IMG/VR virus record: IMGVR_UViG_3300028832_000135
Span: 6,057-70,056 of that record
Direction: 5' to 3' (one strand)
From: a virus
Taxonomy: Duplodnaviria; Caudoviricetes
DNA length: 64,000 bases
The notes under the pieces: model-generated
Databases searched by the model: none
Told to the model about the DNA's origin: nothing
The model's input: only the letters and a program-made list of their open reading frames with translations
Program-made: the position numbers and the translations under genes
Shown here: piece by piece, positions 1-64,000 of the stretch
Position numbering within the stretch: the stretch's first letter is position 1
Layout: each line of letters opens with the position of its first letter

Positions 1-1
1 C

Positions 2-1387
2 GATTGAGGCTACAACGCCAGGCCAATCAATCCCGGCAAAGAAATCAAATATGCCGTCAACCATTTCTTCGGTAGGAAAGTTCTTGATGAAGGACGCCGC
101 TTCAGTAAAGATAAGTTTTATCGTATCTCCAAAGTTAGCACCAGCCGTTTGCCAATCAAAGTCGGTAAAGAGTCCTCTGAAAAACTCTGCAATAGATGTT
201 CCGATTGTTCCCATATCATAACTATCAAAGAAACCTCTTATAGCCTGTCCAACCGTGTTTAATGCCTCGGCTACGGTTGTTCCTGCCGTGCTAAACATAG
301 TCGTATCGCCAAACAGACCATTAAGGAATGTTGCTAATCCAGTTCCAATGTTATATGCGGTTTCCTGAATTTCACCCCAATGTGAGTTTACCTCTTCAAG
401 CGACAACTTAATGTTGTTTGCGAGTTGGGCACCTACCTCGGTAAAGTCAAACCCATTACCGATTGCGGATTTAATCATTTCCGCAATGTCATTTACCGCA
501 TCAACATACTCAAACATCTCGCTTGGGTCGGGGGTGTCAGAGCCACCGCCACTATCGGTATCTTTACCTAATACATTAAGGTCATCAAAAGCGGCGAGTC
601 TGTCAGATGCTTTCTTCGCACTTGAGCCAACACCCTGTAATTTCTTTGCATAGTCACCCGCACTTACACGAACCGCATTAAGTACCTGTGCCTGCCCGGT
701 AAGTGTGCCGACAAATCGTGCAATGGCGTTACCAACCTCTGCAATGCGATTTACCAGTTCTGAAAGTACCGGGAGAACTACATTGAGTATTGGGGCAAAC
801 GCCGCACCCCAGGCATTTTTCAGATAAAGCAATGAGGTTGTAAACTCTGTCATTGCCGCATTGGTTTCATTGGTTTCACTCTCGAACTGAACGAGATTAT
901 TTATACCAGTCTTAATAGCCTGTTTGAACTTAATGAGAGCAGAATACATAGAGTAAACGCCAATAGTAACCTGTGCTATTCTACGAATACCTGTTGTAAG
1001 TCCGCCAAAGTTAAATGCTCTTGTGGCGGTTCTTCTTATATTATTTAATGCACCGACAATGCGTGTTCCATATCTGACCACATTATTGCCGTGTGCCTGG
1101 TATCGTGCGTTTACGGTCGCTAACTGGTTGGCATATGCCTCAAGTTGTTGATTTGCTTGCTGAGTATTGACACTATTACTACCAAAGTTCTGCATTTGGT
1201 TAGTGAGTTGCTGAAGTTGCTGTGAAACCGTTGTAAGGATATTTGTTATCTCGGTAAAACGGTCGGTCATTCCCGCTTGATTTGCCTCATTCGCAAGTTC
1301 TTGCAAGTCGTGTTTCAACTCATCAATTTTTTGTTTTATGTCAGTTGTATCTAAAGTAACTGAAATTGTTACATCACCATCAGCCAT
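2..1387 (-). CDS. Tape measure protein, N-terminal part (runs off window)
   Basis: Manually translated open frame MADGDVTISVTLDTTDIK...; helical, Ala/Gly/Thr-rich; follows the tail chaperones; overlaps the stop of the 1380-1979 ORF. Confidence 0.9.
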   Translation of the reverse strand, partial: MADGDVTISVTLDTTDIKQKIDELKHDLQELANEANQAGMTDRFTEITNILTTVSQQLQQLTNQMQNFGSNSVNTQQANQQLEAYANQLATVNARYQAHGNNVVRYGTRIVGALNNIRRTATRAFNFGGLTTGIRRIAQVTIGVYSMYSALIKFKQAIKTGINNLVQFESETNETNAAMTEFTTSLLYLKNAWGAAFAPILNVVLPVLSELVNRIAEVGNAIARFVGTLTGQAQVLNAVRVSAGDYAKKLQGVGSSAKKASDRLAAFDDLNVLGKDTDSGGGSDTPDPSEMFEYVDAVNDIAEMIKSAIGNGFDFTEVGAQLANNIKLSLEEVNSHWGEIQETAYNIGTGLATFLNGLFGDTTMFSTAGTTVAEALNTVGQAIRGFFDSYDMGTIGTSIAEFFRGLFTDFDWQTAGANFGDTIKLIFTEAASFIKNFPTEEMVDGIFDFFAGIDWPGVVASI

Positions 1388-1979
1388 TAGGTACCCCCTT
1401 ATCTTGGTTCCACATACTTAAGATGTCTTCTTCATCTTGTTTCTGTTCCGTTGTTCTGCTATCCCAAATAAAATAGTGAGGATTACGAGCCTTAAACTCT
1501 TTCTCGTACTTCTCCAACTTCTTATTTTGTTTTATTTTATTTCGGATAGTAACAACTACTGATAAGACACTTTCACCTACCTCGCAAAAATACCCTATGA
1601 ATGTCCACCAATGTAGATATTTAACAGAGCGGATTTCAGTATGGGCAACCTTGTTGACTGCAGAAAAGATAATCTGTCCGTCCTTTTCCCAATCAATCGT
1701 CTTATAAGGCATAGAGTGCATAGGGTTTTCGTTGCACTCCATAAATTTATACATTTCCATAACGAGTGATTTCATCAGGTCTTCACTCATTCCACGGAAG
1801 TCTTCAATATCATCAAAATCCTCATAGAAGATTTCCAATGCACCAAACACTCTTTCTTGTTCGGTCAACTCTAAATCATTCAGACAAGAAAAACAGTCAA
1901 GCACCATACGATAGTCCCCTTTACAACGAATAGGAAACTCATTACCGTCTATCTCTATCGTTGTGGGTATCTCGTACAT
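1380..1979 (-). CDS. Tail assembly chaperone, A118 Gp15-like
   Basis: DYRMVLD...IDWEKDGQIIFSAV...LHWWTFIGYF pattern; immediately upstream of TMP. Confidence 0.8.
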   Translation of the reverse strand: MYEIPTTIEIDGNEFPIRCKGDYRMVLDCFSCLNDLELTEQERVFGALEIFYEDFDDIEDFRGMSEDLMKSLVMEMYKFMECNENPMHSMPYKTIDWEKDGQIIFSAVNKVAHTEIRSVKYLHWWTFIGYFCEVGESVLSVVVTIRNKIKQNKKLEKYEKEFKARNPHYFIWDSRTTEQKQDEEDILSMWNQDKGVPNG

Positions 1980-2070
1980 TACTTGACCTTTCCCTTAAGT
2001 ATGAATTAGTGGCTTGTGTCGGCTACTGACTCAACACATTATCTCGTTTCTTCACGCTCCCCACATAATG

Positions 2071-2553
2071 TCATTGTCTTCTCCGCTTGCCTTTGCCTGT
2101 GTACTTTGCGGTATGCTTTTTGACTCTATCCTGCATTGCCTTAAAGTCTGTTGTAATATCATTGGCATATAAACCTAAAAGGGCACTAATGATACGCTCA
2201 AACTTAAACTCTCCGCCATTCAATGAATAGAGATTACCCGTCGGAACACAAATATCCGCTACCTTAGAGTCAAAGATGTAATCTATCTTTGCTCGCATTT
2301 GAGCATCAATGTCCTTAAGGATTTCTGAAAATTCCGAAAGAGGTGACTGGTCGGTATCTTCGTCAGACTCTTTAATCCCGGCAAATCTGTCTGTAGCCTC
2401 AACTGCGAGCTTCAATAAATCCGGGTAAGTTTCTTCAAGTCTTACCACAATATTTAAGTCAGATGTGTCAAGTTGAATGATGCGGTTGATGTCATTGTCA
2501 ATGCTAAAGGACTTCTTCTGTGATAATGAGATATTTCTAATTTCTTCTGCCAT
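2071..2553 (-). CDS. Tail assembly chaperone (first)
   Basis: Between major tail protein and Gp15-like gene; acidic helical protein with basic C-terminus; SD present. Confidence 0.65.
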   Translation of the reverse strand: MAEEIRNISLSQKKSFSIDNDINRIIQLDTSDLNIVVRLEETYPDLLKLAVEATDRFAGIKESDEDTDQSPLSEFSEILKDIDAQMRAKIDYIFDSKVADICVPTGNLYSLNGGEFKFERIISALLGLYANDITTDFKAMQDRVKKHTAKYTGKGKRRRQ

Positions 2554-2565
2554 AGATGTATCTCC

Positions 2566-3246
2566 TTAAGGTGATGGTAATGTCTTAACAAAGTTGAAGT
2601 TGTCTGCGAGTGCATCAACGAAACCGTTTGTGATGTCGTTAGAGTAGAAAACCGTGAAAGGGAAGTTTACATTGTCTTCACCACCGATAGAGTCATACTG
2701 GACCGTACAAGCCGAATGACGCTCTGTTTCGTAGTATGTCGTTTCGTTTGCACTTGCACTGATAAATGCCGTAATGACATAAACTGTAAACTGTGAAAGT
2801 TCTGTAAGGGCATTTCTCTTACGAATATCATTCAAGAACTCGGAGAACTTATCACCGCCCAAGATAAGGTGGGGGTCAAAACTCTGTTGAGGTTGAGTCT
2901 TGTTAATATCGTGATAGTTGATACCCAAGATGTCGGTAGTGTCTTCTGAGTCAACATTATACTCAATGCTTGAGTCGGGTGTTCTCTTACCCAGAATACA
3001 TCTGTCCACTTTCTTGTAGTAGGTATTTGCTGCCCAGGTAGGCGGATTTGTGCCTGACGGAACGGGAGTATAAGTACCGCTACTCTCTGTGTAATATGAC
3101 GTATAATTCGTGTTCCAATCAAGAGGCTTTGACTCTGTGCAAACATAAACATCACCGCCTGTGAGATTATCCCACTCGATGACGGTAATCAAAGTCTTTC
3201 TGGCCGCTCTTTGGTCTTGTGCAAGATTAAACTTGTTAATTGCCAT
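2566..3246 (-). CDS. Major tail (tube) protein with a small aromatic insert
   Basis: Synteny; LGKRTPDSSIEYN...TDILG pattern of A118-like tail tube proteins. Confidence 0.8.
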   Translation of the reverse strand: MAINKFNLAQDQRAARKTLITVIEWDNLTGGDVYVCTESKPLDWNTNYTSYYTESSGTYTPVPSGTNPPTWAANTYYKKVDRCILGKRTPDSSIEYNVDSEDTTDILGINYHDINKTQPQQSFDPHLILGGDKFSEFLNDIRKRNALTELSQFTVYVITAFISASANETTYYETERHSACTVQYDSIGGEDNVNFPFTVFYSNDITNGFVDALADNFNFVKTLPSP

Positions 3247-3261
3247 AATCTTTCTCCTCTC

Positions 3262-3753
3262 TTACTTCCAAATGGCTTTGGAGTAATCTATATAGTCTAT
3301 TCTAATTGAAATACTATATTTAGCAAGGGCGGGGGTCACGGCTCTATCAACACCGTTCATATTAGGTTGGTCTGTGACCACTAACATATCGTCTATCACA
3401 CAATTACTTCCAAAATTGGGATAATTGCGTGCCTCTGACTGTTCCGTTACCCAATCTGCCACTTGTTGCACCTTAAAGGTGTTATCAAGATTTTCGGAAA
3501 CAGAAGTGCTCTCGTTGTTTATGGTACGGGTTACCACCGCATTATATGTTACCGACTGGTAATCAATGAGTGTAAATGTGTATCTTCTCTTTACGCTACC
3601 GTCAATGTACGGCTCATCTACGCTCACATCATTTGCAATGGTTACTACTTGCTTATTGTCCGACTTGGCCTCACCGAAGTTATAAAACAGAGGATTATTC
3701 TTTATATACGGACAAGTAAGGAGATAGTCAACAACGGCTTTATTTTTATCCAT
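3262..3753 (-). CDS. Tail terminator / minor capsid-3-like protein
   Basis: Position upstream of tail tube; YIDGSVKRRYTFTL and AKYSISIRIDY pattern. Confidence 0.65.
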   Translation of the reverse strand: MDKNKAVVDYLLTCPYIKNNPLFYNFGEAKSDNKQVVTIANDVSVDEPYIDGSVKRRYTFTLIDYQSVTYNAVVTRTINNESTSVSENLDNTFKVQQVADWVTEQSEARNYPNFGSNCVIDDMLVVTDQPNMNGVDRAVTPALAKYSISIRIDYIDYSKAIWK

Positions 3754-4123
3754 TCTTATATCTCTCCTTTATTATCCGCTCTACCTCTTTCGCAAACTCA
3801 TCACGCTTGGTCTGCATTGCTACCTGGTCCCATTTTGCGGTCGCTAACGGGTGTACCTCGGTCTTATGATGAAACTCCTCGCCATAATATTGCTTTTGTG
3901 CATATTCTGACTCATAAACGACTTCAACCCCGCCTGATGTTGCGGAGGTGTAGTAGGAGATGTCCTGTGACAATTTACCTGTGTCGTAGGGAACCCACGG
4001 GTCAACTATCTTTGCAAAGGTCTGTCCAATGTCCCAATTTAACCCGGTAGTCCACACATTCGTGTTCCATATCTTGTCGCCAATGGTATGTTCATTGATA
4101 TTGACATCTATCTTAATGCTCAT
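3746..4123 (-). CDS. Neck protein (minor capsid-2-like)
   Basis: PWVPYDTGKLSQ...YAQKQYYG...HPLATAKWD pattern; synteny. Confidence 0.7.
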   Translation of the reverse strand: MSIKIDVNINEHTIGDKIWNTNVWTTGLNWDIGQTFAKIVDPWVPYDTGKLSQDISYYTSATSGGVEVVYESEYAQKQYYGEEFHHKTEVHPLATAKWDQVAMQTKRDEFAKEVERIIKERYKNG

Positions 4124-4554
4124 AAACCCCTCACAAGATAATGTTCATCGTTTCGACCACCGCCAACATTTATTTTACACTCGGTTATCTGTGCACATCT
4201 CGCTTTATACTTCTTAAGCAAGTCGGTTGACTTAGTTCCGCTTGAATACTCATCAATGGCATCGGAAACTTCGCCCTTAACAAGAATGTCGCCCTCATTA
4301 AAGGTGAAGTGGGTTGCTTTTGCGTCTGACGCTTGCCATACATAATCCTCAAGAAAGTTATCACTTACTCGAACACGGCAAAGCAACACTTTTGTCATCT
4401 GCGTTGCGTTCTCTTCACGGGTATAGTTGGTTTCATATCCCCAAAAACACCCCTCAAGAACCGTTCTGTACCAAGTTATCTCACCTTTACTATCCTCGTA
4501 TCTGTTATACAAGGTAACGGTCGTATTCCACCAAGTAGGATAGTTATTACTCAC
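4120..4554 (-). CDS. Head closure protein
   Basis: TVTLYN...WYRTVLEGCFW...GDILVKG...EHYLVRG; synteny. Confidence 0.65.
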   Translation of the reverse strand: MSNNYPTWWNTTVTLYNRYEDSKGEITWYRTVLEGCFWGYETNYTREENATQMTKVLLCRVRVSDNFLEDYVWQASDAKATHFTFNEGDILVKGEVSDAIDEYSSGTKSTDLLKKYKARCAQITECKINVGGGRNDEHYLVRGL

Positions 4555-4999
4555 CGGGATATAACCCCCTATAAAGCAATTTTCGTCCTAACTCATTGGT
4601 AACGCCTTGCAGGTAACGTTGAATTGTCTGTCCGATTTCCTGGGACAAAAGTGATGTAGCATCACGGGCAGCGAGAGAATTGTAACTGACTGATACTCCG
4701 TCATTGGATTGACTCATAATAGACTTCAAAATATCTCCTGAAGATGACACCTCTGAGTTATCCACAGAAATACCAAAAGCCGATAAGCGTTCTTGAATAA
4801 ACTTAATTAAGTAAACTTCGCAACGCTTAACGGCATCGGGTATATTCGTATTATTATGAAGTCGGTTGAAAGTGTACCAATCAATGTAACTTTCGGCCTC
4901 ATAAGCATAGTAATTGAACTCGGCTTCACTCAATGTGCCTCCGACCATCTGATATTCTGCAAATGTTAAATACCTCGGAGTCATATCCATTGATGTCAC
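4547..4999 (-). CDS. Head-tail connector (adaptor)
   Basis: YLTFAEYQ...AESYIDWYTFNR...SQSNDGVSVSY...LLYRG pattern. Confidence 0.75.
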   Translation of the reverse strand: MTSMDMTPRYLTFAEYQMVGGTLSEAEFNYYAYEAESYIDWYTFNRLHNNTNIPDAVKRCEVYLIKFIQERLSAFGISVDNSEVSSSGDILKSIMSQSNDGVSVSYNSLAARDATSLLSQEIGQTIQRYLQGVTNELGRKLLYRGLYPGE

Positions 5000-5009
5000 C
5001 TCACTTCAT

Positions 5010-5357
5010 TTACTCTGTTTCTACTTCTGTTTCTGTGTTTTGTGACTTACGCTTGCGAGTCTTTTTAGGCTCTTCCTCTGTATCAAGTACCTTTTCCAAC
5101 TCGTTTGAAAGTCTTATGTTCTCCTGCTTGAGCAACGAGTTCTGTGTCTTAAGACTTGCAAGCTCTGTCTTAAGATTTTCGATTTCCTTGATGTTCTGAG
5201 AATACTCAAGTTTGAGTTGGTTATTGTCTGCCGGGACAGCCTTTTTCAAGACCGCCCCGTCAGCACCAATAATGTTATAACCCATACCGAGGTATCTCTC
5301 TATTGCGTCTTCGGAAATGCGAAGGATTTTATTACCCTTTTGTGCCTGTACGCTCAT
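5010..5357 (-). CDS. Hypothetical coiled-coil protein downstream of capsid gene
   Basis: ORF with SD, heptad pattern and KKTRKRK tail. Confidence 0.6.
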   Translation of the reverse strand: MSVQAQKGNKILRISEDAIERYLGMGYNIIGADGAVLKKAVPADNNQLKLEYSQNIKEIENLKTELASLKTQNSLLKQENIRLSNELEKVLDTEEEPKKTRKRKSQNTETEVETE

Positions 5358-5378
5358 ATAGTACCTCCGAGAAGATTA

Positions 5379-6683
5379 TCAAGAACCGTAGCCGAGTGTA
5401 ATGATTTCGCCCAACTGATAATCCTTGATGATTGTGTCTGTGCCGTTTGTAGCAACAACACGGAGAACCTGCTCGCCCTTGTCTGTAATCTTGAATACAG
5501 AGTCAAGGTCATCAAGATGTCCGATGAGTTCCTGCATACCTGCACCCTGTGTGGGGAGAAGACCAACCTTAACAGATGTGTACTGTGCCCAGTTTGCAGA
5601 CTCGAATGTGATTGCTACGAAGTTACCTGTACCCCAAACATCTGTGATTGCGTTAGAGCCATTGAGCCACTTGGAAGTACCTGTGATTGCGTCCTTACCT
5701 ACGGCAACACCGCTCTGAATGTCAGATACATTTACACCGTAAACCGTACCCTCTGTGAGAGCCTTAACAACGGGTGCAGAGAAAGCGTTACCAGAAGTAG
5801 CGTTGAACTGAATTGCACCAGCCTTGTTGTTAAGTACGAATACATCTTCAAAAGACTCCTCGTAGTAAATGTACTTACCCTCGGAACCAGCAGAAGGCTC
5901 ATCAAGTCTTGAGAATGTGTAGGAGACAGGTGTGAGAACTGCGATGGGGTGAACAAGGAACATATTGATTTGGAGAGCGTTGTCTGCGGGTGCCCAACCG
6001 TTTGTGAAATCATAGAGTGTTCTCATAAGAGGTGCGGGTACACCGATAATCTCAACCTCATCAAGTCTTGAAACGATACGGTTAATTCTCTTCTCACCGC
6101 CGTCAACCTCGATGTAACGAGAAATCTTCTCTGCGTTCTTGAGGATTGTCTTTACTTCGTGTGTAACATAGAGAATACGACCTGTTACCGGGACTCTTGC
6201 GTTATCCATATTGAGCATCAACTTGTCGAATACGGAAAGAACATTAGCCTCGGAAAGAACTGTTGTATCTGCTGTGTTGCCAAGAGCAACCCAATCGTTG
6301 TAAATCTTTGAAACACAGTAAGCGTCCATTTCAGGGAACTTCTGCTCTTCATTCATTACACGGGTAATGTTAGCGATTGTTGTGACCATATTGGTCTGGT
6401 CAACGTCCATAGGGTGAACAAGTGTTGACCACTTTCTCTCGTTTGTGAGAGTCTTTGTCTCCCAAGAGTTCGTGTAATTTCTCTGTGCAGTTGTGATTGT
6501 ATCTCTGTCTGCATCAACACGACCTGTTGTCTTGATAGACGGAATTTCGATTGTCTTTGCGTTTACCCAACGATATGTTCTGTTGTTAGGTGTTCTGTAA
6601 AGAGCACCGAAGTTAAGAACATAAGGGAAAGCCTGTGACAATGCTCTTGAATACTGCTTTGCGTAGTTAAGTGCCTGTGCCAT
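5379..6683 (-). CDS. Major capsid protein with ~135-aa C-terminal extension
   Basis: NYAKQYSRAL...TIEIPSI...WETKTLTNERKWSTLVHPMDVDQTN...QINMFLVHP pattern of A118-like MCP; follows scaffold. Confidence 0.9.
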   Translation of the reverse strand: MAQALNYAKQYSRALSQAFPYVLNFGALYRTPNNRTYRWVNAKTIEIPSIKTTGRVDADRDTITTAQRNYTNSWETKTLTNERKWSTLVHPMDVDQTNMVTTIANITRVMNEEQKFPEMDAYCVSKIYNDWVALGNTADTTVLSEANVLSVFDKLMLNMDNARVPVTGRILYVTHEVKTILKNAEKISRYIEVDGGEKRINRIVSRLDEVEIIGVPAPLMRTLYDFTNGWAPADNALQINMFLVHPIAVLTPVSYTFSRLDEPSAGSEGKYIYYEESFEDVFVLNNKAGAIQFNATSGNAFSAPVVKALTEGTVYGVNVSDIQSGVAVGKDAITGTSKWLNGSNAITDVWGTGNFVAITFESANWAQYTSVKVGLLPTQGAGMQELIGHLDDLDSVFKITDKGEQVLRVVATNGTDTIIKDYQLGEIITLGYGS

Positions 6684-6717
6684 AACTTCTTTTCTCCTTT
6701 AATTATTATTATTTGGT

Positions 6718-7428
6718 TTATTCGTGTGCCCTCACGCCTACGAAGCCAAAGTCAAAGTCTGTGTCATCTGACTGGGGTGCTCCTGAAGTGGACGCTACGA
6801 ATGTAGGAATGGGGGCAATAGGCTCACTCGGTTCGGGTTCAACTTCGGGTTCGGGTTCTACGACAGGTTCGGGTTCTTTCTCAACATAGAAAGCGTCATC
6901 GTTTTCCTGTTCGTATGCCGTCTTGAAGTCATCTGCACCGATAAGTTTGTCGCCCTCCATTGTGAGATTTTTGTCAGTCATTGCCTTAACAAAATCTCTC
7001 TTTGCGGCCTTTGAAGTAAACTGTAAACCGTTTGCATACTCCCTTACCGCAAATTCATAGGACTGATGATGAAGTTTCTCCTCGTAACTCTTAGTATCGG
7101 CATCGTACTTTGCCTGTAAGTCACTCATCTGTGTGTTGAGTGCATCAAGTTTGGTCTTATCCTCACCTGCAAGTTCCAACTGTTTCTGTAGGTTGGCGAG
7201 GTCTTCATCACGGGTGGTAATTGTGCCATTCAAGGTTTCAACTTGTCCATTAAGTGTTTCAATCTGCTGATTAAGTCCCTTAATGTCACTATCGTACTTT
7301 GACTTACTTACATACTTTCCGTCAGAGAGGTCTGCAAACTTGAGTCCGTTCTCTTTGGCAAGTGCCTCGAATTGGTCATAGGTCAAAATACCGTTTTCCG
7401 CCTTGTCAAACAAATCTTTGATGTTCAT
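6718..7428 (-). CDS. Capsid scaffolding protein (phage GP20-like)
   Basis: GKYVSKSKYD followed by coiled coil; EPEP-rich acidic C-terminus; upstream of MCP. Confidence 0.85.
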   Translation of the reverse strand: MNIKDLFDKAENGILTYDQFEALAKENGLKFADLSDGKYVSKSKYDSDIKGLNQQIETLNGQVETLNGTITTRDEDLANLQKQLELAGEDKTKLDALNTQMSDLQAKYDADTKSYEEKLHHQSYEFAVREYANGLQFTSKAAKRDFVKAMTDKNLTMEGDKLIGADDFKTAYEQENDDAFYVEKEPEPVVEPEPEVEPEPSEPIAPIPTFVASTSGAPQSDDTDFDFGFVGVRAHE

Positions 7429-7714
7429 TCTGTGTTTCCTCCTAAATAGAACAATCTTTTATATCCGCTTTACTTATAATGTCGCAGTTGCGGTCTGCGT
7501 TGATTGTGTCCGTTTTAAGCGTCTCGGGCGTGACAATATATACACCGACCATTTAAGGTCGTTGCACTCTAACTCAGTTTAGGTTGATTGGGAATTAAAC
7601 ACCTATTCTACTACCCTTACGTGGTTAATATTGCCTCACAAGTACCCCGAGGGGTCGTACTCTTTTGCACAACCCCCGGAGTACGGAGGTACGGCAGAAG
7701 AACAACACTACCAC
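7429..7714 (-). ncRNA. Structured 5' leader of scaffold/capsid operon (candidate cis-regulatory RNA)
   Basis: Several hairpins: GTACTCCGGGGGTTGT/ACGACCCCTCGGGGTAC, CGACC/GGTCG, CGCAG/CTGCG; downstream of a promoter. Confidence 0.45.
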
Positions 7715-7720
7715 AAGTTC

Positions 7721-7748
7721 ATTATATCCTATTGATTATATAAATCAA
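7721..7748 (-). promoter_or_regulatory. Promoter TTGATT-16-TATAAT (late class, contains CAATAGGATATAAT)
   Basis: Read directly; -35 overlaps the portal stop codon. Confidence 0.6.
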
Positions 7749-9634
7749 GGGGTGACGGGTGTTTGAGTACCATTATTGGGATTGTTATTTCCTTGCATTT
7801 GTGGTACTGACTGACTCTGATTAGGTGCTTGTTGAGCGTTCTTTTGCTTACTATCTTGTTCGTCTTGTTTGCTCTCCTCACCCGGAGTTTCGCCACCCGA
7901 CACCTGCTTACCGAGTTGAGAAGACATAACCATATTCTGCTCAATAGCCTGTCTATTCTCATCTTGTATCTTATCAAGTGCCTCTTGTGCCTGTTTTTCA
8001 GTTTCACCAAAGTACCACATACGAAGTTCCAACTTGCTCTCAAGACCCTTTTCCATAAGAGAAAGTCTTGTTGCAAGCTCCGTTTCTTCATCTATGAGAA
8101 TACTATCGTCCCACTCAAATGAAACATCATAACTACCCATTTTCGAGGTGTCCACATTACCATTGGAGTCATATTTAATGTCACCAACGATATTATATAA
8201 TGTTACATACACATTCATTGCATAGATGACATCTTCCAATGCCGTCTGTAATGCACTCTGTATCTCCTTATTTGATGAGAAACTTCTCTGCTTGAGTATC
8301 TTAATCTCTGTTGCCGTCCTTGCCTCTGCGGCCACATCTGAAAGCGTGCCACGGCTTAATGCACACACATCTTCAATTCTCATAAGGATATTGTTGAGTC
8401 CGTTAATCAGTGAAATATCTCGCAGCGAGGGAGAGAATGGCTTGTAGGTGTCGGACTCACCCAGGTCGACCGGGCGGTACAATCTGTTCTGCAACTGACT
8501 CATCACCGAGCCGCCTTGGTCACCATTTAAGAATTGTAAAGCATCACGGTCAATGTCTATTGCGAGTTCACCACCCTCAAACTCCCAAAGAAGTCTTGAG
8601 TATTGCATATCTGCATCTTTAATAAGGTTTGCGGCCTTACCAAAACAACTCATTCCTAAAGGAGAATGGGTATCAATGATATTTGCATCGGGCATCTTAA
8701 AGTAACCAAACAAAAGTCTGTCAACATTCTTAATGGTTGCTTTAGGTGGTATGTCTTTCCATTCGGGCACATCTGTAAGTTTGATTTCAGAGCCGAGAGT
8801 AATCCCACCAATACCGCTATATGCCTCTTGGTTGTTGCTATTGGTACTCTCAAAAGCATAGTTTTCAATCATTACGTCATTGACATTTAATTTATGACGC
8901 TCAAGGCGTGTATAAATCTTATCACCTCTTGTGATTGTCTGAATGAAAGCAACATCTGTGAGATTACCAGAGCCGTCAAAAGAGAACGGATAAAAACAAT
9001 CCGCCTGAATGAAGTCATACTCCATTTTATATTGGTATTGTTCCTTTTCGTTCTTTTCTTTCTGCTTGCCGTCTTGCTTGTCTGTGGCAATTCCCGCAAC
9101 GCCCGTAACCTTAGAACGGACAACATAAGGCTTGATAATAAGACTTCCCTTTGCGGTGCCGTACTCTAATTGAGTGCGTATCTTTGAAAGCAACTTCTTA
9201 TGATATTGCTCATTAAGATATGTTGCCCTACGGGTATCACCCTGGACTTTTTCTTCAACGATTGTAGGTGCCTCGCCGCTTGCCCGGATATTTCCAAAAG
9301 CGTCACTTATCGGAGGAAAGTAGTTAGGATTGGTCTTTCTCTCTGTTTTAGTGGGTGCGGTAATCTCTGACTTCAACTCAAGTACCGCCATACGAGCCTT
9401 TTCACCCGAAATGAAAGCAGGTAGTCCCAATGAAACTACCCTTGTCTTGTCCTCTGCATCGGGTTCGTGTAACCACGGTGCATTGTCCATATACATATCC
9501 GTCCATAAATCTATGGCCTCTGTCATCTGGTCGCTCACCGCCGGGGTGACGTGCAAGGTTTCTTCGATTTTATGATTTAACCCAAACATTCTTGCAAAAA
9601 ACTCCTTTATCTTTGCCCAAAATGAGGAAAACAT
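7745..9634 (-). CDS. Portal protein (A118/SPP1-type)
   Basis: AIDLWTDMY...LGLPAFISGEKAR...SPLGMSCF...FDDS-like FEWDDSIL; Q/N-rich tail. Confidence 0.9.
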   Translation of the reverse strand: MFSSFWAKIKEFFARMFGLNHKIEETLHVTPAVSDQMTEAIDLWTDMYMDNAPWLHEPDAEDKTRVVSLGLPAFISGEKARMAVLELKSEITAPTKTERKTNPNYFPPISDAFGNIRASGEAPTIVEEKVQGDTRRATYLNEQYHKKLLSKIRTQLEYGTAKGSLIIKPYVVRSKVTGVAGIATDKQDGKQKEKNEKEQYQYKMEYDFIQADCFYPFSFDGSGNLTDVAFIQTITRGDKIYTRLERHKLNVNDVMIENYAFESTNSNNQEAYSGIGGITLGSEIKLTDVPEWKDIPPKATIKNVDRLLFGYFKMPDANIIDTHSPLGMSCFGKAANLIKDADMQYSRLLWEFEGGELAIDIDRDALQFLNGDQGGSVMSQLQNRLYRPVDLGESDTYKPFSPSLRDISLINGLNNILMRIEDVCALSRGTLSDVAAEARTATEIKILKQRSFSSNKEIQSALQTALEDVIYAMNVYVTLYNIVGDIKYDSNGNVDTSKMGSYDVSFEWDDSILIDEETELATRLSLMEKGLESKLELRMWYFGETEKQAQEALDKIQDENRQAIEQNMVMSSQLGKQVSGGETPGEESKQDEQDSKQKNAQQAPNQSQSVPQMQGNNNPNNGTQTPVTP

Positions 9635-9667
9635 CTAAACTCCTCCGCAATAATCATCTAAAATTCC

Positions 9668-10564
9668 TTAATCGAGGTGTTCTGCACCCCAAACACTCAA
9701 CCATTTACGGAGTCCTGATATTGCCTTATTAGAAAGACCCAATGTACTTATCGGTGACTTTCCTGGCAACCAAATGTAGGGTTCTCCATTCTTATTTTGG
9801 AACTGTATCTTATCCCAAACTTTATCTTCTGCATCACTTAACTTGTATGTATCGTTAAGAGCGGTAAGGATTGCATCTCTGTCAGCAATGTTAGTGCCCA
9901 TATTTATCTTTCTCGGCAACTTACCATTATTCTGCTTAAGATACTTCGTGAACTCACCCTTATATTTGTCAACCAACTCTTGCTTGCGTGTTTCATAATC
10001 GTTGACTTTCTTCTCAGCGTTAAGTTCTTTTTTCATCTGTTCGTGCTTGGCAATGTCTTTCTCTTGCTTGTCAACAAGGTCTTCTTGCTTACCTGAAGAC
10101 TTCTTGATTGCGTCTACGGCTTTCTGATAAGCCTCATAACCCCAATATTGCTCATTACCAGATGCCTTAAAGCCTTGCCACTTACCGTCAATCTTTGCAA
10201 CAAACGCACGGGGTTCGCTTGCGGGCATATGTTGACCAGTAATTGGAGAAAAATCCTCACCAACAGGGAGTATCTTGTGTCCGTCAACCTCTAATGGTAA
10301 TGTTTTTGTATCGTAATTCTCAACCCAGGCGGAAAACTTACCGTCTTTGGGTGTCTTCATTGTCATCTTACCGCCAACTTTGTTATACCAATGCTCGTAA
10401 AAAGCATAACGGTCATCAATTTCGTCAAGATGCGACTGCTCTTTTGAAGACTTCTTATTCTCTGCACTCTTAATAGCGTCCTTTAAGTCTTTGCCGTTTT
10501 CAATAAAAAGATGTCTGCCCTCAACTGTGACCCAACGACCTTGCTTACCATTAAATTCAGCCAT
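9668..10564 (-). CDS. Tag-A protein 4 (GRWVTVEGRHLFI), unknown C-terminal domains
   Basis: N-terminal motif shared with three upstream ORFs; SD AGGAG. Confidence 0.8.
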   Translation of the reverse strand: MAEFNGKQGRWVTVEGRHLFIENGKDLKDAIKSAENKKSSKEQSHLDEIDDRYAFYEHWYNKVGGKMTMKTPKDGKFSAWVENYDTKTLPLEVDGHKILPVGEDFSPITGQHMPASEPRAFVAKIDGKWQGFKASGNEQYWGYEAYQKAVDAIKKSSGKQEDLVDKQEKDIAKHEQMKKELNAEKKVNDYETRKQELVDKYKGEFTKYLKQNNGKLPRKINMGTNIADRDAILTALNDTYKLSDAEDKVWDKIQFQNKNGEPYIWLPGKSPISTLGLSNKAISGLRKWLSVWGAEHLD

Positions 10565-10569
10565 ATTGT

Positions 10570-10707
10570 TTATCTCCTCTTCTCTTTATATCCGCTCTTA
10601 CGGATAGCGGCACCTTGTTGCTCGGATTTTTTCCTTGCACCCTTACCGCAATATACCTTTTGGTTTCCCCATTGATAACAGTCTTTACCAACCTTATGAA
10701 CAGGCAT
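10570..10707 (-). CDS. 45-aa basic peptide MPVHKVGKDCYQWGNQKVYCGKGARKK...
   Basis: Manually translated; TAATG-coupled to the upstream ORF; below ORF-track cutoff. Confidence 0.7.
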   Translation of the reverse strand: MPVHKVGKDCYQWGNQKVYCGKGARKKSEQQGAAIRKSGYKEKRR

Positions 10708-10826
10708 TACTTCTTTTTCTCCTTATCCTCGGTATCTTCATACATCTTGGGAATGTAATACTTGCTCTCATCTATCGGCTTGGCAAGCAACTTATCAATC
10801 ATTTCTTGTGTTACTTTCTCTGCCAT
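10707..10826 (-). CDS. 39-aa charged peptide MAEKVTQEMIDKLLAKPIDESKYYIPKMYEDTEDKEKKK
   Basis: Manually translated; SD AAAGGAG; directly after the metallopeptidase gene. Confidence 0.65.
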   Translation of the reverse strand: MAEKVTQEMIDKLLAKPIDESKYYIPKMYEDTEDKEKKK

Positions 10827-10838
10827 ATCTGCTCTCCT

Positions 10839-11774
10839 TTACATATGCAATATCTTTACCAATTCTTGTGATAAAGGACTTGCCTTATCCCCATTGGCAA
10901 CATAGTCGGCAACCGCCTCCGCCATAAGTTCGTGATGACTTGTAGCAGCGTACCCGGAAATTGCAGTCGGGTGCTTGAATTTCGGGTTGGCATATCCGAG
11001 AACTCCGTGTTGTGGGGTGCTACCAAGTGCTTTCGTAAGTGCTTGATTTATCTCATTCTCAATGTACTTAGAAGTTGTACCACTTGCCTTGCCCTTACCT
11101 GATGACCACATCGTGACCTCAAGCATATCTGACAAATCGTGCTTTGTAAGTCTTCTGTTCATTCGTCCTATATGTTCAAAGAACATAATGTGCCCCAATT
11201 CGTGTGTAAGTATGTCTTTTGCCGTAGTGCCTTTAGGGTGATAATTGTTACTACCAGAAACGGATTGTGCATACATCTTCTGTAATTGAGGTTGATGCTT
11301 TGAGAATACAGGTGCATTGATATAAACATTATTCATATTGGCTTGAGCCATAGCAACACCAAAGATGCTACCGGGGTCGTTAAAAGAACCAACGCTCTTC
11401 AAGAACCTTAACTGTTGCGGATATTTCTGTTTCATTTCGGCAACGGTATTAAGAACCATATAGAGATTGGTCTTCGTGCAGATATTATCGTCTTCCGGGT
11501 CGAATGTAACCTTAACACCCGTATCTTGCTCAAACTGTTGTACGGCTTGAGTACGGGTGCCAATCTTACTGTAATCCTTGAAATTTGTAGCCAGGGTCGG
11601 TGTTGAGATTGCGTTGGCATAGTTGTGGTCAGCCGTGGCTACCTGTGTCTGGTGTCTACGCTCGGCAATTTCTCTTTCCTGCTTATCAACATCATCTTCC
11701 GCAATGAAGATATGCTTACCTTGCTTGGTTGTTATCCAATGTCCGTTTTTGTTATTGAAGTTAGCCATAATCAA
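10839..11774 (-). CDS. Tag-A protein 3 with zincin-like metallopeptidase domain
   Basis: THELGH (HExxH) plus ISGYA...ELMAEA third-ligand motif; N-terminal GHWITTKQGKHIFI. Confidence 0.8.
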   Translation of the reverse strand: MIMANFNNKNGHWITTKQGKHIFIAEDDVDKQEREIAERRHQTQVATADHNYANAISTPTLATNFKDYSKIGTRTQAVQQFEQDTGVKVTFDPEDDNICTKTNLYMVLNTVAEMKQKYPQQLRFLKSVGSFNDPGSIFGVAMAQANMNNVYINAPVFSKHQPQLQKMYAQSVSGSNNYHPKGTTAKDILTHELGHIMFFEHIGRMNRRLTKHDLSDMLEVTMWSSGKGKASGTTSKYIENEINQALTKALGSTPQHGVLGYANPKFKHPTAISGYAATSHHELMAEAVADYVANGDKASPLSQELVKILHM

Positions 11775-12289
11775 CCGTGCTCCCAGGGTGCTTTAACCTT
11801 TTTAGCAAGGTCAACATAGATTTCTCCCTTGTCTGCATAGGCACGAATAAATCTGAACGCCTGCTTATAATCTTTTTCTGAAAGATTATGGTCAAATGTC
11901 CAACCCCAATAGGTGCCCTCTCCGTCTTCATCTTGTTCCGGGACATTATACACAAAGTTAATGGGTACATTCTTTGTGTTTACCTCAATGCCTTTACCAT
12001 ATCCCCACTCTTCGTTGATTTCTTGCAACAAGTCAGATGGATATACATTATCCTCTCCGTCTTCATCGTGTTGCTTGTTCCACCACTTAATAAGGTCAGC
12101 GGTTTCCTTGTCATCAAGTTTGTCTTTCTTGACAATCTGCTCGGCTTTCTTCTCGTCTGTCAACTTTTTGGTTTGTTCCTCTTGAGCCTTAATCTCCTGC
12201 TCTTGCTTTTCCGTGGGGTCATCAGAGATAAAGATATGTCTTCCGTTAGATGTTACCCAACGACCCTCTTTACCATTATAAGTAGCCAT
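11771..12289 (-). CDS. Tag-A protein 2, acidic unknown C-terminal domain
   Basis: GRWVTSNGRHIFISDD...KQEQEI. Confidence 0.8.
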   Translation of the reverse strand: MATYNGKEGRWVTSNGRHIFISDDPTEKQEQEIKAQEEQTKKLTDEKKAEQIVKKDKLDDKETADLIKWWNKQHDEDGEDNVYPSDLLQEINEEWGYGKGIEVNTKNVPINFVYNVPEQDEDGEGTYWGWTFDHNLSEKDYKQAFRFIRAYADKGEIYVDLAKKVKAPWEHG

Positions 12290-12299
12290 TTCAATTACC

Positions 12300-13280
12300 T
12301 CACTTGATGTATTTCATAATGTCGTTAAGAACGGCATCACTTATTTTTCCGTCAATGACCCAGGTAAGTGCTTTAGCCAGGTCTCCCTTTGTAGCAATCT
12401 TCGCATCTCTCTTCCCGATAAATGCAAGGAACTTACAAGTCAGATTATAGTTAGCCTTGCCCGAAGTAATGCTATTTACCTCACTATCTGAAAAACCATT
12501 GGAAGATAAATCATCACTGACATATTGCCAACCGGGTATGCCGTCCTGCTCATCTCTACCAAACTCCGTCCACTCCTCTGTAAGTCCCTCAAGAGCCTGT
12601 TTTCCGAGTTCTTTTGCCTCTTTGGTCTTGGCATCGGTTGCCTTAATGTTCTCTATGGTCTTATTGAGTCCTTCTTTCTCGGCATTGATGTAATCATCAA
12701 CTGTTCCGTCATTGACTCCTCTTACCTTAAGGTCGCCATTAGCATCAAAATACTGTGTGCCTGTCTTCATCTTCTTAAAATCGGCAATTCTCTGCTTGGA
12801 CTGACGCTTTTCACGGTCAATCTGCTCATCAACCTCATTTTTAGACTTGAGTTCATTTTTTGCCTTTTTATTGGCATACTTTGTGATTTCGCTCTCATAA
12901 CGACCAGTATTTACATACCCATCGTGTATGATGTTATCAAGGCGGCGTTGTTCCTTTCTGACTTGTTCATAGGTTTCACCGCTATCTATGCCATACTTGT
13001 TAAATTGAGAAAGAAGTCTGTAAACCTCAACAGACTTATCGGTAAGTGACTCAAAATCACTATCTTTAGCCGATAAAACCTTTTTAGCGTCCTCGGCAAG
13101 TCCCTTGTAATAAGGGTTATTCTCAACAGGGTCAGTCTTTGTCTGTCTGCTCTGGTTATATTCACTTGCTCTCTTCTGTGACTCTGCGATTTCACGCTCT
13201 TGCTTTTCATTCTGGTCATCAGAAATAAAGATGTGCCTACCATTTACTGTGACCCAACGACCTTTTTCAGAATTACCCAT
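12300..13280 (-). CDS. Tag-A protein 1, helical unknown C-terminal domains
   Basis: GRWVTVNGRHIFISDD...KQEREIA. Confidence 0.8.
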   Translation of the reverse strand: MGNSEKGRWVTVNGRHIFISDDQNEKQEREIAESQKRASEYNQSRQTKTDPVENNPYYKGLAEDAKKVLSAKDSDFESLTDKSVEVYRLLSQFNKYGIDSGETYEQVRKEQRRLDNIIHDGYVNTGRYESEITKYANKKAKNELKSKNEVDEQIDREKRQSKQRIADFKKMKTGTQYFDANGDLKVRGVNDGTVDDYINAEKEGLNKTIENIKATDAKTKEAKELGKQALEGLTEEWTEFGRDEQDGIPGWQYVSDDLSSNGFSDSEVNSITSGKANYNLTCKFLAFIGKRDAKIATKGDLAKALTWVIDGKISDAVLNDIMKYIK

Positions 13281-13307
13281 ATTTTAGGCCTCCTTTAATA
13301 TAATATT

Positions 13308-13336
13308 AGTATATGCAAAACCAAAAAGAATGTCTA
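13308..13336 (-). promoter_or_regulatory. Promoter TAGACA-17-TATACT for tag-A array
   Basis: Read directly; followed by SD AAAGGAGG and the ATG at 13280. Confidence 0.6.
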
Positions 13337-13337
13337 T

Positions 13338-13371
13338 AATAAAAGTGGGATAGGTGGTTAGCCTACCCCAC
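13338..13371 (-). terminator. Rho-independent terminator
   Basis: GTGGGGTAGG/CCTATCCCAC stem followed by TTTTATT. Confidence 0.65.
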
Positions 13372-13391
13372 CCTTTGGAAGTGTGGCGGAT

Positions 13392-13505
13392 TTACTTGTC
13401 ATTCTCTAATCGTTTTAGAGTTTCAAGTATTTCCGCTTTTGTTTTGCATTTTTCCACGATTGTTATGATAAATCGAAGAATGTCTGAAAACATTGCACTT
13501 CTCAT
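13392..13505 (-). CDS. 37-aa small helical protein MRSAMFSDILRFIITIVEKCK...
   Basis: Strong SD AAAGGGGGTG before the ATG at 13505; followed by a terminator. Confidence 0.6.
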   Translation of the reverse strand: MRSAMFSDILRFIITIVEKCKTKAEILETLKRLENDK

Positions 13506-13632
13506 AGTAATCACCCCCTTTCCTAAAGATTTAGCAAGGTGTGTCTTACTATGCTTATATTGTAACATTAGCAACTAATGATTACCTGATAATAATGGTA
13601 CTATTCAAATGTCGCTTGCGAGGCGACAAATA

Positions 13633-13666
13633 GAATACCGACACCCCAAACGGAATGTCGGTACTC
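13633..13666 (-). terminator. Terminator after HNH gene
   Basis: GAGTACCGACATTCC-GTTT-GGGGTGTCGGTATTC stem followed by TATTT. Confidence 0.6.
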
Positions 13667-13691
13667 AAGGGTCTTATGGCTAACAACAGAA

Positions 13692-14189
13692 TTAGTTTCC
13701 TTTTCTTCGTTGTCGCAAGGCTTTCATTTTACAGGCATTACAACAATACTTACTATTCTTATTAGTAAATCGGCTATATGCCTTATTACACATCTCACAT
13801 ACAAAGTGTCGTTCCGTTCGGTTATCCTTACGAGTTAGCACTTGATTTTTATGCCAAGCCTTACCCTCTTCTGACTTATGCCATTCTATCGCTTTCGGAA
13901 CGGCTTTAGTAACAACATTGTTTCGTTTCCACTCTCGCTCTTCCTCTGTAAGCAATTCACCGTGTAATCTCTTGTGTTCCGCTTTAGAGAGTAGTTGTAA
14001 ATTAGAGATGTTATTGTTTGCCCGGTTTCGGTCTATGTGATGAACCTCATACCCTTTAGGAATTTTGCCGTTATAATACTCCCAAACATATTTGTGCATA
14101 AGAATAGTCGTATGCCCAACGGAGTGCCGAAAATAATCATTAGGTTTAGTCTGATAAAATTGTATGCCATTAAATGTCTGGTATTCCAT
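13692..14189 (-). CDS. Free-standing HNH endonuclease with C-terminal Zn ribbon
   Basis: MHKYVWE...VHHIDRNRANNNISNLQLLSKAEHKRLH; CxxC...CxxxC; SD before MEYQ. Confidence 0.9.
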   Translation of the reverse strand: MEYQTFNGIQFYQTKPNDYFRHSVGHTTILMHKYVWEYYNGKIPKGYEVHHIDRNRANNNISNLQLLSKAEHKRLHGELLTEEEREWKRNNVVTKAVPKAIEWHKSEEGKAWHKNQVLTRKDNRTERHFVCEMCNKAYSRFTNKNSKYCCNACKMKALRQRRKGN

Positions 14190-14212
14190 AGATGTTTCCT
14201 CCTTACAGACAC

Positions 14213-14241
14213 ATAATAACAATCGTATCTAACTATGTCAA
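14213..14241 (-). promoter_or_regulatory. Promoter TTGACA-17-TATTAT for HNH gene
   Basis: -35 overlaps the terL TGA stop. Confidence 0.65.
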
Positions 14242-15530
14242 TTACCCTTTCGTGCCCAGTATTTTTGAAGTGCGTAACGAACGCAGTCGATGCTGTGGTT
14301 ATCCTTATCCGGGTAAGCACTGATGAAATTGCCGTCTTTGTCTTGCTCGTACTCATAGTTGGAAAACTCTTTCCAAGTGTAGGGACAAACCTTGCGGTCG
14401 ATATAGATGTGATTAAGTCCTTGCAACCACTTTATGCCGTATCTTACGCTTTCAGGTCCCTTTTCCGCGGGTCTTATGAACGCACCATACGCCTTAAAGT
14501 CGGCTACGGATTTCTGCTCTGCACTATCCGCAATTACGGCCTCGGCTCTGTCTACGAGTTGAAGTTCATCATACAATTCGTGGAATACTGTTTCATTTCT
14601 CTTAAGTAATGTGTTGTACTCCTTAAAGATATACACATCTAAATGCTTTGGGTCGAAGTGCATACGAACAAATCTGAACGGGTCTTGAGCAAAACCCCAG
14701 TCAATACCGTTATAGATTTGGTCGAATGTCTGCCACATCGGTTTTTCTCCTCCCGGTGCTTCCACCAGTGTAGTCGAGTCAAACTCTGCAACATTCGGAA
14801 ATACATCTCCGCCCGTACCGATAGCCAAGCCAAGATATTCGTGAACATATGCTCTCTCATTTCGCAGCTTGAGTTCATTGGCCTCTTCAAAGAATTGCTC
14901 TCCAAGCCATTGCGGGGGAACATCAAGATATGTGTTATGTGTTACGAGCGTATTCGGTCTGTCTTTAACATCATCTGAATACTCATTCGCCCAATTATTC
15001 TTTGAGATAGGCGGGTTGAAAGTCATAAAGTTCCAAAACTCATCTCCACCTCTCATTGTGGATTGCAAAACCTTACGGATTTCATTCTCACCCGCGAACT
15101 GGTCCAACTCCTCCCACCAGGTAATTCCAATATAGCCTTTCTCAACCTTAATGGATTTTACCTTGTTAGGGTCGTCCATACCCATAAAGATTATCTTCTG
15201 ACCCGTGGGCAAGTAGATAATAGGGTTGGAGTATGTCTTTGGTATCTTAAAGAAACTCGTCAAGCCTAACTTCTCAATACCCCAAACAACCTGTGAGTAG
15301 ATACTGTTCTGTATGGTATTTCCTACCTTACGGAAACACACGGCATTTACTTCCGGGTGAGTTATGATAAGCATAGGTATTGCAATGCCGCCATAAAAAG
15401 ACGATTTTGTAGAGCCTCTTCCACCCTCTCCGATATAGTGGACGTGCTTATGTTGCATAATATCCCTAAAGACTGGCTTATACATAGGGATAACGCAATC
15501 GTTTATTGGTATGTTTATCTTAAAGTCCAT
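14238..15530 (-). CDS. terL: Terminase large subunit, PBSX family
   Basis: Walker A GGRGSTKS; WWEELDQF; TFNPP; GIDWG; DNHSIDCVRYA. Confidence 0.97.
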   Translation of the reverse strand: MDFKINIPINDCVIPMYKPVFRDIMQHKHVHYIGEGGRGSTKSSFYGGIAIPMLIITHPEVNAVCFRKVGNTIQNSIYSQVVWGIEKLGLTSFFKIPKTYSNPIIYLPTGQKIIFMGMDDPNKVKSIKVEKGYIGITWWEELDQFAGENEIRKVLQSTMRGGDEFWNFMTFNPPISKNNWANEYSDDVKDRPNTLVTHNTYLDVPPQWLGEQFFEEANELKLRNERAYVHEYLGLAIGTGGDVFPNVAEFDSTTLVEAPGGEKPMWQTFDQIYNGIDWGFAQDPFRFVRMHFDPKHLDVYIFKEYNTLLKRNETVFHELYDELQLVDRAEAVIADSAEQKSVADFKAYGAFIRPAEKGPESVRYGIKWLQGLNHIYIDRKVCPYTWKEFSNYEYEQDKDGNFISAYPDKDNHSIDCVRYALQKYWARKGN

Positions 15531-15550
15531 TATTTCTTCTTATGATATGG

Positions 15551-16099
15551 TTAATCACTTACCTGTGGCTTGGTGTCAAATGCCTGCTGAATGGCTTGAG
15601 CGTCTATGCTCTCACCAACTTCTCCGACATTGGCACTTGCGTCTTCTCCCCAATCAACCGTGATGACCAACTTAGGCGGTTCTTTGCCCGCAACGTGGTC
15701 TTCCACATCAATGACTCTCTTGCATAGTTCCTGACAAGCCTTTGTTCTCTCCGAAAGACTTGCATCAAGTCCAAACTGGTCTTTCTCCTCCCCACGCATC
15801 ACCCTTGTAAGATATTCAAGAAGTTCATCTCGGCTTGCTATCTTATCATTTTTGTGAGATTGTAGCCTGAAATTTATTTCTTCGGTCATATACTCTTTCT
15901 TTAACAGCCTATTTCCGTATTGGTCTGGCTTTGTGGTTTCATAGCCTGCCTTTATTACGGATTGTCGGATATTACCCGATAGCATATATTCATCTATGAA
16001 TTTGGCCTCTTTCGGAGTTAAAGGGTGACCACTATGAGTAGAGAACTTTGTTTGTTTTCTACTTTGAGTTGTTTTCTTTTTAGACTTGTTTTCTGCCAT
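15551..16099 (-). CDS. terS: Terminase small subunit
   Basis: LTPKEAKFIDEY...QSVIKAGY; IASRDELLEYLTRVMRGE...ERTKA. Confidence 0.92.
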   Translation of the reverse strand: MAENKSKKKTTQSRKQTKFSTHSGHPLTPKEAKFIDEYMLSGNIRQSVIKAGYETTKPDQYGNRLLKKEYMTEEINFRLQSHKNDKIASRDELLEYLTRVMRGEEKDQFGLDASLSERTKACQELCKRVIDVEDHVAGKEPPKLVITVDWGEDASANVGEVGESIDAQAIQQAFDTKPQVSD

Positions 16100-16119
16100 A
16101 GTCTGTTATTCTCCGATAA

Positions 16120-16153
16120 AGTAGCGGACAAAGAGAGTTCTCCCCTTGCCCGC
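16120..16153 (-). terminator. Terminator closing the MGS array
   Basis: GCGGGCAAGGGGAG/CTCTCTTTGTCCGC stem (G-U pairs fit minus strand) followed by TACTTT. Confidence 0.65.
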
Positions 16154-16161
16154 CGTTTTTT

Positions 16162-16344
16162 TTAGATTTCGTCTAACGGCAATACATCATCAAGGATTTC
16201 TTGCACTTCTGCGTCAAACTCATCATTGTATGAGTTTGCCTCTGCAATAATCTCATCTGCTTTCTCTATGCCGTGAATGTCTGCCAATACCGCTCTTTCG
16301 GTATCTGCAAAATCATTATTTAGTATTTCAAAACCTCTTGCCAT
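16162..16344 (-). CDS. 60-aa highly acidic protein after JAB gene
   Basis: SD AAGAGG; D/E-rich. Confidence 0.7.
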   Translation of the reverse strand: MARGFEILNNDFADTERAVLADIHGIEKADEIIAEANSYNDEFDAEVQEILDDVLPLDEI

Positions 16345-16368
16345 AACCGTACCTCTTTTGTTATGTCA

Positions 16369-17034
16369 TCAATAGATGTTCTTTGCTTTTGTTGCCGTAT
16401 AAATAAAATCAAACTTGGCTAAGTTCTTCTTATACATTCTGTCAAATGCACCTACGGAGTATTGCCTTGCGTATCTTGTTGCCTGTGCTTGGCTCATAGG
16501 TCTTCTGTATGTGACTTTGCCTGTTCTTCTGTTTACCAACTTGACTTGTCCTTTATGCGGCCCGGACTTCAAAGGTGTAGTTGCCTGCTTATATGCTGAC
16601 TTGTAAGAGTTTGCAAAGTTCTGTTGCATTAACTTCTGATTTGTCTTTACCCACCTCTTGAGTCCGTCACGGTCTGCATTTTTACCAGCCTTAAGGCTAT
16701 AAGATTGTCCTTGCTCGGAATATGCCCTTATTTCACTCAAATTGGAGTCTGCAAACACCTTAAGGTCTTGCATTGAGAGCGTTCCGCCAAAGTCATTATC
16801 GGGGTGATTGTGTGTAAGGACGGCACCGTCAAGTTTGAGATAGCGGGGGTCAATGTGAACACTATGCTCATCTCCGACAAAACCAGTTACAGGCTCACCG
16901 CCTGCCGTAAAGAATGTTGCTTTTTCAACGGAACTATCGAGTCCGCCCCTTGTTGACTTCTCCCACTCTTCCAATGTACCCGTTACCGGGATTTGGTTGA
17001 ATGAGCCAACGGTAAGTATTCCACTTGAACCCAT
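16369..17034 (-). CDS. MGS-tag protein with JAB-like metalloprotease domain
   Basis: E...THNHP...TLSMQDL pattern (HxH...S..D) of JAB/MPN+ toxin-like domains. Confidence 0.75.
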   Translation of the reverse strand: MGSSGILTVGSFNQIPVTGTLEEWEKSTRGGLDSSVEKATFFTAGGEPVTGFVGDEHSVHIDPRYLKLDGAVLTHNHPDNDFGGTLSMQDLKVFADSNLSEIRAYSEQGQSYSLKAGKNADRDGLKRWVKTNQKLMQQNFANSYKSAYKQATTPLKSGPHKGQVKLVNRRTGKVTYRRPMSQAQATRYARQYSVGAFDRMYKKNLAKFDFIYTATKAKNIY

Positions 17035-17046
17035 ATGTCTGTCTCC

Positions 17047-17184
17047 TTACTTCTTTGTCTTCTTAACAGTGGCTTTCTTGGTCTTCTGTGATGCGGTCTT
17101 CTTCTTGATGTTTACACCGTCATTATAACTTCCCATAAAAGCCTTGATGCTATTTGAATTGAAACTCGGCTCCTTGTATGCCAT
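17047..17184 (-). CDS. 45-aa Lys-rich peptide MAYKEPSF...KKTASQKTKKATVKKTKK
   Basis: Manually translated; SD AAAGGAG. Confidence 0.7.
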   Translation of the reverse strand: MAYKEPSFNSNSIKAFMGSYNDGVNIKKKTASQKTKKATVKKTKK

Positions 17185-17196
17185 ATCTGTTCTCCT

Positions 17197-18036
17197 TTAC
17201 TGTTTGAGTACCAATGCACTTCTGTCGATTACATTGTAGTAATCACCATAACTGCCGTGAACTGATGACGGGCCGCTTGAGATTACATTGTAACCCATAC
17301 AAAGTGCATAAATGCTTAAGTTCTTGTTGTTTACGCTACCGATTGCGTTTGCCGTCTGAGGGTGTGACCTTGACCACGCTGAAATCTTCCTTTGAAGTGT
17401 GTACTTGTCGATAACTTTAGCGGTCTTCGGATTGAGTACGCCTTCCATTGTTGAAGAACTACTACCACCGCCATAACCTGTGCTACCGCCACCATTCATC
17501 TCAAAGTATGCACCTGAACCATATGCCGTACCACCGTGCTTACCGCCAATGTAATTAACTCGGCTATAACGGAGAATGTCATTGATGTCGTTACCAGAGA
17601 GACTTACCTTAGTGCCGTCTGCGTTATTGTAAGTAGTACCGCTAACCGTTCTTGCAATAACTTCCTTTTGTGGAATGTTATTGTCTTTCATAAATTGAGC
17701 AAATGACGCACTATCAAGTACCATCGGCTTTTCATTGAGTCCGATTTGGAACGCAAATGATTGTGTTACATCTCTGACATCTTTCAAGTGGTTAGGCATA
17801 TCCACATTTCTTGATGCAATGACTTGAGCAGCCATTTGAACGTCATTCATTGCCGTAAGAGCGTTGAGTGCATTACTCGTAACGGGAGTATTCTGTGCCG
17901 TAGGTGTCTGATTTTGAACTCCGGGATTGCCCGCATTTACAGGGGTTACGGTAGGCGTTGGTGCCGGGGGTACGACACGGGAAGTTGAAAATGTAGAACC
18001 ACCCGAATATCTTGTTGTTGAACCTGTGCTACCCAT
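17197..18036 (-). CDS. MGS-tag protein, probable PARP-like ADP-ribosyltransferase fold
   Basis: IART...GGTAYGSGAYF...STGYG...YYNVIDRSALV resembles the G..YG.G.YF signature; low-complexity P/T/N-rich N-terminus. Confidence 0.55.
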   Translation of the reverse strand: MGSTGSTTRYSGGSTFSTSRVVPPAPTPTVTPVNAGNPGVQNQTPTAQNTPVTSNALNALTAMNDVQMAAQVIASRNVDMPNHLKDVRDVTQSFAFQIGLNEKPMVLDSASFAQFMKDNNIPQKEVIARTVSGTTYNNADGTKVSLSGNDINDILRYSRVNYIGGKHGGTAYGSGAYFEMNGGGSTGYGGGSSSSTMEGVLNPKTAKVIDKYTLQRKISAWSRSHPQTANAIGSVNNKNLSIYALCMGYNVISSGPSSVHGSYGDYYNVIDRSALVLKQ

Positions 18037-18038
18037 TT

Positions 18039-18188
18039 TTACTTTCCTTTCTTACTTGCACTCTTGCCAGTAAAATACTTGCAAGGTGTATTAGGCTTAC
18101 CGAAAGCACCGTCACCCGCACTAAATCTGTCATAAGATGTGTCTGTGACCTTGTTTGCTTTCTTTTGTGTCTTCTTAGTAGTAGCCAT
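18039..18188 (-). CDS. 49-aa Lys-rich peptide MATTKKTQKKANK...SASKKGK
   Basis: Manually translated; SD AAAGGAGG. Confidence 0.7.
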   Translation of the reverse strand: MATTKKTQKKANKVTDTSYDRFSAGDGAFGKPNTPCKYFTGKSASKKGK

Positions 18189-18203
18189 TCTTATGTTCCT
18201 CCT

Positions 18204-19040
18204 TTAGAAAAATTCAATATCAAACTCGATTGCGGGATAAGATTGAGCACCCGACCTCTTCATTAAAACTCTGCCATTTGAGTCTTTTCTGAACCTTGCA
18301 CCAGTAATCCTGAAGTTCTGAGGATTTGCTACTGTAGCCGGGGCAAGTACCAACTCTCCAAGTTGTCCTCCCGGACCGTTACCGGGCATAAATCCTTGTG
18401 TCTTTGCGGGTGCCTTGATGTTGAGTTTTACCGCCTTATCGGTAAATGGATTATTGGCGGGAGCGTGTCTGAAATCATTATAAGATGTTGAAAGGAACTT
18501 CTGCAGGGAGTGTGTACTTCCAACAAACTTCTGCAAATCAGAGTCTTTGAGATTGCCGTAATTACTGTGATTGATGCTCAACCCCGCGTTCTTTGCAAAG
18601 TTGTCAATCAGACTTACACGACCATAGTGAGTAAGGGTCAAATTCTGTCCGAGGTTGTGTGAGCCGTCTAACAGAGATTGAGCCATATATTGCTGATTTG
18701 CCGTAAGAGGTTTGCCCTTTTCCATTGAATTGTTCAACTCCTGTGACGGACTATACATTGAACCCGCAACTGGTTGGTCGTGAAGATAGTCTTGTACCGC
18801 CAACTTTGTGTCGATGTTAAATGTCTGTGCCAAATAGTAATTTCTGCCACCGCCTGACAATTCGTGATACGGATTGGGGTCAGTGTCAGAGAATGTAGCG
18901 TTATTCGCTGACTGTGCTTGTTGTTGTGTCGCAACGATTGTCGGGTCTTGTCCGCCATTGTAACTTGCAATGGACGGTGTGACCCCGCTTGTTGCGGTTG
19001 TACCCGATGAATAACTTGTACGAGAACCTGTACTACCCAT
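18204..19040 (-). CDS. MGS-tag protein, VIP2/C2-like ADP-ribosyltransferase
   Basis: FLSTS motif, QLGELVL catalytic-Glu strand, FRITG; N-terminal helical bundle AVQDY...LNNSM. Confidence 0.75.
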   Translation of the reverse strand: MGSTGSRTSYSSGTTATSGVTPSIASYNGGQDPTIVATQQQAQSANNATFSDTDPNPYHELSGGGRNYYLAQTFNIDTKLAVQDYLHDQPVAGSMYSPSQELNNSMEKGKPLTANQQYMAQSLLDGSHNLGQNLTLTHYGRVSLIDNFAKNAGLSINHSNYGNLKDSDLQKFVGSTHSLQKFLSTSYNDFRHAPANNPFTDKAVKLNIKAPAKTQGFMPGNGPGGQLGELVLAPATVANPQNFRITGARFRKDSNGRVLMKRSGAQSYPAIEFDIEFF

Positions 19041-19046
19041 AGTCGT

Positions 19047-19352
19047 TTACTCCTGTAATTTTGCTCTGATTGCGTTCCATTTTTCATTGTCTGTCGGCAA
19101 TTCTCTGCCAGTTAGACTATACCACATATCCCTTAAGTAAAAAACGATGTGAAGTTGTGCGGGACTATTGAAAAGTTCTTGGTTGACCCATTTCCCTTTC
19201 TTACTATCCCATACCGCCTGCTTGATGTGATATATGGTAATCGGTCGGTCTTGTTGCTCGGAGTAAAATTGAGATGTTGAGTACATTATCCTTAACCCGT
19301 TCTGGTTTAAGGCTTGTTGGAGTTTATGGATTAACACGCTCTGACTCGGCAT
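19047..19352 (-). CDS. Hypothetical protein heading the late operon
   Basis: SD AGGAG; first ORF after the promoter. Confidence 0.7.
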   Translation of the reverse strand: MPSQSVLIHKLQQALNQNGLRIMYSTSQFYSEQQDRPITIYHIKQAVWDSKKGKWVNQELFNSPAQLHIVFYLRDMWYSLTGRELPTDNEKWNAIRAKLQE

Positions 19353-19384
19353 CTCTATTATCTCCTCGTAAACATTACACTCTG

Positions 19385-19413
19385 ATTATATCCTATTGCA
19401 CTTCTCCAATCAA
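19385..19413 (-). promoter_or_regulatory. Promoter TTGATT-17-TATAAT (late class, contains CAATAGGATATAAT)
   Basis: Read directly; shares 14 bp with the 7721 promoter. Confidence 0.65.
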
Positions 19414-19456
19414 ATGTCAATACCAATAAAAGGTCTGTTTTTCAAGGATTTTTCCC

Positions 19457-19582
19457 AAAAATGTAGTGCTATGCCGTCAGAAAATCACGAACTCCCTTTC
19501 ACAACGGACTCCCAACTCGCCTTTTCACAGATGGGGTGGGGGTCAAGCCGACAAAATGTAGTGTATAGGCTATCAGAAAATC
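19457..19582. repeat. Degenerate direct repeat, 96-bp period (AAAATGTAGTG...TCAGAAAATC)
   Basis: AAAATGTAGTG at 19457 and 19553; TCAGAAAATC at 19477 and 19573. Confidence 0.7.
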
Positions 19583-19588
19583 CGTTGG

Positions 19589-19945
19589 TCACTCCCCCTC
19601 GCCCCCACGGTGCTCTCTCCTCGGGGTGGGGGTGGGGATAGGTGGTGTAAAAAGCAACCCCATTTTATAGGTGGGGGTTAATGTCTTCTCAAGGTGTGGG
19701 GGTCTGCCCTTGCTCTCTTTCTTCGAGTTTCTTTTTCTGCTCTCTGCTCTGCCCTTGCGTGCGTGCATCTCTGCTCTGCTCTCTGCTTGGTCAACCTCTG
19801 CGAACAAAGTCAACTGACTTGGAACAAGCACTCCTCTGCTCTGCTCTCTCTTCGTCTTCTCAAAGCAAACTGGACCGAAACCCCTTGCCCGGTTCTCTTC
19901 GCCCTTTAGGCGTTTTCCGCATCTTCTGCAATACTTGTAAATCAT
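19589..19945 (-). CDS. DUF6011-like Zn-finger protein with low-complexity tail
   Basis: CRRCGKRL...RGFGPVC; contains QLTLF. Confidence 0.7.
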   Translation of the reverse strand: MIYKYCRRCGKRLKGEENRARGFGPVCFEKTKREQSRGVLVPSQLTLFAEVDQAESRAEMHARKGRAESRKRNSKKESKGRPPHLEKTLTPTYKMGLLFTPPIPTPTPRREHRGGEGE

Positions 19946-20868
19946 AACAACTGTACCATTAAAAGGTCTAAAGCCTTTTCGTCCTCAACTTCGCCTTGCT
20001 TGATGCCTTGTTCGATTTTCTGCAAGGTCTTAAGGAAGTAAACAAGGTCTGCACTCTTCCACGCACCCGCACTCTGCTTGGCTAACTTCACCTCAAATGC
20101 ACTCAAGCCTGTCTCTCCGCAAACATCTCCGCTCTCCGCCACTTGGTATTGCAACACTCGCTTGAAGTTCGTGTAAAGCACTGAGAGGATTTTCAAGGGG
20201 GGTTCTCCGATTGCCTTGCACTCTTCCAATAGGCTAAATGCCTTTTCTATCTCCGCTCTGCACATTGCATCAACGAAATCGAAAATTGCGTCTTTGGGCG
20301 GTCGTGAAATCACCTTGTCTTCAACCGCCTTATCAAACGCTACGTCTACGCTCACGCTCAAGGCACCCGCAATGCGGTTCACTTTGTCGGCCTCTAAGAG
20401 CAACCGGGAATAGTCATTCTCGCACATTTCAATCAACTCGTAGGCTCTGTCATCTGACAACGCACAAACACGCTCTAAATACTTATAGAGCACATCTGCG
20501 TCCATATAGTGAAACTCGGCTATCTGTTCTGCATATGCCTTATATGCCTTACTCCGTTTATCTATGTCCGTCATCTGCAATATCAAGATATTATCACCCA
20601 ATGCGTCCTGGATAATCTGCAAATCTGTAGCGGTCTTCCAAAACTCGGTATCATCTCGGCATACGAACACATATGACATCTTGAGAATTGATGCTCTCTT
20701 GTTGAAAGCATCTCGCACCTCATCTATCCGCTTTATCTGCTTGTTGGTGACCTCGGCTATCTTGTTGATATAAATTCTTTGAGCTTCAATCTCTTCACCA
20801 GTGAATACAAAAAAGCGGTCGATAAACCGCTTATTCTGTATCTGTTGTTTTATCGTCCGTATCTCCAT
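19942..20868 (-). CDS. holA: Clamp loader delta-like subunit
   Basis: FVFTGEE; SRLLLEADKV; AIFDFVDA...GEPPLKILSVLY; IKQG pattern. Confidence 0.8.
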   Translation of the reverse strand: MEIRTIKQQIQNKRFIDRFFVFTGEEIEAQRIYINKIAEVTNKQIKRIDEVRDAFNKRASILKMSYVFVCRDDTEFWKTATDLQIIQDALGDNILILQMTDIDKRSKAYKAYAEQIAEFHYMDADVLYKYLERVCALSDDRAYELIEMCENDYSRLLLEADKVNRIAGALSVSVDVAFDKAVEDKVISRPPKDAIFDFVDAMCRAEIEKAFSLLEECKAIGEPPLKILSVLYTNFKRVLQYQVAESGDVCGETGLSAFEVKLAKQSAGAWKSADLVYFLKTLQKIEQGIKQGEVEDEKALDLLMVQLL

Positions 20869-21312
20869 TTACTTAACAATCACCTCATCTTCCCTTACGC
20901 CTATTGTGAATGTCGGATTAGCCAAGATAAAGTCAATCAATGACTCCTTATCTATGCAACCCCTTATTGCGTCAAAGTCGTGTCTGTTGATTACAAAACC
21001 CTCATCGGTTGCAAAATTAAGCAAGCCAACTGTTGTAACCTTGAAATTAAGTTCTGTTGTGCCAAGTCTGTAAACCCTTACGGTTGGGTCACAATCAACC
21101 AATTCACAACCCTGCAAGAACAAGTCTTCAACCGTATGAATGAAATTCTCATCTATCGGTTCATTGTGATATTCGCCCTCAACTGTCAAAAGCACATTAT
21201 TCTCATCAATATCAAATGAGAAATATATCTGCGGTATGTTAGCGTCAACCCAAGCATAGATAAGGTCATAAATCTTACGGAAACCACCTAATTTAACCAT
21301 TTCGTTCTTCAT
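20869..21312 (-). CDS. Hypothetical protein
   Basis: SD AAAGGAG; own promoter. Confidence 0.7.
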   Translation of the reverse strand: MKNEMVKLGGFRKIYDLIYAWVDANIPQIYFSFDIDENNVLLTVEGEYHNEPIDENFIHTVEDLFLQGCELVDCDPTVRVYRLGTTELNFKVTTVGLLNFATDEGFVINRHDFDAIRGCIDKESLIDFILANPTFTIGVREDEVIVK

Positions 21313-21350
21313 CGTCTTAATCTCCTTTACAAGTTTTATTTGATGGTTTA

Positions 21351-21379
21351 ATTATACATTAGTACCAATGAAAAATCAA
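21351..21379 (-). promoter_or_regulatory. Early-class promoter TTGATT-TTTCATTGGTACTAATG-TATAAT
   Basis: Near-palindromic spacer shared with 29805 and 49194. Confidence 0.75.
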
Positions 21380-21382
21380 TGA

Positions 21383-22351
21383 TTATAAGGCGTTTTTGCC
21401 CTCTGTAAACCTACCGAATTTCTGCTCTATGTTCTTCGGATTACCCTTGAAAAACACAAGCACATTTTGGTGATGTCTGCCCACTTTTCGGCTCTGCTCA
21501 AAATACTTCGGACAACGAACACCAAGACTCATTATTCTGTTCTCAAGTATCATCTCGTTATAGTACAAAAACCCGGCATCTGTGAACGCTCGTATTGTAT
21601 CAGGCACAAAGCCGTATAATATGCCGTTCTTATCTCTAATTTCTTCAACGACAATCACCGCAAACGCATCATCTGCCAGGACGGTGTAGCAGTTTCGTAT
21701 CGCTGCCTGGTATCTCTGCAGGAACTCGTCATATGTCTTGTATGTACTCAAATCTCTCGGATTGTCTGTATAAACTTCAAGATTGTAATATGGCGGACAA
21801 GTCAACATCATATCGTACTTCTCGCAATCCTCATTAACATCATCATCTGTACTATCTGCAATTATCCAACAAGGCTTACCGAAATGCTTGGTGTCATAAG
21901 CATTGATTATACTCTCCCATATCTCATCATTCGCTTGAACTTGTATCGGATTGATGTCTATGCCAACATAATCTCTCCCAACCATTGCACATACCGCACC
22001 TCTGACGTGACCACCAGCGAACGGGTCAAATATCGTATCGCCTTGTCGGCTAAACCACTTAACCAATATCTCACATAAAAATGGGTCAAATGTACTCGTA
22101 AAGCCGTTTCTTTCAAGTCCTTTATAACCCTCATCATAATCCATTGCGTTCAAATAAGGTGTATTATGCTTTTTTATCGCAACATTTCTAATGTTCTCAG
22201 AACGATTTTTAATTACCTGTTCCCACATATTCCTTCTCTGTAGCCAGGCATTAACTGATGTGTCCAGTATCGAGAATGGCGGAACTAAATACTTATCCCT
22301 TAATAGTGTGGTCGGAACATACAACTTTCCCTTTGGATTGAATAATGGCAT
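21383..22351 (-). CDS. Amino (N6A/N4C) DNA methyltransferase
   Basis: DPFAGG motif I, LTCPPY motif IV; PPFSILD N-terminus. Confidence 0.85.
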   Translation of the reverse strand: MPLFNPKGKLYVPTTLLRDKYLVPPFSILDTSVNAWLQRRNMWEQVIKNRSENIRNVAIKKHNTPYLNAMDYDEGYKGLERNGFTSTFDPFLCEILVKWFSRQGDTIFDPFAGGHVRGAVCAMVGRDYVGIDINPIQVQANDEIWESIINAYDTKHFGKPCWIIADSTDDDVNEDCEKYDMMLTCPPYYNLEVYTDNPRDLSTYKTYDEFLQRYQAAIRNCYTVLADDAFAVIVVEEIRDKNGILYGFVPDTIRAFTDAGFLYYNEMILENRIMSLGVRCPKYFEQSRKVGRHHQNVLVFFKGNPKNIEQKFGRFTEGKNAL

Positions 22352-23384
22352 CTGCTATCTCCTCATACATTATTGAGTTATCTATCGAATAATCTAAAAA
22401 ATACTCACTCCACAACGCTCTTACCGAAAAGAACTTTATACCGTCCTCTTTGGCTTTCGTATTCGCCAACACCTCAAGACAATGAATGTAATATGACTTG
22501 TTTAGTGGTAGTAAACCTTTATCGGCAAACCATATATACTCGGCACAATCTTTCCAACAACAACCGCATCTTCTTGGCAATAGGTCAACCCCATAACGGC
22601 TCTCTGTACGCTCTCTAAAGGCTCGTCTAAACCTATTAGGTGTCATACAACTTACAAGAACTTCAAGTGCTTGTGGCTCTTTCTCAATAACCTTAAATGA
22701 GTCCAAATAATTGTCATTGGGTATTAAAGTTCGGTAATTGGGTATTATTCTGCGAATTACCTTGTCATAGGCTTTCCACATCTCCACGCAATCACCACCA
22801 CAAACATCATAAGCATTATCATCAAGAAACGCAGATTTGAATGTCCCAACAGCAACCCGTGTAGTTATTCCCCGGTTAATTCCGCAGCTCAATGCCCGTG
22901 TCGCCATTATCATATTCTTCATTGGGTGCTCAACATATTGGTGATAACCACTATATGAAATCTCCTCAACGATTATCGGCAACCCCATATATTCTGCGGC
23001 CTGTTCTGCTGACAAATGCTCTGAAAACTCTCCGCAATATGTTGCATTTAAGCCTTTCAGATGATACAGATAAACATTATAGTGAAGTCGCTGATAATGT
23101 CTTGCAACCGCAAAACTATCCTTACCGCCACTAAAACACACAATAATGTTTTTCTTATCAAATGTCGGTAACTCTATCGGCTTGATGTCCTTTTTGACAT
23201 ACTTGAAGTGTCTTTTTGCGTCTGTTTCCTGCTCGAATATATCAACTATGCTCTTAAGGCTTGCATCAAACACATATGGCACCAACGCTCGTTTCTCGTC
23301 CAACTCTGACAGATTTGCGTAAAGTGTGTCAATCTCGGAAAGCAACGAATGAGCCAAAATTGTAGTGCCCTTAACGCTCTGCAT
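22293..23384 (-). CDS. QueC-like PP-loop ATP pyrophosphatase
   Basis: FSGGKDS PP-loop; SC...CGCCWKD Zn cluster; start taken at MQSVK. Confidence 0.7.
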   Translation of the reverse strand: MQSVKGTTILAHSLLSEIDTLYANLSELDEKRALVPYVFDASLKSIVDIFEQETDAKRHFKYVKKDIKPIELPTFDKKNIIVCFSGGKDSFAVARHYQRLHYNVYLYHLKGLNATYCGEFSEHLSAEQAAEYMGLPIIVEEISYSGYHQYVEHPMKNMIMATRALSCGINRGITTRVAVGTFKSAFLDDNAYDVCGGDCVEMWKAYDKVIRRIIPNYRTLIPNDNYLDSFKVIEKEPQALEVLVSCMTPNRFRRAFRERTESRYGVDLLPRRCGCCWKDCAEYIWFADKGLLPLNKSYYIHCLEVLANTKAKEDGIKFFSVRALWSEYFLDYSIDNSIMYEEIADAIIQSKGKVVCSDHTIKG

Positions 23385-24189
23385 AACCCACCGCTCTGAT
23401 GTCGAATACCCACATATCAAACAATGCTTGCTTGTTAATTGTCGGTGTCCTCAAGATTGCCAACTTCTCGGTTGTCACATCAATCCAGTCAAGATACTTC
23501 ATCTTATCGGGGTACTCATCAAATTGTTGCACCCTATCAATGCACTCCGTCCTAAAGGCTTGGAGAAATATCTTCATATCGTACTTGGTTTCATCTGTGT
23601 CCTTAAAGGCTATCCTATCCTCAATCTTTAAGGCATTTGCACCACTTACATAGTCAATATTATCTACGGCTAATTTAACGAACTTATGAAACTCATCAAT
23701 GCCGTATTTTAATAACAAATCAACTTCATATTTATTTGAACAGAAGTTTGGAAATCTCCAATCCTCACTTCCCGCAAACTGCGAAATATCCTGGTGCGTG
23801 TAGTTATCCAGGCGATAGACGCAGGCACGGCTCGTCAGTGTCTCCAATGTCTGTCCGATGTCAACCACGGTAAGCACAAACCATACGGTCTTTGGCGGTT
23901 CTTCTGTAATCTTGAGCAATGCGTTCTTTGACGCAGAACTCATACTATCCCCGTCAATGACATATAAAATGTTTGTCGCTATTGAATAACTATCATCAAT
24001 TACGGCTCTAATGGCATCTACGCCCTTATCAACCTCGGCATACTCCGCCTTAAGCCACTTTGCAACCTCTTTGGCAAGTGTCTTTCTGCCACTCCCCTTT
24101 TCCCCTACGAGAATAATAAAATGTGCAAGTGACTTACTCTCCATTGCGGCCTTAATCTGTTGTTGAACGCATCTTTGTCCTATCATCAA
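23371..24189 (-). CDS. holB: Clamp loader delta-prime-like subunit
   Basis: GEKGSGRKT; NALLKITEEPP; TLTSRA. Confidence 0.8.
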   Translation of the reverse strand: MMIGQRCVQQQIKAAMESKSLAHFIILVGEKGSGRKTLAKEVAKWLKAEYAEVDKGVDAIRAVIDDSYSIATNILYVIDGDSMSSASKNALLKITEEPPKTVWFVLTVVDIGQTLETLTSRACVYRLDNYTHQDISQFAGSEDWRFPNFCSNKYEVDLLLKYGIDEFHKFVKLAVDNIDYVSGANALKIEDRIAFKDTDETKYDMKIFLQAFRTECIDRVQQFDEYPDKMKYLDWIDVTTEKLAILRTPTINKQALFDMWVFDIRAVGYAER

Positions 24190-25091
24190 AACAATCTCCT
24201 TAACTGCTTTTTCTCTATTGTATTCTTCTTTGGCATTACATCATATGTGCCAACCCTTAAATTACAACAATCGTTAGAATTTGGATTATGCTTTTGCCAA
24301 TACTCATATGCAGTATCTTCGTCCTCACAAACTGAAATCTCCTTAAACCCATAAATCTTATCCAACAACTCAATCTTCCGGGCAAGCGGCAAATGCGTGT
24401 AGCCCCCGTGCTTAACTGTGTACTGGCTAAAATCCAAGTCAAACCACTTCCTTATCCAAGTGTTGACTCTTAAGAACTCAACTATCAACTTATCACATCT
24501 GATATTTGCCAATCGGTCGTAATCAACGAACTCTGGTATGAATGGTGACAACCTTACTTGCACATCAAAACCACTATCATATAACTTCTCTACGGCTTTT
24601 ATACGCTTGCTCGGTGGTACGGCTTTCTCATAGGCTAACTTATGATACAAAGCATCATCAAAGCAAGTAATGGTCACTTGAATATGTGCAAGGTCTTTAT
24701 CCATTACATCAAGGTATTCTTCATATGCCACAATGTCTGATTTAGTGACGATAAGATATGGTTGTTGCTTTTTCTTTAACTCCCACAAGGTATGAAAAGT
24801 AACTCTGTGTTCCAACTCCAATGGTTGAAAACAGTCTGTCATACCGCCTAATCGGATTGCGGGCATACCGCTCGGCAACCTCGCTATCTTCTTGCGTATC
24901 TTCTCTATGTCCGCTACGGCAGGATTTTGGAAATCCCATAGGTTTCTGAAATCCAAAAGGCTCTTTGCATAACAATACTTACAATCGTGTTGACAACCAC
25001 AACCATATGTATCAAGCCTTGTTGGGTAATGGCACTTACTACCCTCATTGCCTTTTACTTCCTTATAGAAACTCTTGAACTCTTTACTCAT
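24186..25091 (-). CDS. Radical SAM protein, spore-photoproduct-lyase-like
   Basis: CQHDCKYC; IRLGGMTDCFQP; IVTKS; VRLSPFIP; start at MSKEF. Confidence 0.85.
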   Translation of the reverse strand: MSKEFKSFYKEVKGNEGSKCHYPTRLDTYGCGCQHDCKYCYAKSLLDFRNLWDFQNPAVADIEKIRKKIARLPSGMPAIRLGGMTDCFQPLELEHRVTFHTLWELKKKQQPYLIVTKSDIVAYEEYLDVMDKDLAHIQVTITCFDDALYHKLAYEKAVPPSKRIKAVEKLYDSGFDVQVRLSPFIPEFVDYDRLANIRCDKLIVEFLRVNTWIRKWFDLDFSQYTVKHGGYTHLPLARKIELLDKIYGFKEISVCEDEDTAYEYWQKHNPNSNDCCNLRVGTYDVMPKKNTIEKKQLRRLF

Positions 25092-26115
25092 AAATAACCC
25101 CCAATAACCTTGCCTCAATAGCAACTTTAGGTTGATTATCCCACTTAATATCCGCATTGAGTTTAACAATTATCGGCAACAATACTCTGCAACAATCAAA
25201 GAAATTATCCTGGTCTGCCAGATGTCGTTGTAGTTCTGGCTCGTAAGTTCCGGGCAACTGCAAGTAATCGAATGTGTGAAGTATATCGTACTTATTGATG
25301 TCCAAAAGGAAACTCATATAATCCTTGATGAACTGTTTTAAGTCCTTGCCGTCTGCATAAATACTTTCTACGGTCTTTATTGTATCTGCACTATTACGCT
25401 CTCTTATCGCATCTGTAAGCGTAAAGAACACATCATAGTCTACTATGCCTAATGCGGCCACAACGCTCTCTACGGTCAATTCGTGTGTGTATGACAAACA
25501 CTTATCCAAAAGCGTTATAGCATCTCTCATACCACCGTCTGCGACCTTTGCAAGGTATTGCAAGGCATTACTCAACTCCTCGGTAACGAATGGCGTTATC
25601 TCTTGCTTATGAATATGCACCAATCTCTTATATATTCCCTGTTGACTTATCCGCTTGAAATCAAATCTCTGCACACGACTCAGGATTGTTCTCGGTATTT
25701 TTTCGGGATTTGTAGTGCACATAATGAAGATTGCCTTTTTCGGTGGCTCTTCCAACAACTTGAGAAGTGCTTGCCACGCATTGTTTGAAAGTGCGTGCAC
25801 CTCATCAAGAATGAATATGCGATACTCACTATCCATACTCTGCACTTTGGCTTGTTGAATAATGTTTCTGATGTCATCTACGGAGTTATTACTTGCCGCA
25901 TCTAACTCTAACGGATTGCCCTTACCCTTATTTATTTCTGACGCAAAAATACGGGCACAAGTTGTCTTACCAGTGCCCGCACCACCTGTAAATAGATAGG
26001 CGTGTTGTACCTCGCCACTATCTAATTGTTGCTTAAGAATTATTTTCACCGACCCCTGCTCGGTCACATCATCAAATGTCCGGGGTCTGTACCGTGTAGC
26101 CAGTGACTCTGCCAT
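25084..26115 (-). CDS. dnaX: Clamp loader gamma/tau-like ATPase
   Basis: LATRYRPRTFDDV; GTGKTT; ELDAASN; ILDEVH; ALLKLLEEPP; ILSR; GGMRDA. Confidence 0.95.
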   Translation of the reverse strand: MAESLATRYRPRTFDDVTEQGSVKIILKQQLDSGEVQHAYLFTGGAGTGKTTCARIFASEINKGKGNPLELDAASNNSVDDIRNIIQQAKVQSMDSEYRIFILDEVHALSNNAWQALLKLLEEPPKKAIFIMCTTNPEKIPRTILSRVQRFDFKRISQQGIYKRLVHIHKQEITPFVTEELSNALQYLAKVADGGMRDAITLLDKCLSYTHELTVESVVAALGIVDYDVFFTLTDAIRERNSADTIKTVESIYADGKDLKQFIKDYMSFLLDINKYDILHTFDYLQLPGTYEPELQRHLADQDNFFDCCRVLLPIIVKLNADIKWDNQPKVAIEARLLGVIYE

Positions 26116-26138
26116 TGCTGTTCTCCTCGTTATGTGAT

Positions 26139-26214
26139 TGGCGGGGGTAGTGGGAGTCGAACCCACGCAATCCGGGAGTCAAAGACCCGTGCCTTACCGC
26201 TTGGCTATACCCCA
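26139..26214 (-). tRNA. trnQ: tRNA-Gln(UUG), CCA encoded
   Basis: Cloverleaf TGGGGTATAGCCAAGCGGTAAGGC...CTTTGAC...GTGGGTTCGACTCCCAC...GCCA. Confidence 0.92.
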
Positions 26215-26219
26215 ATATA

Positions 26220-26995
26220 AATGATATAGGTACTTGTCGGCTTGCCCTATATCACTTAATGTGACCTACTTCACATAAGAGGCTCAACCTCTCTTGTTGG
26301 AGTTATCAGTCATTCTCCAAGTTCCCGCTACCCAAAGACTGTTTACCACAAGGACGGTGTTAGGGTAAGAGGCTCAACCTCTCTTGTTGGGGTAACTCCC
26401 CAAGTTCCCTCTGTTTCACTTGTATACCGCAAATATGAGGTGGGTGGCTATTTGCAACTAACCAATGCGGTTTGTTACGACAAGACTTGCCTTGTCTCTT
26501 TTCTCCTGTACTCGTAACAACATACTCGTATCTTGCTCTCTGTCACAAGATATAAAGACACTGATACTCACGCTTATCAGAGCGACTCATTTTGGCAGAG
26601 AAGAGCGGTCTCTTGGGGCAGTGTTGACTACTATAGGTATCTTGTAACTCTATAAGTACTGTTGAGTCACTCATCAATTTCTCACAAATATCCTTTTCAT
26701 CTAGAATAAAAGATATTGTTCCCTAAACACCGCTGGTACAAGGTTGTTTAAGGTACAACCAAGTAAAACCTAGTTCATATTGGTATTTCTAATCACTTTA
26801 TAAATATTGCCTTTTGTATCACTCAAGATGAACTCACACAACTCTGAATAATTAAGGTTATCTGAATATTGTATCGGAGTATGCCTTTCGGCTACTTATG
26901 TTTATGTGGCAATCAGGGAGTATGCCATATCTCTTGTGATACTTTAACCGTCAACTTCACAAAAAGGGACCAAGAAGTTTCGGTGGGCATTTGTT
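26220..26995 (-). ncRNA. Candidate large structured ncRNA
   Basis: ~780 nt without a credible ORF; many hairpins; duplicated multi-stem unit with a compensatory change. Confidence 0.45.
26276..26390. repeat. 25-bp exact direct repeat, 90-bp period
   Basis: TAAGAGGCTCAACCTCTCTTGTTGG at 26276 and 26366. Confidence 0.95.
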
Positions 26996-26997
26996 AG

Positions 26998-27255
26998 TTA
27001 GATGACTCTCTTAACCAGTATGTACTCAACATAGCGTGTTGTTCTGTTGTATCGACTAATGCCCGTATGCCATTCACTTATGATGTCATACTCGGTATTT
27101 GCAAGACGCTTACGCAATGCGAAAATGATTGCAGAAAGTCTTGTTGCACCAAACATCTCAATGGCTTCCATACTCGTAATGCCCTTTTCCATAGGCATAC
27201 GCTCTTTAAGCACATCAAAAACCAAGTTGGTTTGATAAACCATATTGTCTGTCAT
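26998..27255 (-). CDS. Winged-HTH small DNA-binding protein
   Basis: GITSMEAIEMFGATRLSAIIFALRK pattern. Confidence 0.7.
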   Translation of the reverse strand: MTDNMVYQTNLVFDVLKERMPMEKGITSMEAIEMFGATRLSAIIFALRKRLANTEYDIISEWHTGISRYNRTTRYVEYILVKRVI

Positions 27256-27483
27256 TTACTTTTCCTCCTTTTCGATTTCCAACTTCCTTGAGTTAAATAT
27301 CTTGTTCATTAAATCCTTCGTGTAATGTGTTAGCAAAAAATCTGCCATTAACAATGCGTGCAAGTCATTTGCGTCCTCGCAATGACGCTCACCGTCAAGA
27401 TGAATTGATGCAAGCAATTCGGCAGATAACCTTGCGAACTCGTCACGGGTAATCTTGATTTCTTCATTAAGGTCGTTTTTCAT
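27256..27483 (-). CDS. Hypothetical protein
   Basis: SD AGGAGG. Confidence 0.6.
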   Translation of the reverse strand: MKNDLNEEIKITRDEFARLSAELLASIHLDGERHCEDANDLHALLMADFLLTHYTKDLMNKIFNSRKLEIEKEEK

Positions 27484-27531
27484 AGGATTAGCCTCCTTAC
27501 ATAGTGTTATTTTGATAGCATCATTTTAACA

Positions 27532-27879
27532 TTAGATACATTGATTTTCAATGCTTTCGAGCCATTCTTTGAACATTTTTTCACTCACTAAATAGTGTTG
27601 TTCACCATCACCAAAATCAATGACTACGGCTGAATAATGCTTGCCCATTGCAAACGCTTCTTCCCGGTTTTTGTCTATCCACTCACGCTTGATTGTAAAG
27701 GTCTTCTGTTCTTTAGTACAAGTTTTACACTCAAGCAAAACATTATCGGTTATAACATCACCTTTATTAAAGGTTGTTGCACCACTATTTGATACTTTCT
27801 TACCGCCAACCGCTTTTGCCACGGCTTTTTCCTGGCGGTTTGAGTAGAACCGTGTAGGTCTTCCGGGTATTCGCTGCAT
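27532..27879 (-). CDS. PD-(D/E)XK Holliday-junction-resolvase-like nuclease
   Basis: SNSGAT...KGDV...LLECKT; start at MQRIP. Confidence 0.8.
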   Translation of the reverse strand: MQRIPGRPTRFYSNRQEKAVAKAVGGKKVSNSGATTFNKGDVITDNVLLECKTCTKEQKTFTIKREWIDKNREEAFAMGKHYSAVVIDFGDGEQHYLVSEKMFKEWLESIENQCI

Positions 27880-28127
27880 CACTTTCTCTTTCCTTTCACT
27901 TGTGTAACCTCTGTCCACAAACAAGCACGGTCATACTTATCATATCGGTCAAACACAATTCTGTGTTCAGTACGTCCGTCATTGTGGGTATTCCAACCAT
28001 ACTTAACCGTATAGTGAAGACACGCCGCATATGCCAACTTACCGTAAAAACACCTTATTACAAGGTAATATCCGTCCTTTTTAGGTGGTGTGTTCACACA
28101 AGAACGCCAACGAGTCATCTTAATCAT
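27879..28127 (-). CDS. Small hypothetical protein (DUF551-like)
   Basis: WRS...PPKKDGYYLV...LWTEV. Confidence 0.55.
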   Translation of the reverse strand: MIKMTRWRSCVNTPPKKDGYYLVIRCFYGKLAYAACLHYTVKYGWNTHNDGRTEHRIVFDRYDKYDRACLWTEVTQVKGKRK

Positions 28128-28130
28128 CTG

Positions 28131-29213
28131 TCATATCTCCTTTATGTCTGAAAGTGTGGTCAAAAACCAATAATCCTCTTCGTGTCCAAGAACCCACTTA
28201 TTGCACAAGTTATCCTTAAGAAATATCATCACATACCTTGTAATAGGCTCTTTGAACTCCTCATTAGGAATAATGACATTTCCCGTCTGTGGCTGAAAAT
28301 AAGGCTCAAGATTGTACTTTGATATAAGGTCAAGTCTCTGTCTGCCAAGTTCTGTCAGATTGTATGTATGAGCATCAAAATCTGTTTGAAGAACAGTTCC
28401 TTTTCTAATTGATGAAACTAAAGCATCACTATCACGGGGACAAAGTGAAAGTCCTCTCCAACAAACTTGCTTATATGTAACCTCAGGAATGTCAATTAGT
28501 ATTTTCATCGGTTATCTCCTCTCTCATATCTGCCCCGCAATTACGACAAAAATTATCGTCTTTGTCACCTTGTGCTCTGCATACAGAACACACAAACCAA
28601 GTACATTTGTTATAACAACTTCTGCACTGATGGTCGAAACAGTGTTCGGGTTTCCAAGTACCTTTTTTAAGAGATGTACCATTTTCAATTACTTCATCAA
28701 GTTTTGTACTCCACGCACCAAAGTAATTACAAAATTCCTTTGAGTTCATTACTTTATCGGGTATATCAATTACTATTTTCATTTTTCTGCACCTCGTAAG
28801 TCTGCACCACAATCAGGACAAAACTTAAAGTTGTCGGTCTTTGCACTCATTCTAAATGCACCGCAAACGGAACAAGTATAGCCAAGTTCGTCATAATGGC
28901 TTATCCATTTACCTTTTGGAAGAACTGTATCATCTACCCCAACAAATGTATAAACGGGTTTTGCCACCAAAATATTCCAGTAATCATACTTCGGATATGC
29001 GGCAACCTTAAAGTGTTTGCCATAACCGCAAATCTCTTCAATGTCCTCAAAATGCTGAATATCCGTAACATCATTATCCGCATAATACTTACGGACACTC
29101 TCTTCTCCCTTACATATTGCAAAGGGGTGGGTTTCACTTAACTTCTGCGGAAATGCGTCTCCAAGTTGTCTGTACGACCGCTTGATAATGTAATAATACT
29201 TTACATCTGCCAT
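28131..29213 (-). CDS. Three coupled small ORFs (28131-28508, 28492-28782, 28779-29213); MKI(L/V)IDIP starts and/or GxW-CxxC-CxxCGAxMR Zn ribbons
   Basis: ORF track; motifs shared with the 43-47 kb array. Confidence 0.7.
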
Positions 29214-29217
29214 TGCA

Positions 29218-29757
29218 TTATACCTCCTCTGCAATTTCATCACTTGTTATGGCGGACTTAATTATCCAACCCGTCCATTCCATATTTACAAGGTCTTCTG
29301 TGATGCCTGAAACATCATCTATATCCCTTGAAATACCTAACTTACCTAAACAAATGGGACCGATGCCATACGCTCTTGAAATAGGGTTTGTGAGGTCACG
29401 CCCACACATAACACAAGTAATGGTCTTCTTTGCAAAGCCGTGAAGACGCATCTGTACCATACCTTTTGTTTCCTTAAGAATAACGCCTTGCATTGTTCTC
29501 ATAGGCATAGGTACATTGCTATTCCACTTCTTCATAAAATCGAAAGTAGGTGATGCGGGCTGCGTCATATACTTTTTTACAGTAATGATATGCTCTGTTG
29601 TATCATCAACCCTTTTAGCGGTCTGTCTTGTGACATTTGGAATAAGTGAAATAACTACGGTATTATCCAACTTAATATCGGGTATATCGGCAATGCTCTG
29701 ATACTCAACGCCATTAACGCTTACCTTACCCTTCCAATTCGCTAATGCCTTAATCAT
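29218..29757 (-). CDS. Protein with C-terminal DUF6011-like Zn finger
   Basis: CVMCGRDLTNPISRAYGIGPIC. Confidence 0.75.
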   Translation of the reverse strand: MIKALANWKGKVSVNGVEYQSIADIPDIKLDNTVVISLIPNVTRQTAKRVDDTTEHIITVKKYMTQPASPTFDFMKKWNSNVPMPMRTMQGVILKETKGMVQMRLHGFAKKTITCVMCGRDLTNPISRAYGIGPICLGKLGISRDIDDVSGITEDLVNMEWTGWIIKSAITSDEIAEEV

Positions 29758-29804
29758 CGTTATCTCTCCTTTCATAGCCTTATGAGTGTTTATCTGATAA
29801 CTCG

Positions 29805-29832
29805 ATTATACATTAGTACATATGAAAGTCAA
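29805..29832 (-). promoter_or_regulatory. Early-class promoter TTGACT-TTCATATGTACTAATG-TATAAT
   Basis: Read directly. Confidence 0.75.
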
Positions 29833-30311
29833 TACCTCTGAAAGAACTCCGTAAAATCGTAATCAAAGTATATGCGTTTCTTGGTCCCGGCTATCTCAAG
29901 GCTATTCGGAACATTAGCATCATATCTTACACTTTTAGCACCGCTATTTCTGATTTTTTCTAATTCCTGGATTGGCAAGAACCGAGTGACATCTCGCTCA
30001 ATCCACCAACAAATCACCCCGGCAACCGCACCATACTGTGTAGCCGCCAGCATATCTTCCCACTGCGTGTTGCTTATCATTCCGTACTTACGCTTGGGGT
30101 TAGGACTATAAATAGCCATTGTATTTTCGTGCGTAGATTTGCACTCTAACATATAGAATTGAGGCCGTTTATAACAGATGAAATCACAAGGATTGGCAAC
30201 GCCTGCATAACCGCCTTGTGGGTCATACAAGCGTTCCACATATAATCCGTCAATTTTCTCTAAAGCCTTTCTGACTTCATCTTCAAAGTCTTTACCACGG
30301 TTTACCGCCAT
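29829..30311 (-). CDS. recU: RecU-like Holliday junction resolvase
   Basis: NRGKDFE; PCDFI; MLECKST. Confidence 0.75.
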   Translation of the reverse strand: MAVNRGKDFEDEVRKALEKIDGLYVERLYDPQGGYAGVANPCDFICYKRPQFYMLECKSTHENTMAIYSPNPKRKYGMISNTQWEDMLAATQYGAVAGVICWWIERDVTRFLPIQELEKIRNSGAKSVRYDANVPNSLEIAGTKKRIYFDYDFTEFFQRY

Positions 30312-30312
30312 A

Positions 30313-31350
30313 TCAATCCTCTTTTACCTTGCTATCAAGGAAATCCTCATACATCTTCAATATCTCGGTATTCTCCTCATCTGACAAGAACTCTGACACC
30401 GCATATTGTCCTTGCATCTTCTTAATAAGAGCACCCGTACTTGGGTCTTTTAACAGATACCAACTACTTGCCTGCTCAATCACGCCATACTTCTTGCATA
30501 CTTCTGTAAGGTCATAAAGATAATCAATACCAATATCATACACAAGTGTATAAAAGCCATTCCTACGCTTTGGTGGACAAGTTTTGTTCTTTGACATTGA
30601 CACCTCAACATAATTGCCATAAGGACTTTCCGCACTCCTTGTAAGTTTAGAGTATTTACTATCAAAAGACGCACCCTTACGGAACTCCAACCTCACCGCA
30701 ACATTATGCTTCCAGGCTTTACCCCCGGTTGTAGTCAATCCCCCATACTGTGAGTTCATATCCGCTCTCATCTGATTGATGCCGATAAGCGTGCAATCGT
30801 GTTGGTGACAATATGCCTCCGCTTTCTTACTAAAATTGGTAAGTGCCATTGCGATACCGCCATAAGTCTTCTCTTCCACGGACTTCTCATATGCTTGGTT
30901 ACTCATCATCACACCCAAACTGTCAATAATGACCAACCCTATCTCACCCGTTGCGATAATCTTAAGAATATACTCAAAAATGGTTTCTGCACCCTGTGTT
31001 GTTGGGTTCATAATAATCATTGAGTCAACATCAACACCTAATTTTGTTGCCCACACCGTATCAAGTGTATTTTCTGCGTCAACATATAACACGGACTTTG
31101 CATCTTCCATATGCTGATAGTTCGCAACAATATCCAGGGCAGTTGTAGTTTTTCCACCGTGTTCCTCCCCGTAGAACTCAATTAGTTTACCTTTCGGTAT
31201 TCCCCCATATGTAATGTAATTAAGTCTTGGTGATGTAAATGGAATACGCTCATAATCGTAATCACTCACACCCTGACGGATAATGTCACCACCTAATGTC
31301 TTGTTCATCTCCGCCATTATTTCATCTAACGACTTCTGCTCTTTTGCCAT
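30313..31350 (-). CDS. recA: RecA/UvsX-like recombinase
   Basis: GGIPKGKLIEFYGEEHGGKTT; IIDSL; INQMR; GGKAWKH. Confidence 0.95.
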   Translation of the reverse strand: MAKEQKSLDEIMAEMNKTLGGDIIRQGVSDYDYERIPFTSPRLNYITYGGIPKGKLIEFYGEEHGGKTTTALDIVANYQHMEDAKSVLYVDAENTLDTVWATKLGVDVDSMIIMNPTTQGAETIFEYILKIIATGEIGLVIIDSLGVMMSNQAYEKSVEEKTYGGIAMALTNFSKKAEAYCHQHDCTLIGINQMRADMNSQYGGLTTTGGKAWKHNVAVRLEFRKGASFDSKYSKLTRSAESPYGNYVEVSMSKNKTCPPKRRNGFYTLVYDIGIDYLYDLTEVCKKYGVIEQASSWYLLKDPSTGALIKKMQGQYAVSEFLSDEENTEILKMYEDFLDSKVKED

Positions 31351-31355
31351 ACCTT

Positions 31356-31523
31356 TTATACCTCGTCTTTTATTCTCTCGTTTTTATTGAACACCTGTTT
31401 GCAATACCCACATCTAAATGGGGTATCTCTCTTGATGAAATAAGGTACTTCATTGCCACAATAAGGGCATAGAAATACCTTATGCTTGTTCTGTTGTCGA
31501 TTGTTCTTCTGTTTGTGGCTCAT
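31356..31523 (-). CDS. 55-aa Zn-ribbon protein
   Basis: Manually translated; CPYC...CGYC. Confidence 0.6.
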   Translation of the reverse strand: MSHKQKNNRQQNKHKVFLCPYCGNEVPYFIKRDTPFRCGYCKQVFNKNERIKDEV

Positions 31524-32085
31524 AGTTTACATTTACCGTCAAATACTTTCTGCTTGCTATGTAATCACACATATGCACGAATTTCTCTGCATCTGTAGTC
31601 GGTTTAGGCAGCGACACAACTGACTTCTCACTCCTGTTCCACTGACCCATATGTGCCATAACCATTGCTGAAATATGTCCAACTCGGTCTGACAGATTGG
31701 GGTAAAACTTATCTGCAAACAACTGTAATGCACCCGCCGAATATATGGGGTGCTCAAATTTCGTATGTCCACCACTCGCAAGTAATCCTTGCTTAAATGT
31801 GTCGTGCACTATCAACGCCGCTATAATCTCATCGTGATAACACTCACTAAGCGTTTCATTCTGTTCAAGTGACAACAAATCTTCTGCTATCATAACGGCC
31901 GCTTTCGTATGTCTAACCAAGCCACCGGGACCTAACGCATATGTAGGGTGATGCTTGCCCGAAGAACTCGCTGGTACCGTGTAAAAGTATTTCGGTACGC
32001 ACTCCTCAAAAAAGGCAATGATGAACTCTCTTAACTTTACATCTTCAATCAACGATATTTCTTTAGACAAGCAATCACTTTTCAT
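31480..32085 (-). CDS. HD-domain phosphohydrolase
   Basis: KHH...GGLVRHT...VHDTFK...AHMG...CDY. Confidence 0.85.
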   Translation of the reverse strand: MKSDCLSKEISLIEDVKLREFIIAFFEECVPKYFYTVPASSSGKHHPTYALGPGGLVRHTKAAVMIAEDLLSLEQNETLSECYHDEIIAALIVHDTFKQGLLASGGHTKFEHPIYSAGALQLFADKFYPNLSDRVGHISAMVMAHMGQWNRSEKSVVSLPKPTTDAEKFVHMCDYIASRKYLTVNVNYEPQTEEQSTTEQA

Positions 32086-32086
32086 A

Positions 32087-32332
32087 TTAAATTGCGTCCT
32101 TTACATTTATTATGACTTTCGTATCTGCCAAGATTACCGCAATGTCATCTTTGACGGATTTCAACTCACCCTTGTCCAATGATGCGATAAAGCATCTTCC
32201 GGGGTAATCGGCAACAACATCAACATCTGCAATGCCCAACTTAATGTAAAGCACTCCGTCAAGGTAAAATGTATCACCGTAATCCAATGATGTTAATGGG
32301 CACTCTGATGCGTTATAACAATCTACTCTCAT
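32087..32332 (-). CDS. Hypothetical protein
   Basis: SD AGGAGG; similar to the 47590 ORF (GDTF...YIK). Confidence 0.65.
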   Translation of the reverse strand: MRVDCYNASECPLTSLDYGDTFYLDGVLYIKLGIADVDVVADYPGRCFIASLDKGELKSVKDDIAVILADTKVIINVKDAI

Positions 32333-32348
32333 CTGTTTTTCCTCCTCA

Positions 32349-32879
32349 TTATGTGTTTATGTTACTTGACATCTTTGTAAGTTCAATTTCCTGCATACGC
32401 CTTGTGAGAACTTTCTTGCAAGAACTCAATAACTCTTGTGCACTGTCAATCTTTGCCTTAACCGTTTTGTACGCTCTGGTGTAGCACACACTGATGAGTT
32501 GTTCCTGCTGTGACTCCTGCTCGGCTTTTGCGTTCTTATCCTGAATGGTTCCGCTTGTTTCTTCTCTGACATTGTTATAAGTTTCCTTATAAACCGCTTT
32601 GGCAATGTCATCTCTGACTCCCAACTGTTCACACATACCATTTGCAAAGTAAATGAATGTGGATAAATTCATACAGAAGTCCTCTAACTCATAATCCGTG
32701 GGCGGTTGCTCACCATTCTTCAAACATTCACGGATAAATACAACATATCTATCCAAGTCTTTCGTGTACGGCTCAATTATATCACGGACAATCTTATCAA
32801 CAATCTGTGAGTTATTGTCTACTCGATACTGAATACCTCTCAATGCCTTTACATCAATGTTACTAATGTCGCTTTTCAT
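32349..32879 (-). CDS. Helical protein, possible UvsY-like recombination mediator
   Basis: All-helical; located between Cas4-like and RecA genes; inference. Confidence 0.4.
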   Translation of the reverse strand: MKSDISNIDVKALRGIQYRVDNNSQIVDKIVRDIIEPYTKDLDRYVVFIRECLKNGEQPPTDYELEDFCMNLSTFIYFANGMCEQLGVRDDIAKAVYKETYNNVREETSGTIQDKNAKAEQESQQEQLISVCYTRAYKTVKAKIDSAQELLSSCKKVLTRRMQEIELTKMSSNINT

Positions 32880-32899
32880 CTTGTTCTCTCCTTTTCTGT

Positions 32900-33697
32900 T
32901 TATTCTGTATCTACTTCTGCTCGACAAGAATTTTTGTAAGCACAATATTCGCAGCTCGACCGGGGAACCTGTGTAGGTTTCGGAGGAACCTTTCCCTGGT
33001 TGACATAGTTATCGCACTCCAAAATCTTGTTGACTAACTCTGACCTCTGCTCATCTGTCGGCTTAAACATAAATGCTTTCATCTCAAGAATATCTCTGTT
33101 TATGTAAACAAAGATTACCTCGTCAATATGAAACACTAATGAGTATGCCGTGCCTTGAGCATAGTGTTTAGGGTCTACGCCCTTTCTTGCTTGCCACTTG
33201 TAAGCACTCTCGGTCTTCAACTCCAAGATGTAATACTTACCCTTGTACTTAATGATGCCGTCACACAAGAAACTCATATTAAGGGTCTTGTTATACAACT
33301 TTGTTTCCATTCCTTGTTGGGAAACGACCTCAAGATAATCAAGATTTTGTGCCTTTACAAAGTCTGCAACATTGACATACTCGCAATCAATGTCATTGTT
33401 CTTCATATCGGCAACATATCTCTGTATTCTTTCGTGTGTGTCTGAACCAGAATTACATATGCCCACAAGGCTATAACTGCTCATCTGTGGGTCTCTCTGT
33501 TGTCCTACGACTTGATAATACATATTCCTTATGCAATTCATTGAGGACGGCTTATAAGTCTTACTCGGCTCTCTTGCGGCCTTATCTTCTGTCATCTCAA
33601 TAGAACGCTTTAAGTCGCCCAAGAACGACTGTTCCGGGGCGACATCTTCTTTAGCACAATCTATTAGTCTGCAAATGTTCTTAAATCCTTGTCCCAT
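32900..33697 (-). CDS. Cas4-like PD-(D/E)XK exonuclease
   Basis: YKPSSMNCIR; CDGII; LELKT; Q...Y; C-terminal CEYCAYKNSC. Confidence 0.85.
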   Translation of the reverse strand: MGQGFKNICRLIDCAKEDVAPEQSFLGDLKRSIEMTEDKAAREPSKTYKPSSMNCIRNMYYQVVGQQRDPQMSSYSLVGICNSGSDTHERIQRYVADMKNNDIDCEYVNVADFVKAQNLDYLEVVSQQGMETKLYNKTLNMSFLCDGIIKYKGKYYILELKTESAYKWQARKGVDPKHYAQGTAYSLVFHIDEVIFVYINRDILEMKAFMFKPTDEQRSELVNKILECDNYVNQGKVPPKPTQVPRSSCEYCAYKNSCRAEVDTE

Positions 33698-33706
33698 TAA
33701 ACCTCC

Positions 33707-34042
33707 TTAATCTGGCATATCGACTGTATCATAGTAATAGTCAAGTTCTTTGCCCTTGAGATTTGTAACGGCATAATGCTCGGCTCTTCTCCAAAGTTCC
33801 TCGTAAACTCTGACTAATGCGTCATTATGTGCATCATAATGTTCTGCAATCTTCCAATTCATAACAAGCACCAATTCTGTAAGATGCTTGTACTCGAATT
33901 TCCACGCATTAAATCTGTTCTCAAATGCGTTTTGAATAGCCTTAATGCCTAAACATTCAACAGTTCCGAAGTCTCTGTAAAATGTGGTAATCTGCTTGTA
34001 ACCACAAAACTTAACACTATCAAACTCTTTTATCGTTATCAT
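33707..34042 (-). CDS. Hypothetical protein
   Basis: TTFYRDF...KHLTELVLVMNWKI; own promoter. Confidence 0.75.
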   Translation of the reverse strand: MITIKEFDSVKFCGYKQITTFYRDFGTVECLGIKAIQNAFENRFNAWKFEYKHLTELVLVMNWKIAEHYDAHNDALVRVYEELWRRAEHYAVTNLKGKELDYYYDTVDMPD

Positions 34043-34080
34043 TGGTCTTATCTCCTTTCAAGTGTTTTAGTGATGTTTTC

Positions 34081-34108
34081 ATTATACATCACATCTAATG
34101 TTTGTCAA
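34081..34108 (-). promoter_or_regulatory. Promoter TTGACA-16-TATAAT
   Basis: Read directly. Confidence 0.7.
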
Positions 34109-34119
34109 TGAGTGAGCAT

Positions 34120-34158
34120 AAAAAATGGGCACCTTGTTTCACCGCCAAGATGCCCACT
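34120..34158 (-). terminator. Terminator after clamp gene
   Basis: AGTGGGCATCTTG/CAAGGTGCCCATT stem followed by T tract. Confidence 0.75.
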
Positions 34159-34187
34159 TTCCAGGAAGATAAAAAACCAACAACGAT

Positions 34188-35258
34188 TTATTCTTCTGTT
34201 AATAATGCTACTACGGAAGTTATATCTCCGTCAATAAGTTTAAGAGCATTTTCTTCACCAAATTCGATTGTGAACTCTCCACCCGTCTGTGCCTTAACGA
34301 TTGTCATAAGAGTATTGATGTCGGTCTGACAAATAAACTCATCTGCATTTTCACTATCTGTGTATGCAATCGTTTCTGTCGCATACTTGCTTGATACGGT
34401 CAATCCGTCTTCACCGAATGTAAGTGTTACCTTATCATCATCGTAACCGCTCATAAAGAGTGATACACGGTCAAGAAGATTATACATATCTGACTTAACG
34501 ACCTTACAAGAACGCTCAAAACTCTGTTCTACCAATCTCTTAATGTCATCAATGGAGTAATATTCAATTCCCGGCGGAATAGCACCATAGACAATGCCAT
34601 TTTCGGCCTCAAACAAAATCTTGTCATCTTTTGCGTAAACATCAATGTGTCCGCTAAACAACCCCAATAAATCCATAATGACGGCACTTATAAGTTTCGG
34701 CTCTTTAAGGAAACCCTGTGAGCAATCCGCAACTGTCCAAGTATCTGTACCCGTGATGCTGTCAGAAACAAAATAACAGGTGTACCAGGGAAAATCCATT
34801 GTAGTTGCCAGGGCGGGTTTAATGCTGGTGAGTGCCGTAAGAATGGACTGACTTGTTGTTTCACCTATCTTGTTGTCTTTCGTAAAGGACTCAATAGGAT
34901 TGGGCAATCTTATAGGGTTGCCGTCATCATCTAACTCAATCTCAATCTGATACTTACCATTACCGACAACCTCAAGAACCTTGTCCGTAACCTCTAATGT
35001 GACCTCTCCGCAAGTAAACCTTGATACCAACTTCTGCAAGATGTCCGCCTGTACCGCAACATAAAACACATCACCGACAACATCTCTCTCAATAACGCTC
35101 ATATAGTTTGTTGCGTCTGTTGTTGTAAGTGTAAGCACACCGTCTTTCAACTTGATTGCGATAAGGCTTGTCATACGGATAAGTTTATTGCAACCCGCAC
35201 CTCTGATAGCCTTATTAAGCATTGCTTGTAACCTTGCCGTTCCGATTGTGAATTTCAT
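34188..35258 (-). CDS. dnaN: Beta sliding clamp-like protein
   Basis: 356 aa, three-domain beta-clamp pattern; LTLTTTD; LLDRVSLF; final VVALL. Confidence 0.85.
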   Translation of the reverse strand: MKFTIGTARLQAMLNKAIRGAGCNKLIRMTSLIAIKLKDGVLTLTTTDATNYMSVIERDVVGDVFYVAVQADILQKLVSRFTCGEVTLEVTDKVLEVVGNGKYQIEIELDDDGNPIRLPNPIESFTKDNKIGETTSQSILTALTSIKPALATTMDFPWYTCYFVSDSITGTDTWTVADCSQGFLKEPKLISAVIMDLLGLFSGHIDVYAKDDKILFEAENGIVYGAIPPGIEYYSIDDIKRLVEQSFERSCKVVKSDMYNLLDRVSLFMSGYDDDKVTLTFGEDGLTVSSKYATETIAYTDSENADEFICQTDINTLMTIVKAQTGGEFTIEFGEENALKLIDGDITSVVALLTEE

Positions 35259-35270
35259 CTGTCTGCCTCC

Positions 35271-35651
35271 TTAAAATAATCTGTTCTTCTTACATTCGTT
35301 TACAAACATATTCTCAAAGATTGCTTGTAATACATCTACTACGATTGAATTACCCGCCTGCTTATACTTCTGCGTGTCTGACACCGTGAGTTTATCGTAA
35401 TCTTCATCTCTGACACCCATAAGCCTAAAGCACTCTTTTGGTGTTAATTTCCTTATACGGTAATGTTGTTTCGCCATTGCTATATCTCCTTTCGTACCTC
35501 GTTCCGGGGCAAGTACCTTCGTGTGAGTCATTCCGCCTCCGCAGGTGTGTAGTGTCGGGGCAATCCCGTCCGCACCGTAAACCCGGTTTGCCATATCAAA
35601 GGTATGGTCTTCCGAGTTATCCATTTGTCCTACCATATGCACATCAATCAT
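35271..35651 (-). CDS. C5 MTase last module: one TRD-like repeat plus motifs IX-X
   Basis: NRVYGADGIAPTLHT; RKLTPKECFRLMG; YKQAGNSIVV. Confidence 0.85.
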   Translation of the reverse strand: MIDVHMVGQMDNSEDHTFDMANRVYGADGIAPTLHTCGGGMTHTKVLAPERGTKGDIAMAKQHYRIRKLTPKECFRLMGVRDEDYDKLTVSDTQKYKQAGNSIVVDVLQAIFENMFVNECKKNRLF

Positions 35652-35799
35652 CTTCTTTTACCACCACGCATTGTTGACTCGCTGCACTTGTTGTCTTAAG
35701 TGTCGGTGCTATGCCTCTTATATCCCAAACACAACCGCCAAAACTTGCACCAAACTCATCTCCATAAACATTGCCAAGCAAAATTGGACTATCGCTCAT
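35644..35799 (-). CDS. TRD-like module G (51 aa)
   Basis: Manually translated MSDSPILLGNVYG...VWDIRGIAPTLKT. Confidence 0.7.
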   Translation of the reverse strand: MSDSPILLGNVYGDEFGASFGGCVWDIRGIAPTLKTTSAASQQCVVVKEDD

Positions 35800-35944
35800 C
35801 TTTCACCACGACCTTTACTATTGCTAAACCGTGCACGGTATCTAATGTCGGACTCAAACCCTCTGACGAATACACCACATTAGATTGATGCTTTCCGTCA
35901 CCAATATGTCCAAGAATAATCTGTGTGTTTACTTCTTCTGACAT
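35789..35944 (-). CDS. TRD-like module F (51 aa)
   Basis: MSEEVNTQIILGHI...HQSNVVYSSEGLSPTLDT; SD GGAG. Confidence 0.7.
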   Translation of the reverse strand: MSEEVNTQIILGHIGDGKHQSNVVYSSEGLSPTLDTVHGLAIVKVVVKDER

Positions 35945-36081
35945 TTATGTATCTCCAAAACATATGAGCATTGAGTTGCCCCACAGTTTGCTTGAAGTGC
36001 CGGGACAATATCTGCCACCAGGTGTTTCCGTGTAGCCGTTCCGTCTCCCGCCCGGTGCGAAAAGTTATTGGGTATTATCAT
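35929..36081 (-). CDS. TRD-like module E (50 aa)
   Basis: MIIPNNFSHRAG...DIVPALQANCG; SD GGAG. Confidence 0.6.
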   Translation of the reverse strand: MIIPNNFSHRAGDGTATRKHLVADIVPALQANCGATQCSYVLEIHKCQKK

Positions 36082-36232
36082 CTTCATCTCCAACCGCATA
36101 TACCTCTATCAATTTCTTACCATTAGTGAACGCACTAAAACCGCAAGTGGGAGTTATTGTTCCTATTACATTTTGGTCTTCGCAAACCCTATGGTTATAA
36201 TCGTCATATATCACTAACTTTATTAGGGTCAC
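36065..36232 (-). CDS. TRD-like module D (55 aa, GTG start)
   Basis: VIYDDYN...IGTITPTCG...NGKKLIE. Confidence 0.6.
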   Translation of the reverse strand: MTLIKLVIYDDYNHRVCEDQNVIGTITPTCGFSAFTNGKKLIEVYAVGDEDDNTQ

Positions 36233-36374
36233 GCTCAACCTCGCTAACTACTATATATGGTATGTGTGTTGCACCTGCCCGTATTCCGGGAGAAACACCG
36301 TCATCACCAAATACCGAACCGTCATACCCGTCGTGAAAACCATACATATTACCGAAAAAGTGTATCTGTTCCAT
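36204..36374 (-). CDS. TRD-like module C (56 aa)
   Basis: MEQIHFFGNMYG...GSVFGDDGVSPGIRAG. Confidence 0.6.
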   Translation of the reverse strand: MEQIHFFGNMYGFHDGYDGSVFGDDGVSPGIRAGATHIPYIVVSEVERDPNKVSDI

Positions 36375-36525
36375 TTTCACTTACCAAGATATAGCCATTG
36401 CACCAACCGTGTGTTCCTGCACATAAGGAAATATAAATCCCTGATGTATCGTACACAACCCCACATTGGCTACCCTCATTCGATATTTGCCCTATTCTCT
36501 TCACTTCGGTCTTCGAGAACTCCAT
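36349..36525 (-). CDS. TRD-like module B (58 aa)
   Basis: VKRIGQI...SQCGVVYDTSGIYISLCAGTHG...GYI. Confidence 0.7.
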   Translation of the reverse strand: MEFSKTEVKRIGQISNEGSQCGVVYDTSGIYISLCAGTHGWCNGYILVSENGTDTLFR

Positions 36526-36622
36526 TGAACCCATAGTTATTAAGTCCTTTATAGTCTCTTGCCATAAGGGTCGTTGCAACCTTTATCGGCTCAATGCTTG
36601 CTTTTCTGTCTTTACCACTCAT
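36476..36622 (-). CDS. TRD-like module A (48 aa)
   Basis: VATTLMARDYKG motif. Confidence 0.6.
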   Translation of the reverse strand: MSGKDRKASIEPIKVATTLMARDYKGLNNYGFNGVLEDRSEENRANIE

Positions 36623-36660
36623 ACCTACCATTAAGATTGGTGTTTGGTATGAGTGGTTTA

Positions 36661-37371
36661 TCAGTTTGGGAGTTGTCCACGCATCTGCAATTCCTGTATT
36701 AACGCTCTTGCTTTCGGTGAGTCAATATAATATTTTTGATTGACGCTCTCTTCAAGAACATCTTTAAGTCGTATGTCTAATGGTCTGCCTTTAGGGAATG
36801 AAAATACCTTATGCTCTGACTTAAGAATACTTACCATAAAGCATCTTTCTCTGTTCTGTGGCACTCCAAAGTCCTTTGCATTGAGTATCTTATACTGGCT
36901 CTCATAGCCTTTCTTCGCCAAAAATGTAGTCCACTCTCCGAATAACTGTGCATTGTCCTTACTAACTACTTGCGGTACATTCTCCATTAAGAGATATTGA
37001 GGTAACTCCTCACACTCATTAAGAAGTCGCTCTACTTCCCAAAGCAAACTTGACCTTGTTCCGCTATCTCTCTGCATACCTGCTTGTTTGCCCGCCAACG
37101 ATAAATCGGTACAAGGAAATGAGTATGTCAAAAGATACTTGTACTTATCTGTTTCCGTGATATTCAAATCTGATGCGTGAATGTCACGAATATCGCTAAC
37201 TTCAAAATTCGTTCCGTGGATTTCGTTGTAAGATTGCATTGCATACTTATCGAACTCGCATACAAACCAATGCTCAAACGGAATACCAGAATACCTCAAG
37301 GCTAATGCTTGTGAGCCTTACTAATAGCCTGCAAAGAGTTCTATCAGTCGGATAGTTCTTTTGTCAGACAT
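36661..37371 (-). pseudogene. C5 cytosine MTase catalytic module (motifs I-VIII) interrupted by in-frame TAG TAA
   Basis: MSDKRTIRLIELFAGY**GSQALAL...SFPCTDLS...MENV...QNRERCF. Confidence 0.8.
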
Positions 37372-37391
37372 TTACATCACCACCTTCCTTT

Positions 37392-39761
37392 TTACTCCTC
37401 ATCTTCGTCTTCATCTTCATCTTGATACCATTCAATCTTCTCTCCATACCAAGCCTCTGTTATCTCAACATCACACTTGATTGGCATATTGAGGATTTCT
37501 TCTGCGGCGTGTGACATAACCTCTGCGAGTAGTTTAGAACACTCTTTTGCGTTCTCTTTCGGGCACTCCGCAATGATTTCATCGTGGACCGGGATTAACA
37601 TTCTAAAGCCTAACTCCTTAAGTCTTTCATTGGCATAGAGTTCAATCATTGCCAACTTTGTAAGGTCGGCCGCACTTCCCTGGATACGGGCGTTGACGCA
37701 TTGCCTTGTAGCATCTCCAATCCTGCGACTGTTATCCGTGATGACCAGGTGCTCTTTCTTTGCTTGCTCGATTATGCGATTTCTGCTCTTATATCCTCTC
37801 GCATTTGCAAGGCGGTTAAGATAGTACACTTGCTTTGAGTGTGGTACTTCAATCTCAAGCAAATCAAAGTCAAGTAAGTCACCTTCGGGTTCGTACCCTT
37901 TCTCCCAAGTGATTGAATATTCGGGTAATTGCAAATCGGGAAGTCTTCTCTTGCGTCCGCAAACGGTAGTAACATATCCAAATTCTCTCGCCATTTGTAA
38001 CGACCTCTGCTCAAAGTCCTCGATTGCGGGAAAACCTCTAAATACACTATCCTTTATCTGCTGTGCTTGTTCTTCTGTGCAACCTAATTGTTCTGCAATA
38101 CTCGCAATACCTCTGCCGTATAGTACGCCCAACAAAATTGATTTCGCTTGTGTGCGTCTCTCTTTATACTCGGGTGGGTTCTTCTCACCAGTCAAGGGGT
38201 CAAACTCAAGGCACTCTTCATAAGGCACATTAAAAGCCTTACTTGCGATTTCAGAGTACAAGTCCTTACCCTGCATAAATGTTTCAAACATCTGACTATC
38301 ACCGTCACGTCTGCACAATGCGGCAAGACATTTCGGCTCTTGTTGCGAAAAGTCCGATGACATCAGCACATAGCCAATTGTAGCCATAAACATCGGGCGA
38401 ATATCCTTGTTATGGCTCGGAATGTTCTGCAAGTTAGGGTCGGAGGAACTAAATCTGCCTGTGTCCGCCCCATACTGATTGAACTTACAATGAAGTCTAT
38501 GGTCATTGGGATTAAGACATTCGGGTAACTTATCAATATATGTTGTAAGCAACTTCATAATGCCACGATACTCAAGCACCGCATCTGCCAATGGCATCTT
38601 AAATGACTTCAATATCTTGTTGCCCGTACCTCTCGGTTTCTTTCTGTCATTAGATACACAACCCAATATATCGTAAAACAATATCGCCAACTGTTGCGGA
38701 CTTGAGATTTTCACCGGGTTATCCAGTTTGCACCCTGGGTGTGTAGCCCTATACGCCTCGATTTGGTTCCCATACTGTTCCAAAACCTGATAGTAATTGG
38801 CAAGTGCCTTTTCTTCCATTGCGTGATACTTTACTGAGAGTTCTCTTGCGTATAAGACATCAAGGGACACGCCTATATCTTCCATATCAACAACGACATC
38901 TACTATCGGCATCTCAATGTTAAAGAATGTATAGGACACGCCATTTAAGCCGTCACGGTCATCAATGTCACAAGTAGGGTCATAATACAACAACGATTTC
39001 TGAAAGTCATAATACTCATAGGTAATCTTTGAGTCGTGGGCCGCATATAATCCGCCCGCTCTTATCGGAACGACATTAAACTTTATCTTCTTAGGGTCAA
39101 ACAAGTCATCAAATGCAAACGCATCTTCTTGGTCGTGCAAGACATACTTCCTATGCAACTTCTTGAGTCCAACCTTGCCCGTCATCTCGTACTTCTCATT
39201 TTCATTAAGAAGACGGCTACCGATGGAACAATCCCAATAGCAATGAAGTCTTACGCCTAAACTATGCTTGATTACTCTCAAGTCAAATGGGGCGTTGAAC
39301 ATAATTATCTTTACAGCCGTGGAAATGAGCCTTTTTAACTCTTCTCCAACCTCTTGTGCGGATAATTGGTTATCTATTCGCTCAAGCGTTATATGCGATA
39401 TGTGATTGATTGGAACATAACAAGTCTTCTGACCCGGAACGAACAAACTTATGCCCACACACTCATCAAGCATTGGGTCAAGTCCAGTTGTTTCGGTGTC
39501 TATCGCTATTTCCCCGTACTCAATCGCTGCGGTGATGTAGTTGTGCAGCTCGGTCTTATCCCGGACGATGAGTGTTTCCTTTTCGTATTTACCTAACGCA
39601 CTAAGCACTTTTGAGTTGATATTAGAAATGAGCGTGGCAATGCCCCCACCGCCTTTAATAACAGTGGGGGTCTTCTTCTTGCTCTTGCTCTTTGCCGTAC
39701 TTATTACGGCTATATCTGCACTCTTATTGGTGCGTGGGGGAAGATTAAATAAAGGGGTCAT
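37392..39761 (-). CDS. polA: Family A DNA polymerase with 3'-5' exonuclease
   Basis: IAIDTET; YAAHD; TGRFSSSDPNLQNIP; DFSQQEP; KSILLGVLYG; IQGSAAD; VHDE. Confidence 0.97.
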   Translation of the reverse strand: MTPLFNLPPRTNKSADIAVISTAKSKSKKKTPTVIKGGGGIATLISNINSKVLSALGKYEKETLIVRDKTELHNYITAAIEYGEIAIDTETTGLDPMLDECVGISLFVPGQKTCYVPINHISHITLERIDNQLSAQEVGEELKRLISTAVKIIMFNAPFDLRVIKHSLGVRLHCYWDCSIGSRLLNENEKYEMTGKVGLKKLHRKYVLHDQEDAFAFDDLFDPKKIKFNVVPIRAGGLYAAHDSKITYEYYDFQKSLLYYDPTCDIDDRDGLNGVSYTFFNIEMPIVDVVVDMEDIGVSLDVLYARELSVKYHAMEEKALANYYQVLEQYGNQIEAYRATHPGCKLDNPVKISSPQQLAILFYDILGCVSNDRKKPRGTGNKILKSFKMPLADAVLEYRGIMKLLTTYIDKLPECLNPNDHRLHCKFNQYGADTGRFSSSDPNLQNIPSHNKDIRPMFMATIGYVLMSSDFSQQEPKCLAALCRRDGDSQMFETFMQGKDLYSEIASKAFNVPYEECLEFDPLTGEKNPPEYKERRTQAKSILLGVLYGRGIASIAEQLGCTEEQAQQIKDSVFRGFPAIEDFEQRSLQMAREFGYVTTVCGRKRRLPDLQLPEYSITWEKGYEPEGDLLDFDLLEIEVPHSKQVYYLNRLANARGYKSRNRIIEQAKKEHLVITDNSRRIGDATRQCVNARIQGSAADLTKLAMIELYANERLKELGFRMLIPVHDEIIAECPKENAKECSKLLAEVMSHAAEEILNMPIKCDVEITEAWYGEKIEWYQDEDEDEDEE

Positions 39762-40480
39762 TAGAATGGTCTGCGTGTGCCTTCTCCGCTTGCGGGTGTT
39801 CTTCTTGCAAATCCGCCACCATTACTTGTGGGTGCGGACGGTGCGGGTGTACTCGGTCTTCTCTGTGGTGCTTCCATACCAAAGTCACCAGTGTCCACAA
39901 AGTTCTGCATCTCCTCTGCGGTCTTGTCGAGAATGATTGTACCAACGGGGTCATTCACCTCAAAATCTTCAAGGCGTACACCCTCATCTACGCCAGTTTC
40001 ATAAATCTCATAAGTTGTCTGTGTGTCACCAGCCTTACCATTACGCTCAATCTCAAAGATGTGAGAAACGGTATTAGGGTATCTTGACACAATAGATGTC
40101 AACTTAGAGCCGAACTTCTTGCCTCTCTCCCAAGTCATAAGAGAGTCTACGGGTGTTACGATAGGTGGTACTCTGTCGGGGTGCTCGTTATTGGTCTTGA
40201 TTGCCATAACATACAACGGAACAAAATACTTAACCTGCACGAATGAACCTGCCTTGCAAAGTGGACAAGCATCAATGGGGTCGCCATACTCTCGTAAACA
40301 ATTAACATATCGTTTCTTGCCATTGAGGTCGATTTCGTGAACTGATTTGCCGTCAACATCGTCAATTCCGTTATACAGAAGTCTTACCTGTGCAACGTCC
40401 TTGTCGTTCTTGAGTGACAAAAATCCGCCACCGCCATTTCCACCATAATTCTCTGCGTCTCTTACATTAAAACTTGCCAT
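39761..40480 (-). CDS. ssDNA-binding protein (gp32-like)
   Basis: GGFLSLKND...CLR...CPLC...WERGKKF; disordered C-terminus ending in RRPF; adjacent to polA. Confidence 0.7.
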   Translation of the reverse strand: MASFNVRDAENYGGNGGGGFLSLKNDKDVAQVRLLYNGIDDVDGKSVHEIDLNGKKRYVNCLREYGDPIDACPLCKAGSFVQVKYFVPLYVMAIKTNNEHPDRVPPIVTPVDSLMTWERGKKFGSKLTSIVSRYPNTVSHIFEIERNGKAGDTQTTYEIYETGVDEGVRLEDFEVNDPVGTIILDKTAEEMQNFVDTGDFGMEAPQRRPSTPAPSAPTSNGGGFARRTPASGEGTRRPF

Positions 40481-40543
40481 ACGATTTTTCTCCTTTCATC
40501 GGGTCAATGTTTTTATACTCAAGGCATTTCGCCTTAAATAGCA

Positions 40544-40852
40544 TTAAGCATTATGAGATGTAAAATCCTCTGCATTTGCAAGGACATCTCTAATAACATT
40601 GTTATAGTTAGACTTATTACGAAGTGCTCTCTTAAACAATGCCATTGCAAGTCCCTTTTCCTTGTCAAATGTGTCATTCTTACCACACTTAACTACGGTC
40701 TTCTTACCACTCTTCCAAAAAACGATTGTTGCGTTATCCCTAAAGATAACTCTATCAAAAACATCTCCGTTTACAAAGAGTTGAATTTCTGACCAATCTT
40801 TCTTCTGCTGATTACCCTTTTTTGTGGGATTTACTGACTTTTTCGTTTTCAT
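40544..40852 (-). CDS. Conserved phage hypothetical protein
   Basis: ATIVFWKSGKKTVVKC...FDKEKGLAMA. Confidence 0.7.
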   Translation of the reverse strand: MKTKKSVNPTKKGNQQKKDWSEIQLFVNGDVFDRVIFRDNATIVFWKSGKKTVVKCGKNDTFDKEKGLAMALFKRALRNKSNYNNVIRDVLANAEDFTSHNA

Positions 40853-40889
40853 AAGTTTTCTCCTTTGTCTGTTTTTTAGTGATGGCTTA

Positions 40890-40918
40890 ATCATACATTA
40901 ACAGTTAATGTTTGTCAA
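40890..40918 (-). promoter_or_regulatory. Promoter TTGACA-17-TATGAT with palindromic spacer CATTAACTGTTAATG
   Basis: Read directly. Confidence 0.65.
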
Positions 40919-40924
40919 TGAATT

Positions 40925-41146
40925 TTACACTTTTTCTCTGTGATAATTTATTGGGGTATCAAATGTTGTCTGATTATATAAAGGCGTGTCCGCAACCGTT
41001 TCGATTATATTAAGCAAGTCGTTATACATATCACTCTCATAGGTTACTTGAAAGCACACCTTACCGTCCGCTCTCATCAATTTGATTGGAGTTTTATCAA
41101 GTCTTCTTAAAATTTTCTGTGCGGCAACAATCTGTTTCTGTGTCAC
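40925..41146 (-). CDS. Hypothetical protein
   Basis: ORF track; follows primase. Confidence 0.55.
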   Translation of the reverse strand: MTQKQIVAAQKILRRLDKTPIKLMRADGKVCFQVTYESDMYNDLLNIIETVADTPLYNQTTFDTPINYHREKV

Positions 41147-42139
41147 TTAAAATACCTCGCTTAAATCTCTGATTTCTTCATCGGTACATTCACCTATGTC
41201 CTTGCGTCCGGGCGGCAATATCACCTCTGTTATTATCTTATTCTTAATTTTCTGTCTGACTCTTTCTGCACCATCTCTCCCGGCTTTATCTGCATCAAAC
41301 GCCAGGACCAACTTCCTTGTAGGCACCTCTGCCAACAGTTTAATCTGGTAATCACTGTATAAGCAACCAAAGCCTGCTACTGCATACTTCCTATTGCACC
41401 ACAACCTCAACATATCAAATAACCCTTCACATACATATATCTCTTCCGCTTGGTGATGTCTACTATCCGCCAACTCTCTTATCTGCAAATCAAACAAAAT
41501 CTCATACAATCCGTACAACGGCTTTTCCATATCTTTAGGTAGGTCAAACCTCTTCGTCTTTATTGACCGCCTTGCGATAAACAAGGTCTTACCAAAGTCA
41601 CTATCGTGCCATTGCCTAATTGGAAAGGTAATGCTATCCGTCTTTCTGTCATACCCTAAGTCAAAACGCTCTATAATTTCGTCTGTAAGTCCTCTTTGAT
41701 ACAAATATGGGTGTGTATATCTGTAAATGTCTAACTCTTCGTCAGGCACAAAATCTGCGTGTTTCTCGATAGGTGTATGCTCTCTGCTTATGTCATATGT
41801 TATCTCCTTACGGTTTTCAACTTTCACTATCGCAAAATTCTGTATGAGCCACCTAAATCCCCATATGGGGTCAGTTCTTCCAAAACAATTCGCAATCATC
41901 TCGTCCAGTCCGACAGTCGTGCCGCACGCCAGACAGTGTAGCAGTCCGTCAGATTTCCTGATGCCCGCACTGGGTCTGCGTTCTTGTCCGTCCTTATGAT
42001 AAGGACAGCATACCATTATGTCATCTCCGCTATCGAACATCTTGTAAAAACGCTCAACTCCATTCTCGGCTAATTGAGATTTAAGCTCCGTTAAGATGTC
42101 CATAAGTTCCACATCAAATTGTATTCCGTTAATAATCAT
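41147..42139 (-). CDS. dnaG: DNA primase (CHC2 Zn finger + TOPRIM)
   Basis: CCPYH...HCLACG; VCEGLFD; AFDADKAG. Confidence 0.92.
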   Translation of the reverse strand: MIINGIQFDVELMDILTELKSQLAENGVERFYKMFDSGDDIMVCCPYHKDGQERRPSAGIRKSDGLLHCLACGTTVGLDEMIANCFGRTDPIWGFRWLIQNFAIVKVENRKEITYDISREHTPIEKHADFVPDEELDIYRYTHPYLYQRGLTDEIIERFDLGYDRKTDSITFPIRQWHDSDFGKTLFIARRSIKTKRFDLPKDMEKPLYGLYEILFDLQIRELADSRHHQAEEIYVCEGLFDMLRLWCNRKYAVAGFGCLYSDYQIKLLAEVPTRKLVLAFDADKAGRDGAERVRQKIKNKIITEVILPPGRKDIGECTDEEIRDLSEVF

Positions 42140-42759
42140 ATGCCGTACTTCTCCAAGTTTTCATCTGTTCCAAGTATTGTGTATTCTGTTATGTCTATAA
42201 CTTTATATACCGGGTAACTCCCCGTTGGGAATGATAATACGTCCTCATAATCTTCGTAAAAAACATCAATCCAATGTCCCTGCACGCCGGGACCAGTGTC
42301 CTCCGCCACAAATACCCGGTCAAATTCAGGTATGTAGTAAGTGTCTCCGTAACTCCCAACACGCAAATCTATCGCAACCGTAGTGGGTTCCGTATATCTG
42401 TTCTCCCAATCTGCTCTATGACAAGTAGCACCGCTGCTCGTCTGCCAACTTCCGCCACACTCGGCTGGACAGTATGCCGTCACAAAATATGTTCCAAGAT
42501 ATTCTATCTCCATATCGTAATAGGTAACAAGCATCTCGTCTATGGTTGTCTGCATATTTTCGTGAAACTTAAGGCTAAAACAAAATATCTTTTCTGTCGG
42601 TTTATCGGTTTCAAGTGTTCTCGGTAATCTCGGTACATAAAAGTCGTGTATGCTAAAGTCGGTATATACCCGTGGCTTTTCTCTGTATGCCAACACCGCA
42701 AACAAGATGAATAATAATGCCAATGACAGTAGCATCACACACTTATCAAAGGTCTTCAT
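42136..42759 (-). CDS. Membrane-anchored 3D-domain protein (peptidoglycan hydrolase-like)
   Basis: N-terminal TM; VTAY...VAID...AEDTG...WIDVF. Confidence 0.8.
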   Translation of the reverse strand: MKTFDKCVMLLSLALLFILFAVLAYREKPRVYTDFSIHDFYVPRLPRTLETDKPTEKIFCFSLKFHENMQTTIDEMLVTYYDMEIEYLGTYFVTAYCPAECGGSWQTSSGATCHRADWENRYTEPTTVAIDLRVGSYGDTYYIPEFDRVFVAEDTGPGVQGHWIDVFYEDYEDVLSFPTGSYPVYKVIDITEYTILGTDENLEKYGI

Positions 42760-43526
42760 TTAGGTTCTCCCTTGCCACAAGAGTGTTCCCCATAGTAGAG
42801 CCAACACTTTCTGCCGTCCGGGGGTATGCAATAATACTTGTCATTTCGTTTATCCACCAGGCAACCAAACTTACACTTGTTACAGGTCACTCCCGGTGCC
42901 TTGTAGTTAAACAGTCCTATTCTTCGTGCTTTCATAGTGCTCTCCAACAATGGTTGTCCTATACGGGTCATAGTAAAGGTCTTTCTGACCCACCCACTCC
43001 ATTAGGCTTCTCATCAAGTAAACTATCAAGTTTATCAAACTCTTTAAGGTGCCCATACATTTATCTTCACCCAAATCATCTATGTTTTCCCTTTAACCAA
43101 TCTTCAAATTCTTTCTCTGTCTTGTCGTAATGGTTACATAAGTGAGAATGAGTCTGGAACGCATCTTGACATCTTGCGTGTGACGGACACTTAAAGCAAC
43201 CCTTACCTACTGTAATTATATCGACATTAGGTTTCTTATTGTACTCGTTAGTAACACCTTGAATACCCTCGTTTATCTGTCTTACGGCCTCCGTCACCGC
43301 TTTCTTATCCTCATAAGCAATCAACGCATCAATATGCCCTTGTGTAAGATAAAGACTATCCCCGGTTTGAAGTATCAGTACCGAGCGATGTAGCGGCTTA
43401 AGCGGCATTGCTCTTGTTCCAGTAGTTTCATCGTGAACAACAAGTGTAAGTCCACCGTCATCAAGTCTAAAATCCTTAAGGAACTCATCATCTACTATTG
43501 CCAGGTATTTCATTCTTCATCACCGC

Positions 43527-43703
43527 CTATTTTGTGTACTCAATAATCAATTCTTCGGGTAATTCTTGTCCCGTCTTGATTAAATAGCCTTTACAACCAC
43601 ATTTACATTCACAATCTTTTAACCATAATTCTGTCGGTCTAACATTTATAAATCTTGCAAGGCATTTAATACAAATCAATTCTTCGACTGCATATTCTTC
43701 CAT
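43527..43703 (-). CDS. 58-aa Cys-rich protein, copy 1
   Basis: MEEYAVEELICIKC...CECKCGCKG; near-identical to 62816-62992. Confidence 0.75.
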   Translation of the reverse strand: MEEYAVEELICIKCLARFINVRPTELWLKDCECKCGCKGYLIKTGQELPEELIIEYTK

Positions 43704-44061
43704 ACATTCACCGCATATTTGCACCGCAATTCGGGCAAAAGTTATCAGGGATTTTATCACCCTCTCTGTCGGTATTGCAGATGGACTCATTACACCTATT
43801 GCAACGAATGTGGTGTCCGTCAATTATCCACCTGCCTTTCGGTCTTCGTGCTTGGTCTAACTTTGTTATTATTCGGCAACCCGCACACCCGCCTTTTAAG
43901 TCTTCTAAAAACTCATTTTCTTCAAGTGCTTGAACTGCCATATCCAATGCAGAATTGAGAATACAATCACCGCAATCGCCAACAAGAGAATTAGCACAAC
44001 TACTGCAATGGAAGTTTCTTCTTGACAATATTTTAATAGCCTCGTCTCTACTAATCATTAT

Positions 44062-44156
44062 TCATTCACCTTCTCTCATATCTGCACCACAATGACAGAA
44101 TGGATAATCTTCTATTGTTTCACCACAAATGACATTGATACTTCTGTATCTGTCAT
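44062..44156 (-). pseudogene. Chimeric remnant: MTDTE start out of frame with a Zn-ribbon tail (ICGETIEDYPFCHCGADMREGE)
   Basis: Manual translation of both frames. Confidence 0.55.
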
Positions 44157-47100
44157 TCTTTCTCTCCTTTACTATATGCGGTAACTCTGCCGCCGTTAAG
44201 GTGTTGTACGATATATGCACAGGTAGGACATAATGATTTTACCGTTTCGATAGGTTCTGTCATAAGTATTACACCTACTTTAGTATTGCACCGCAAACAT
44301 CTTATCTCTGTGGATTTATACTGTTTCATTCTTTATTCTCCTTACTTACTCTTAAACAATAGTCTGTTGTGATAATTCCGCCACTAAATTGTCTTTCAGG
44401 TACATACCAAGGACATTCTTCTTTGTAGCACTCTGCAAAATATGTCTTTACTACTTGCATATCTTCATTTACTTTTGCCATAGCCTTTATTGTTTCAACT
44501 GTTGTTATGGTCTGATATGGGCATTTCATTCTTTATTCTCCTTAGAGGTCTGTATGATAGCATCTATCGCACGGGTGAAAACTTCATCAGGTGCTATTGT
44601 ATAGTTATAGTTTTTCCAAATGTTTACTAACTCCGCTATGATTTCTGTATCAGTCATTCTTTGTTCTCCTTACTCCAATGTCTGCACCAACCCTCCATAC
44701 ATCTGACATAACCTATGTAGGAACCATCAATATCACAATGACATTCTATTTCTGGCACTTCTCCAGTTCTTATATTGTGTCTGCAATTACAACAGACTTT
44801 GCCGTTTTCAACGCTCATCGTCATTCTCCTTGTTCTCCTTATTAAGCGGCTCTCCCGTATACCAACGGCAAGGTTCTTTTTTGCCAAAACAACCAACTTC
44901 ACTAACTTCAAAGTAATCGCAATATTTACACGCCTCACAAATCATCGTCATTCTCCTTATCAGCCTCAATTACTATTGGAGCGTTTATATATGGCTCAAT
45001 AGCAATTTCGGGGTATTCTGTAAATAGTTCATTACGGTCAATCAAATCTCCGTGTCCTTTTGGAATAATTGTGCAACTTTGAAACGCCTCGGTTATACAC
45101 TGGTCTAACCTATCGTGTCCGATAAAATATAAACGACCTTGACGAATTGCATTAAAATCATCTGCGGGTATATCAATTACAACTTTCATTCTTCTTCCCC
45201 CTTTTCGCACCCGTCACACTTCCCGAAATGGTCACAAGTGACACAATTAGGCTTGTGCATATACGCACCGACATTTTCCTTGCCATTGATTTGCATTGGC
45301 GCACCACAATTACCGCAGTATTTCATTCGCCACTTAACAAAATAACCGTCATTACAAGGGCAACAGACATGATAAAAACCGCCAACATATTCACCGCCAA
45401 CCCATTCATCGTGTCTTGCCCACACGCCTTGCGGTCTTTCTTCTTTTGCGTCTTTGTAGCCGTCTTGATAACCTTTCTGATAATCTGTCATTCTGCACCG
45501 CCTTTTAGAAATTCATCTAATTTTTTAGTGCAGTCAGCACAAAGTTCAAAAGTATGGTCTGTGTATTCATATCCACTCGGATTGCCATAAAATAATTTTC
45601 TAAAGTGGAAAAAGTTTCTAACCTTTATACCTTTTCTAAAATAACCTGCAACATTAGACAATCTGTACTCAAACGGCTTTCCACACCTATCACATACTAT
45701 CTGTTCAAGTTTACTCATTCCGCACCGCCTTTCATAAATCACCCATAGAACCAAAATCTTTATAATCAGGGACATACTTATTTTTGAATATCTTGCACAA
45801 ACAATCTCCGTTCTCTTTTTGAAAAGGACATTCATCACATCTGAACTTCAAATCATCAAATCTTTCGTAATCATTTGAATAGCGACAAAATGTCTTTGTA
45901 AATAAATCCAAAAGATGAACTGATTTCTGAATTTCCTCACTATCCATTGCTTCATAACTAATTTTAATCATTCCGCACCGCCTTTCAATTTTAGTGAATT
46001 AGCCTATCGTCATTTTTGCACCGCATTTACAGCAATAGTTCAAATCTTGCGGTATGCCCGTTATTTCGTGACCGCAAAAAGGGCATATATAAGACAAACC
46101 TAATTTGTCTATATTTTTTATCCATTCACCTTGCGGTCTTTCGTCAGGCTCTCCAAAACGCTCTTTCCACCCGTCTGTATATCCGTGTTCGTATGCGTCT
46201 TTAGCAACTACTTCAATATCGGTTTCAATTGTCGGGGCATTGTCGATAATTGCGTCAATGCAATCATTCCACCCTTTTTGATAGGCTTGTGTAATCTGCT
46301 CTTTCAGTTTTCCGCTATGTCTACCACCAATTACTTTGACTTGTGGCGACAAAAACTTGTGTTCTTTCAATTCCTTACGCTCAATCAATTCTCCGTGTCC
46401 TTTTGGGAGAACTGTTCCGTGTAAAATAGAACTATATACTGTTCCAATCGTTGTATTTTCTGAATATCTCTTGTCCCTCTTAACCATATCGCAAACACGA
46501 ATATAGTCTTCTTCGGGTATATCAATCACTATTTTCATTTTTATCCTCCCCCGGAGTTCCCCAGCAATCGGGTGTAGTTGCCCACCAGGACCGACACTCA
46601 CTGATGTAAGGACAACCCCTGCAATCCTTATTCGTATGCAAGCGTTCCATACAGAAGTTGGAAATGGCACGAATTGCGTCATCTACCGCCTTTACTCTCT
46701 TTGCTTTCATCTATCTTCTCCTCAAGCAACTCTATTGCCAAATCAAGTGCGTCCATATCTCCCTTTATGTAACAACCGCCGCATCTATCAAGATTTGCCT
46801 TAATGTCCTTAAGTATCGGTATTGCTTTCTCGTAAGTCATTCTGAACTCCTCTCATCTCTATCATCTTACTTCCGCAAGCCGGGCAGAAATCAAACAACC
46901 CTTGCTCATAATTATATTGGTTCACTATGTGAAGTTTATACTTTTGGTGGCATACCGAGCAGGAATATCCCGGAAATTGTAGTGTGCTATACTTCCAATA
47001 CCCGGTACCTCTATTAACATATGCCATATCAATACCTATTTGGGTTAGCAACTCTTATTCTGCCGTGGGTCACATATTCGTTATGCCTGAAATCATACTC

Positions 47101-47821
47101 TGTCTGATATTCAATGAACGGCAACAACTTCTCTGCCATATGGCTTGCCATTTCTTTTAGAGTCGCCTCACAAGCACCCTTTTCACCCAATGTGTAAACG
47201 GCCTCTCTTGGAGTTATAACGCTACCCACAATCGTTGTTATGTTCATATGACTTACTTCAAGTCTTATAGGTATATTATCCTCGTTAAGACGATATACCG
47301 CACCGCAACTCAAACAAGTAAGTGTTGCTCTGTCTATGCGTCCACCGCAAGTCTTGCATTGCATCAATTCAAGTTTGCTCATCTTCCGACACCTCATCAT
47401 TTGGAATAACCTTTGCGTTACGAACACCCGGTAACAGTTTTCCCTTGTAGGTTCCTCCGCACACCGGGCACTCTCTGCGGGGTGATGACTCAAAAGCATT
47501 GCAATGAGAACACTTATACCCACTTATCTCTTGAGTAAACTTTGGGCCTCGTATTCGCTTTACGCCTTTAAGCCAAGTAATAATCATCGTTACTCCTCAT
47601 AAGCCACCATATGTATCTTCTTGACCGCAGTATTTCCCTTATACCGATTAAGGTGTCCAGTTTGAAGATTAACAACGGGGACAGTAAACACTTCGTCTTG
47701 CGTCAAATAAGCAGTGTTATTCTCTATTCTCATATAGATTTTGCCGTTATCATCAAAGATATCACCAACGGCAAGGTCACAAACATTAAACTTCCTATTT
47801 GAACCCAAAATAACTTCCATA

Positions 47822-48043
47822 TCAAAAACCTCCGAATTTTATATCTGATTTTTTCTGTTTATCCTCAATAGGCGTTGACCGCTCATAATGGGTCAACGCT
47901 CTTCTGAGTTCACTTATCTCTTGCTCTTGCGACTTAATGATACTGTTTGTCGTTATCGTATATCCGATAAACCCAATCACTATCACCAACACGGAAACAA
48001 ATATAATAGTTGTAAGGATTAAATTCATACTCAAATCTCCCAC
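47822..48043 (-). CDS. Small membrane protein with coiled coil
   Basis: Single TM helix. Confidence 0.65.
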   Translation of the reverse strand: MGDLSMNLILTTIIFVSVLVIVIGFIGYTITTNSIIKSQEQEISELRRALTHYERSTPIEDKQKKSDIKFGGF

Positions 48044-48624
48044 TTACTATCAGATGTGTCCTTAATAGGCTCTGTACGGCTCTCTAATGCTTTCTCAATA
48101 GTTCTGAATGTCTTTAGGTCAACCTTGCCATAAACGACTTCCAGGGGGTCGCCTGTGCCGTTAAACAGATAGTCGGATAACTTCTCATACTCATCATAAT
48201 CAACCTTTTTATAGGTCGCTCTAAGAATATCAGAACAAATTGCTCTGTCTTCTGTTATGGTCTTATACTCCGACACGGTAACTGGTGGAACGGTCGGCTC
48301 TGACTCCTCATTAGCGTTAAGCTGCGATTTATGCCTATTGCCCGCACTTGCCTTAAGGGTCTTAACCTTTTCTGCGTCCCACGCATTATGGGCATTACGA
48401 AACTCACGGGCACCAAGAATGGGGTCAACCTCAAAAAATTCACACATCTGCTTGATGATGTCATCTTTAGGAAGTAAATATCCTGAAAGGTATGCCCCCA
48501 TTGATGCTCTGCTCACGCCAAAGAGTTTTGCCAACTCAACGATAGTGATGTTGTTCTCAACTCTCTTCTTATTCCAAAAAGTGCTCTTAAAAGTGTATGC
48601 GGTACTACGTGCTCCCATTTTCAA
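48031..48624 (-). CDS. XRE/Cro-type HTH protein
   Basis: ITIVELAKLFGVSRASMGAYLSG...P. Confidence 0.8.
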   Translation of the reverse strand: MKMGARSTAYTFKSTFWNKKRVENNITIVELAKLFGVSRASMGAYLSGYLLPKDDIIKQMCEFFEVDPILGAREFRNAHNAWDAEKVKTLKASAGNRHKSQLNANEESEPTVPPVTVSEYKTITEDRAICSDILRATYKKVDYDEYEKLSDYLFNGTGDPLEVVYGKVDLKTFRTIEKALESRTEPIKDTSDSKWEI

Positions 48625-48638
48625 CTTTCTCCTTTATG

Positions 48639-48833
48639 TTATCTATTGGATAATTCAACATCAACAAATCCGTCATTCTTACGGATATAGGGTACGACAT
48701 TCTCTGTCTTATCCCCATTAGAGTCACGAATGATAATATCTCCATTTACGACATTATTATTCAATGCCCACTCATATAACTCTGCGACTGTCATTGTGAG
48801 GTCCTCCTTATGCCTTATCTGCCTGTGTACCAA
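48639..48833 (-). CDS. Small hypothetical protein (likely start MTVAELY)
   Basis: SD AGGAGG. Confidence 0.55.
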   Translation of the reverse strand: MVHRQIRHKEDLTMTVAELYEWALNNNVVNGDIIIRDSNGDKTENVVPYIRKNDGFVDVELSNR

Positions 48834-49137
48834 CGGGTACTACCTGACCCCAAGTAAAGAATGACAATGTTTCGATTGTCTTCTTTGCATATCTGACGCT
48901 ATTAACGATGCACTGACCAACATTATGCTCACCGTGGATTACTTCATATCCGCTTGCAAGCCACTGTCCATATGTCTTTGCCTCTTCACCGATTGTTTCA
49001 ATGGTTGTCTTTACAGCCTTTGCATTTGCCCAAGCCTTCTTAAGGCAAACTGACCAGGTACCCATTCTGCCGTCTGCGAAAAACTTATGAGCCTGTGTCA
49101 TAATGGTCTTCTTGTTGTACTTTACTACGATTTTCAT
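48808..49137 (-). CDS. Hypothetical early protein
   Basis: IMTQAH...CLKKAWANAK; own promoter. Confidence 0.7.
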   Translation of the reverse strand: MKIVVKYNKKTIMTQAHKFFADGRMGTWSVCLKKAWANAKAVKTTIETIGEEAKTYGQWLASGYEVIHGEHNVGQCIVNSVRYAKKTIETLSFFTWGQVVPVGTQADKA

Positions 49138-49193
49138 TGTCTTTTCCTCCGTTTTTATGCTTTTCGAGTTTTTAAGTTCTTGCTTATGGCTTA

Positions 49194-49221
49194 ATTATAC
49201 ATTAGTACCAATGAAAGTCAA
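49194..49221 (-). promoter_or_regulatory. Early-class promoter TTGACT-TTCATTGGTACTAATG-TATAAT
   Basis: Read directly. Confidence 0.75.
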
Positions 49222-49227
49222 TATGTC

Positions 49228-50526
49228 TTAGAACACTTTTTTGGAGTCATTGTACTTTTGCTTGCTATCGCTTGTGGTTGACGCATTTGTACGCCTTGAA
49301 GTTGCTCTGCTATCATTAGGTACATATGTAAATTCTCCATTATCAATATTCCATAAATAATTAAGTTTACCGCCCAATGCACCAAAACGGTTCTTCTTGA
49401 CATTCATCTCAAGAACTCCGTCTGTCTTCTGCTTAAGTGAGATTACTCTTGTGGCATTGTGGGCAATTCCGTCACTATCTCTGATATGCTCAAGTTCGGG
49501 TGTGCCGTCATCATCTGCACTACTGACACCACCTCTGTTTGCCTGGACAACGACAAGGACCGGGACACCTAACTCAACCGACATCTCCATAAGGTCTTCA
49601 CTTATGTTTGTAAGAGCCGTGGTTGCATTGTCATTCTTTTTACCACGCTCATCTGTAAGATACTTAATGCCGTCAATGGCAATCAAGTCCAAACTATTCT
49701 GCTTTATCCAACTCCTTAACTTACTTACGGTTATCTCTCGGTTGAAATCCGCGGGGGTCGCAACCATAAACTTGTTCTTGTGCTCCCGGAGCTTATCAGT
49801 GTAGTCCGGGTACCCTTCTTCATCTCCGCCATACATCAGGTGCTTGTTACTAAAATGGTTGAGCACGGTATCAAAACGGAAACCGACCATATTGGCTGAC
49901 ATTTCGGGTGAAACATACCCCACATTAAATCCAGTCTTCCAGACGTGGGCACATACGGTAATCAAAATCCAAGATTTACCCTGTCCGAGTCTTGCAACGA
50001 ATACCATAAACTCTTCTCCACGCTGTATGCCGTGAATGATGTCATCAAGTTCCTTGAAACCGCTCTCAAAGTAAAAGTTCTTCTGATTGGCTTTGCGGTC
50101 TTCATACTCTTTCTGTCTTTCGGTCGCTTTCTGAATGATGTCCGTGCCGCTGATATAGTAAGTGGGTTGTAGCACCTGGGACTGGCTCGCCAGGTATTCA
50201 TTTGCCATATTGGCATCGGTCTGCAACAACTTCGCATACTGTTGAAGTATGTTTGCTGAATTGGCATAAAGATACTCTTCCCTAAGTGTATCAACAAGAT
50301 AAGCGTCTGACTCATTAACGGCATCAATCCAACACTTCTTAAACTCTGCAAACTTCGCCAAGAATGTTTCGGGGTCGGGCACATTACCATACTTCTCATA
50401 GTGGGTCTTGATGAAGTTGAACTCCTCTTCAAACCCTATGAAGTGGTTTACGGTAAGCATATTGTCTTCAATGATTGAATAATTTGATGTCTGTATGACC
50501 TTACACAAAATCTGCTCGGCTACCAT
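49228..50526 (-). CDS. dnaB: Replicative helicase, DnaB-like
   Basis: ARLGQGKS; SPEM; IDG; VVQANR; DSDGIAH; KNRFG. Confidence 0.92.
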   Translation of the reverse strand: MVAEQILCKVIQTSNYSIIEDNMLTVNHFIGFEEEFNFIKTHYEKYGNVPDPETFLAKFAEFKKCWIDAVNESDAYLVDTLREEYLYANSANILQQYAKLLQTDANMANEYLASQSQVLQPTYYISGTDIIQKATERQKEYEDRKANQKNFYFESGFKELDDIIHGIQRGEEFMVFVARLGQGKSWILITVCAHVWKTGFNVGYVSPEMSANMVGFRFDTVLNHFSNKHLMYGGDEEGYPDYTDKLREHKNKFMVATPADFNREITVSKLRSWIKQNSLDLIAIDGIKYLTDERGKKNDNATTALTNISEDLMEMSVELGVPVLVVVQANRGGVSSADDDGTPELEHIRDSDGIAHNATRVISLKQKTDGVLEMNVKKNRFGALGGKLNYLWNIDNGEFTYVPNDSRATSRRTNASTTSDSKQKYNDSKKVF

Positions 50527-51191
50527 TATCTTCTCTCCCCGCCATAAAACTGTATTACTTCGGTGTTGCTATTCCATACCCGGCTCGTTATCTTCGCCCC
50601 TAATGCGTCCAACAGGCTCTCTCGCTGCGAGATATTACCAGTGAATATGTTTGATAGTCCTTTGAACTCCCGTGCGTCTAAACACATAAGAAGTTGGGTA
50701 TAGTCGTAGTTACTCATTGTAACACCTGCTATATCGTCCCACACAACCAAATCCACGTCCATTACGAGTCGCTTAAGTTCTTCAAACTCAGCATCAGTAG
50801 ATTTGAAGTCCTTGCACTTCGCCAGGAATGTAGGCACGTGAACGATAACTCCTCTTGCCCGGAACCCGTTGCCGTCCCATACCTCATCAAAGTATTTCAT
50901 CAATATCTTCAATGCCCAAGATGTCTTGCCGTTGCCAACAATCTCACTTGTGATATACAGATTGCGTCCGCACTCCACGAACTCGACTATATTATTCTTT
51001 ATGTCCTCAAGCATACAAAACGCTTCATAATCACACTCATAAGGGGTTAGTATGATTGGTTTCTGCTTGTTTTTCGGTATATTGCTATGTTCCATTAGGA
51101 ACTTCATCTCTGCAAATCTACCGCAAGTCTTATCGCAATCCTCTCTAAAGTTGGAACAAACTTCTTTGTACCAACAATCAAAATTGCACAT
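50526..51191 (-). CDS. dnaC: DnaC/IstB-like helicase loader
   Basis: VGNGKTS; VVWDDI; IFTGN; ITSR. Confidence 0.85.
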   Translation of the reverse strand: MCNFDCWYKEVCSNFREDCDKTCGRFAEMKFLMEHSNIPKNKQKPIILTPYECDYEAFCMLEDIKNNIVEFVECGRNLYITSEIVGNGKTSWALKILMKYFDEVWDGNGFRARGVIVHVPTFLAKCKDFKSTDAEFEELKRLVMDVDLVVWDDIAGVTMSNYDYTQLLMCLDAREFKGLSNIFTGNISQRESLLDALGAKITSRVWNSNTEVIQFYGGERR

Positions 51192-52035
51192 TCATTGCCT
51201 CCTCGTTACTTCTTACCGATTTTACCTGTCCATACTCGCTAAAGACACTCTTATCTTGACCGCCTTTATATGTCTTGTTATATGTCTTTACTTCAAAGAA
51301 ACCCTTGTAACCTCTGTTGATACTCTGCTGCACTATCTCAATCTGTGTAGCCGTGTCCCCGGATAATTTTTTCAGATTGTTGAGAAGTCCTAACCATTGT
51401 CCTCTAAATATTGGAGTCATCTCTAACCTCATCTTGAGATAAGTAGTTAGCACCTCTCTTAATTCTTCATTATCTGTGAACTTCTCTATCTCTTCCACAC
51501 ATTGTTCCCATCTACTTTTCTTCTTTCTTGGATTAGAGGGTGTTGCAATATCTATGGAATTGTCAGTTTTTATTAAAGGTGTCTTAAGAGTACACGAAGT
51601 GTGCTCTACTGATACGGTAGTATCAGTATTATTTATTTCTTTAGTATTTAATATATTAGTATTTAATTGGGACTGTTTAGCCACTAATGGCTCAACCACT
51701 GGTGGTTTTTCCCCTTGTGGTTCACATTCAATGTTTTCAAGGGTTTTAGGGTTTTCATATATGTCATACTGCCAATCTCGAATGACACCTTTTTCACGAA
51801 TTGATGTTCTCTTTAGATAGCCATTTTCTTCAAGTTCTTTCAATGCACTTTTAACCGCATCTTCACCGTCTGTCGAAAGAGTTGACAATCCTTTAGCGTT
51901 ATAATCCCAGTTCTCTGGCAATGACAACATTATTGATAAGAGTCCTTTAGCCTTTAAGGATAATCTTGTGTCCTTAAAATGAAAGTTTGACATCACTGTA
52001 TAGTTTTCTGTTTTATGAACTCTGAATACTGACAT
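51178..52035 (-). CDS. Replication initiator (N-terminal winged helix)
   Basis: MSVFRVHKTENYTVMSN...LSLKAKGLL...LPENW; start at 52035. Confidence 0.85.
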   Translation of the reverse strand: MSVFRVHKTENYTVMSNFHFKDTRLSLKAKGLLSIMLSLPENWDYNAKGLSTLSTDGEDAVKSALKELEENGYLKRTSIREKGVIRDWQYDIYENPKTLENIECEPQGEKPPVVEPLVAKQSQLNTNILNTKEINNTDTTVSVEHTSCTLKTPLIKTDNSIDIATPSNPRKKKSRWEQCVEEIEKFTDNEELREVLTTYLKMRLEMTPIFRGQWLGLLNNLKKLSGDTATQIEIVQQSINRGYKGFFEVKTYNKTYKGGQDKSVFSEYGQVKSVRSNEEAMNVQF

Positions 52036-52039
52036 ATGA

Positions 52040-52261
52040 TTAACTCCTCCCACGCACATCTTGTTCAGTTTTGATGTTCTGCAACCTGATAGTGTCATCA
52101 TAATTATTACAATACACCGTAAGGTCATCAATTATCTGTGTAACTTTGCTCGGAAGTAATTTAATACCGTGTCCATTAACATATGGAATATATCTACCAG
52201 TATCATCATCTTTTATTAAAAATATAGGATTACTCATACAGCATCTCCTTAAAATGAGCAA
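52040..52261 (-). CDS. Hypothetical protein
   Basis: SD AAGGAG; likely start MSNPIF. Confidence 0.5.
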   Translation of the reverse strand: MLILRRCCMSNPIFLIKDDDTGRYIPYVNGHGIKLLPSKVTQIIDDLTVYCNNYDDTIRLQNIKTEQDVRGRS

Positions 52262-52496
52262 GAAAAAAGGTCTGTATCAAAAATGTTGGGTAAGAACAAA
52301 TCTGATATTAGACCTCAATCTTGCATTTCTGCGTGTCGGTTATGTATTTGTAAGAACAGTTATGTGCTTACCCCACACAACCGACTATTGCTTACTTGTC
52401 GGCAAGACTTTGGTTTACTTGACGAGCCGTAGTTACGGGTCTTGTAAATTACTTGTCGTGCACCCAAGTAAAGTCTACCTTTCGGTAGATGACTTA

Positions 52497-52524
52497 ATTA
52501 TATCAACTCAAATGATATAATCAA
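52497..52524 (-). promoter_or_regulatory. Promoter TTGATT-16-TATAAT with inverted repeat TATATCA/TGATATA
   Basis: Read directly; followed by a structured leader. Confidence 0.6.
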
Positions 52525-53608
52525 CCCCTTTTATTGAATGTGTTGTAAATAAGTTCTGCCTGATTTTCAACCTCGGCATTAACTGCGTTCCACAAGGCAA
52601 TCTTTTCCTGTTCGATGTCAACATCTTCAAGGTCCGGGATTGCTCTCTCCTCGGAAAACTCTACCGTGAAGTAGTTGTCTCTCACCTTAAGACTCATTCT
52701 GCTTGTAGCCTGGATTTTCGTGATTACCGCTTTCGGTTCATAACTCTCTGCCATTTTCATCATTCTCCTTTTCATTGTTTTCGTGTCGTACCTCGACACC
52801 GTGATATGTTGCAATCCTTATAAGGACTACTACCAAAACTATAAATGTTACAAAAATGCCGCACAAGCACCCACTTAAGAATATCTGCCACGGTTGTAAA
52901 TACATCTTACTTCCCCTTTATCTTCTTATATGTCAGAGCATTTGTAACTGTCTTTGTTCGGCACTTGTTGATGTCTTCAATAAGGGACTCTGGTAAAGCC
53001 TCTGAGTTCCTATAAATGAAACCCTCAAGTGCATCTTCATCAATGATTTCAACTTGCTTGATAAACGGACAAGGCTCATTTGGGTGGTCTTTCTGCCAAT
53101 ACTTCTTAAGCACGATAAGCAACTTAAGTGGGTCAATTTCGTCTTTAGTGCGTGTTTCCAAGGTGACGATATATTTGTCTGTGCACACCTCTTTCGCATT
53201 GCCGTTAATCATCTCTTGCTTGATTTTATCGTTAAGTGCTTTGATGTCTTTATTAAGGGTCTTCTCGGCCTCCTTGCTATCGCAATAAAGGTTAATCTTT
53301 TCTAAAGTAGTGAGTTCTCCTGCCATACTTTACTTCTCCTTTTTCTTGACATACTTCTGAGTTACATCACCCATAATGCCATTACGACCTTGTGGTAATG
53401 AGTCACGGAACTCAATCATCTTCCATATGTCAGAATACTTCCAACGCCTTGCGTTATGCGGCCCGACTCTCTCAAACTCCGGGAGAAGTTTCGCCAGTTC
53501 GTGCTCCGGGTGTAGTGCTTTCCACCTATACCAGGAAGAAATGGTTGGAACAGAACTCTTTATAAGCACCGCAACCTCTTGTACGCTTAGTGTCTTGTCA
53601 TTACTCAT
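52521..53608 (-). CDS. Three early ORFs (52521-52814, 52907-53326, 53330-53608); the last is a MerR/excisionase-like HTH
   Basis: ORF track; LSVQEVAVLIKSSVPTISSWYR. Confidence 0.7.
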
Positions 53609-53620
53609 TGCTATACCTCC

Positions 53621-55330
53621 TTAATTGAGTAAGTAGTCCAATATCTGCCGTCTGTCACCGACAATCTTGCCGTCTATCAGTTCGTCAGACATCTTGCCTT
53701 TTGAGTACACTATTTCGTGTATTCTTTCGTCTATCGTGTCCTTAGTGAGAAGTGTGTAAATGGTTACATTCTCATTCGTACCTATTCTATGGCAACGGTC
53801 TATTGCCTGATTTTTCATTGCGGCCGTCCACGGCTCATCAAGGAAAATCTCTACCGTGCCCGCGGTAAGAGTAAGTCCAGTTCCCATTGCACCAATTGTA
53901 CCGATAATGACCTTAACATTGGGGTCAGTTTGGAACGCATCAACATTCGCTTGCCTGTCCGGGTCAGATGTTTCACCCGTAATGGAAACGCTCTTATACT
54001 TATTCTTAAGCCTTTTCTCGGCCTCGTCCGTTATCTGCGTCCAATTAGAAAAGATAACGACCTTACGACCATTGGCAACCGCATCATCAACCAACTCTTC
54101 CATACGGTCAAGTTTTGCAGATACTTCAATCTCCGTTGAGAGAATACCTGTGTAGCCTGTTGCCTGTCTGAGTCTTATGAGCTGCGATAAAGGATTGGGT
54201 GTTTCCGCAATCTTGTCAACATTAAGTCTGATGTCATCAAGGATTTCCTGATAAATCTTCTCTTGAGGTCTGCTCATCTCAACATACTCATCAATAAAAA
54301 TCTTCTCGGGTAAATCGAAAACATCTTCCTTAAGTCTGCGTAACATCATAACATCAAGGTACTTCTGCAGTTCTTCCTTATTCTTATATCCTATAATCTG
54401 ATAGTTACCAAAACCGCCCATAACCGCATAGTGGTTCTTGAACGCATAAAAAGAATGGTTCTCATAGCCTAACCACTTAAGAATGATATATAGGTCAAGT
54501 GGGGTGTTAAGAATGGGGGTGCCAGTCATTGCAATCTTGTCTTCTGCATTTAACTTGAGAATACCCTTGCCCTGTTGTGAGGTTGCGTCCTTGCATCTAT
54601 GGATTTCATCAATGGCAATCATATCAATTACCTTATCCTTGCAAAGAGCCTTAAGAGCATCGGCAATTTTTTCATCTCTCAATGACTCAACATTAGTGAT
54701 TATGAAATACGGCAATTCATCAATTCTCTGAATGTCTGCCAACTTATCTGCATTGGTAATGGTCTTAACCTTGCCCTTGCCGTTCTTCTTATCTCTCCAA
54801 CCAAGTATATGCCCGGTTTCATTGGAGTGCTTTGCAATCTCATTAAACCAGTTGTACTTGAGTCCATTAACACCACAGACTATAAGGCAATGCTTATAGC
54901 CGTACATCTGTTTCTTTGCCAACGCAATATTTATTACCTGCCAAGTCTTTCCGAGTCCCTGTTCATCACCCAAGAGCCAAGCATCGTGAGCGAGTCCATA
55001 GTTAAACCCGTCAATTTGGTGGTCAAATGGTTTTGTTTTGAAGTCAAACGAAATATTAGGTGCTTTCTTTTCTTCCAAAGCACCTAATTCTCCTTTAAGT
55101 TGGAACTCATAATTACTTAATGAGTCCACGAATGTTGTAAGGTCAGCAAGGGGTACTTCCCACTCTTTCTCTGCCTTATGCCATACTCCCTGAGACAAAG
55201 TATGCACTACGGATATAATGGTTTCATCATAGGAAGATGAAATGAAAAGTCCGTACTTACCTGACACTTTATCTGCTTTCCTAATGTCAATAGTAATCAT
55301 ATTCTGCCTCCTTTCTTTTGTTGCAAACAT
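53621..55330 (-). CDS. SNF2-family helicase/ATPase
   Basis: DEQGLGKT; IDEIH; TGTP; QLIRLRQ; GTGLTL; QAIDRCHRIG. Confidence 0.95.
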   Translation of the reverse strand: MFATKERRQNMITIDIRKADKVSGKYGLFISSSYDETIISVVHTLSQGVWHKAEKEWEVPLADLTTFVDSLSNYEFQLKGELGALEEKKAPNISFDFKTKPFDHQIDGFNYGLAHDAWLLGDEQGLGKTWQVINIALAKKQMYGYKHCLIVCGVNGLKYNWFNEIAKHSNETGHILGWRDKKNGKGKVKTITNADKLADIQRIDELPYFIITNVESLRDEKIADALKALCKDKVIDMIAIDEIHRCKDATSQQGKGILKLNAEDKIAMTGTPILNTPLDLYIILKWLGYENHSFYAFKNHYAVMGGFGNYQIIGYKNKEELQKYLDVMMLRRLKEDVFDLPEKIFIDEYVEMSRPQEKIYQEILDDIRLNVDKIAETPNPLSQLIRLRQATGYTGILSTEIEVSAKLDRMEELVDDAVANGRKVVIFSNWTQITDEAEKRLKNKYKSVSITGETSDPDRQANVDAFQTDPNVKVIIGTIGAMGTGLTLTAGTVEIFLDEPWTAAMKNQAIDRCHRIGTNENVTIYTLLTKDTIDERIHEIVYSKGKMSDELIDGKIVGDRRQILDYLLN

Positions 55331-55357
55331 TATAATCTATCGTTTTTAGAAAGTCAA
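55329..55357 (-). promoter_or_regulatory. Promoter TTGACT-17-TATAAT for SNF2 operon
   Basis: Read directly. Confidence 0.7.
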
Positions 55358-55360
55358 TAA

Positions 55361-55450
55361 TCATTCATTCCAATGTTCAATGCTCATCTTAAATGCCTGA
55401 AATGTGACTAATGCAAAGAAAAATAAGATTAACATATCTAAAGGTGACAT
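55361..55450 (-). CDS. 29-aa hydrophobic peptide MSPLDMLILFFFALVTFQAFKMSIEHWNE
   Basis: SD AAAGGAG; promoter TTGACA-17-TATTCT at 55487-55515. Confidence 0.55.
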   Translation of the reverse strand: MSPLDMLILFFFALVTFQAFKMSIEHWNE

Positions 55451-55523
55451 AGATTTTCTCCTTTCAAGTGTTCTAATGATAATGCAAGAATACTATATAG
55501 TATAATGTTTGTCAACAAGCACA

Positions 55524-55551
55524 CAAAAAGCGGGTTATGGCAACCCGCTTT
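55524..55551 (-). terminator. Terminator ending the late/lysis transcript
   Basis: AAAGCGGGTT/AACCCGCTTT stem followed by T tract. Confidence 0.8.
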
Positions 55552-55588
55552 CTGCACAGTATGGAATATGGAGGTGAAAATAAATGAG

Positions 55589-55975
55589 TTATTCTGCTTC
55601 TCTTGACGGACGCATTGCCGTTAGTTTACAAGATATACCTGTACCAATAAATGTACCATCTGGTTTAACGAGTTTTACCCCGTCTTTAATGCTACTAAAA
55701 TAGCCGTCAAATGCTGATGTCTGATATGGGAGTTGAACGCTATGACTCGGAACTGGCTCTGTCAACTTCCACCACACATCTTGATAGAGTTGTGGATTGT
55801 TGGGTGCGATTATTCCAAGTTGATAATTATAGAATGTGCCAATGACATCTCTATGCAACTCTCCATCTTCGCTACGGTTGGCGGATAAGTCAAGAATATC
55901 ACCTGTGCGCTGCAATCCTATAACCGCAACCTGATACTCAACTCCGTCAATTTGTAACCATTTGCTTACCGCCAT
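55589..55975 (-). CDS. Probable tail-related protein (resembles genes usually found after TMP)
   Basis: IDGVEY.V...R...G.LHRDVIGTFYNY...LTEP...LPY pattern; recalled, not searched. Confidence 0.45.
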   Translation of the reverse strand: MAVSKWLQIDGVEYQVAVIGLQRTGDILDLSANRSEDGELHRDVIGTFYNYQLGIIAPNNPQLYQDVWWKLTEPVPSHSVQLPYQTSAFDGYFSSIKDGVKLVKPDGTFIGTGISCKLTAMRPSREAE

Positions 55976-56043
55976 TATCGTCTCCTACGGCTTGCACCGC
56001 CTCTACTGCGTGTCGCTCTGCGTCTTCTCGTAACTTTCGCCAT
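55975..56043 (-). CDS. 22-aa Arg-rich protamine-like peptide MAKVTRRRRATRSRGGASRRRR
   Basis: SD GAGGGGG; TAATG-coupled to the next gene. Confidence 0.6.
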   Translation of the reverse strand: MAKVTRRRRATRSRGGASRRRR

Positions 56044-56257
56044 TATACAGTTCCCCCTCTAAATCGTGTCCTATATAGTTAGCATTGCCCCCGTCTGCCT
56101 CTACGGAGATTTCATCAATGGGCAAACTAATATACCAGAGAAAACCAATGACAATCGCAATGATTACCACAAGTTCAACGAGAGCAATTATAAACCACCT
56201 ACGATTACTTGCTCTTAATTCTTTTATTAGTTCTGTTGCCAATGGTTGATTTTCCAT
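56003..56257 (-). CDS. Single-pass membrane protein
   Basis: MENQPLATELIKELRASNRRWFII + TM. Confidence 0.75.
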   Translation of the reverse strand: MENQPLATELIKELRASNRRWFIIALVELVVIIAIVIGFLWYISLPIDEISVEADGGNANYIGHDLEGELYNGESYEKTQSDTQ

Positions 56258-56283
56258 ACTGTTGTACCTCAAGTTCATTATAC

Positions 56284-56311
56284 AAAAGGGGTGCTGATTT
56301 CTCAACACCCC
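56284..56311 (-). terminator. Terminator/hairpin with GAAA loop
   Basis: GGGGTGTTGA-GAAA-TCAGCACCCC-TTTT. Confidence 0.75.
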
Positions 56312-56316
56312 AAGTC

Positions 56317-56856
56317 TTACGCCTTGTATTTATCGTGTATGTGCGTTTGTGAGTCAATGATGTACTCCATATCGAACTCAAGTGCGGAAAGGTCAAGGAA
56401 CATCTGTTTAGCACATCTTAATTCCTTTTCAACATCTTGAATGAACTCGTTAATGAAGATAGCACTTGCTACTTCTGCGTCATCATAAAGTTCCAACTGT
56501 GCTTGTTGAAGTTTTGAAAGTGTTGCCGTTTCCCACTTTATCCACTCTGATAATCCGTTTTTAATTGCAGTTCGCTTCGTGTCCGGGTCTACATCGTCTC
56601 TGGTGTATCGGTACCAGGTTTCGGGGATAGCCTTTGGGTCGCTAACCGACTTGTCCATAATCAATCGGTTATAGTGGTCAAGATAGAAACGATTGAGTTT
56701 TCTGTAATTGTTGCTCTCACATCTGAATTGATGTTCGTGAAATTCCGAATAACCTTTAAGAGCCAAGAATTGATAATAATTAGCCATTTGGTCGTGAAAC
56801 ATCATTCCCTTAATGAAGTGAGCGGATAAGTCACTAAATATGTCACTATACGCCAT
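56317..56856 (-). CDS. Ferritin-like four-helix protein
   Basis: FHDQM...HEHQF...E; WIKWE...VEKEL pattern. Confidence 0.6.
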   Translation of the reverse strand: MAYSDIFSDLSAHFIKGMMFHDQMANYYQFLALKGYSEFHEHQFRCESNNYRKLNRFYLDHYNRLIMDKSVSDPKAIPETWYRYTRDDVDPDTKRTAIKNGLSEWIKWETATLSKLQQAQLELYDDAEVASAIFINEFIQDVEKELRCAKQMFLDLSALEFDMEYIIDSQTHIHDKYKA

Positions 56857-56867
56857 TGTACTTCTCC

Positions 56868-57272
56868 TTATACCTTAACTACTCTTACTGAAATGTTATT
56901 TACTACGCCCGCACCCGCGACTAATACAACCGTAATAGATGATGCACCGTCACATTTACAACCAAGCCTTACTGTCGTATTGATTGGAAGTGTTGTTGAG
57001 TTCCCGACGGTACTTACCGAATTGGTTGCCGTTGCTCCCGGAATGACTACACCGTTCTTGAGAACTGATACGGTTACATTCCCGGTTGCGGTCGGTGTTG
57101 CGGTAACATCAACATCTATTGTGTAATATCCCTCACCAACAAGTTCTATGGCGTTACCGTTAAGTCTGCAGTTACAACCAAACCTACGAAGTACCGAGCC
57201 AAGAGAGATGTCACTACCTACGGCTACGGTCTGTTGACTTATGTTTGATGTCTGAATAAGTGATTTGCTCAT
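56868..57272 (-). CDS. Beta-rich jelly-roll protein (BclA-C/C1q-like)
   Basis: GYYTIDVDVT...NGVVIPGATATNS; T/V-rich. Confidence 0.5.
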   Translation of the reverse strand: MSKSLIQTSNISQQTVAVGSDISLGSVLRRFGCNCRLNGNAIELVGEGYYTIDVDVTATPTATGNVTVSVLKNGVVIPGATATNSVSTVGNSTTLPINTTVRLGCKCDGASSITVVLVAGAGVVNNISVRVVKV

Positions 57273-57296
57273 AATATCTCTCCTTATAAAAATATA

Positions 57297-57319
57297 GGGT
57301 GACGGTCTATCCGCCACCC
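57297..57319 (-). terminator. Intergenic hairpin/terminator
   Basis: GGGTGGCGG/CCGTCACCC followed by TATATTTT. Confidence 0.6.
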
Positions 57320-57340
57320 ATTAACCTCGTCAAGATGACG

Positions 57341-58033
57341 TTAGATGTTATTACAACCGCAACCGCAGAATGGGTTACAACCGCTTGAGTAAGTTGAACT
57401 CATAGGGTATCTCACAACACCTGCAACTGCGTTCTGTAATTGCAATGCGTTGACCTGGTTCTGTAATGCCTCGATTTTGTCTTGAGCAAGAGCGTCAAGT
57501 ATCTTCTGTGTCTGTGCCGTTGTGTTGGCGTTGATAGATGCCGTATTCATTGCCGCATCATACCTGTTCTGTGCTAACAAAGCGTCTGTGTTAGCAGATG
57601 TGGACTGAATGAGCATCTTTGTATCGCAACAACAAGCGTTCTGATTTGCAAGCATATTAGCCTGACCAACCGCAAGACTCGCCATATCTCTTGCCGTTTC
57701 ATTGTAAAGACTCTGCATTGCGGCCAAACTATCGTGGAATGTCTGGTTGGTTGCGGCTACACTCTGTGCTGTCCCGGCATTTACCGCAGCGAGAATGTCA
57801 CGGGTCTGTGCCTGAAGATTTTGGTTGTCGAAACCTCTCTGCACCTCATTGCTTGTTGCAAGGTTCTCATAGCCGATAGCATTGGCAAGATTATTATTGC
57901 CAAAACCAAAGCCGTTACCGCCAAGCATAGCAAGGATAAGAAGTGCAAAAATCCAAAAACCACCATTGCCAAAGCCGTCCATACCGCTATTTCCGATAGG
58001 CATTACTGGTGTAATTCCTGTACCGTTTTCCAT
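57341..58033 (-). CDS. Gly-rich TM + coiled-coil + Cys-rich C-terminus protein
   Basis: GGFWIFALLILAMLGG; ACCCD; GCNPFCGCGC. Confidence 0.8.
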   Translation of the reverse strand: MENGTGITPVMPIGNSGMDGFGNGGFWIFALLILAMLGGNGFGFGNNNLANAIGYENLATSNEVQRGFDNQNLQAQTRDILAAVNAGTAQSVAATNQTFHDSLAAMQSLYNETARDMASLAVGQANMLANQNACCCDTKMLIQSTSANTDALLAQNRYDAAMNTASINANTTAQTQKILDALAQDKIEALQNQVNALQLQNAVAGVVRYPMSSTYSSGCNPFCGCGCNNI

Positions 58034-58179
58034 AGTATTTCTCCTCTCTTGTTTTATTTGTTCTATTGTTGCAACTAATAGAGAACTTGATTACAATAGA
58101 GGTGTGAATGATTGGACATAATCATTTACCTCCTACGTTAGCACCCACGGGTAATTTCAGGCACTACCCGTGGGTTGTA

Positions 58180-58796
58180 TTATTTGAGCATACCAAGCAC
58201 ATCATTGGGGTCAATTCCATTGGCCTCTGCGTACTTGTAAAAGGCTGTTTTAGGGTCTCCGCCATATTGATTAATAATCTGTCTTACCTGTGGGTTCTGT
58301 GACATCATTTGATTGACAAGAGCGTTAGGATTGCTTGCCGACTTGAACATTTGAGCCATTTGTTTTGCTTGTCCTATCCTGCTCATATTTGACTGGTTTA
58401 GGGTTTGTAAAATGGGGTTCATTGTTTAACATCTCCTCAATCTTTGATATGCGTTGTTCCAGGGACCAGGTATCAACCGGGGGCAACTCCTGGTGTAGTT
58501 GAATATCATATGCCGTCACGGTCTTATACCCTGCACCGTCCGTCTGTGCCAAGTAAACTATCGGCTCGGTTTCATCTAACAGAAGAGCAGATGAATTTGG
58601 GTTCATATGATAAGCGTCAGCTCCGTTCCGTCCGTGTACTTTGATTATTTGTGGAGTCATCTGATATTGATAAGGGTTTGCGTATGAATAGGGTGTTTGA
58701 TACATCATCTTCTCCTCTCAAGCACATTAAAGCGGGCATCACATCACAATGCTTTTGTTCCATTATGGCTAATAGTAATTCACTGATGTCCTGCAT
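58180..58796 (-). CDS. Three overlapping small ORFs (58180-58422, 58325-58708, 58617-58796)
   Basis: ORF track plus manual translation of the 59-aa MQDISELL ORF; SDs present. Confidence 0.7.
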
Positions 58797-58828
58797 AAGT
58801 CTTTCTCCTTAAGGCAATAATACAAAGA

Positions 58829-58932
58829 AAAGAGCAACCGTATTTCTACGATTACTCTTTGAAAATTGCACGAAAATTGTATGAAAATTAAAGACCGCCC
58901 GTGGTACGCATTGTTAAGAGGCGTGGGCGGTT
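58829..58932 (-). promoter_or_regulatory. Hairpin - three AATTTTC direct repeats (11-bp period) - terminator
   Basis: GAAAATT at 58861, 58872, 58883; stems at 58893-58932 and 58829-58860. Confidence 0.65.
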
Positions 58933-58942
58933 CATATTTATA

Positions 58943-59149
58943 TTATAGCACTTTTAATATTTTTGTCTTTACAGACTTTGCAAGTTTGTTTACCTTTCCC
59001 TCTGATACGTTCATTTGAATAGCGATTTGAAGATTAGTGTAATGTTTGGCACGAAGATTGAAGTATTCCATTTCATCTGCACTAAAATTACACTCTTTAC
59101 GAAATTTCTCTAACTCGCTCTCAACGAAATCGTATATCGGGAAACTCAT
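58943..59149 (-). CDS. Stand-alone LuxR/GerE-type HTH regulator
   Basis: FSADEMEYFNLRAKHYTNLQIAIQMNVSEGKV. Confidence 0.75.
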   Translation of the reverse strand: MSFPIYDFVESELEKFRKECNFSADEMEYFNLRAKHYTNLQIAIQMNVSEGKVNKLAKSVKTKILKVL

Positions 59150-59155
59150 AGTCTA

Positions 59156-59983
59156 TCAATCAAGATAGTCCATACAAACCCACATATTATCTCCAATACG
59201 ACCCCAACCATCTTCAATCTCAAAGACATAGACAGTTGCACCGTCAAGAAGTTCCCCAATCTTATCGTTGTCTGTACTCGGTCCAGTTCTGATATTGAGG
59301 AATGAGCCAACATTGACTGTATATTTCGTGTAATCAGCACTTGGTGTAGGCTCTGGGTCAGGAATAGGCTGATTGATTGTATCATCACTTGCAGTAAGTT
59401 CATAGCCATCAAAACGAGGGTGACCGAAACCTGCTATCTTGTTACCAAACTCCGAATAGGGATAGAACTTGTTTTGTGTCTTTCCACCATTTGTGTTTGC
59501 CTCTGTAACGTAAACACCTTCGTCGTCCCAATCATAGCAACCACCAGTATGATAATAAACCATTCTGCCCTTATCTTCGTCCCATTTCCAGAAGAAGATT
59601 TGGTCTCCTACAACAAGGTCTTGTGGGTCTGTGAACCAAGCACCATTATCTTTATAAACCTGTACTTGTTGCTCACAACCAGCGGCCGTACAACAACTGT
59701 CTGATTGATACATAAACCAGTGTGTTGCCCATTTTCTATCATCATCAGTAATATCACCATCATCGGTAATTACATTCACAAAGAGCCAATAGCAATATGC
59801 AATAGCACAGAAATCTACTGCACCATTCTTCTTTCCACAACCTGTGAAAAAGTCGCACTGGTCAAGTCGCTCTGCGTACTTATTCCAATAGCCATCAGAT
59901 TGATAACCACTTTCTCCATCTTCACGCATTGTGTCAGCACAAGGTTTTCTGAATAAACTTGCCATACATTGTTCCTCCATCAA
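59156..59983 (-). CDS. Endolysin, CHAP-like amidase + SH3b
   Basis: FCAI...HTG...EAN catalytic pattern; LNIRTGPS...GWGRI. Confidence 0.9.
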   Translation of the reverse strand: MMEEQCMASLFRKPCADTMREDGESGYQSDGYWNKYAERLDQCDFFTGCGKKNGAVDFCAIAYCYWLFVNVITDDGDITDDDRKWATHWFMYQSDSCCTAAGCEQQVQVYKDNGAWFTDPQDLVVGDQIFFWKWDEDKGRMVYYHTGGCYDWDDEGVYVTEANTNGGKTQNKFYPYSEFGNKIAGFGHPRFDGYELTASDDTINQPIPDPEPTPSADYTKYTVNVGSFLNIRTGPSTDNDKIGELLDGATVYVFEIEDGWGRIGDNMWVCMDYLD

Positions 59984-60255
59984 TTAGTTATAAGTGTCTT
60001 AAACTTTTTGACAACTTGATTTACACCAGTTGCGGCAAGACCAGAAAATCCACCAATAACACTTGCAGTAAGCCAATTATCAGCGGGTATGAGATTAGGA
60101 ATTGTATAGAATGATACAAGACCTAAAATAAGTCCGATTATCGCACAAATGCCCGGAATGAAATTATCAAGTTTGTCGTTTTTGAATAACTTAATAATAA
60201 AGCCTACGAGATAACAAAAACCTACGATTACAGGAACAGTTACAATCTCTGTCAT
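59980..60255 (-). CDS. Holin
   Basis: Three TM segments; GGFSGLAATGVNQ. Confidence 0.9.
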   Translation of the reverse strand: MTEIVTVPVIVGFCYLVGFIIKLFKNDKLDNFIPGICAIIGLILGLVSFYTIPNLIPADNWLTASVIGGFSGLAATGVNQVVKKFKTLITN

Positions 60256-60374
60256 TTTTTGTTCTCCTTTCTTTCTGTGTATAACATAAATATTGCACCA
60301 CCACTTAGTACGATAACAAATATCATCGTTGCAATGACTGTAAGTATCTCATAATCAATAGCAAGGTTAATCAT
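60252..60374 (-). CDS. 40-aa single-TM peptide
   Basis: Manually translated MINLAIDYEILTVIATMIFVIVLSGGAIFMLYTERKENKK; ATGA overlaps on both sides. Confidence 0.55.
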   Translation of the reverse strand: MINLAIDYEILTVIATMIFVIVLSGGAIFMLYTERKENKK

Positions 60375-60744
60375 TACTTAAGTATATCCTTTTATATTCT
60401 GACTTAATGTATTGGCTTGCCATTACTGTTAAGCCGTTCTTAAAGCCGGGGTGAAGTTCACAATACTTCTCATAGGTGTCTATGTCTTGTATCTGTTGCT
60501 CAAAGTATTCTTTTGAGTGGTGTACCATTCCCGACCTCTGCTCATCTGCAAAGCGGAGTATGTGAGTTCTTGCGAGTGTGGCTTTGTGTTCTTCAAATGC
60601 CTCACTTAAATTATCTATCTTTTTCTCCACATTCTTTTTGGTATCTGCTCTTTGTACCATAAACTGAATGAAAGAGAATATGGCGTTACTCCCCACTACC
60701 GCTATTACAATCTCTGCTACCGTATCTAACATACTCACCACCAC
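60367..60744 (-). CDS. Holin-like / lysis-associated membrane protein
   Basis: N-terminal TM; RTHILRF...DID.YE.YC..HP.FKN pattern. Confidence 0.7.
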   Translation of the reverse strand: MVVSMLDTVAEIVIAVVGSNAIFSFIQFMVQRADTKKNVEKKIDNLSEAFEEHKATLARTHILRFADEQRSGMVHHSKEYFEQQIQDIDTYEKYCELHPGFKNGLTVMASQYIKSEYKRIYLSND

Positions 60745-60763
60745 CTTTCTTACTTACAGTATA

Positions 60764-62341
60764 TCATTCCGCAGCTTGTTCTGTGAGTGTGTAGGTAACT
60801 GTCATTGACTGAGTTGCGTCTTTTGTTTCTTCGTGCTCAAGATTAAACAAGGTTGTATTTACCATTTTGTTAGCGAGGATATATCTGCTCAAAGATGTTG
60901 GAGTAGAATGGTCGCCAGCACCAATAGGTACAACATAACTCGAAATTCTGTTAGGGGTACTAAATGCCCAAGTTCCCGCAAATGTGTTATAACCTGTGCT
61001 ATTTGAGAAATCAAGAAGATAATTATTAGCACAAGTATAACCAACACCACCGTTTACAACTCTACCACCATTAATGATAATGCCGCCGCCTGTCATAGCA
61101 CATCTAAAGTGTTTTTGAGAGGCATTAAATGTCGCAAGAGTATGTTGGTCTGATGTATCGCTAAAGTTGATTTGCTTTATGCCATTTACATTTTGACCGA
61201 AATCTCTATCAGACGCATTACCCCAAGAAACTCCACTTGTTGTAGGGAAACAGAAATAATTATCAATCTTCAAGATATTGCCACTAATATACATATCTTT
61301 CCAACCTGATTGCGGAACATGGCACATAGCAAGCGGGGCAATATTAGATGTATCACTTGTTACTGTACCCTCACTGTCAAGTTCTTCATTTTCGCAATCA
61401 ATAACCGCATAGTTAATGTCAGCGGCACTATAACTCTCACTTCCGCTCATTACAGAAGTTACATTATTAAATATCCACAACTTCTTATTATCGTAATCAA
61501 AATACCACGCTGGTTGTAAGTATAGATTATTTGTGAGGTCGATAACAAAACTTCTCTGATAAGTTGTATCGGCGTTTTCTGTATCGTATAAGCCGACTCT
61601 CTTATAAGGCAACTTACGAATGATAACCGTGAGTTTTTTCGTTGCAAAGTTAGTATGTCCTGAATAAAATTCACTTGCATCTCCAATATGGAACCATAAG
61701 CCGTGGCTCTCATCATATTGACAAAAGATGTTATTTGCCGAGTTGACCGCAACAAAGAGATTAGAAAGTCCCTCACTTATAGGTGCAAAAGGCTCAAAAT
61801 TTGCAAATGCGTTACTTACCGCACCTGTTCCTGCATTACCAACATCTTTGTGCGTAAGAGATAATGACAAAATTTTGCCGTTGCCTTGTGTAGAACCCCA
61901 CTCCCAACCTTGCTTAACAGAGTTCTCGGTAAAGACTTGTTGAGCCGTGTTCGGTGAGCCTCTTTTTTTATCATCTGCATAATCTGACGGAGCGGTAGGA
62001 CCAGCGTGAGCCGTCAACTCTTGAATGTCATTACCACGAATGAAGTAATCAGAGGGGTCTAACGCATTATTTACAAGAGGGTGTGCTTGCTTATAACAGA
62101 GTATTCCGCCATACCAGGTTGACCATAATGGTGCAAGTGAGCCAACATTAAGTGCGGACATAACATTATTTGCAAGAATATCACGAACCGCATATGTAAC
62201 TGTATTATCGCCTTCGTGTACGATTGTCTTGCCTGTACGACAATTATGTAATTCAAGTCGAACATGACCTTTTAATTGACGCATTTTAAGTTCACCGAAT
62301 GTTTCTCTCACATAATCATCTTTTATCTTTATACGACCCAT
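60764..62341 (-). CDS. Tail/baseplate or receptor-binding protein
   Basis: KGHVRLEL...DNTVT...GGILCY...AHAG...WEWGSTQGNG...SLTH...TMTVTYTL-like end; position before lysis. Confidence 0.7.
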   Translation of the reverse strand: MGRIKIKDDYVRETFGELKMRQLKGHVRLELHNCRTGKTIVHEGDNTVTYAVRDILANNVMSALNVGSLAPLWSTWYGGILCYKQAHPLVNNALDPSDYFIRGNDIQELTAHAGPTAPSDYADDKKRGSPNTAQQVFTENSVKQGWEWGSTQGNGKILSLSLTHKDVGNAGTGAVSNAFANFEPFAPISEGLSNLFVAVNSANNIFCQYDESHGLWFHIGDASEFYSGHTNFATKKLTVIIRKLPYKRVGLYDTENADTTYQRSFVIDLTNNLYLQPAWYFDYDNKKLWIFNNVTSVMSGSESYSAADINYAVIDCENEELDSEGTVTSDTSNIAPLAMCHVPQSGWKDMYISGNILKIDNYFCFPTTSGVSWGNASDRDFGQNVNGIKQINFSDTSDQHTLATFNASQKHFRCAMTGGGIIINGGRVVNGGVGYTCANNYLLDFSNSTGYNTFAGTWAFSTPNRISSYVVPIGAGDHSTPTSLSRYILANKMVNTTLFNLEHEETKDATQSMTVTYTLTEQAAE

Positions 62342-62385
62342 TTTTAACTCCTTTCGTTATTCAACATAACTTCAATTTTGCCGAA

Positions 62386-62803
62386 TTAGTATTGCCACCA
62401 CTCTTTCAACCCTTTTATGATTGACTTGTTAGGTATGAAATACAAAAATGTCATACCGACAATCTGAAAAATAATCATAAAGCAAGGTATAAGAATTGCA
62501 ATTAGTTCTGTCATACATTCACCTCAATTTTGCCGAATTGCATTTATAGCAACCTTGAAATACTCAATGATTGTATTGTCAACTGAAATGCAAACGTGAT
62601 TTTCTGCACCATAAGAAACAGTGTCCTCAAAAAATTTCAATGCTTCTTTTTCAAATTCATCCATACATTCACTCCCTTAAATTTGCTTGCATATTACAAA
62701 TGGCAATTTCCAATGCAAGCCTAATTTCTTCATCAGTGTATTTATCCGTTTTTTTATTCCGCCTCAATTCACCTAATATTTCAATCGCTTTTTCAATAGT
62801 CAT
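62386..62803 (-). CDS. Three tiny inserted ORFs (62386-62514 TM 42 aa; 62524-62664 46 aa; 62669-62803 44 aa)
   Basis: Manually translated; each preceded by G(G/A)GTGAATGTATG. Confidence 0.6.
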
Positions 62804-62815
62804 ACATTCACCACC

Positions 62816-62992
62816 TTATTTTGTGTATTCAATAATCAATTCTTCGGGTAATTCTTGTCCCGTCTTAATTAAATAACCTTTACAACCACATTTACATTCA
62901 CAATCCTTTAACCATAATTCTGTCGGTCTAACATTTATAAATCTTGCAAGGCATTTAATACAAATCAATTCTTCGACTGCATATTCTTCCAT
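62816..62992 (-). CDS. 58-aa Cys-rich protein, copy 2
   Basis: Same protein as 43527-43703. Confidence 0.75.
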   Translation of the reverse strand: MEEYAVEELICIKCLARFINVRPTELWLKDCECKCGCKGYLIKTGQELPEELIIEYTK

Positions 62993-63741
62993 TATGCCAC
63001 CGCCTTGCCTACTGACAGTAAGAATTTAACTTTCGTATCACCATTAGTGTCACACCAAATATTGTTTTCGTTTAGTAATGCAGTTATCTGTGTTGCAGAT
63101 AACTGTATGACTTGTGGTTGTGCCAATTTATAAACAATCTGATTGCCTGACATTCCCGTTTTGAAGTCGCTTGCCGTTGTATAATCACTGTCAAGAACAT
63201 AGGCATTACAACCCACAGTCCAATAAGCACCAACCGCCATAATCATATCGGCACCACTCGCACTTAACGCACCATTATTGACAATAGGAAATACAGAACA
63301 AGCCGCATTACCTATACCGCTCGCCCCACCAATAGCCTCGCCGTCTGAAAGATTAGCACGGAAACCGCTATTACTACCAAATGTAAATGAGCTCCAATAT
63401 AACGAACCCATATCGACAACTTTGTCGGTAATAGTCAAAACACCCGTTGATACATTCAACGTACCTTTAGCAACATTCTGACCAAACGGAATATTATAAA
63501 CAGTCGGGTTGCTCGTATCTGCACCGCTATGATTTAAATTAAGGGCATTATAAACTGTAATAGGCAACGGGTTTGACGGACTTGGTGTACCGCTTGCCTG
63601 ACTATACTGAATATCGCAAACAACCTCAATTAAATCTTCGGTTAAGTCAGTTTCAAAACTTGCCGTGCTACCGCTTGCCGTGCCCACTGTCGGCAAGGCT
63701 TTTATTGCATTGTCTAATACATTAGTGTGGAAATATGCCAT
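62992..63741 (-). CDS. Tail fibre-associated protein
   Basis: GTLNVSTGVLT...NPIVY.LA.P..I.L..TQI..L.G.NNIW-like C-terminal pattern. Confidence 0.7.
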   Translation of the reverse strand: MAYFHTNVLDNAIKALPTVGTASGSTASFETDLTEDLIEVVCDIQYSQASGTPSPSNPLPITVYNALNLNHSGADTSNPTVYNIPFGQNVAKGTLNVSTGVLTITDKVVDMGSLYWSSFTFGSNSGFRANLSDGEAIGGASGIGNAACSVFPIVNNGALSASGADMIMAVGAYWTVGCNAYVLDSDYTTASDFKTGMSGNQIVYKLAQPQVIQLSATQITALLNENNIWCDTNGDTKVKFLLSVGKAVA

Positions 63742-63998
63742 TATGATACCCTCACTTTCACGGAAATATCAGACGCTTGAGCAAGGAATGACAAGGTTAT
63801 CGAACCCGTTGCAACAACCGCATTTGTCGGCTGTATGCCGAAAACATCTGTATATATGTCGATGGTGCTTGTGGTCGTGATTGCATCGTCAGTAAGGGTT
63901 AATGTTGTATTGCCTGCTGTAAGTGTGTCCGTCAGATCAGTAAAACCTATAAAACCTTCATCATTAACCAGATCAGATAAGTTTTCCGGTATTGTAGG
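63741..63998 (-). CDS. Tail fibre protein C-terminus (partial)
   Basis: PTIPENLSDLVNDEGF repeat; Thr-rich; TAATG-coupled. Confidence 0.7.
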   Translation of the reverse strand, partial: PTIPENLSDLVNDEGFIGFTDLTDTLTAGNTTLTLTDDAITTTSTIDIYTDVFGIQPTNAVVATGSITLSFLAQASDISVKVRVS

Positions 63999-64000
63999 TG

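Follow-up and report, generated by a model that had tools for sequence, protein, structure and literature searches.

In phage T4, the unrelated proteins IPI-III and Alt share a short N-terminal leader, the capsid-targeting sequence (CTS), and are packed into the head and injected; the leader binds the scaffolding core and is removed by the gp21 prohead protease. In encapsulins, short cargo-loading peptides at the terminus of diverse cargo dock inside the HK97-fold shell, and both terminal and repeated versions exist. Phage polyvalent proteins are described by Iyer, Burroughs, Anand, de Souza and Aravind (2017, PMC5512222) as carrying two to fifteen unrelated effector domains per polypeptide. 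The MuF polymorphic toxins of temperate phages (Jamet et al. [quoted passage not shown]

Here we describe an array of four genes (P1 to P4), all on the minus strand and sited between terL/HNH and the portal gene of an uncultured gut phage. They lie in the window, i.e. the whole stretch of 64,000 nucleotides that was analysed. The four proteins start with the same short leader, or tag, and are mutually unrelated downstream of it. A short N-terminal leader on unrelated proteins is what the array has in common with the T4 CTS, whereas the tag also occurs internally and at C-termini, and this genome has no match to Peptidase_S78 or CLP_protease (ClpP-type prohead protease). Encapsulin cargo-loading peptides have no sequence relation to the tag. 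With polyvalent proteins, the array shares the head-module location and, in tag-bearing relatives, the effector repertoire (MuF, ART-PolyVal, Zeta toxin, 2H/Acb1, zincins and LPD domains). The tag is a repeated joint inside such proteins (two to six internal sites), whereas the modules of the array are separate genes with their own leaders, P2 and P3 having one cargo domain each and P1 and P4 two segments, short of many domains per chain. Like MuF toxins, the array lies beside the portal and joins a conserved, here putative, trafficking part to a variable, putative effector part; a small ORF follows the zincin gene and may correspond to the one behind MuF toxins. The leader, however, is a hairpin of ~25-45 aa and MuF (PF04233) has no match in the complete 70-kb genome or in P1-P4. 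A keyword search of Iyer et al. returned nothing on the hairpin motif, and the text of Jamet et al. mentions neither motif, linker nor junction.

Organization of the array

The tag follows the pattern G-[RH]-W-[VI]-T-x(2-3)-G-[RK]-H-[IL]-F-I, beyond which the four proteins diverge. A strict hairpin regular expression applied to all six frames gives exactly four matches, each at the start of one of the P1-P4 ORFs (Table 1), as against 0.0 per shuffle over 200 shuffles, and the whole 70-kb genome contains these four copies only; the array of tagged genes announced by the original prediction is thus real. Alignment of the first 45 residues leaves ten invariant columns (M1, N3, G7, W9, T11, G14, H16, F18, I19 and K26). 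The genes had been described as four consecutive ones between terL and portal. Their location is correct, and places them among the head morphogenesis genes, between terL/HNH and portal-scaffold-MCP, but two small ORFs separate P3 from P4 and an HNH gene separates terL from P1. In the same way, the hairpin of the expected ~40-aa N-terminal module is present in all four proteins and the C-termini diverge, but the N-terminus of P4 has the hairpin alone; its KQExEIA-like segment, DKQEKDIAKHE, is found at residues 163-176, behind an insertion of ~125 aa. This motif B of P4 lies inside a long helix (162-211), and the conserved C-domain spans about residues 200-298. P4 is the final gene ahead of the portal in the window, and the ORF of P3 in the program-made ORF list runs further, to a TTG at 11774. 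The suggestion that the array has its own promoter is not established, as the region contains 12 sigma-70-like matches where 11.2 are expected in shuffles.

Table 1. Positions in the window of the array genes, their hairpin cores and the neighbouring features
Feature	Position	Strand	Description or basis
P1	12300..13280	-	326 aa; tag, then two cargo domains (about residues 45-160 and 213-326) without assigned function; ORF list
P2	11771..12289	-	172 aa; tag, then ER/K-rich predicted helix and small acidic cargo domain without assigned function
P3	10839..11768	-	309 aa from ATG; tag, disordered linker, predicted M34-like gluzincin domain
P4	9668..10564	-	298 aa; hairpin tag, short helix, ~125-aa swappable insert, motif B, conserved C-domain
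39-aa micro-ORF	10707..10826	-	directly 3' of the P3 zincin gene; lysine-rich tail
45-aa basic micro-ORF (MPVHKVGKDCYQWGN...)	10570..10707	-	between P3 and P4; no assigned function
P1 hairpin core (GRWVTVNGRHIFI)	13224..13262	-	strict regex
P2 hairpin core (GRWVTSNGRHIFI)	12227..12265	-	strict regex
P3 hairpin core (GHWITTKQGKHIFI)	11703..11744	-	strict regex
P4 hairpin core (GRWVTVEGRHLFI)	10502..10540	-	strict regex
P4 displaced motif B (EDLVDKQEKDIAKHEQMKKELNAEKK)	9995..10078	-	behind the ~125-aa insert
Portal protein (context; candidate docking partner)	7745..9634	-	phrog_533, E 4e-102
Large terminase (context)	14238..15530	-	Terminase_3, E 2e-35
HNH endonuclease (context)	13692..14222	-	HNH_3, E 2.7e-18
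Sigma-70-like promoter match (TAGACA-17-TATACT), 5' of P1	13308..13336	-	10/12 match; without statistical support
Terminator-like hairpin 3' of the HNH gene	13633..13666	-	precedes the promoter match

Predicted structure of the leader

Two independent AF2 models place strands at residues 2-4, 7-14 and 17-23, followed by a helix, a low-confidence linker and the cargo, with a pLDDT of just 70-80 for the tag. The leader is thus predicted to be a small beta-meander (residues ~2-23) with the core hairpin G-x-W-[VI]-T-x-x-G-x-H-[VI]-F-I, continued by a charged helix (motif B, DKQEREIA...) and then by a flexible linker. Each strand of the hairpin consists of a basic residue and a hydrophobic run (RWVTI, RHVFI), a pattern that we take to be like that of Hsp70-type binding sites, and the flanks of the tag are acidic. 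In fold searches with the P4 model the long helix of this protein dominated the matches, and BFVD gave no credible one. An intein/Hint motif was rejected on account of a different T-to-H spacing and a His that is not invariant, a membrane-spanning hairpin on account of strands of just 4-5 residues, and a DNA-binding domain on account of the acidic flanks and the lack of a family match.

The P3 zincin and its micro-ORF

The zincin HExxH peptidase foreseen among the four proteins is P3, in which HELGH occupies residues 187-191 and a conserved HELMAEAV lies near 279-286; E190, E280 and E284 are invariant across 16 homologues. With its AF2 model (pLDDT 79), Foldseek retrieves PPEP-1 at a probability of 0.99, but with an E of only 9e-3. 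VIA gives a Z of 10.9 to the anthrax LF catalytic domain (residues 561-771; rmsd 4.1 Å, 176 aligned) and of 7.8 to PPEP-1/3, the next zincins reaching at most 6.6. Sequence identity of P3 to LF/PPEP is 11-16%, and Pfam ATLF (PF07737) has no match in P3 at E<=0.1, Reprolysin_5 being the only one (E 0.023). By its model, P3 is an M34-like zincin: as in peptidase M34 (anthrax LF catalytic domain; C. difficile PPEP-1/Zmp1), HExxH is combined with a downstream Glu on a helix and with a predicted LF/PPEP fold, although not with a match to Pfam ATLF; P3 differs in being phage-borne and placed behind a cargo leader.

An ORF of 38-42 aa similar to the 39-aa micro-ORF sits 3' of the zincin gene in the related loci L006, L009 and L011, and its product is a candidate partner or inhibitor of P3. 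All related arrays examined contain a P3-type zincin, and in the 16-kb L005 locus no other tagged gene was found, while the zincin homologue P0165 bears the other leader of the phage, MGSTG, in place of the hairpin.

Reshuffling of the array in related phages

Related phages reshuffle the array and keep the head genes. In a comparison of the window with L006, identity is 80-93% for head proteins and 60-88% for tags, as against 27-45% for the cargo. Sequence comparison identifies P1 as a chimera, with an N-half from L006 gene 252 and a C-half from L006 gene 256, and chimeric genes break at or near the tags and at motif B. The insert of P4 is missing from P0013 and replaced by a different one in P0005. 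A P4-type gene adjoins the portal in L011, whereas in L006 one MGSTG-led gene intervenes; in both, MGSTG and hairpin leaders are mixed in one array before the portal. A 47-aa homologue of the 45-aa micro-ORF is present in the L011 array and none in that of L006. The head-module context is found in every phage case examined (the window, L005, L006, L009 and L011), and also for polyvalent proteins in L014 and L015 and for unrelated standalone tagged genes in L171-L173.

Distribution of the tag

A profile search with the tag retrieves 202 protein clusters at E<=1e-3, with diverse C-termini (protein P0049, a repetitive false positive, was left out). In most clusters the tag is at residue 1, and these N-terminal copies keep a fixed register, MAEFNGKxG[RH]W, with W as residue 11 in 58 of 96. 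About a quarter of the clusters are phage polyvalent proteins of 800-2400 aa with two to six internal copies, spaced in large proteins by a median of 254 aa. Among 44 large tag-bearing proteins scanned, domain matches include MuF (9), ART-PolyVal (6), Acb1 (5), Zeta_toxin (4) and ADPrib_exo_Tox (4), together with portal, S78, DUF2213, LPD1 and LPD3 domains. Portal proteins make up six of the ten large tag-bearing ORFs found in IMG/VR, with the tag 50-200 aa behind the portal domain, and one of the ten is a DUF2213-tag-cargo fusion. The predicted polymorphic effector architecture is strongly supported by comparison: the tag stands on hundreds of otherwise unrelated proteins and recurs in polyvalent proteins, relatives swap cargo and keep tags, and one member is a zincin.

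The tag is a widespread module of which no earlier description was found. Searches of P1-P4 and ten isolated tags against Pfam, PHROGs and NCBIfam gave no family and only sub-threshold matches to Reprolysin_5 (P3) and to DUF5678, the latter for P4 only (E 0.02-0.05; 13.9-15.1 bits, below the gathering cut-off of 23.2) and for none of the nine other tags. P1 has no Pfam, PHROG or PDB match and P2 no family match in Pfam, PHROG or NCBIfam; among PDB sequences, neither P1, P2 and P3 nor the tag profile gave more than chance-level matches. No cultured phage bearing the tag came to light: in a cultured-phage database, neither the array, nor P1, nor the polyvalent protein P0024 had a match at the DNA or protein level. 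In the C. difficile phages phiC2 and phiCDKH02, whose capsid protein is 57-66% identical to that of this phage, no tag was found in an 8-19 kb head-module stretch of each. A word-indexed protein search with the tag region returned close relatives only, and a literature text search for literal tag strings noise only. At the DNA level, a pattern for the N-terminal register (MAxFNGKxG[RH]W[VI]T) found nothing in IMG/VR or GTDB genomes, a result to be read with care. The hairpin DNA pattern worked in scans; in the 596-Gb genome set, where by our own arithmetic chance would yield ~120 matches, only those with an HMM E<1e-6 and conserved flanks were counted.

Copies of the hairpin also occur on bacterial chromosomes, at the C-terminal end of lipase, GH108, SLT and DUF6973 proteins and inside one CHAP protein. 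The lipase/muramidase effectors with a C-terminal hairpin are found in Melainabacteria, and in Gastranaerophilales the hairpin-ending genes adjoin lipoprotein or membrane genes. These effectors are envelope-targeting and have no evident signal peptide. Five such genomes gave no match to VipB (T6SS), Phage_sheath_1 or VirB4, and an HK97-type portal was present in only one of the five. With the hairpin ending chromosomal effectors in such genomes, capsid loading cannot be its only role, and the handle may be more general.

Possible roles of the tag

With confidence about evenly balanced, we propose that the array represents a polyvalent protein whose modules have been divided among separate genes, and that every cargo carries a docking handle by which it is loaded into the capsid close to the portal. 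The cargo genes, all headed by one common N-terminal leader, would make up a hypervariable island within the head-assembly operon. As docking handle, the hairpin would bring the cargo proteins into the procapsid at the portal or close to it, the helix and linker would keep the cargo clear of the dock, and the cargo would exit alongside the DNA to act at an early stage inside the infected cell. The tag would in this way direct packaging and the injected cargo would counter defence, as suggested by the original prediction. The conserved tag-coding DNA may double as a cassette-exchange junction that keeps the repertoire polymorphic; P3 (with its own micro-protein) and P4 (which would always stand beside the portal) would be conserved core members, and P1 and P2 variable cargo. 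Indirect support for packaging and injection comes from proteins in which the tag is fused to portal, MuF and prohead-protease-like domains, and from the Acb1/ART cargo of relatives; the tag behind a portal domain is a Rosetta-stone hint. Since this genome lacks MuF, a different loading route would be needed, if the cargo is packaged at all. A docking handle nevertheless seems redundant inside portal or MuF fusions.

The positions of the hairpin (N-terminal, internal and extreme C-terminal) would also suit a position-independent translocation or chaperone signal, which would keep an effector fit for a narrow conduit (phage tail or bacterial export route), or recruit a ubiquitous chaperone, and would not be a capsid address. 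This is possible but unlikely. The C-terminal copies on envelope-targeting effectors in bacterial chromosomes without phage context point in its direction, as do the five genomes without VipB, Phage_sheath_1 or VirB4 and the resemblance of the strands to Hsp70-type sites. The phage copies, however, are strongly tied to capsid-interior anchors (portal, MuF, protease) and to head modules, which a location signal fits at least equally well.

The domain-sized spacing of the tag in polyproteins, and its location between cargo and portal or protease domains, which without a cut would stay tethered to each other, could mean that the motif marks a protease site between cargo modules, the protease being P3 here and the prohead protease elsewhere, and standalone genes keeping the motif as mature N-terminus. 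The constant presence of a P3-type zincin in related arrays is consistent with this, and Iyer et al. (PMC5512222) proposed that metallopeptidase domains process polyvalent proteins. Such cleavage is decidedly unlikely, however, given a genome without an S78 or ClpP-type match, HExxH in only 13 of 45 large tag-bearing proteins, and a compact beta-hairpin that proteases would cut poorly; the strong conservation of the N-terminal register and the swap with an unrelated leader favour a function at the terminus itself.

It is highly unlikely that the tag serves chiefly as a linker for recombination or folding insulation, or as a homotypic module that bundles the cargo, with no address function. Tag-coding DNA does form 74-87-nt repeats of 73-76% identity, and chimeric genes do break at or near tags and motif B, but it is the protein sequence that is conserved, in phages and bacteria that are very diverse and differ in codon usage, and the hydrophobic hairpin is kept while the adjoining linker varies, the opposite of a mere spacer. 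That P1-P4 are paralogues which share an N-terminal domain and act, with an essentially fixed function, as DNA-binding or minor structural proteins of the head is scarcely credible: their head-module position and the weak DUF5678 match of P4 are outweighed by acidic flanks, by the absence of any Pfam, PHROG or NCBIfam family, DNA-binding ones included, that covers the tag, and by unrelated C-termini that are enzymatic in relatives (Gln_amidase, ART, GNAT, TopoIB and zincin).

Beyond the proposed split polyvalent protein, the 13-residue hairpin might be a universal any-position handle for delivery out of the producing entity, serving portal loading and co-injection in phages and export by an undescribed lipase/muramidase route in Melainabacteria and other bacteria, a doubtful extension that we put forward tentatively.

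Significance

Capsid-carried, injected phage proteins, early counter-defence enzymes among them, are mostly unknown outside a few model phages. A short recognisable label would allow such cargo to be predicted from the sequence alone, would account for effector loading in phages that lack MuF, and would serve as a handle with which selected proteins could be packed into capsids. The hairpin on chromosomal antibacterial effectors, in genomes where no known injection system was found, hints at a broader undescribed trafficking principle. If the handle were universal, injected or exported effectors would be readable from sequence across phyla, and the tag would be usable to load foreign proteins into capsids.

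Organization of the tagged array

The source IMG/VR virus record comprises 70,056 bp with a completeness rating of 100%, and the window corresponds to its bases 6057-70056. All genes around the array of four tagged proteins, P1 to P4, are carried by the minus strand (table). Its capsid protein has 57-66% identity to the capsid proteins of the Clostridioides difficile phages phiC2, CDMH1 and phiCDKH02, and the ribosome sites of the window are strong and of the AGGAGG type; both features are consistent with a host in the Bacillota. A 60-aa ORF is contained in the 400-bp gap that separates P1 from the HNH gene. As for the array having its own promoter, a promoter-like match preceded by a terminator-like hairpin is indeed located upstream of P1, but matches of this kind show no enrichment over shuffled sequences.

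Coordinates of the array, its neighbours and related features (window positions unless a locus is named)
Feature	Position	Strand	Details
Small terminase	15551-16099	-	First in transcription order
Large terminase	14238-15530	-	Terminase_3, E 2e-35
HNH endonuclease	13692-14222	-	Between large terminase and tagged genes
60-aa ORF	13392-13574
P1	12300-13280	-	326 aa, tagged
P2	11771-12289	-	172 aa, tagged
P3	10839-11768	-	309 aa, tagged
Zincin-trailing micro-ORF	10707-10826; L006:9883-9999; L011:8969-9097; L009:8609-8737		38-42 aa (39 aa in window)
Basic micro-protein	10570-10707; L011:9940-10083		45-47 aa (45 aa in window)
P4	9668-10564	-	298 aa, tagged
Portal	7745-9634	-	phrog_533, E 4e-102; after tagged genes in transcription order
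Scaffold	6718-7428	-	After portal
Major capsid protein	5379-6683	-	After scaffold
Second array	16162-19352		MGSTG leader
P0165, zincin homologue	L009:7783-8571		MGSTG leader
Lysine-rich micro-protein	L009:7628-7780		50 aa
MGSTG/MGGVG-led genes among hairpin-tagged genes	L006:10894-11328; L011:6713-7426 and 9097-9816
Short portal and hairpin-led gene	L171:8001-10527
C-terminal-hairpin loci	L114:2336-3388 and 4121-4930; L051, L054, L059, L072, L080, L109; about 50 other GTDB loci		...GRWVTINGNHVFIE[DK]-stop

Sequence and structure of the tag

The original prediction of an N-terminal tag shared by four proteins is borne out: the first ~25 residues of P1-P4 align with ten invariant columns around the core G-[RH]-W-[VI]-T-x(2-3)-G-[RK]-H-[IL]-F-I. 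In six frames the strict pattern matches four times, each time at the start of a P1-P4 ORF, and never in 200 shuffles; no fifth copy occurs across the whole 70,056-bp genome. The KQExEIA part of the predicted tag holds for P1-P3, where (D/E)KQE(R/Q)EI(A/K), or motif B, follows the hairpin and the helix after the tag is long and E/K/R/Q-rich, but not for P4, in which the hairpin is followed by a short helix (GKDLKDAIKSA) and DKQEKDIAKHE appears only at residues 163-176, behind an insertion. Independent AlphaFold2 models of P3 (16 sequences, pLDDT 79) and P4 (10 sequences, pLDDT 65) agree on three short strands (residues 2-4, 7-14 and 17-23) that are followed by a helix, a low-confidence linker and the cargo, with a pLDDT of 70-80 for the tag; motif B of P4 opens a modelled 50-residue helix (162-211).

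The hairpin alone is invariant across the relatives, with G, W and G present in every small protein and T and F in >90%. Its histidine is exchanged for K, R or P in some relatives, a tolerance that rules out a catalytic residue at this position. Residues alternate between two faces, V/I/V/I on one and W/T/H/F on the other, from which we infer a surface made for packing against a partner. The segment behind the hairpin seems, from sequence comparison, to be subfamily-specific. Among P0024, P0088, P0109, P0114, P0126 and L029, one subfamily has a second conserved motif there, G-x-[VI]-x-K-G-P-x-x-L, and others display x-[DE]-G-[EQ]-[ST]-x-x-x-A-[IL].

Distribution among phage proteins

A profile built from the four tags and searched against 1.84 billion representative proteins retrieves 202 clusters at E<=1e-3, 35 of them at E<=1e-10. 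Among the best 150 of these 202 matches, 104 are shorter than 500 aa, almost all with the tag at residue 1 and in the register MAEFNGKxG[RH]W (W at residue 11 in 58/96). Their C-termini include Gln_amidase, ADPrib_exo_Tox, Amidase_6, LPD11, topoisomerase IB, ParB_C and GNAT domains, while the majority match no family at all. The same best 150 contain 45 large proteins (500-2440 aa) with 2-6 internal hairpin copies at domain-sized intervals (median 254 aa, range 105-1072). A Pfam scan of 44 of them yields MuF (9), ART-PolyVal (6), Acb1 (5), Zeta_toxin (4) and ADPrib_exo_Tox (4), together with 2H/LigT, ATLF, LPD1, LPD3, portal, S78 and DUF2213; this is the repertoire of phage polyvalent proteins given by Iyer et al. 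2017 (PMC5512222).

A scan of IMG/VR with the hairpin DNA pattern adds 35 viral contigs from many environments. Ten large tagged ORFs from these were scanned. Six encode a portal protein (PF04860 in five, PF05136 in one) whose tag lies 50-200 aa past the portal domain; others encode a DUF2213-tag-cargo fusion, a Zeta_toxin protein with a PI3/4-kinase-like domain and a histidine phosphatase.

In every phage example inspected, the tagged genes are located in the packaging/head module. This is the case in the window's relatives L005, L006, L009 and L011, and in L014 and L015, where tagged polyvalent proteins adjoin the terminase and portal. Unrelated standalone tagged genes are found 3' of an SPP1-type portal (L171), between terL and portal (L172) and immediately before scaffold and capsid (L173). 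The SPP1-type portal gene of L171 encodes only 328 aa and a 508-aa hairpin-led gene begins 13 bases later, a pair that may represent a split portal or a portal-cargo fission.

Polymorphism of the array and a second leader

The window and its relative L006 share 91% identity in terL, 93% in the capsid protein, 88% in the scaffold and 80% in the portal, and their arrays differ, that of L006 encoding proteins of 256, 252, 179, 308, 38, 293 and 144 aa. Paired genes are 60-88% identical in the first 40 residues and 27-45% beyond, with the exception of the zincin (72%). By similarity, P1 is chimeric, joining the N-half of the 252-aa L006 protein to the C-half of the 256-aa one. In the P4 family, at least two unrelated cassettes occupy the segment from hairpin to motif B; P0013 has no cassette, and in P0169 motif B precedes it and the C-domain is missing. 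The 88-kb relative L011 carries a single run of 8 hairpin-tagged genes, 2 MGSTG/MGGVG-led genes and 4 lysine-rich micro-ORFs that ends at the portal. The DNA that encodes the tags forms 74-87-nt repeats of 73-76% identity, which could be substrates for cassette exchange.

Leaders are also exchanged. P0165, a homologue of the P3 zincin (58% identical), starts with MGSTGASKSSS... instead of the hairpin leader, MGSTG being the leader used in the second array of the window. Genes led by MGSTG/MGGVG are interleaved with hairpin-tagged ones in relatives, and the final gene before the portal of L006 is MGSTG-led. The two types of leader appear functionally equivalent on these sequence grounds. That one cargo can carry either of two unrelated leaders, and that both occur side by side in a single array, argues that the requirement is for a leader as such. 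A 50-aa lysine-rich micro-protein of L009 has a degenerate hairpin near its C-terminus (...KKDERWVTVNGKHMIVKKEKKRK).

Cargo proteins

P3 combines an HELGH motif with a conserved HELMAEAV helix, and its model superposes on the catalytic domain of anthrax lethal factor (VIA Z 10.9, rmsd 4.1 A over 176 residues) and on PPEP-1/3 (Z 7.8), both ahead of other zincins (<=6.6). Fold and active-site motif thus identify P3 as a predicted M34-like gluzincin; a Pfam ATLF match was not found. Directly 3' of the zincin gene, all four related phages contain an ORF of 38-42 aa whose C-terminal tail is rich in lysine, whichever leader the zincin carries; this micro-ORF is a candidate cognate partner, possibly an inhibitor. 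The second micro-ORF between P3 and P4 encodes a basic micro-protein conserved within the cargo array of L011 (MPVHKVGKDCYQWG...KGA.KK...QG.AI.KSGYKEK) and missing from the L006 array. Family, sequence and fold searches gave no match for the domains of P1, P2 and P4. The hairpin-tagged gene closest to the portal is always P4 (window, L006, L011), and P4 is the strongest candidate for a structural protein or adaptor.

Hairpins on bacterial chromosomal proteins

The hairpin-pattern scan of GTDB species genomes gives at least 120 loci, about the number that arithmetic predicts by chance in 596 Gb, yet a broader HMM of the tag scores 58 of them below 1e-6. The hairpin forms the extreme C-terminus of an ORF at 55 loci (...G-[KRH]-W-V-T-I-N-G-N-H-V-F-I-E-[DK]-stop). 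Nine of ten tagged ORFs scanned are hairpin-terminal, including Lipase_3, GH108 muramidase, SLT and DUF6973 proteins, and the remaining one is a CHAP protein with an internal tag. The C-terminal-hairpin genes adjoin genes for small lipoproteins or multi-pass membrane proteins, in an ordinary chromosomal context, and their products are heavily enriched in Gastranaerophilales (Melainabacteria). Five such genomes have 1-3 hairpin copies each and no match to VipB, Phage_sheath_1 or VirB4; an HK97-type portal is present in only one of them. These proteins look like an effector-immunity family, and their existence means that the hairpin is not confined to phage heads.

Function of the tag

The best-supported reading, held with middling confidence, is that the tag is a loading or docking handle. 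It rests on the occurrence of the tag beside capsid-interior anchors elsewhere, the fixed N-terminal register, the exchange of leaders and the constant head-module position; from gene-fusion logic, the portal region would be the likeliest dock. A search of the genome for MuF, S78 and ClpP-type protease found none, so that neither the usual MuF carrier nor a 'tag-and-cut' scheme with a prohead protease is evident in the window phage. A general translocation or chaperone handle is rather unlikely. More doubtful still is a junction at which the zincin would act as the protease. Least probable is a recombination or bundling linker without address function.

Relation to known systems

Head-module effector cargo, polyvalent proteins and leader-tagged internal proteins are of an already known kind. 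The tag module itself has no entry in Pfam, PHROGs or NCBIfam, its profile finds no relative among solved structures (PDB sequences), and a keyword search of Iyer et al. 2017 (PMC5512222) and Jamet et al. 2017 (PMC5576092) gives no mention of it. The hairpin tag is notable for its breadth, its position-independence, its portal fusions and its bacterial C-terminal copies, and its common denominator may be the delivery of conflict effectors in general.

Follow-up and report, generated by a model that had tools for sequence, protein, structure and literature searches.

A portable N-terminal leader on predicted effector enzymes beside the terminase genes of a Clostridia phage

The window analyzed here is a 64,000-nucleotide stretch of DNA from a Caudoviricetes virus (IMG/VR record IMGVR_UViG_3300028832_000135, positions 6,057 to 70,056). 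On its minus strand, from 19352 to 16162, one gene for a 101-aa protein is followed by three gene pairs, each consisting of a large and a small gene. A promoter-like site lies on one side of this array and terS and terL lie on the other, all on the same strand and with head genes around them. The features of the region are as follows.

19385..19413, minus strand: sigma-70-like promoter match TTGATT-17-TATAAT (10 of 12 matches), ahead of the array
19047..19352, minus strand: 101-aa basic protein, phrog_33130, at the head of the array; homologues head arrays in relatives
18204..19040, minus strand: 278-aa predicted R-S-E-type ADP-ribosyltransferase (ART), MGSTGS leader (codons 19040-19023); PF03496 via homologues, and motifs
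18039..18188, minus strand: 49-aa peptide, rich in Lys, paired with the ART; 12 K/R, pI 10.1
17197..18036, minus strand: 279-aa predicted ART-fold protein, ART-PolyVal-like, MGSTGS leader; AF2 model, fold matches, motifs
17047..17184, minus strand: 45-aa peptide, rich in Lys, paired with the 279-aa protein; 12 K/R, pI 10.3
16369..17034, minus strand: 221-aa predicted JAB/MPN+ metalloprotease-fold protein, MGSSG leader; AF2 model, fold matches, motif
16162..16344, minus strand: 60-aa acidic protein paired with the JAB protein; 18 D/E, pI 4.05, C-terminal ..P.LDEI motif
16123..16154, minus strand: 14-bp hairpin past the array and before terS, resembling a terminator but with a weak U-tract; -22.2 kcal/mol, z -4.45
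16099-15551, minus strand: terS (PF03592, 2.4e-21)
15530-14238, minus strand: terL (PF04466, 2e-35)
9668..13280, minus strand: array A, four proteins with another leader, G.W.T..G.HIFI; cargo families in common with the MG..G leader

The original prediction listed six ORFs in a large-small alternation, and both the positions and the order proved correct; all six lie on the minus strand, and a Shine-Dalgarno-like sequence is found 6–12 nt 5' of each. The same prediction described a unit running from promoter to terminator, which is half supported: a promoter-like site is present, and the strong hairpin at the other end lacks a proper U-tract and was not called in the terminator scan. Transcription of the array may run on into terS and terL. 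The 101-aa gene also lies within the interval and was absent from the earlier description.

The three large proteins begin with the same short sequence. In a six-frame search of the 64-kb window (ORFs of at least 40 aa), M-G-[ST]-[ST]-G occurs only in these three proteins and always from residue 1. The set used for comparison consists of 68 related metagenomic loci, which share common ancestry, so that counts across them are not counts of independent events. The leader in these relatives takes the form M-G-[GSA]-x-G, followed by about 10–20 residues rich in Gly, Ser, Thr and Pro, and it is kept in ~100 of the 120 homologues of the ART, in ~100 of the 120 homologues of the 279-aa protein and in nearly all of the 59 homologues of the JAB protein. 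Across 63 loci, 105 tagged ORFs of at least 100 aa lie on the gene strand and none on the opposite strand. Overall, the MG[GSA]xG leader is present on proteins of eight or more unrelated families whose genes neighbor terS, terL and the portal gene, a zincin peptidase with the HExxH motif among them.

The codons for Gly2 and Gly5 vary synonymously (GGA, GGC, GGT and GGG) while the residues are kept, which argues for selection at the protein level. The leaders also co-vary within a phage: at positions 7–14, the ART and the 279-aa protein have on average 3.72 residues in common when encoded by the same phage, compared with 1.84 across phages, a difference reached in 0 of 5000 permutations. Judged by the codon variation, the co-variation and the spread over at least eight families, the Gly/Ser start noticed originally is a real, portable leader that acts at the protein level. 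The link drawn earlier to array A is borne out as well, given that the zincin cargo carries the array-A leader in the window and the MG..G leader in loci L001, L036 and L056, and that P0400, a member of the 279-aa family, bears the array-A leader (E 1.5e-6); cargo domains are seen, by sequence comparison, to swap between the two leaders. In the model of the JAB protein, residues 5–15 of the leader region form a beta-hairpin, so that in this protein the leader may belong to the folded domain and not stand free as a tag. No paper describing this tag was found in the literature.

The 278-aa protein has 169 homologues. PF03496 (ADPrib_exo_Tox) is matched by 55 of 120 homologues that are 42–91% identical to it (best E 2.3e-8); the window protein itself has no Pfam match at E <= 1, so that its membership is transitive. 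Residues S184, S186 and E229 are invariant in the 120 homologues, T185 is Thr in 100 of them, and R141 is Arg in 99 and His in 21. The [Q/E]-x-E pattern of the ARTT motif is replaced by L-G-E, with Leu at this position in 116 of the 120 members; the divergent ARTs of loci L063 and L068 have E-x-E. The earlier call of an ART is upheld by the homologues that match PF03496 and by the R/STS/E residues, and the protein is assigned, at the family level, to the R-S-E ARTs (PF03496; Alt/VIP2-like).

For the 279-aa protein, originally called PARP-like, the assignment is structural. All 37 PDB representatives that match its AF2 model (pLDDT 89) with Z >= 2 are ART folds, the matches being weak (Z 2–4.8; the best, Z 4.8, has an rmsd of 3.9 A over 127 residues). 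Among the BFVD models, an ART-PolyVal-like protein is one of the matches with E from 3e-12 to 4e-4, and numerous ART-PolyVal proteins come after them at E 0.02–0.4; a ‘capsid maturation protease and MuF-like fusion protein' is also among the BFVD matches. Two further matches are taken as leads only: a MuF cluster of 616 aa in the Atlas (TM 0.59) and a domain of the pre-ejectosome protein gp28 of cyanophage A4 (Z 4.8). The putative site consists of R129, Y177, Y188 and D271, of which Y177 and D271 are invariant in 120 homologues and R129, in strand 1, is Arg in 119 and His in one; R-Y-D is read here from the motif and the strand order, not from superposition. Neither this protein nor any of the 120 homologues matches PF18760 or has another Pfam match, the longer relatives that were checked lack Pfam domains, and an hhalign comparison with 14 ART-PolyVal domains from Clostridia gave a probability of 2% and an E of 0.02, limited to the GxGxYF...LN.K stretch. 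On the strength of the model, the protein adopts an ART fold, carries a putative R-Y-D site and has ART-PolyVal as its nearest relation, so that the PARP-like call holds at the level of the fold and becomes, more precisely, ART-PolyVal-like R-Y-D. A Pfam-less ART family with this predicted site, comprising 399 clusters at 50% identity, is defined as a result.

The AF2 model of the 221-aa protein (pLDDT 88) matches Pyrococcus JAMM1 with Z 7.0 (rmsd 3.6 A, 105 aligned residues), followed by Cap3 (6.4), Sst2 (6.1), RadC (6.0) and Rpn11 (5.6), so that Cap3, JAMM1 and RadC lie within one Z unit of each other. The Foldseek list consists mostly of MPN proteins, all at E > 0.06. The residues of the E..HxH..S..D zinc site, E37, H75, H77, S87 and D90, are invariant in the 59 homologues. 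Together with this motif, the modeled MPN fold agrees with the earlier JAB call and identifies a JAB/MPN+ fold with an intact zinc-site motif.

The alternation of large and small genes, seen at first in a single genome, is a conserved trait. In the related loci, a Lys-tailed ORF of 45–65 aa, from a family specific to the enzyme, comes after all 47 ART genes and after 43 of the 48 genes that encode members of the 279-aa family, with the pattern MA.KK..DR[WF]..G.G...K-tail for the ART and MAYKE...A.AL...K-tail for the 279-aa protein. A pN/pS of 0.09 for the 49-aa partner of the ART among close pairs indicates that the Lys-tailed ORFs are under purifying selection. The JAB gene, which often lies with its partner directly before the portal gene, is followed by an ORF of 61–66 aa in all six related loci that have it; four of the six match the acidic protein of the window (E 1e-6 in L063/64 and 8e-4 in L065/66), and those of L067 and L068 are acidic-looking and have no match to it. 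Locus L068 also has the peptide before its ART, not after it. By these comparisons, the partner is specific to the enzyme family, with Lys-tailed peptides beside the ARTs and an acidic protein beside JAB. The two ARTs are basic (pI 8.6 and 9.3) and stand beside basic peptides; the JAB protein (pI 9.7) stands beside a partner of pI 4.05.

Homologues of the 101-aa protein, with 55–59% identity, head the arrays in loci L001, L063/64 and L068. In the phages with a GGRG tag, this slot is taken by DUF4417, to which the 101-aa protein has no detectable homology; among the relatives, DUF4417 directly precedes the first tagged gene in 41 of the 44 loci with a GGRG leader. The complete 70,056-bp record has no match to PF14386 (DUF4417) at E <= 10. 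That DUF4417 heads the array in most relatives was absent from the earlier description. In phages, DUF4417 is frequently fused to ParB-CTPase folds (bioRxiv 10.1101/2025.10.10.680097). The cassettes with DUF4417 and MGGRG tags have the same leader architecture as the window and the same ART and 279-aa cargo families; they differ in that the leader of the window reads G-S-[TS]-G, without Arg and with Gly2 and Gly5 kept, and in that the place upstream of the tagged genes is filled by an unrelated protein of 101 aa in a phage that has no DUF4417. From these sequence features, the array of the window is a DUF4417-less G-S-[TS]-G variant of the GGRG-tag/DUF4417 cassettes. The existence of a DUF4417-free branch limits what DUF4417 can do in the system.

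The reading that we prefer, and regard as evenly poised between right and wrong, is that the array is a late-expressed cassette of leader-tagged effector enzymes that would be loaded into the capsid and leave it with the DNA. The enzymes would be solo effectors encoded in the head and packaging module of an uncultured gut phage that infects Clostridia; no cultured relatives carrying these genes were found. By analogy with the capsid-targeting sequence (CTS) of T4 and with the action proposed for MuF-fused and polyvalent proteins, the leader would be an address label, read by a phage-specific partner, with which unrelated cargo enters the procapsid and exits with the DNA. The cargo would consist of an R-S-E ART, an ART-PolyVal-like R-Y-D enzyme and a JAB/MPN+ metallohydrolase with targets in the host; all three keep their catalytic motifs and are probably active on such targets soon after entry. 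The match of these cargo types to head-delivered proteins counts in favor of capsid delivery. Each enzyme would be bound by the micro-protein encoded next to it. The basic peptides, with their histone-H1-like Lys tails, might act as adaptors that tether the ART cargo to DNA or to an acidic capsid interior, a role that suits them better than that of a charge-complementary inhibitor; the acidic partner of the basic JAB protein suits an inhibitor or immunity role.

Among the alternatives, a late action of the unpackaged enzymes inside the producing cell is unlikely. The targets would be host machinery, phage DNA or virion proteins, the Lys-tailed peptides would be DNA-targeting subunits, and the leader would give an enzyme, DUF4417 in most relatives, a handle or would serve turnover control. 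The late-operon position of the array, the compatibility of Lys-rich tails with nucleic-acid binding, the regular place of DUF4417 before the first tagged gene and its fusion to ParB-CTPase folds all agree with this, and some R-S-E ARTs target DNA. Given that most relatives pair the tag with DUF4417, which is missing here, the label may serve an enzymatic step unrelated to packaging. However, a zincin peptidase and a JAB protein are tagged too and come with small partners of their own, an awkward fit for DNA modification, the same cargo folds are elsewhere fused to MuF or polyvalent head proteins, and the phage of the window has the tag without DUF4417. [quoted passage not shown]

A shared start that serves no function in the protein, being a recombination junction, a homology patch for cassette exchange or a translation-initiation context, would account for cargo bodies that are exchanged between phages and between leaders and for a leader placed exactly at the module boundary. 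This is very improbable in view of glycines kept through synonymous changes with differing flanking nucleotides, of the persistence of the motif across families whose bodies are only 42–50% identical, and of protein-level co-variation within a phage that extends 8–14 residues past the motif.

Delivery with the DNA admits a more specific and improbable form, in which the Gly leader, instead of being a passive docking peptide, would serve as the substrate handle in a loading step of its own and the Lys-tailed micro-proteins would clamp the cargo to packaged DNA. DUF4417 would perform the step in the G-G-R-G phages, and another factor, perhaps the 101-aa protein, would do so in the G-S-T-G phages. 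The step would attach or pass any tagged cargo to the head, and the clamped cargo would leave with the genome. Should this form be true, gut phages would possess a general, programmable ‘tag + adaptor' system of protein delivery. If the label loads cargo at all, a tag with a five-residue core and small cognate adaptors would amount to a compact, portable means by which phages of the dominant gut and rumen Clostridia deliver arbitrary enzymes with their DNA, taking over or disarming the host through NAD-dependent modification and Cap3/RadC-like JAB activity; effector repertoires would change as cassettes pass from one leader system to the other, and phage engineering would gain a route to protein delivery.

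By analogy, the array appears to be kin in kind to the T4 CTS, the MuF toxins and the polyvalent proteins. The helpers of the Dar system of phage P1 are larger than the micro-proteins of the window and are not one-to-one with their cargo. DarA, Hdf, DdrA and others load DarB and Ulx into the P1 head. The requirement for small helpers in the capsid loading of large anti-defence enzymes is a precedent for micro-proteins that would act as adaptors (PMC12810830).

In T4, a short conserved N-terminal label, the CTS, marks diverse, fast-evolving effectors, the internal proteins IPI-III and the packaged ART Alt, which are loaded into the head and injected (PMC3012670; PMC5512222). The likeness lies in one short N-terminal sequence that recurs on unrelated cargo proteins of a single phage, an ART included; the differences are a leader, M-G-[GSA]-x-G, unrelated in sequence, cargo whose packaging is a prediction, a Clostridia host with siphophage-like head genes, and a cognate micro-protein with each cargo. 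For the MuF polymorphic toxins of temperate phages, delivery with DNA has been proposed (Jamet et al. 2017, PMC5576092), and these, too, place toxin-like domains including ARTs in the terminase/portal module, with small ORFs after them. The enzymes of the window are, in contrast, separate genes with a leader of ~5–20 aa instead of a fused MuF domain of ~300 aa, the ARTs are accompanied by Lys-tailed micro-proteins, and the MuF domain (PF04233/PF06152) is absent from all three enzymes, none of which has a Pfam match. No MuF gene is seen after the portal gene in this phage; the relatives with the GGRG leader have a short MuF2 gene (PF06152) there. The domain repertoire, with a putative H-Y-D-type ART, a JAB and a zincin, is that of the polyvalent proteins, which contain domains of the ART, RadC/JAB and metallopeptidase types (Iyer et al. 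2017, PMC5512222) and for which early action after co-delivery with DNA is predicted (PMC5512222). The site of ART-PolyVal/Tox-ART-HYD2 (PF18760) consists of H in strand 1, Y in strand 2 and D in strand 5 (PMC5512222); the 279-aa protein, a structural match to ART-PolyVal models, has Y177 and D271, which would correspond to the Y and D of that family. The window differs from the polyvalent proteins in having its domains split into single-domain genes and in the strand-1 Arg that takes the place of His.

The array lies on the minus strand, as do all the genes of the window, which together make up a phage genome (the full record of 70,056 bp is rated complete by CheckV). The original prediction of an array of three MGS[T/S]G-tagged enzymes accompanied by small proteins is confirmed with respect to coordinates, starts and peptide composition. 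The array and its immediate surroundings are organized as follows (all on the minus strand).

19413-19385, minus: sigma-70-like promoter match, upstream of the array
19352-19047, minus: 101-aa basic protein with a PHROG match (phrog_33130)
19040-18204, minus: 278-aa protein, starts MGSTGS
18188-18039, minus: 49-aa peptide, 12 Lys/Arg, pI ~10
18036-17197, minus: 279-aa protein, starts MGSTGS
17184-17047, minus: 45-aa peptide, 12 Lys/Arg, pI ~10
17034-16369, minus: 221-aa protein, starts MGSSG
16344-16162, minus: 60-aa protein, 18 Asp/Glu, pI 4.05
16154-16123, minus: 14-bp hairpin, -22 kcal/mol, z -4.45
from 16099, minus: terS, terL, HNH gene, four array-A genes, portal, scaffold and capsid, in this order 3' of the array

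Each ORF of the array is preceded by a Shine-Dalgarno-like sequence, and among all ORFs of at least 40 aa in all frames of the window, only the three large proteins contain M-G-[ST]-[ST]-G. The proposal of a promoter-to-terminator unit holds at the promoter end, where 10 of 12 positions match, whereas the hairpin has no good U-tract and is not called by the terminator scan. Readthrough or a polyprotein joining peptide and enzyme is ruled out because the 49-aa ORF and the next gene occupy different frames.

Just 5' of the promoter-like site, there is a 17-nt direct repeat (19470-19486 and 19566-19582, 82% identical, 96-nt spacing) that reaches ~30 nt on the gene strand (GATTTTCTGA..GC.TA..ACTACATTTT) and adjoins an unusual G/C-rich tract (~19600-19650); together, these may be a candidate binding region for a late regulator. 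Straight after terL comes the HNH endonuclease gene (13692-14241, minus). A near-consensus promoter match of its own lies at 14241-14213 (TTGACA-17-TATTAT with TG), and on the 3' side of the gene, there is a strong terminator-like hairpin (13666-13633).

None of the three window enzymes has a usable direct match in Pfam, PHROGs, NCBIfam or PDB sequences, with either single sequences or profiles as queries. The assignment of the 278-aa protein, which has 169 metagenomic homologues, as an ADP-ribosyltransferase (ART) stands: 55 of the 120 aligned homologues match the ADP-ribosyltransferase exoenzyme family PF03496 (best E 2.3e-8), and Arg141, Ser184-Thr-Ser186 and Glu229 are conserved, with Leu in place of Glu/Gln two positions before the catalytic Glu. 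So does the prediction of a JAB (MPN+ metalloprotease) fold for the 221-aa protein, given that its structural model (pLDDT 88) best matches JAB/MPN proteins (JAMM1, Z 7.0; CBASS Cap3, 6.4; Sst2, 6.1; RadC, 6.0), and that E37, H75, H77, S87 and D90 are invariant across 59 homologues.

The 279-aa protein belongs to a family of 276 proteins at 90% clustering (399 clusters at 50%), with no Pfam match for the window protein or any of 120 homologues. Because Foldseek against PDB yielded nothing better than E > 0.06 for the 279-aa and 221-aa models, we relied on VIA-align and on BFVD, a database of predicted viral structures. In the comparison of the 279-aa model (pLDDT 89) with 48,161 PDB representatives using VIA-align, all 37 matches with Z >= 2 have the ART fold, including PARP13, diphtheria toxin, MbcT, ParT and RES, the top match being a domain of the cyanophage A4 pre-ejectosome protein (Z 4.8); these Z values are low, and the weight is put on the uniformity of the match list, not on the scores. 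In BFVD, the model matches uncharacterized phage proteins (E 3e-12 to 4e-4), several of them long (598-1499 aa) and one ART-PolyVal-like, followed by a ‘capsid maturation protease and MuF-like fusion protein’ (E 3e-3) and then many ART-PolyVal entries. The conserved residues of the family are R129-S in strand 1, G-x-G-T-Y177-F, Y188 and, in the last strands, Y266-x-N-V-I-D271-R272. The ART of polyvalent proteins is defined by His in strand 1, Tyr in strand 2 and Asp in strand 5 (Iyer et al., PMC5512222), so that, judging from motif and strand order, the 279-aa family can be described as an R-Y-D variant of this arrangement. The probability from hhalign against the ART-PolyVal domains (PF18760) is 2%, and therefore, homology to this family is not demonstrable by sequence. 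The ‘PARP-like’ guess thus stands as far as the ART fold is concerned and is sharpened to ART-PolyVal-like by the BFVD matches and the R-Y-D residues. A MuF-fused form of the domain, an Atlas suggestion, is unconfirmed by sequence, no Pfam domain being found in those long relatives that were scanned; the MuF-like fusion comes from BFVD alone.

The Gly/Ser N-terminus shared by the three enzymes turned out to be a real, portable leader. The start M-G-[GSA]-x-G, most commonly MGGRGS, is present in ~100 of 120 homologues each for the ART and the 279-aa protein, and in almost every JAB protein. Across 62 related loci and the window, 105 ORFs of at least 100 aa begin with the leader and are preceded by a ribosome-binding site, every one of them on the strand of the genes; the other strand has none. 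The codons GGA, GGC, GGT and GGG are all used for Gly2 and Gly5, which places the constraint at the protein level. No fewer than eight unrelated bodies carry the leader, namely, the ART family (with divergent E-x-E forms in the related loci L063 and L068), the 279-aa family, JAB, a zincin (HExxH peptidase) and several 127-149-aa proteins. At positions 7-14, the leaders of ARTs and 279-aa proteins share on average 3.72 residues within the same phage vs 1.84 across phages, a likeness that was reached in none of 5000 permutations; because the loci are related to one another, this co-variation is concerted evolution rather than 29 independent events. The string ‘MGGRGS’ was not found in the searchable literature.

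Other starts were observed among the relatives. In six loci (L021, L023, L029-L031 and L055), a third class of leader, M-A-S-N-K-[ST]-R-x-S-G-V-T, again preceded by DUF4417 (PF14386), is common to the ART and 279-aa protein within each phage, and distant family members start with MGKSRT, MAKGNR or MPKSSR; what the leaders share at their core may not be just Gly2/Gly5 but a small/basic-Arg-Gly/Ser pattern. On a 137-kb contig (L042, 4456-10748), genes flanking portal, among them one distantly related to the 279-aa family (37% identity), start with MGGS.., MGGGRD.. or MGGSRDYK, which looks like another variant of the leader in a much larger phage. In the window, the ORF at 25084-26166 (minus) seemingly starts with MGSTP; its L068 homologue begins ~16 residues further in, and the leader-like start is probably artefactual, an effect of an upstream ATG.

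The relatives come from 35-137-kb contigs of gut and rumen Clostridia MAGs and viromes; none of the three enzymes has a relative in GenBank phages, and the window TerL is 45% identical to the terminases of Blautia and Clostridium perfringens siphophages. All nine upstream genes scanned in the relatives encode DUF4417 (E 1e-34 to 1e-59), which ends just 5' of the first tagged gene in 41 of the 44 loci with the GGRG leader, the three exceptions being truncated. In the searchable literature, this domain is uncharacterized, the one remark on it being that it is often fused to ParB-CTPase folds in phages (bioRxiv 10.1101/2025.10.10.680097). Two loci (L034, 4962-5996; L035, 65-1099) have DUF4417 within a 344-aa ORF with an N-terminus that appears ParB-like by eye. 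The complete 70,056-bp genome encodes no DUF4417; its leader has no Arg, and the upstream slot is filled by the 101-aa protein, homologues of which (55-59% identity) head the arrays of L001, L063/64 and L068, at the slot that DUF4417 occupies in GGRG-tag phages. The 101-aa protein appears unrelated to DUF4417, with no homology detected; it could be a leader-specific partner of the G-S-T-G branch. The window system is a DUF4417-less, Arg-less branch of MGGRG-tag cassettes.

The large-small periodicity also holds in the relatives. Behind each of the 47 ART genes lies an ORF of 49-65 aa from a single family (MA.KK...DR[WF]..G.G..., Lys tail); for the 279-aa family, 43 of 48 genes have after them an ORF of 45-60 aa from a second family (MAYKE...A.AL..., Lys/Ala/Pro tail). 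Neither Lys-tailed family has a PHROG match. The ORFs that come after tagged zincins are basic and 51 aa long. Close pairs of ART peptides have pN/pS of 0.09 (nine non-independent pairs). In all six loci found, the JAB gene has a 61-66-aa ORF after it; in four (L063-L066), this ORF matches the window acidic protein (E 1e-6 to 8e-4), and in two (L067 and L068), no similarity is detectable, with the C-terminal motif ..APAL.. of the window protein present in L063-L066 and L067. The peptide after the divergent L063 ART has the ART-type ERF motif, and in L068, the peptide lies ahead of its ART, so that ‘paired with’ fits the arrangement better than ‘followed by’. Each enzyme family has its own family of small proteins, and the small genes are enzyme-specific partners. 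In three arrangements, the JAB gene and its small ORF are directly 5' of portal. They adjoin the upstream side of portal, not terS, in L063 (8001-8934), L066 (5688-6584) and L067 (8001-8891), and glycosyltransferase-like genes precede them in L065-L067.

Kinship with array A, the four genes at 9668-13280 (minus) with a different leader (G.W.T..G.HIFI), was likewise upheld: both the zincin and the 279-aa family occur with either leader. The zincin body at 10839-11774 has the array-A leader, and zincins of L001, L036 and L056 have the MG..G leader; the array-A leader HMM has one significant match, to a member of the 279-aa family (P0400, E 1.5e-6), with no significant match to another protein compared, P0370. 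Cargo bodies thus pass between the two leaders, and the two arrays are of one kind.

The array occupies a late-module position, and its enzymes have intact catalytic motifs. We give an about even chance to the reading that these are packaged effectors, in which the leader would be an address label drawing unrelated enzymes into the procapsid, the labelled enzymes would enter the host along with the DNA and modify host targets, and the small partners would bind their own enzymes. The main rival, in which the same enzymes would act late inside the cell and the tag would be used in an enzymatic step, is considered unlikely, and a shared start that is a non-functional recombination junction is highly improbable.

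The charges of the proteins bear on the role of the partners. Since the ARTs (pI 8.6 and 9.3) and their peptides are both basic, the Lys tails probably bind something acidic (DNA or the inside of the capsid) instead of neutralizing the enzyme; the JAB protein (pI 9.7 vs 4.05 for its partner) and the acidic protein look more like an enzyme-inhibitor pair. Plain toxin-immunity pairs are a doubtful explanation of the array, slightly more so than late intracellular action. The interpretation as packaged effectors is partly supported: the domains, the portable leader, the link to array A and the specific partners stand, whereas packaging, injection and binding are proposed steps.

Precedents exist for the steps of the packaged-effector scheme: the T4 CTS brings diverse internal proteins into the head (PMC3012670), and delivery with DNA has been proposed for MuF toxins (PMC5576092) and polyvalent proteins (PMC5512222). 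The window system would act like T4 CTS cargo but without known cleavage, and can be likened to MuF toxins but without a MuF domain, and to polyvalent proteins but without a multi-domain protein; because these are the defining features of the three classes, it falls outside each of them.

Follow-up and report, generated by a model that had tools for sequence, protein, structure and literature searches.

On comparative evidence, the longest stretch without a minus-strand ORF in this 64-kb phage window is a mosaic of at least three smaller conserved RNA modules and not one giant RNA. The yield is two folds supported by covariation and a paralogous third module, none of which matches Rfam 15. Comparison of homologues shows the modules to be conserved and strand-specific predicted folds, modular and exchangeable between phages. 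A sequence-only reading of the same DNA had proposed a structured non-coding region directly upstream of a tRNA, perhaps related to the large phage RNAs GOLLD and ROOL. We agree with it that the stretch is non-coding, that it shares its strand with the genes and the tRNA, and that it carries selected RNA structures unexplained by any Rfam 15 family; we part from it on kinship and on size. As to function, the modules are probably passenger small RNAs of a phage tRNA operon that are released by tRNA-processing enzymes.

The window (the whole 64,000-nt stretch of DNA that was analysed) comes from a 70-kb IMG/VR virus record that is rated complete, and every long ORF in it is on the minus strand. 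The ORF-free stretch sits in the replication module. Reading along the minus strand, a Holliday-junction resolvase is followed by two small ORFs, an 85-aa winged-helix gene and the ORF-free stretch, and then by tRNA-Gln(UUG), a DnaX-like clamp loader, a radical-SAM gene and a second clamp-loader subunit. The DnaX-like gene served as the anchor for gathering relatives, and labels such as L137 denote related loci or contigs. Judged by DnaX, the closest cultured relatives are Streptococcus phages MS1 and Dp-1 and Clostridium phage phiCTP1, at 44-48% identity. The features discussed below are as follows, in the order of transcription.

26998 to 27255, minus strand: upstream gene, 85-aa winged-helix protein (HTH_39; Pfam PF14090, E 8e-6)
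26804 to 26992, minus strand: module A, predicted three-way-junction RNA (model R1, 137 bits; local MFE z -4.5)
26648 to 26803, minus strand: private spacer, 156 nt (unmatched by blastn and nhmmer in about 150 related loci, apart from a patch in L140)
26472 to 26647, minus strand: B-ext, 5' extension of module B, about 150 nt (blastn matches to L137, L138 and L140)
26359 to 26474, minus strand: B-core, predicted pseudoknotted RNA of about 113 nt (model R2, 110.6 bits)
26276 to 26362, minus strand: module C, about 87 nt, paralogue of the 3' half of B-core (orthologue in L143)
26218 to 26275, minus strand: two private hairpins and tRNA leader (inverted repeat I2)
26139 to 26214, minus strand: tRNA-Gln (UUG) (ARAGORN; Rfam tRNA, 52.6 bits)
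25084 to 26115, minus strand: downstream gene, DnaX-like clamp-loader subunit (Pfam DNA_pol3_delta2, E 7e-30; PHROG 5846, E 2e-84)

The region had been singled out as the largest without ORFs, and rightly: positions 26167-26997 form the longest stretch in the 64-kb window that lacks a minus-strand ORF of at least 50 aa. No stop-to-stop frame in the stretch, which before the tRNA gene covers 26215-26997, is longer than 85 aa. Gene callers of other assemblies that carry the locus likewise leave it empty. When the stretch was compared by tblastn with 7,370 ORFs of relatives, the best match reached only 22 bits. Indels of 2 and 4 nt, together with variable loop lengths, exclude a conserved reading frame. 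With no long frame, no tblastn match and indels that are not multiples of three, the possibility of a protein-coding sequence, a decayed gene or a pseudogene was rejected. Part of the stretch is somewhat AT-rich (33-36% GC). Promoter and terminator signals inside it do not rise above chance, and this makes its co-transcription with the neighbouring genes plausible, if weakly.

Folding energy alone would not justify a claim of structure, since it is only moderately unusual. For the whole region the MFE z is -4.0 on the minus strand versus -2.6 on the plus strand (100 shuffles). Only two of the 200-nt windows are conspicuous, 26801-27000 (z -4.5) and 26201-26400 (z -4.1), against a phage-wide background that has a mean of -0.9 and a standard deviation of 1.5 and in which 9.6% of windows fall below -3. 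It is covariation in homologues that really supports structure. In terms of energy the description "highly structured" is borne out in part only. The stems named in support of that description are all there, namely TTGTTAC/GTAACAA (26520-26472), CTGATA/TATCAG, TGATATAGG/CCTATATCA and GCC-GAAA-GGC. The last of these has only 3 bp and sits in a variable loop of module A; most of the features stressed earlier fall in B-ext, B-core and module C.

If the stretch were a single conserved RNA of about 780 nt, relatives would be expected to carry it as a unit, and they do not. Close relatives, at 75-92% DnaX identity, have 167-347 nt here and share only the first 190 nt or so, and the middle block is common to a different subset of phages. 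More distant relatives with up to 68% DnaX identity (25 IMG/VR and 80 JGI metagenome loci) have packed ORFs before dnaX and no homologue, and the whole genomes of 19 of them gave chance matches only. Closer relatives, at 69-92% DnaX identity, were found through a protein collection. They keep the order winged-helix gene, gap, dnaX, with a gap that ranges from 167 nt to 1,511 nt. It may hold tRNA-Gln only; one group has an HNH gene and a tRNA, and another has no tRNA. The layouts seen are module A alone, A and tRNA, A with an HNH gene and tRNA, and A followed by further DNA, B and tRNA. The gene between module A and tRNA-Gln encodes an HNH_3 endonuclease (L128:1972-2412, also in L129 and L130). 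Since both the size and the contents of the gap vary, we regard the site as a hot spot for gain and loss of cassettes. The tRNA-Gln is kept at the same position in L117-L123, L128-L130 and L137-L142. From the names of the records, the relatives appear to come from ruminant gut samples. One of them, a 200-kb phage contig, has about 2.4 kb without ORFs of at least 60 aa (L137:5507-7984); this holds module A, tRNA-like fragments with T-arm motifs, B-ext, B-core and tRNA-Gln, and may contain further uncatalogued modules.

Module A corresponds to the first 150-190 nt or so past the winged-helix stop codon, which are common to all closer relatives. Its predicted fold has a helix P1, a hairpin P2 and a P3-P3b-P4 arm, with a P2 loop and a P4 cap that differ in length between copies. 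At the junction the strands read GCCC-N-CCG, CGGUUAAAG and CAAAAGGCA, with little or no variation. RNAalifold on a MAFFT alignment of 7 distinct sequences predicts 31 pairs, and 94.4% of cells are paired, compared with 28-39% when the partners are slid. Double changes occur in 11 pairs of this alignment, a number that 0 of 500 shuffles reach. A larger set of 12 homologues gives 93% of cells able to pair (30-36% when slid) and double changes in 18 of the 31 pairs (again 0 of 500 shuffles), although this alignment was fitted to model R1 and so leans towards the structure, whereas the 7-sequence alignment is independent of it. Several of these 12 sequences, and of the 8 used for B-core below, are close relatives, so that the shuffle controls overstate significance.

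Covariance model R1 also picks up weaker copies of module A in L137, L138 and L140. Minimal forms of about 70-90 nt occur in unrelated contexts, between an ORF and tRNA-Arg in L144 and between an ORF and an intrinsic terminator in L147. In the window the winged-helix stop codon is 5 nt ahead of module A, and in 11 of 12 cases the module starts 2-6 nt past a stop codon. The winged-helix gene is also 5' of module A in L117, L118, L122, L123, L124, L128 and L138; these cases were inherited together, so the adjacency counts as three of four independent gene contexts. The L108 copy, from another sample, differs from the window near 26984 by an A to G change in CCCACCG, and there a P2 A-U pair has become G-U. 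Pattern scans of IMG/VR with the first two module A patterns and an exact 21-mer gave no match, and a third pattern found L137 only. Six pattern matches in genome contigs were set aside as chance, as none fits the full motif or model R1.

Module B has a different set of carriers among relatives. The block at 26622-26370 of the window matches sequence just 5' of tRNA-Gln in L137, L138 and L140, and it is absent from close relatives that have module A only. The blastn stretches, which cover 209-258 nt and extend into B-core, are 77.6-79.4% identical to the window. B-ext itself contains the CUGAUA/UAUCAG hairpin. Its end can be drawn as an acceptor-like stem of 7 bp, UUGUUAC/GUAACAA, abutting a T-arm-like hairpin, GACAAG/CUUGUC. 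RNAalifold predicts 28 pairs in B-ext, 5 of them with double changes, from only 4 sequences.

A pattern made from the most conserved portion of B adds four IMG/VR contigs (L143-L146), and a second pattern returns the same set. The phages that carry B-core are otherwise unrelated, with sizes of 70 to 200 kb, and each record has exactly one copy. The predicted fold starts with S1, an invariant helix of 6 bp (ACCGCA/UGCGGU, 26471-26466 with 26431-26426), and includes a covarying hairpin S2 and, further 3', the covarying hairpins S3 and S4, the latter with the loop-closing motif GGUUGNGCC. Four pairs of a pseudoknot join CCUC (26440-26437) to GAGG (26411-26408), and depending on the phage these read CCUC/GAGG, CCUU/AAGG or CCCU/AGGG. 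Between S2 and S3 lie about 45 nt that hardly vary in eight sequences which are overall only 66-78% identical to the window copy. In the 8 homologues 97.4% of cells pair (38-52% when slid), and 15 of 30 pairs show double changes, including 2 pseudoknot pairs, a level not attained by any of 500 shuffles. Collecting homologues had been proposed as a check on the structure, and in both module A and B-core the compensatory changes do exceed the controls, in sets that are small and partly related.

In L143, L144 and L145 B-core lies among tRNA genes, 1-2 nt past a CCA end, which in L143 and L145 belongs to a tRNA-like 3' end. The L144 copy fills the 117 nt between tRNA-Arg and tRNA-Asp in a stretch of 20 tRNA genes, starting 2 nt past the CCA of the former and ending 7 nt before the latter. 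The copies in L138 and L140 are followed by tRNA-Gln at a distance of about 10 nt. In the window, L137, L138 and L140 the element ahead of it is the acceptor/T-arm-like minihelix at the end of B-ext. Two weak matches to known RNAs lie on L145. One, at L145:412-492 on the minus strand, is an 81-nt element ending in UCCACCA that scores 43.7 bits with the tmRNA model (gathering score 47); the match is confined to the tRNA-like domain, and the element stops 2 nt 5' of B-core. The other, at L145:2136-2242 on the minus strand, is a Y RNA-like (YrlA) match between tRNA genes, with 30.8 bits against a gathering score of 69.

Module C follows B-core, and with the 3' half of B-core it makes up the duplication that had been described earlier. 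The duplicated unit (GGGAAC, hairpin, CAA, hairpin) is real: the 21-mer CAAGAGAGGTTGAGCCTCTTA has exactly two copies in the 64 kb, with 0 expected, and the compensatory change from GGGG/CCCC to GGAG/CTCC between the copies is confirmed. The first copy (26409-26367) belongs to the 3' half of B-core and the second (26326-26277) to module C. The latter module reads ACAGUCU..GGGAAC, followed by a hairpin with loop AUGACUGAUAA and then a GGUUGAGCC hairpin. L143 has an orthologue 3' of its B-core with the loop conserved and compensatory changes in both stems (UUGGAG/CUCCAA against UCAGAG/CUCUGA, and GAGAGG/CCUCUU against AAAGGG/CCCUUG). A partial variant is present in L137 and L146.

About 220 nt, made up of the spacer and the last hairpins, have no homologue and may be filler. 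The spacer has an ordinary local folding z, and its patch at 26743-26771 matches L140 at 86% over 29 nt. The private hairpins are UGUGA..UCACA and UGAUAUAGG..CCUAUAUCA, followed by a conserved tRNA leader, AUUUAUAU. The TGATATAGG hairpin (I2) is private to this phage. Within the final 57 nt before the tRNA only the last 10 nt or so have homologues, common to L118 and L123.

Are these helices formed by RNA or by DNA? G-U cells greatly outnumber A-C cells: module A has 29 of the former and 5 of the latter, B-core 13 and 0. The helices are therefore those of the gene-sense strand only, which fits RNA and argues against a protein-binding site in duplex DNA.

Known RNA families do not account for the modules. 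Rfam 15 was run at gathering and at permissive thresholds (E up to 10) on window positions 25900-27400 and on 22 related loci. In that part of the window this gave the tRNA plus two chance matches only, even at E up to 10, and in the related loci tRNAs and sub-threshold noise only. No ribozyme, riboswitch or tmRNA family of Rfam matches in the stretch, and neither Rfam nor ARAGORN finds a tmRNA anywhere in the window. By blastn nothing in GenBank phages corresponds to the whole stretch, B-core or module A, the searchable full-text literature has nothing relevant for the core sequences, and among 150-151 sampled Clostridia genomes models R1 and R2 find no copy. A single Clostridia match of 23.5 bits (L155) was dismissed, as it is without the S2 helix and the conserved core. 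A published catalogue lists about 8,500 candidate phage RNAs from IMG/VR (PMC10690425) and could include the modules, which are apparently uncatalogued as far as Rfam 15 goes; their novelty is thus unproven.

The suggested kinship with GOLLD or ROOL found no support in cmscan against Rfam. The GOLLD model (about 800 nt) gave no match at any threshold used, in the window or the related loci, and neither did the ROOL model (about 580 nt, with three pseudoknots and six multistem junctions) when E values as high as 10 were allowed. ROOL and GOLLD are large ornate non-coding RNAs of phages and prophages, often beside tRNA genes, and ROOL was first found in cow rumen data (Weinberg et al. 2017, PMC5737381). 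Like them, the stretch is non-coding, structured and phage-borne, with tRNA-Gln directly after it, which is a likeness of context and does not define membership. Unlike them, its conserved units are modules of 70-190 nt that occur separately, and not one fold of 580-800 nt. The centre of B-core is also far more invariant than that of ROOL as described.

What then might the modules do? We favour the following scheme. The stretch would be the non-coding front of a small phage tRNA operon, read in the direction of the flanking replication genes. It would encode a string of independently folding and separately exchangeable modules: A, B-ext with B-core, and C. Host enzymes that process tRNAs would cut the long transcript: RNase P at the 5' ends of tRNA-Gln and the next tRNA, and an activity of RNase Z type or RNase P type at the element ahead of B-core, which is always a tRNA or a tRNA-like minihelix. 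Set free in this way, the modules might be stable small RNAs with a function in trans. Module A may have a role in cis, in place of this or in addition, as a structure at the 3' end of the upstream mRNA, with its folding tied to translation termination. That the modules are transcribed, where they are cut and how stable they are we infer from sequence.

There are viral precedents for such passengers. The tRNA cluster of phage T4 includes the small stable species 1 and 2 RNAs, which are co-transcribed with the tRNAs, and murine gammaherpesvirus 68 has tRNA-linked small RNAs that are processed by RNase Z. The modules would resemble both cases as passenger RNAs in a viral tRNA transcription unit, with processing inferred here; they have no known sequence relation to either. 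The tRNA-like domain of tmRNA offers a further comparison, limited to the L145 element 5' of B-core with its partial, sub-threshold match; unlike tmRNA, B-core has no evident reading frame for a tag.

Another suggestion is that the modules are purely cis-acting signals of a polycistronic transcript, with no function in trans. Module A would then serve the upstream gene and dnaX as a 3' stabiliser or as a switch (of termination, antitermination or translation-coupled type), and B and C would aid tRNA maturation through processing or spacing. As processing or stability signals they would fit the same data as passenger RNAs do. The modules are always on the gene strand, module A is nearly always close behind a stop codon, an intrinsic terminator comes next after it in L147, and in L124 it stands directly before the dnaX ribosome-binding site. 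But what lies downstream of A varies (tRNA, HNH gene, dnaX or terminator), so that no single regulated target is evident, and a near-invariant centre of 45 nt kept by B-core across unrelated phages exceeds the usual need of a spacer or nuclease site. We consider a cis role without any function in trans to be possible but unlikely.

B-core, and possibly module A, might also be a new class of self-cleaving ribozyme that cuts at its own 5' edge and so frees the 3' end of the upstream tRNA or mRNA. The start of B-core 1-2 nt past a CCA end in L143, L144 and L145 would place the cut well, its almost invariant centre and covariation-supported pseudoknot are as in catalytic cores, and it is single-copy per phage. 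A precedent exists in the HDV-like theta ribozymes, for which such a role has been proposed and which are found within 5 nt of phage tRNAs (PMC10879173); like them, B-core is small, pseudoknotted, a few nucleotides from the end of a phage tRNA and carried by gut phages. It is about twice as long, however, and neither an HDV-family model nor any Rfam ribozyme family matches. Its helix order also departs from the HDV-like fold (P1, P1.1, P2, P3, P4, with cleavage 5' of P1). The S1 strands are separated by a long hairpin and then a pseudoknot strand, which is not the P2-P3 order, and by our reading of the covariation-supported structure, S1 enclosing S2 and the 5' pseudoknot strand misfits a nested double pseudoknot. 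Moreover, four phages have something other than a CCA-ending tRNA upstream of B-core. Self-cleavage by the modules is for these reasons a quite improbable explanation, though an attractive one.

An origin or other DNA-level element (iterons, single-strand initiation hairpins), or functionless remains of genes or of a tRNA array, could be suspected from the location inside the replication module, the two-copy repeat and the part with 33-36% GC, the insertion hot spot with its HNH gene in L128 and the tRNA-like fragments in the equivalent region of L137, but is highly improbable given strand-specific G-U pairs, covariation that keeps RNA helices and a pseudoknot, B-core among tRNA genes in unrelated phages and no protein remnant by tblastn with the 7,370 ORFs of relatives. 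Decay may explain the private spacer and hairpins only.

The modules as passengers of a tRNA operon bear on a wider matter. Phage tRNA clusters are increasingly regarded as tools of counter-defence and takeover. To our knowledge, hardly any work has been done on the other RNAs that accompany the tRNAs in them. The modules are short enough to be synthesised and would be candidates for a new ribozyme or factor-binding RNA. A bolder suggestion, to which we give little credence, is that B-core represents an undescribed class of RNA that is catalytic or binds a tRNA-processing factor, and module A a second new class coupled to translation termination. If true, B-core in the tRNA clusters of ruminant-gut phages might mature or protect tRNA 3' ends without host nucleases, or act as a decoy for those nucleases. 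The finding is worth experimental follow-up, chiefly on B-core. There is also a more general lesson, that what looks like a giant RNA in a single genome can break up into exchangeable modules when relatives are compared.

Several other observations were made along the way. At 58894-58930 on the minus strand the window has an Rfam abiF RNA motif, with 47.1 bits against a gathering score of 37; the two ORFs just 3' of it (58325-58708 and 58180-58422, both on the minus strand) have no Pfam match. The radical-SAM gene (24186-25169, minus strand) between the two clamp-loader subunit genes is kept in close relatives, and L124 and L128 are without it. In many distant relatives (L003-L008, L014, L016, L017 and L025) the DnaX-like match extends over about 1,400 nt versus about 1,030, which implies an insertion of some 370-460 nt inside the gene, possibly an intron or an intein.

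Follow-up and report, generated by a model that had tools for sequence, protein, structure and literature searches.

A phage C5 cytosine methyltransferase locus divided into a catalytic module, TRD mini-ORFs and a motif IX-X module, with a candidate -1 frameshift site

Two-chain and multispecific C5 methyltransferases and the layout of the locus

C5 methyltransferases are textbook single-chain enzymes, and two two-chain exceptions are known. Multispecific C5 methyltransferases are carried by temperate Bacillus phages (M.SPRI, M.Phi3TI, M.Rho11sI and M.H2I, the enzymes of the Trautner group); in these, tandem TRDs of about 40-50 aa lie between motifs VIII and IX and can be added or removed. According to PMC3404938, C5 enzymes of two chains occur naturally, namely M.AquI (two subunits; Karreman and de Waard 1990) and M.EcoHK31I (an alpha/beta enzyme; Lee, Kam and Shaw 1995), and monomeric C5 enzymes cut in the variable region give fragments that complement each other.

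We analyzed a 64,000-nucleotide stretch of DNA from a tailed phage, called the window here, which carries a C5 methyltransferase on its minus strand (37371-35271) in ten reading-frame pieces. These are a 16-codon stub, a catalytic module with motifs I-VIII, seven mini-ORFs and an ORF with a TRD and motifs IX-X (Table 1). Each mini-ORF is 51-76 aa long and holds one TRD-like core, and the stretch from motif VIII to motif IX carries eight tandem TRD-like modules in all. With nine frame changes or stops along the way, no single polypeptide carries all TRDs and both core halves, and the same is true of every member of the clade of the window phage. A first-pass annotation, made from the sequence alone, had proposed this layout of catalytic module, seven TRD-like mini-ORFs and motif IX-X module, and both the ORFs and the PF00145 matches confirm it. 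The match to the catalytic module (E 9.9e-43) covers profile positions 22-204 and that to the C-terminal ORF positions 232-322. Motifs IV (PC), VI (ENV), VIII (QxRxR), IX and X (GNS) of the C5 family are all present; PC, ENV and QNRER are intact in the catalytic module and, like RKLTPKEC and GNS of motifs IX-X, form invariant columns in an alignment that includes the window. No convincing internal promoters or terminators were found at the locus.

Table 1. Features of the methyltransferase locus in window coordinates
Feature	Coordinates	Strand	Remarks
5' stub of catalytic gene	37321..37371	-	strong SD, ATG, 16 codons to first half of motif I (ELFAGY), then TAG
TAGTAA insertion, 6 nt, two in-frame stops, within motif I	37318..37323	-	alignment with relatives
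Catalytic module, second half of motif I through motif VIII	36661..37317	-	Pfam PF00145; ends GQLPN + TGA
Candidate -1 slippery heptamer C_CCA_AAC, stop directly after	36664..36670	-	CTCCCAAAC invariance
Hairpin, 6 nt 3' of heptamer	36614..36657	-	-22 to -23 kcal/mol, z -4.7 to -5.1
TRD module 1 (TLMARDYKG type)	36476..36669	-	-1 frame of catalytic ORF; ATG-started ORF 36631-36476; dN/dS 0.13
TRD mini-ORF 2 (GSQCG...AGTHG type)	36349..36579	-	likely ATG 36534 or 36525, weak SD; dN/dS 0.24
TRD mini-ORF 3 (GNMYG...SPGIRAG type)	36204..36380	-	dN/dS 0.12
TRD mini-ORF 4 (IYDDYN type)	36065..36238	-	GTG 36232, SD -7.6
TRD mini-ORF 5 (VPALQAN type)	35929..36099	-	SD -6.7 to -7.2; dN/dS 0.18
TRD mini-ORF 6 (HQSN.VY..GLSPTL type)	35789..35944	-	dN/dS 0.12-0.15
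TRD mini-ORF 7 (GNVYG...VWD..GIAPTL type)	35644..35799	-	SD -8.8; dN/dS 0.20
C-terminal ORF: TRD module 8 + motifs IX and X	35271..35651	-	PF00145 E 1.1e-13; dN/dS 0.10-0.16
Internal start, 68-aa motif IX-X subunit without TRD	35271..35477	-	AAAGGAG then ATG, six codons 5' of motif IX

As in M.AquI, motifs I-VIII and motifs IX-X lie on separate adjacent ORFs with the break in the variable region. M.AquI is a pair of chains with one specificity, whereas the window locus has up to ten ORFs and eight TRD modules, six of the TRDs forming mini-cistrons of their own, together with a candidate frameshift link, and no close sequence relationship between the two is detectable past the C5 family motifs. 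M.EcoHK31I, in the account of the same paper, has a small separate chain that gives the larger chain a missing conserved element (motif IX), so that there is precedent for a C5 enzyme being completed by a small accessory chain; that chain, however, is nested in another frame of the large gene, contributes motif IX rather than a TRD, and serves one specificity. The SPR and phi3T enzymes also have several independent tandem TRDs between motifs VIII and IX, and single-chain relatives share the TRD types. The Bacillus phage enzymes hold all TRDs in one chain, whereas the TRDs of the window have their own frame, start and stop.

The C-terminal ORF is predicted to give two products, one of 126 aa with a TRD and motifs IX-X and one of 68 aa with motifs IX-X alone. 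The internal SD and ATG of the shorter product are conserved in five lineages, with SD energies of -11.8 in the window, -11.3 in L084, -11.8 in L086 and -7.7 in L087, and in L003 the equivalent internal ATG is the true start of the ORF.

Recurrence of the split layout and selection on its modules

The breaks are not artifacts of one assembly. Over 2219 nt the region matches a separate JGI contig (L085) with 100% identity, and the C-terminal protein and the pattern of ORF sizes recur in Logan and ENA assemblies; assembly error was ruled out on the strength of this identical second assembly and of the recurrence of the pattern in other datasets. An alternative genetic code was likewise rejected, since TGA, TAA and TAG all end pieces, the frames differ, and the neighboring genes are intact under table 11. 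Nor are the homologues single ORFs as a rule: 54 of the 57 IMG/VR relatives are split, and so are all members of the window's clade, defined by PolA-MTase-clamp synteny (L084, L086, L087, L003, L195, L197, L198, L200, L201 and L202). The catalytic ORF ends exactly at LPN in 15 protein clusters, down to 68% identity. A search with the neighboring clamp protein returned one distant locus only.

The modules tested are also under purifying selection. Against L084, mini-ORF dN/dS values were 0.12-0.24 (pooled 0.16, dS 0.96; Nei-Gojobori), and in comparisons with L086 they were 0.11-0.20; these are comparable to the values of the catalytic module (0.09 against L084) and the C-terminal module (0.08-0.16), with the limits that dS approaches saturation and that a single module offers only about 50 codons. 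Neutral evolution, one of the outcomes against which the first-pass annotation had asked that its reading be checked, does not fit such values, and its view that breaks falling so regularly at module boundaries are not random decay is borne out by the splitting in relatives together with dN/dS of 0.11-0.24. On these sequence comparisons we are highly confident that the architecture is real and maintained by selection.

The mini-ORFs could nonetheless be read as indel-broken remnants of a single-chain multispecific gene, their regularity being owed to the repeat structure. The window's catalytic module is indeed broken in motif I, single-chain multi-TRD relatives exist (L006, L009, L013, L122 and P0156), and overlaps of 8-50 nt are expected by chance in a frameshifted gene. 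Against this reading, every module tested has a dN/dS within 0.11-0.24 where dS is about 1, and the three lineages compared already share the breaks; the modules are free of internal stops; ATG and SD are conserved at junctions, as is the internal SD of the IX-X subunit; and the stop after LPN is kept in 15 clusters. Decay as an account of the architecture is already largely refuted, and we consider it very improbable.

Junction frames run, in order, -1, +1, +1, +1, +1, -1, +1, +1. Overlaps of 8-50 nt had been reported for neighboring mini-ORFs, but the 36631/36579 pair overlaps by about 50-100 nt depending on the start chosen, and the recurring VV.K(E/D)D / ATGA junction is confined to the last junctions. 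All but one of the seven modules are found, as such or as members of their TRD class, in-frame within single-chain multi-TRD enzymes or longer ORFs of relatives, and most module types occur in tandem in the single-chain relatives L009, L033, L122 and P0156; the remaining module (36099-35929) was seen in the window phage's own clade alone, where L195 fuses it in-frame behind another TRD.

Within two codons of an ATG lie the openings of 5/7 frames from 36579 onward, an excess over chance with P of about 2.5e-3 when frames of 45-90 codons in the window itself serve as the reference, and of about 3e-5 by trinucleotide frequency. At the last five starts the SD duplex is -6.3 to -8.8 kcal/mol, and just 20% of all ATGs reach -6. 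ATGs in a GGTGGTG or GGAGA context are kept in L084 and L086, and the ATG of mini-ORF 6 comes directly after an in-frame TAA and has GGAGA at a distance of 7 nt on its upstream side. Expression of mini-ORFs 1-3 is less certain because they lack convincing ribosome-binding sites. TRD ORFs that stand alone are common: a profile search with module 7 matched 860 clusters, and 47 of the 149 best matches are ORFs of at most 100 aa that start with Met just before the TRD core, a count that is suggestive only, as gene callers report ORFs in dead genes too.

TRD cassettes vary in order and number among relatives while their frames are kept. L084 has modules 2 and 3 in the opposite order to the window, possesses extra TRDs and carries module 4, free in the window, in-frame inside its C-terminal ORF; one cassette present in L084 and L086 is missing from the window, and L195 shows a fusion of modules 3 and 5. 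Since cassettes move, part of the selection could date from in-frame residence in another genome. Such variation in order, number and fusion state between close relatives is what would be seen if the cassettes formed a silent store from which recombination brought them into expression as fusions to the catalytic or C-terminal ORF, with selection acting only there. However, the cassettes lack conserved flanking DNA for frequent gene conversion (no long DNA repeats between them, the best direct repeat being 17 nt at 82% identity) and any recombinase or invertible-repeat signature, and silent cassettes would have no need of conserved ATG and SD signals. The recombinational reservoir that the first-pass annotation had listed among its options is weakly contradicted by the missing flanking DNA and by the start codons and ribosome-binding sites, and we regard a silent store as improbable.

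Phase variation by SSR tracts is known from the Mod phasevarions of Haemophilus and Neisseria and from Type I and IIG systems (PMC7383803, PMC4889913). Those contingency loci have a hypermutable in-frame tract, whereas the window and its closest relatives have none: the search for simple-sequence tracts in window positions 35000-37600 gave nothing but a hexamer repeat within the tail of PolA, and L084 had none. The known cases are moreover bacterial adenine methyltransferases that are switched whole, not TRD by TRD. In more distant relatives, human-gut phages of about 58 kb, these TRD junctions do carry tracts, of the types (GACA)n, (AGCAG)n, (GAACA)n, (AG)n and poly-G, and tract length varies between otherwise identical contigs of these phages.

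A candidate -1 frameshift site at the first junction

Frameshifting of the -1 type with two isoforms is known from dnaX (tau/gamma), the phage tail chaperone G/GT, and the IS1 and IS3 transposases. The first junction of the window locus resembles dnaX-type sites, which give a fixed product ratio, in its X_XXY_YYZ heptamer, short spacer, stem-loop and nearby 0-frame stop. The catalytic ORF ends in C_CCA_AAC in the 0 frame, and CTCCCAAAC is unchanged across 11 lineages despite a dS of about 1 or more and variation in the adjoining codons. Even the stop after the heptamer varies among lineages, being TGA, TAA or one codon later. The spacer between heptamer and hairpin is 5-9 nt in all lineages, and the hairpins at this position are built from at least five unrelated stem sequences across relatives, with energies of -13 to -23.5 kcal/mol and z of -1.0 to -6.3; that of L201 is weak. 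These hairpins were folded one by one, as an alignment fold of five junctions misplaced them owing to differing loop sizes and gave no covariation. In 10 of the 11 lineages the -1 frame stays open over 56-110 codons and has a TRD core at about codon 33, the exception being L003, where it is interrupted after an (AG)6 tract; in the window it is open for 64 codons from the heptamer, into the first TRD. The further lineages used for the heptamer comparison were obtained through protein look-ups, and an IMG/VR scan for the junction 15-mer gave 27 matches, of which one alone, on the L003 contig, is a methyltransferase.

These features modestly favor -1 frameshifting at the first junction, which has no convincing start codon of its own and looks like a frameshift site. 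As far as could be found, the candidate would be the first such site in a DNA methyltransferase gene; the literature searched held no description of a frameshift site in a DNA or C5 methyltransferase, or of the split layout, its coverage being incomplete and novelty unproven.

Coupled reinitiation could produce a different outcome at the same place. Here the hairpin would hide the start codon or the SD of the first TRD ORF, the terminating ribosome would melt it, and TRD1 would be made as a separate peptide. One or more downstream ATGs or an SD do lie within the hairpin loop or 3' arm in the window, L084, L087, L195, L198 and L200, most clearly in L198, with a good SD (-9.7) and an ATG inside the hairpin, and all other junctions of the kit resemble coupled starts. 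What reinitiation leaves unexplained is the synonymous-site invariance of CTCCCAAAC in 11 lineages whose flanking codons and stop vary, and the open -1 frame from the heptamer to the first ATG. It also fits poorly with L116 and L201, which have no ATG ahead of the TRD core, and with the window, where the first ATG in TRD module 1 (36631) lacks an SD (+2.0). We judge it rather unlikely.

The first-pass annotation had also raised programmed frameshifting for the junctions in general. That suggestion stands at the first junction, with its conserved heptamer, stop and hairpin, and fails at the others, where no slippery site was seen. If recoding nevertheless took place at every junction, whether by hopping or by a shift of +1 or -1, one long single-chain isoform, or a few, would be made; joining the frames would restore a canonical multispecific enzyme, and one junction does have good frameshift signals. 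Yet the +1 junctions are without a slippery motif, the P-site codons before the stops (GAA, CGG, ATA, CAA, CGA and GAT) are unable to re-pair in the +1 frame, one L084 junction is an in-frame TAA rather than a shift, and seven serial low-efficiency events would yield almost no full-length product. Recoding throughout is in our estimation hardly credible.

A multipart enzyme and its inactivated copy

The explanation that we prefer as a whole, with a probability of roughly 0.5, is that of a multipart kit. One operon, co-transcribed with replication genes, would encode a multispecific C5 cytosine methyltransferase as separate parts. Most ribosomes would stop after C_CCA_AAC, while a fraction would shift -1 and produce a catalytic-TRD fusion. 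Six further TRD mini-cistrons would follow, each start codon lying within the last codons of the preceding one; with SD-like sequences present from the fourth mini-ORF on, their translation is probably coupled by termination-reinitiation. The C-terminal subunit would exist in two forms, the 126-aa form with its TRD and the 68-aa form from the internal ribosome-binding site, and the active enzyme would be put together non-covalently from the IX-X subunit, a single TRD and the catalytic subunit, in the manner of the solved two-chain enzymes M.AquI and M.EcoHK31I. A single core would thereby be able to work with eight specificities, and the gain, loss or reordering of an entire TRD cassette would leave the other parts unharmed. 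For the junctions after the first, trans-assembling specificity subunits appear to be the best remaining reading. The chance that free TRD peptides act in trans we place slightly short of even, and we know of no experimental precedent among C5 enzymes for a free 50-aa TRD assembling in trans with two other chains.

In the window genome the kit is probably inactive because the catalytic module is broken in motif I, which reads ELFAGY, TAG TAA, GSQ and has no contiguous FxGxG. The alignment places no TAGTAA insertion in L084, L003 or L004. The stub start has an SD duplex of -14.0 kcal/mol, and the next start after the stops is a TTG eight codons downstream without an SD. Readthrough of TAG TAA by a suppressor tRNA was ruled out, the genome's only tRNA being Gln-UUG. 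A related 7-nt insertion stands at the identical site in L201, and motif I has been hit by independent indels in relatives, two of them, in L201 and L202, adjoining HNH endonuclease genes; no group I intron or other Rfam family was found near the motif I disruptions of L200, L201 and L202. The catalytic module has 13 private amino-acid changes in the window against 4 in L084, a hint of relaxed constraint. Judged by its sequence, this copy is very probably catalytically dead. Because TAGTAA lies in the AdoMet-binding motif I and PF00145 has no matches in the genome beyond the methyltransferase locus, with no other C5 catalytic module, the window copy is most probably an allele that lost its activity recently, the rest of the kit being intact. 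The motif I break did not enter into the weighing of the first-pass annotation.

A broader reading, which we offer tentatively and at somewhat worse than even odds, joins these elements. In it, exchangeable TRD subunits of 50-60 aa would belong to a three-component enzyme, the TRD chain taking a role like that of HsdS in Type I systems, and the -1 frameshift would govern how much of the catalytic chain stays bare and how much is fused to a TRD. Turnover of cassettes would re-tune which restriction sites are protected without the enzyme ever being broken, and the motif I indels would be scars of, or immunity changes from, homing endonucleases that target this conserved stretch.

To our knowledge, the use of several TRDs by one core has never been structurally resolved for the multispecific phage enzymes. 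TRDs under selection as separate cistrons imply that they may dock on the core without a covalent link. If TRDs do dock uncoupled, this would explain multispecificity and would let phages easily swap anti-restriction specificities, and programmable cytosine methylation would gain a natural plug-in scaffold. In phage metagenomes, short "DNA_methylase" fragments and ORFs of 50-90 aa without annotation, which run into the thousands, may be functional parts rather than broken genes.

Organization and maintenance of the split methyltransferase locus

All genes of the region lie on the minus strand: PolA comes first, then the methyltransferase and then a clamp-like gene. The source IMG/VR virus record (70,056 bp) is rated complete. 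Successive pieces of the methyltransferase are joined by frame steps of -1, +1, +1, +1, +1, -1, +1 and +1 and end in all three kinds of stop codon; therefore, the gene is not repaired by recoding. A scan of the locus found no convincing promoter or terminator inside it. The sole tRNA of the window is a tRNA-Gln (anticodon TTG; 26139-26214), which is no suppressor.

Features of the window and of related loci (L-handles); positions without a handle are those of the window
Feature	Position	Strand	Description
PolA	39761-37392	minus	Intact long ORF preceding the methyltransferase locus
Methyltransferase locus	37371-35271	minus	Between PolA and the clamp-like gene
Clamp-like gene	35258-34188	minus	Intact long ORF after the methyltransferase locus
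5' stub		minus	16 codons; well-placed start, SD duplex -14 kcal/mol; ends in first half of motif I, then TAG TAA
TAGTAA insertion	37318-37323	minus	In motif I
Catalytic module		minus	Resumes frame of stub, with GQLPN as its last residues; E 9.9e-43 to Pfam PF00145 (profile positions 22-204)
Seven TRD mini-ORFs		minus	51-76 aa each, one TRD-like core apiece
C-terminal ORF		minus	126 aa; carries motifs IX-X after an eighth TRD; PF00145 match, E 1.1e-13
(AG)5-6 tracts	L003:4678-4689, 4971-4982; L087:3125-3134, 3307-3318		Immediately past the hairpin of the candidate frameshift site; also at a later junction
Motif I indel regions	L201:940-1010; L202:2230-2300; L200:2900-2960; L203:40-110		In relatives
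Repeat-bearing gut loci	~630-650 nt past N-module match start		L014, L138, L012, L021 and ~50 others
Repeat examples	L014:4640-4694; L012:4615-4660 and 4794-4842		

An assembly artefact was ruled out: over 2219 nt, the window locus matches L085, a contig from a JGI metagenome, at 100% identity, and in other datasets, on Logan and ENA contigs, the C-terminal protein recurs unchanged together with the same series of small ORFs. The first-pass annotation had argued that random decay would not break the gene so regularly, and this view is borne out by a split layout common to relatives and by low dN/dS. Of the 57 IMG/VR relatives in which motifs IV and IX both occur, three have the gene as a single ORF and the other 54 have it split. 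Within the window's own clade, delimited by PolA-MTase-clamp synteny, every member has a multi-ORF kit (L084, L086, L087, L003, L195, L197, L198, L200, L201 and L202). The catalytic ORF ends at exactly the same LPN in 15 protein clusters with identity down to 68%, and a protein search returned at least 7955 short (69-221 aa) C-terminal fragments among the matches listed (8000 at most). Comparison of the window with L084 by the Nei-Gojobori method gave a dN/dS of 0.09 in the catalytic module, 0.16 in the C-terminal ORF and 0.12-0.24 in five mini-ORFs (pooled 0.16 at dS 0.96), and comparisons with a third lineage, L086, gave 0.08-0.20, all read with dS near saturation and only ~50 codons per module. 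Since the breaks are already common to the compared lineages, the pieces stayed open and constrained while separated, and these comparisons argue against decay of the split layout.

Motif I and neighboring mobile genes

Relative to L084, L003 and L004, the window copy has a clean insertion of six nucleotides, TAGTAA, separating the Tyr and Gly codons of motif I. The other catalytic residues are intact, the genome contains no further PF00145 module and no suppressor tRNA, and the catalytic module has 13 private substitutions versus 4 in L084. We conclude that the window copy is a recent, predicted null allele. Motif I of several lineages has acquired small insertions independently. At the same motif I site, and with nearly identical upstream DNA, relative L201 carries a 7-nt insertion, TAGTTAT, while L200, L202 and L203 have in common a different 5-nt insertion 8 nt upstream. 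An HNH (PF13392) endonuclease gene lies immediately upstream of the methyltransferase start in L201 and L202. As a lead from four lineages, this suggests that motif I DNA may be a homing-endonuclease target, with the indels as scars or immunity changes.

Other genes also adjoin the kits of relatives. GIY-YIG endonuclease genes interrupt or follow PolA just upstream of the kit (L195:1-2988, L087:560-2024), and in L195 PolA is called as two pieces around such a gene. A PF01555 N6/N4 amino-methyltransferase adjoins the C5 kit on either side (L087:4181-5491, L200:2163-2891, L003:5911-7452, L004:2561-3940); none lies beside the kit in the window.

Variation of TRD modules, with probable recombination and repeat-tract switching

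Module order and number vary among relatives. Compared with the window, L084 has modules 2 and 3 in reverse order, holds the IYDDYN module (mini-ORF 4 of the window) in-frame within its C-terminal ORF, and carries additional TRDs; one cassette found in L084 and L086 is missing from the window, and a single ORF of L195 fuses two modules that the window keeps separate. Because no long DNA repeats were found flanking the cassettes, this shuffling seems to come from occasional recombination, illegitimate or between phages, and not from a dedicated conversion system. The module of mini-ORF 7 is also widespread: its profile matched 860 clusters among 1.84 billion representatives (236 at E 1e-10 or better). 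The best 149 retrieved include 47 of no more than 100 aa, each with a Met start a few residues ahead of the TRD core; others are single-chain enzymes of 300-1000 aa with the same module among several TRDs.

Human-gut phages of ~58 kb, whose catalytic module is 57-58% identical, carry repeat tracts at the same TRD junctions: (GACA)3-16, (AGCAG)n, (AGAGC)n, (GAACA)9, (ACAG)12 and G8-11. Repeat density is 1.36 per kb in the gene versus 0.075 per kb outside (18x flanks), and tract copy number differs in 128 of the 151 pairs with upstream flanks at least 97% identical (for example, 13 copies in one contig and 10 in another whose flanks are identical). From their sequences, these tracts look like phase-variable TRD switches with classic contingency-locus behavior. 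The window's clade shows no such behavior and seems to rely on fixed signals instead.

Multispecific phage C5 enzymes are classic. It is established that C5 enzymes can consist of two chains and that fragments of them can complement each other (PMC3404938). In the literature searched, there was no account of TRD mini-cistrons, of C5 methyltransferase genes with a frameshift site or of repeat-switched TRDs in phages.

Candidate signals for translating the pieces

Across 11 lineages, the catalytic ORF ends with the same three sense codons, CTC CCA AAC, although the codon before them varies (CAA, ACA, GAA, CAG or ACC), as does the stop after them (TGA, TAA or, in L202, one codon later). They contain a canonical -1 heptamer, C_CCA_AAC, and in every lineage a hairpin starts 5-9 nt downstream (-22 to -23 kcal/mol, z ~ -5 in the window), its stems representing five or more unrelated sequences. 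The -1 frame stays open for 56-110 codons, and a TRD core lies near codon 33; in an alignment read by eye, the part of this frame ahead of its first ATG varies as coding sequence does, and L116 and L201 have no ATG at all ahead of the TRD core. We put -1 frameshifting at this junction at about three chances in five. Possibly, the hairpin instead masks the next start until opened by the terminating ribosome, in keeping with an ATG or SD in its 3' arm, but masking leaves the invariance of the heptamer unexplained. Frameshifting may itself be overlaid by a repeat switch, as (AG)6 in L003 cuts the -1 extension short just past the tract, so that TRD1 no longer lies in the -1 frame, whereas (AG)5 in L087 leaves it in phase. 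The simplest kit, L198 (3001-4436; also L199), has two 234-aa ORFs, motifs I-VIII and then TRDs with IX-X, separated by the same heptamer, stop and hairpin. As the -1 frame is open through the entire second ORF, one -1 shift would yield a complete single-chain enzyme.

Later pieces have start signals of their own. From 36579 onward, five of the seven frames have an ATG within two codons of their opening (P 2.5e-3 against the window's own similar-size frames; ~3e-5 from trinucleotide frequency). SD duplexes at the last five starts reach -6.3 to -8.8 kcal/mol, where 20% of all ATGs and 67% of long genes reach -6 kcal/mol; by the same energies, mini-ORFs 1-3 have no good SD. The ATG lies within the codons that specify the acidic V-V-K-E-D terminus of the preceding module, and the GTG GTG codons there serve also as SD, an arrangement kept in L084 and L086. 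Within the C-terminal ORF, AAAGGAG and an ATG lie six codons ahead of motif IX (35477; SD -11.8 kcal/mol). Because this internal signal recurs in relatives (-11.3, -11.8 and -7.7 kcal/mol in L084, L086 and L087) and, in L003, a 69-aa IX-X ORF actually starts at the equivalent ATG, a IX-X chain without a TRD is probably made from it. Such a chain would require a TRD from another polypeptide.
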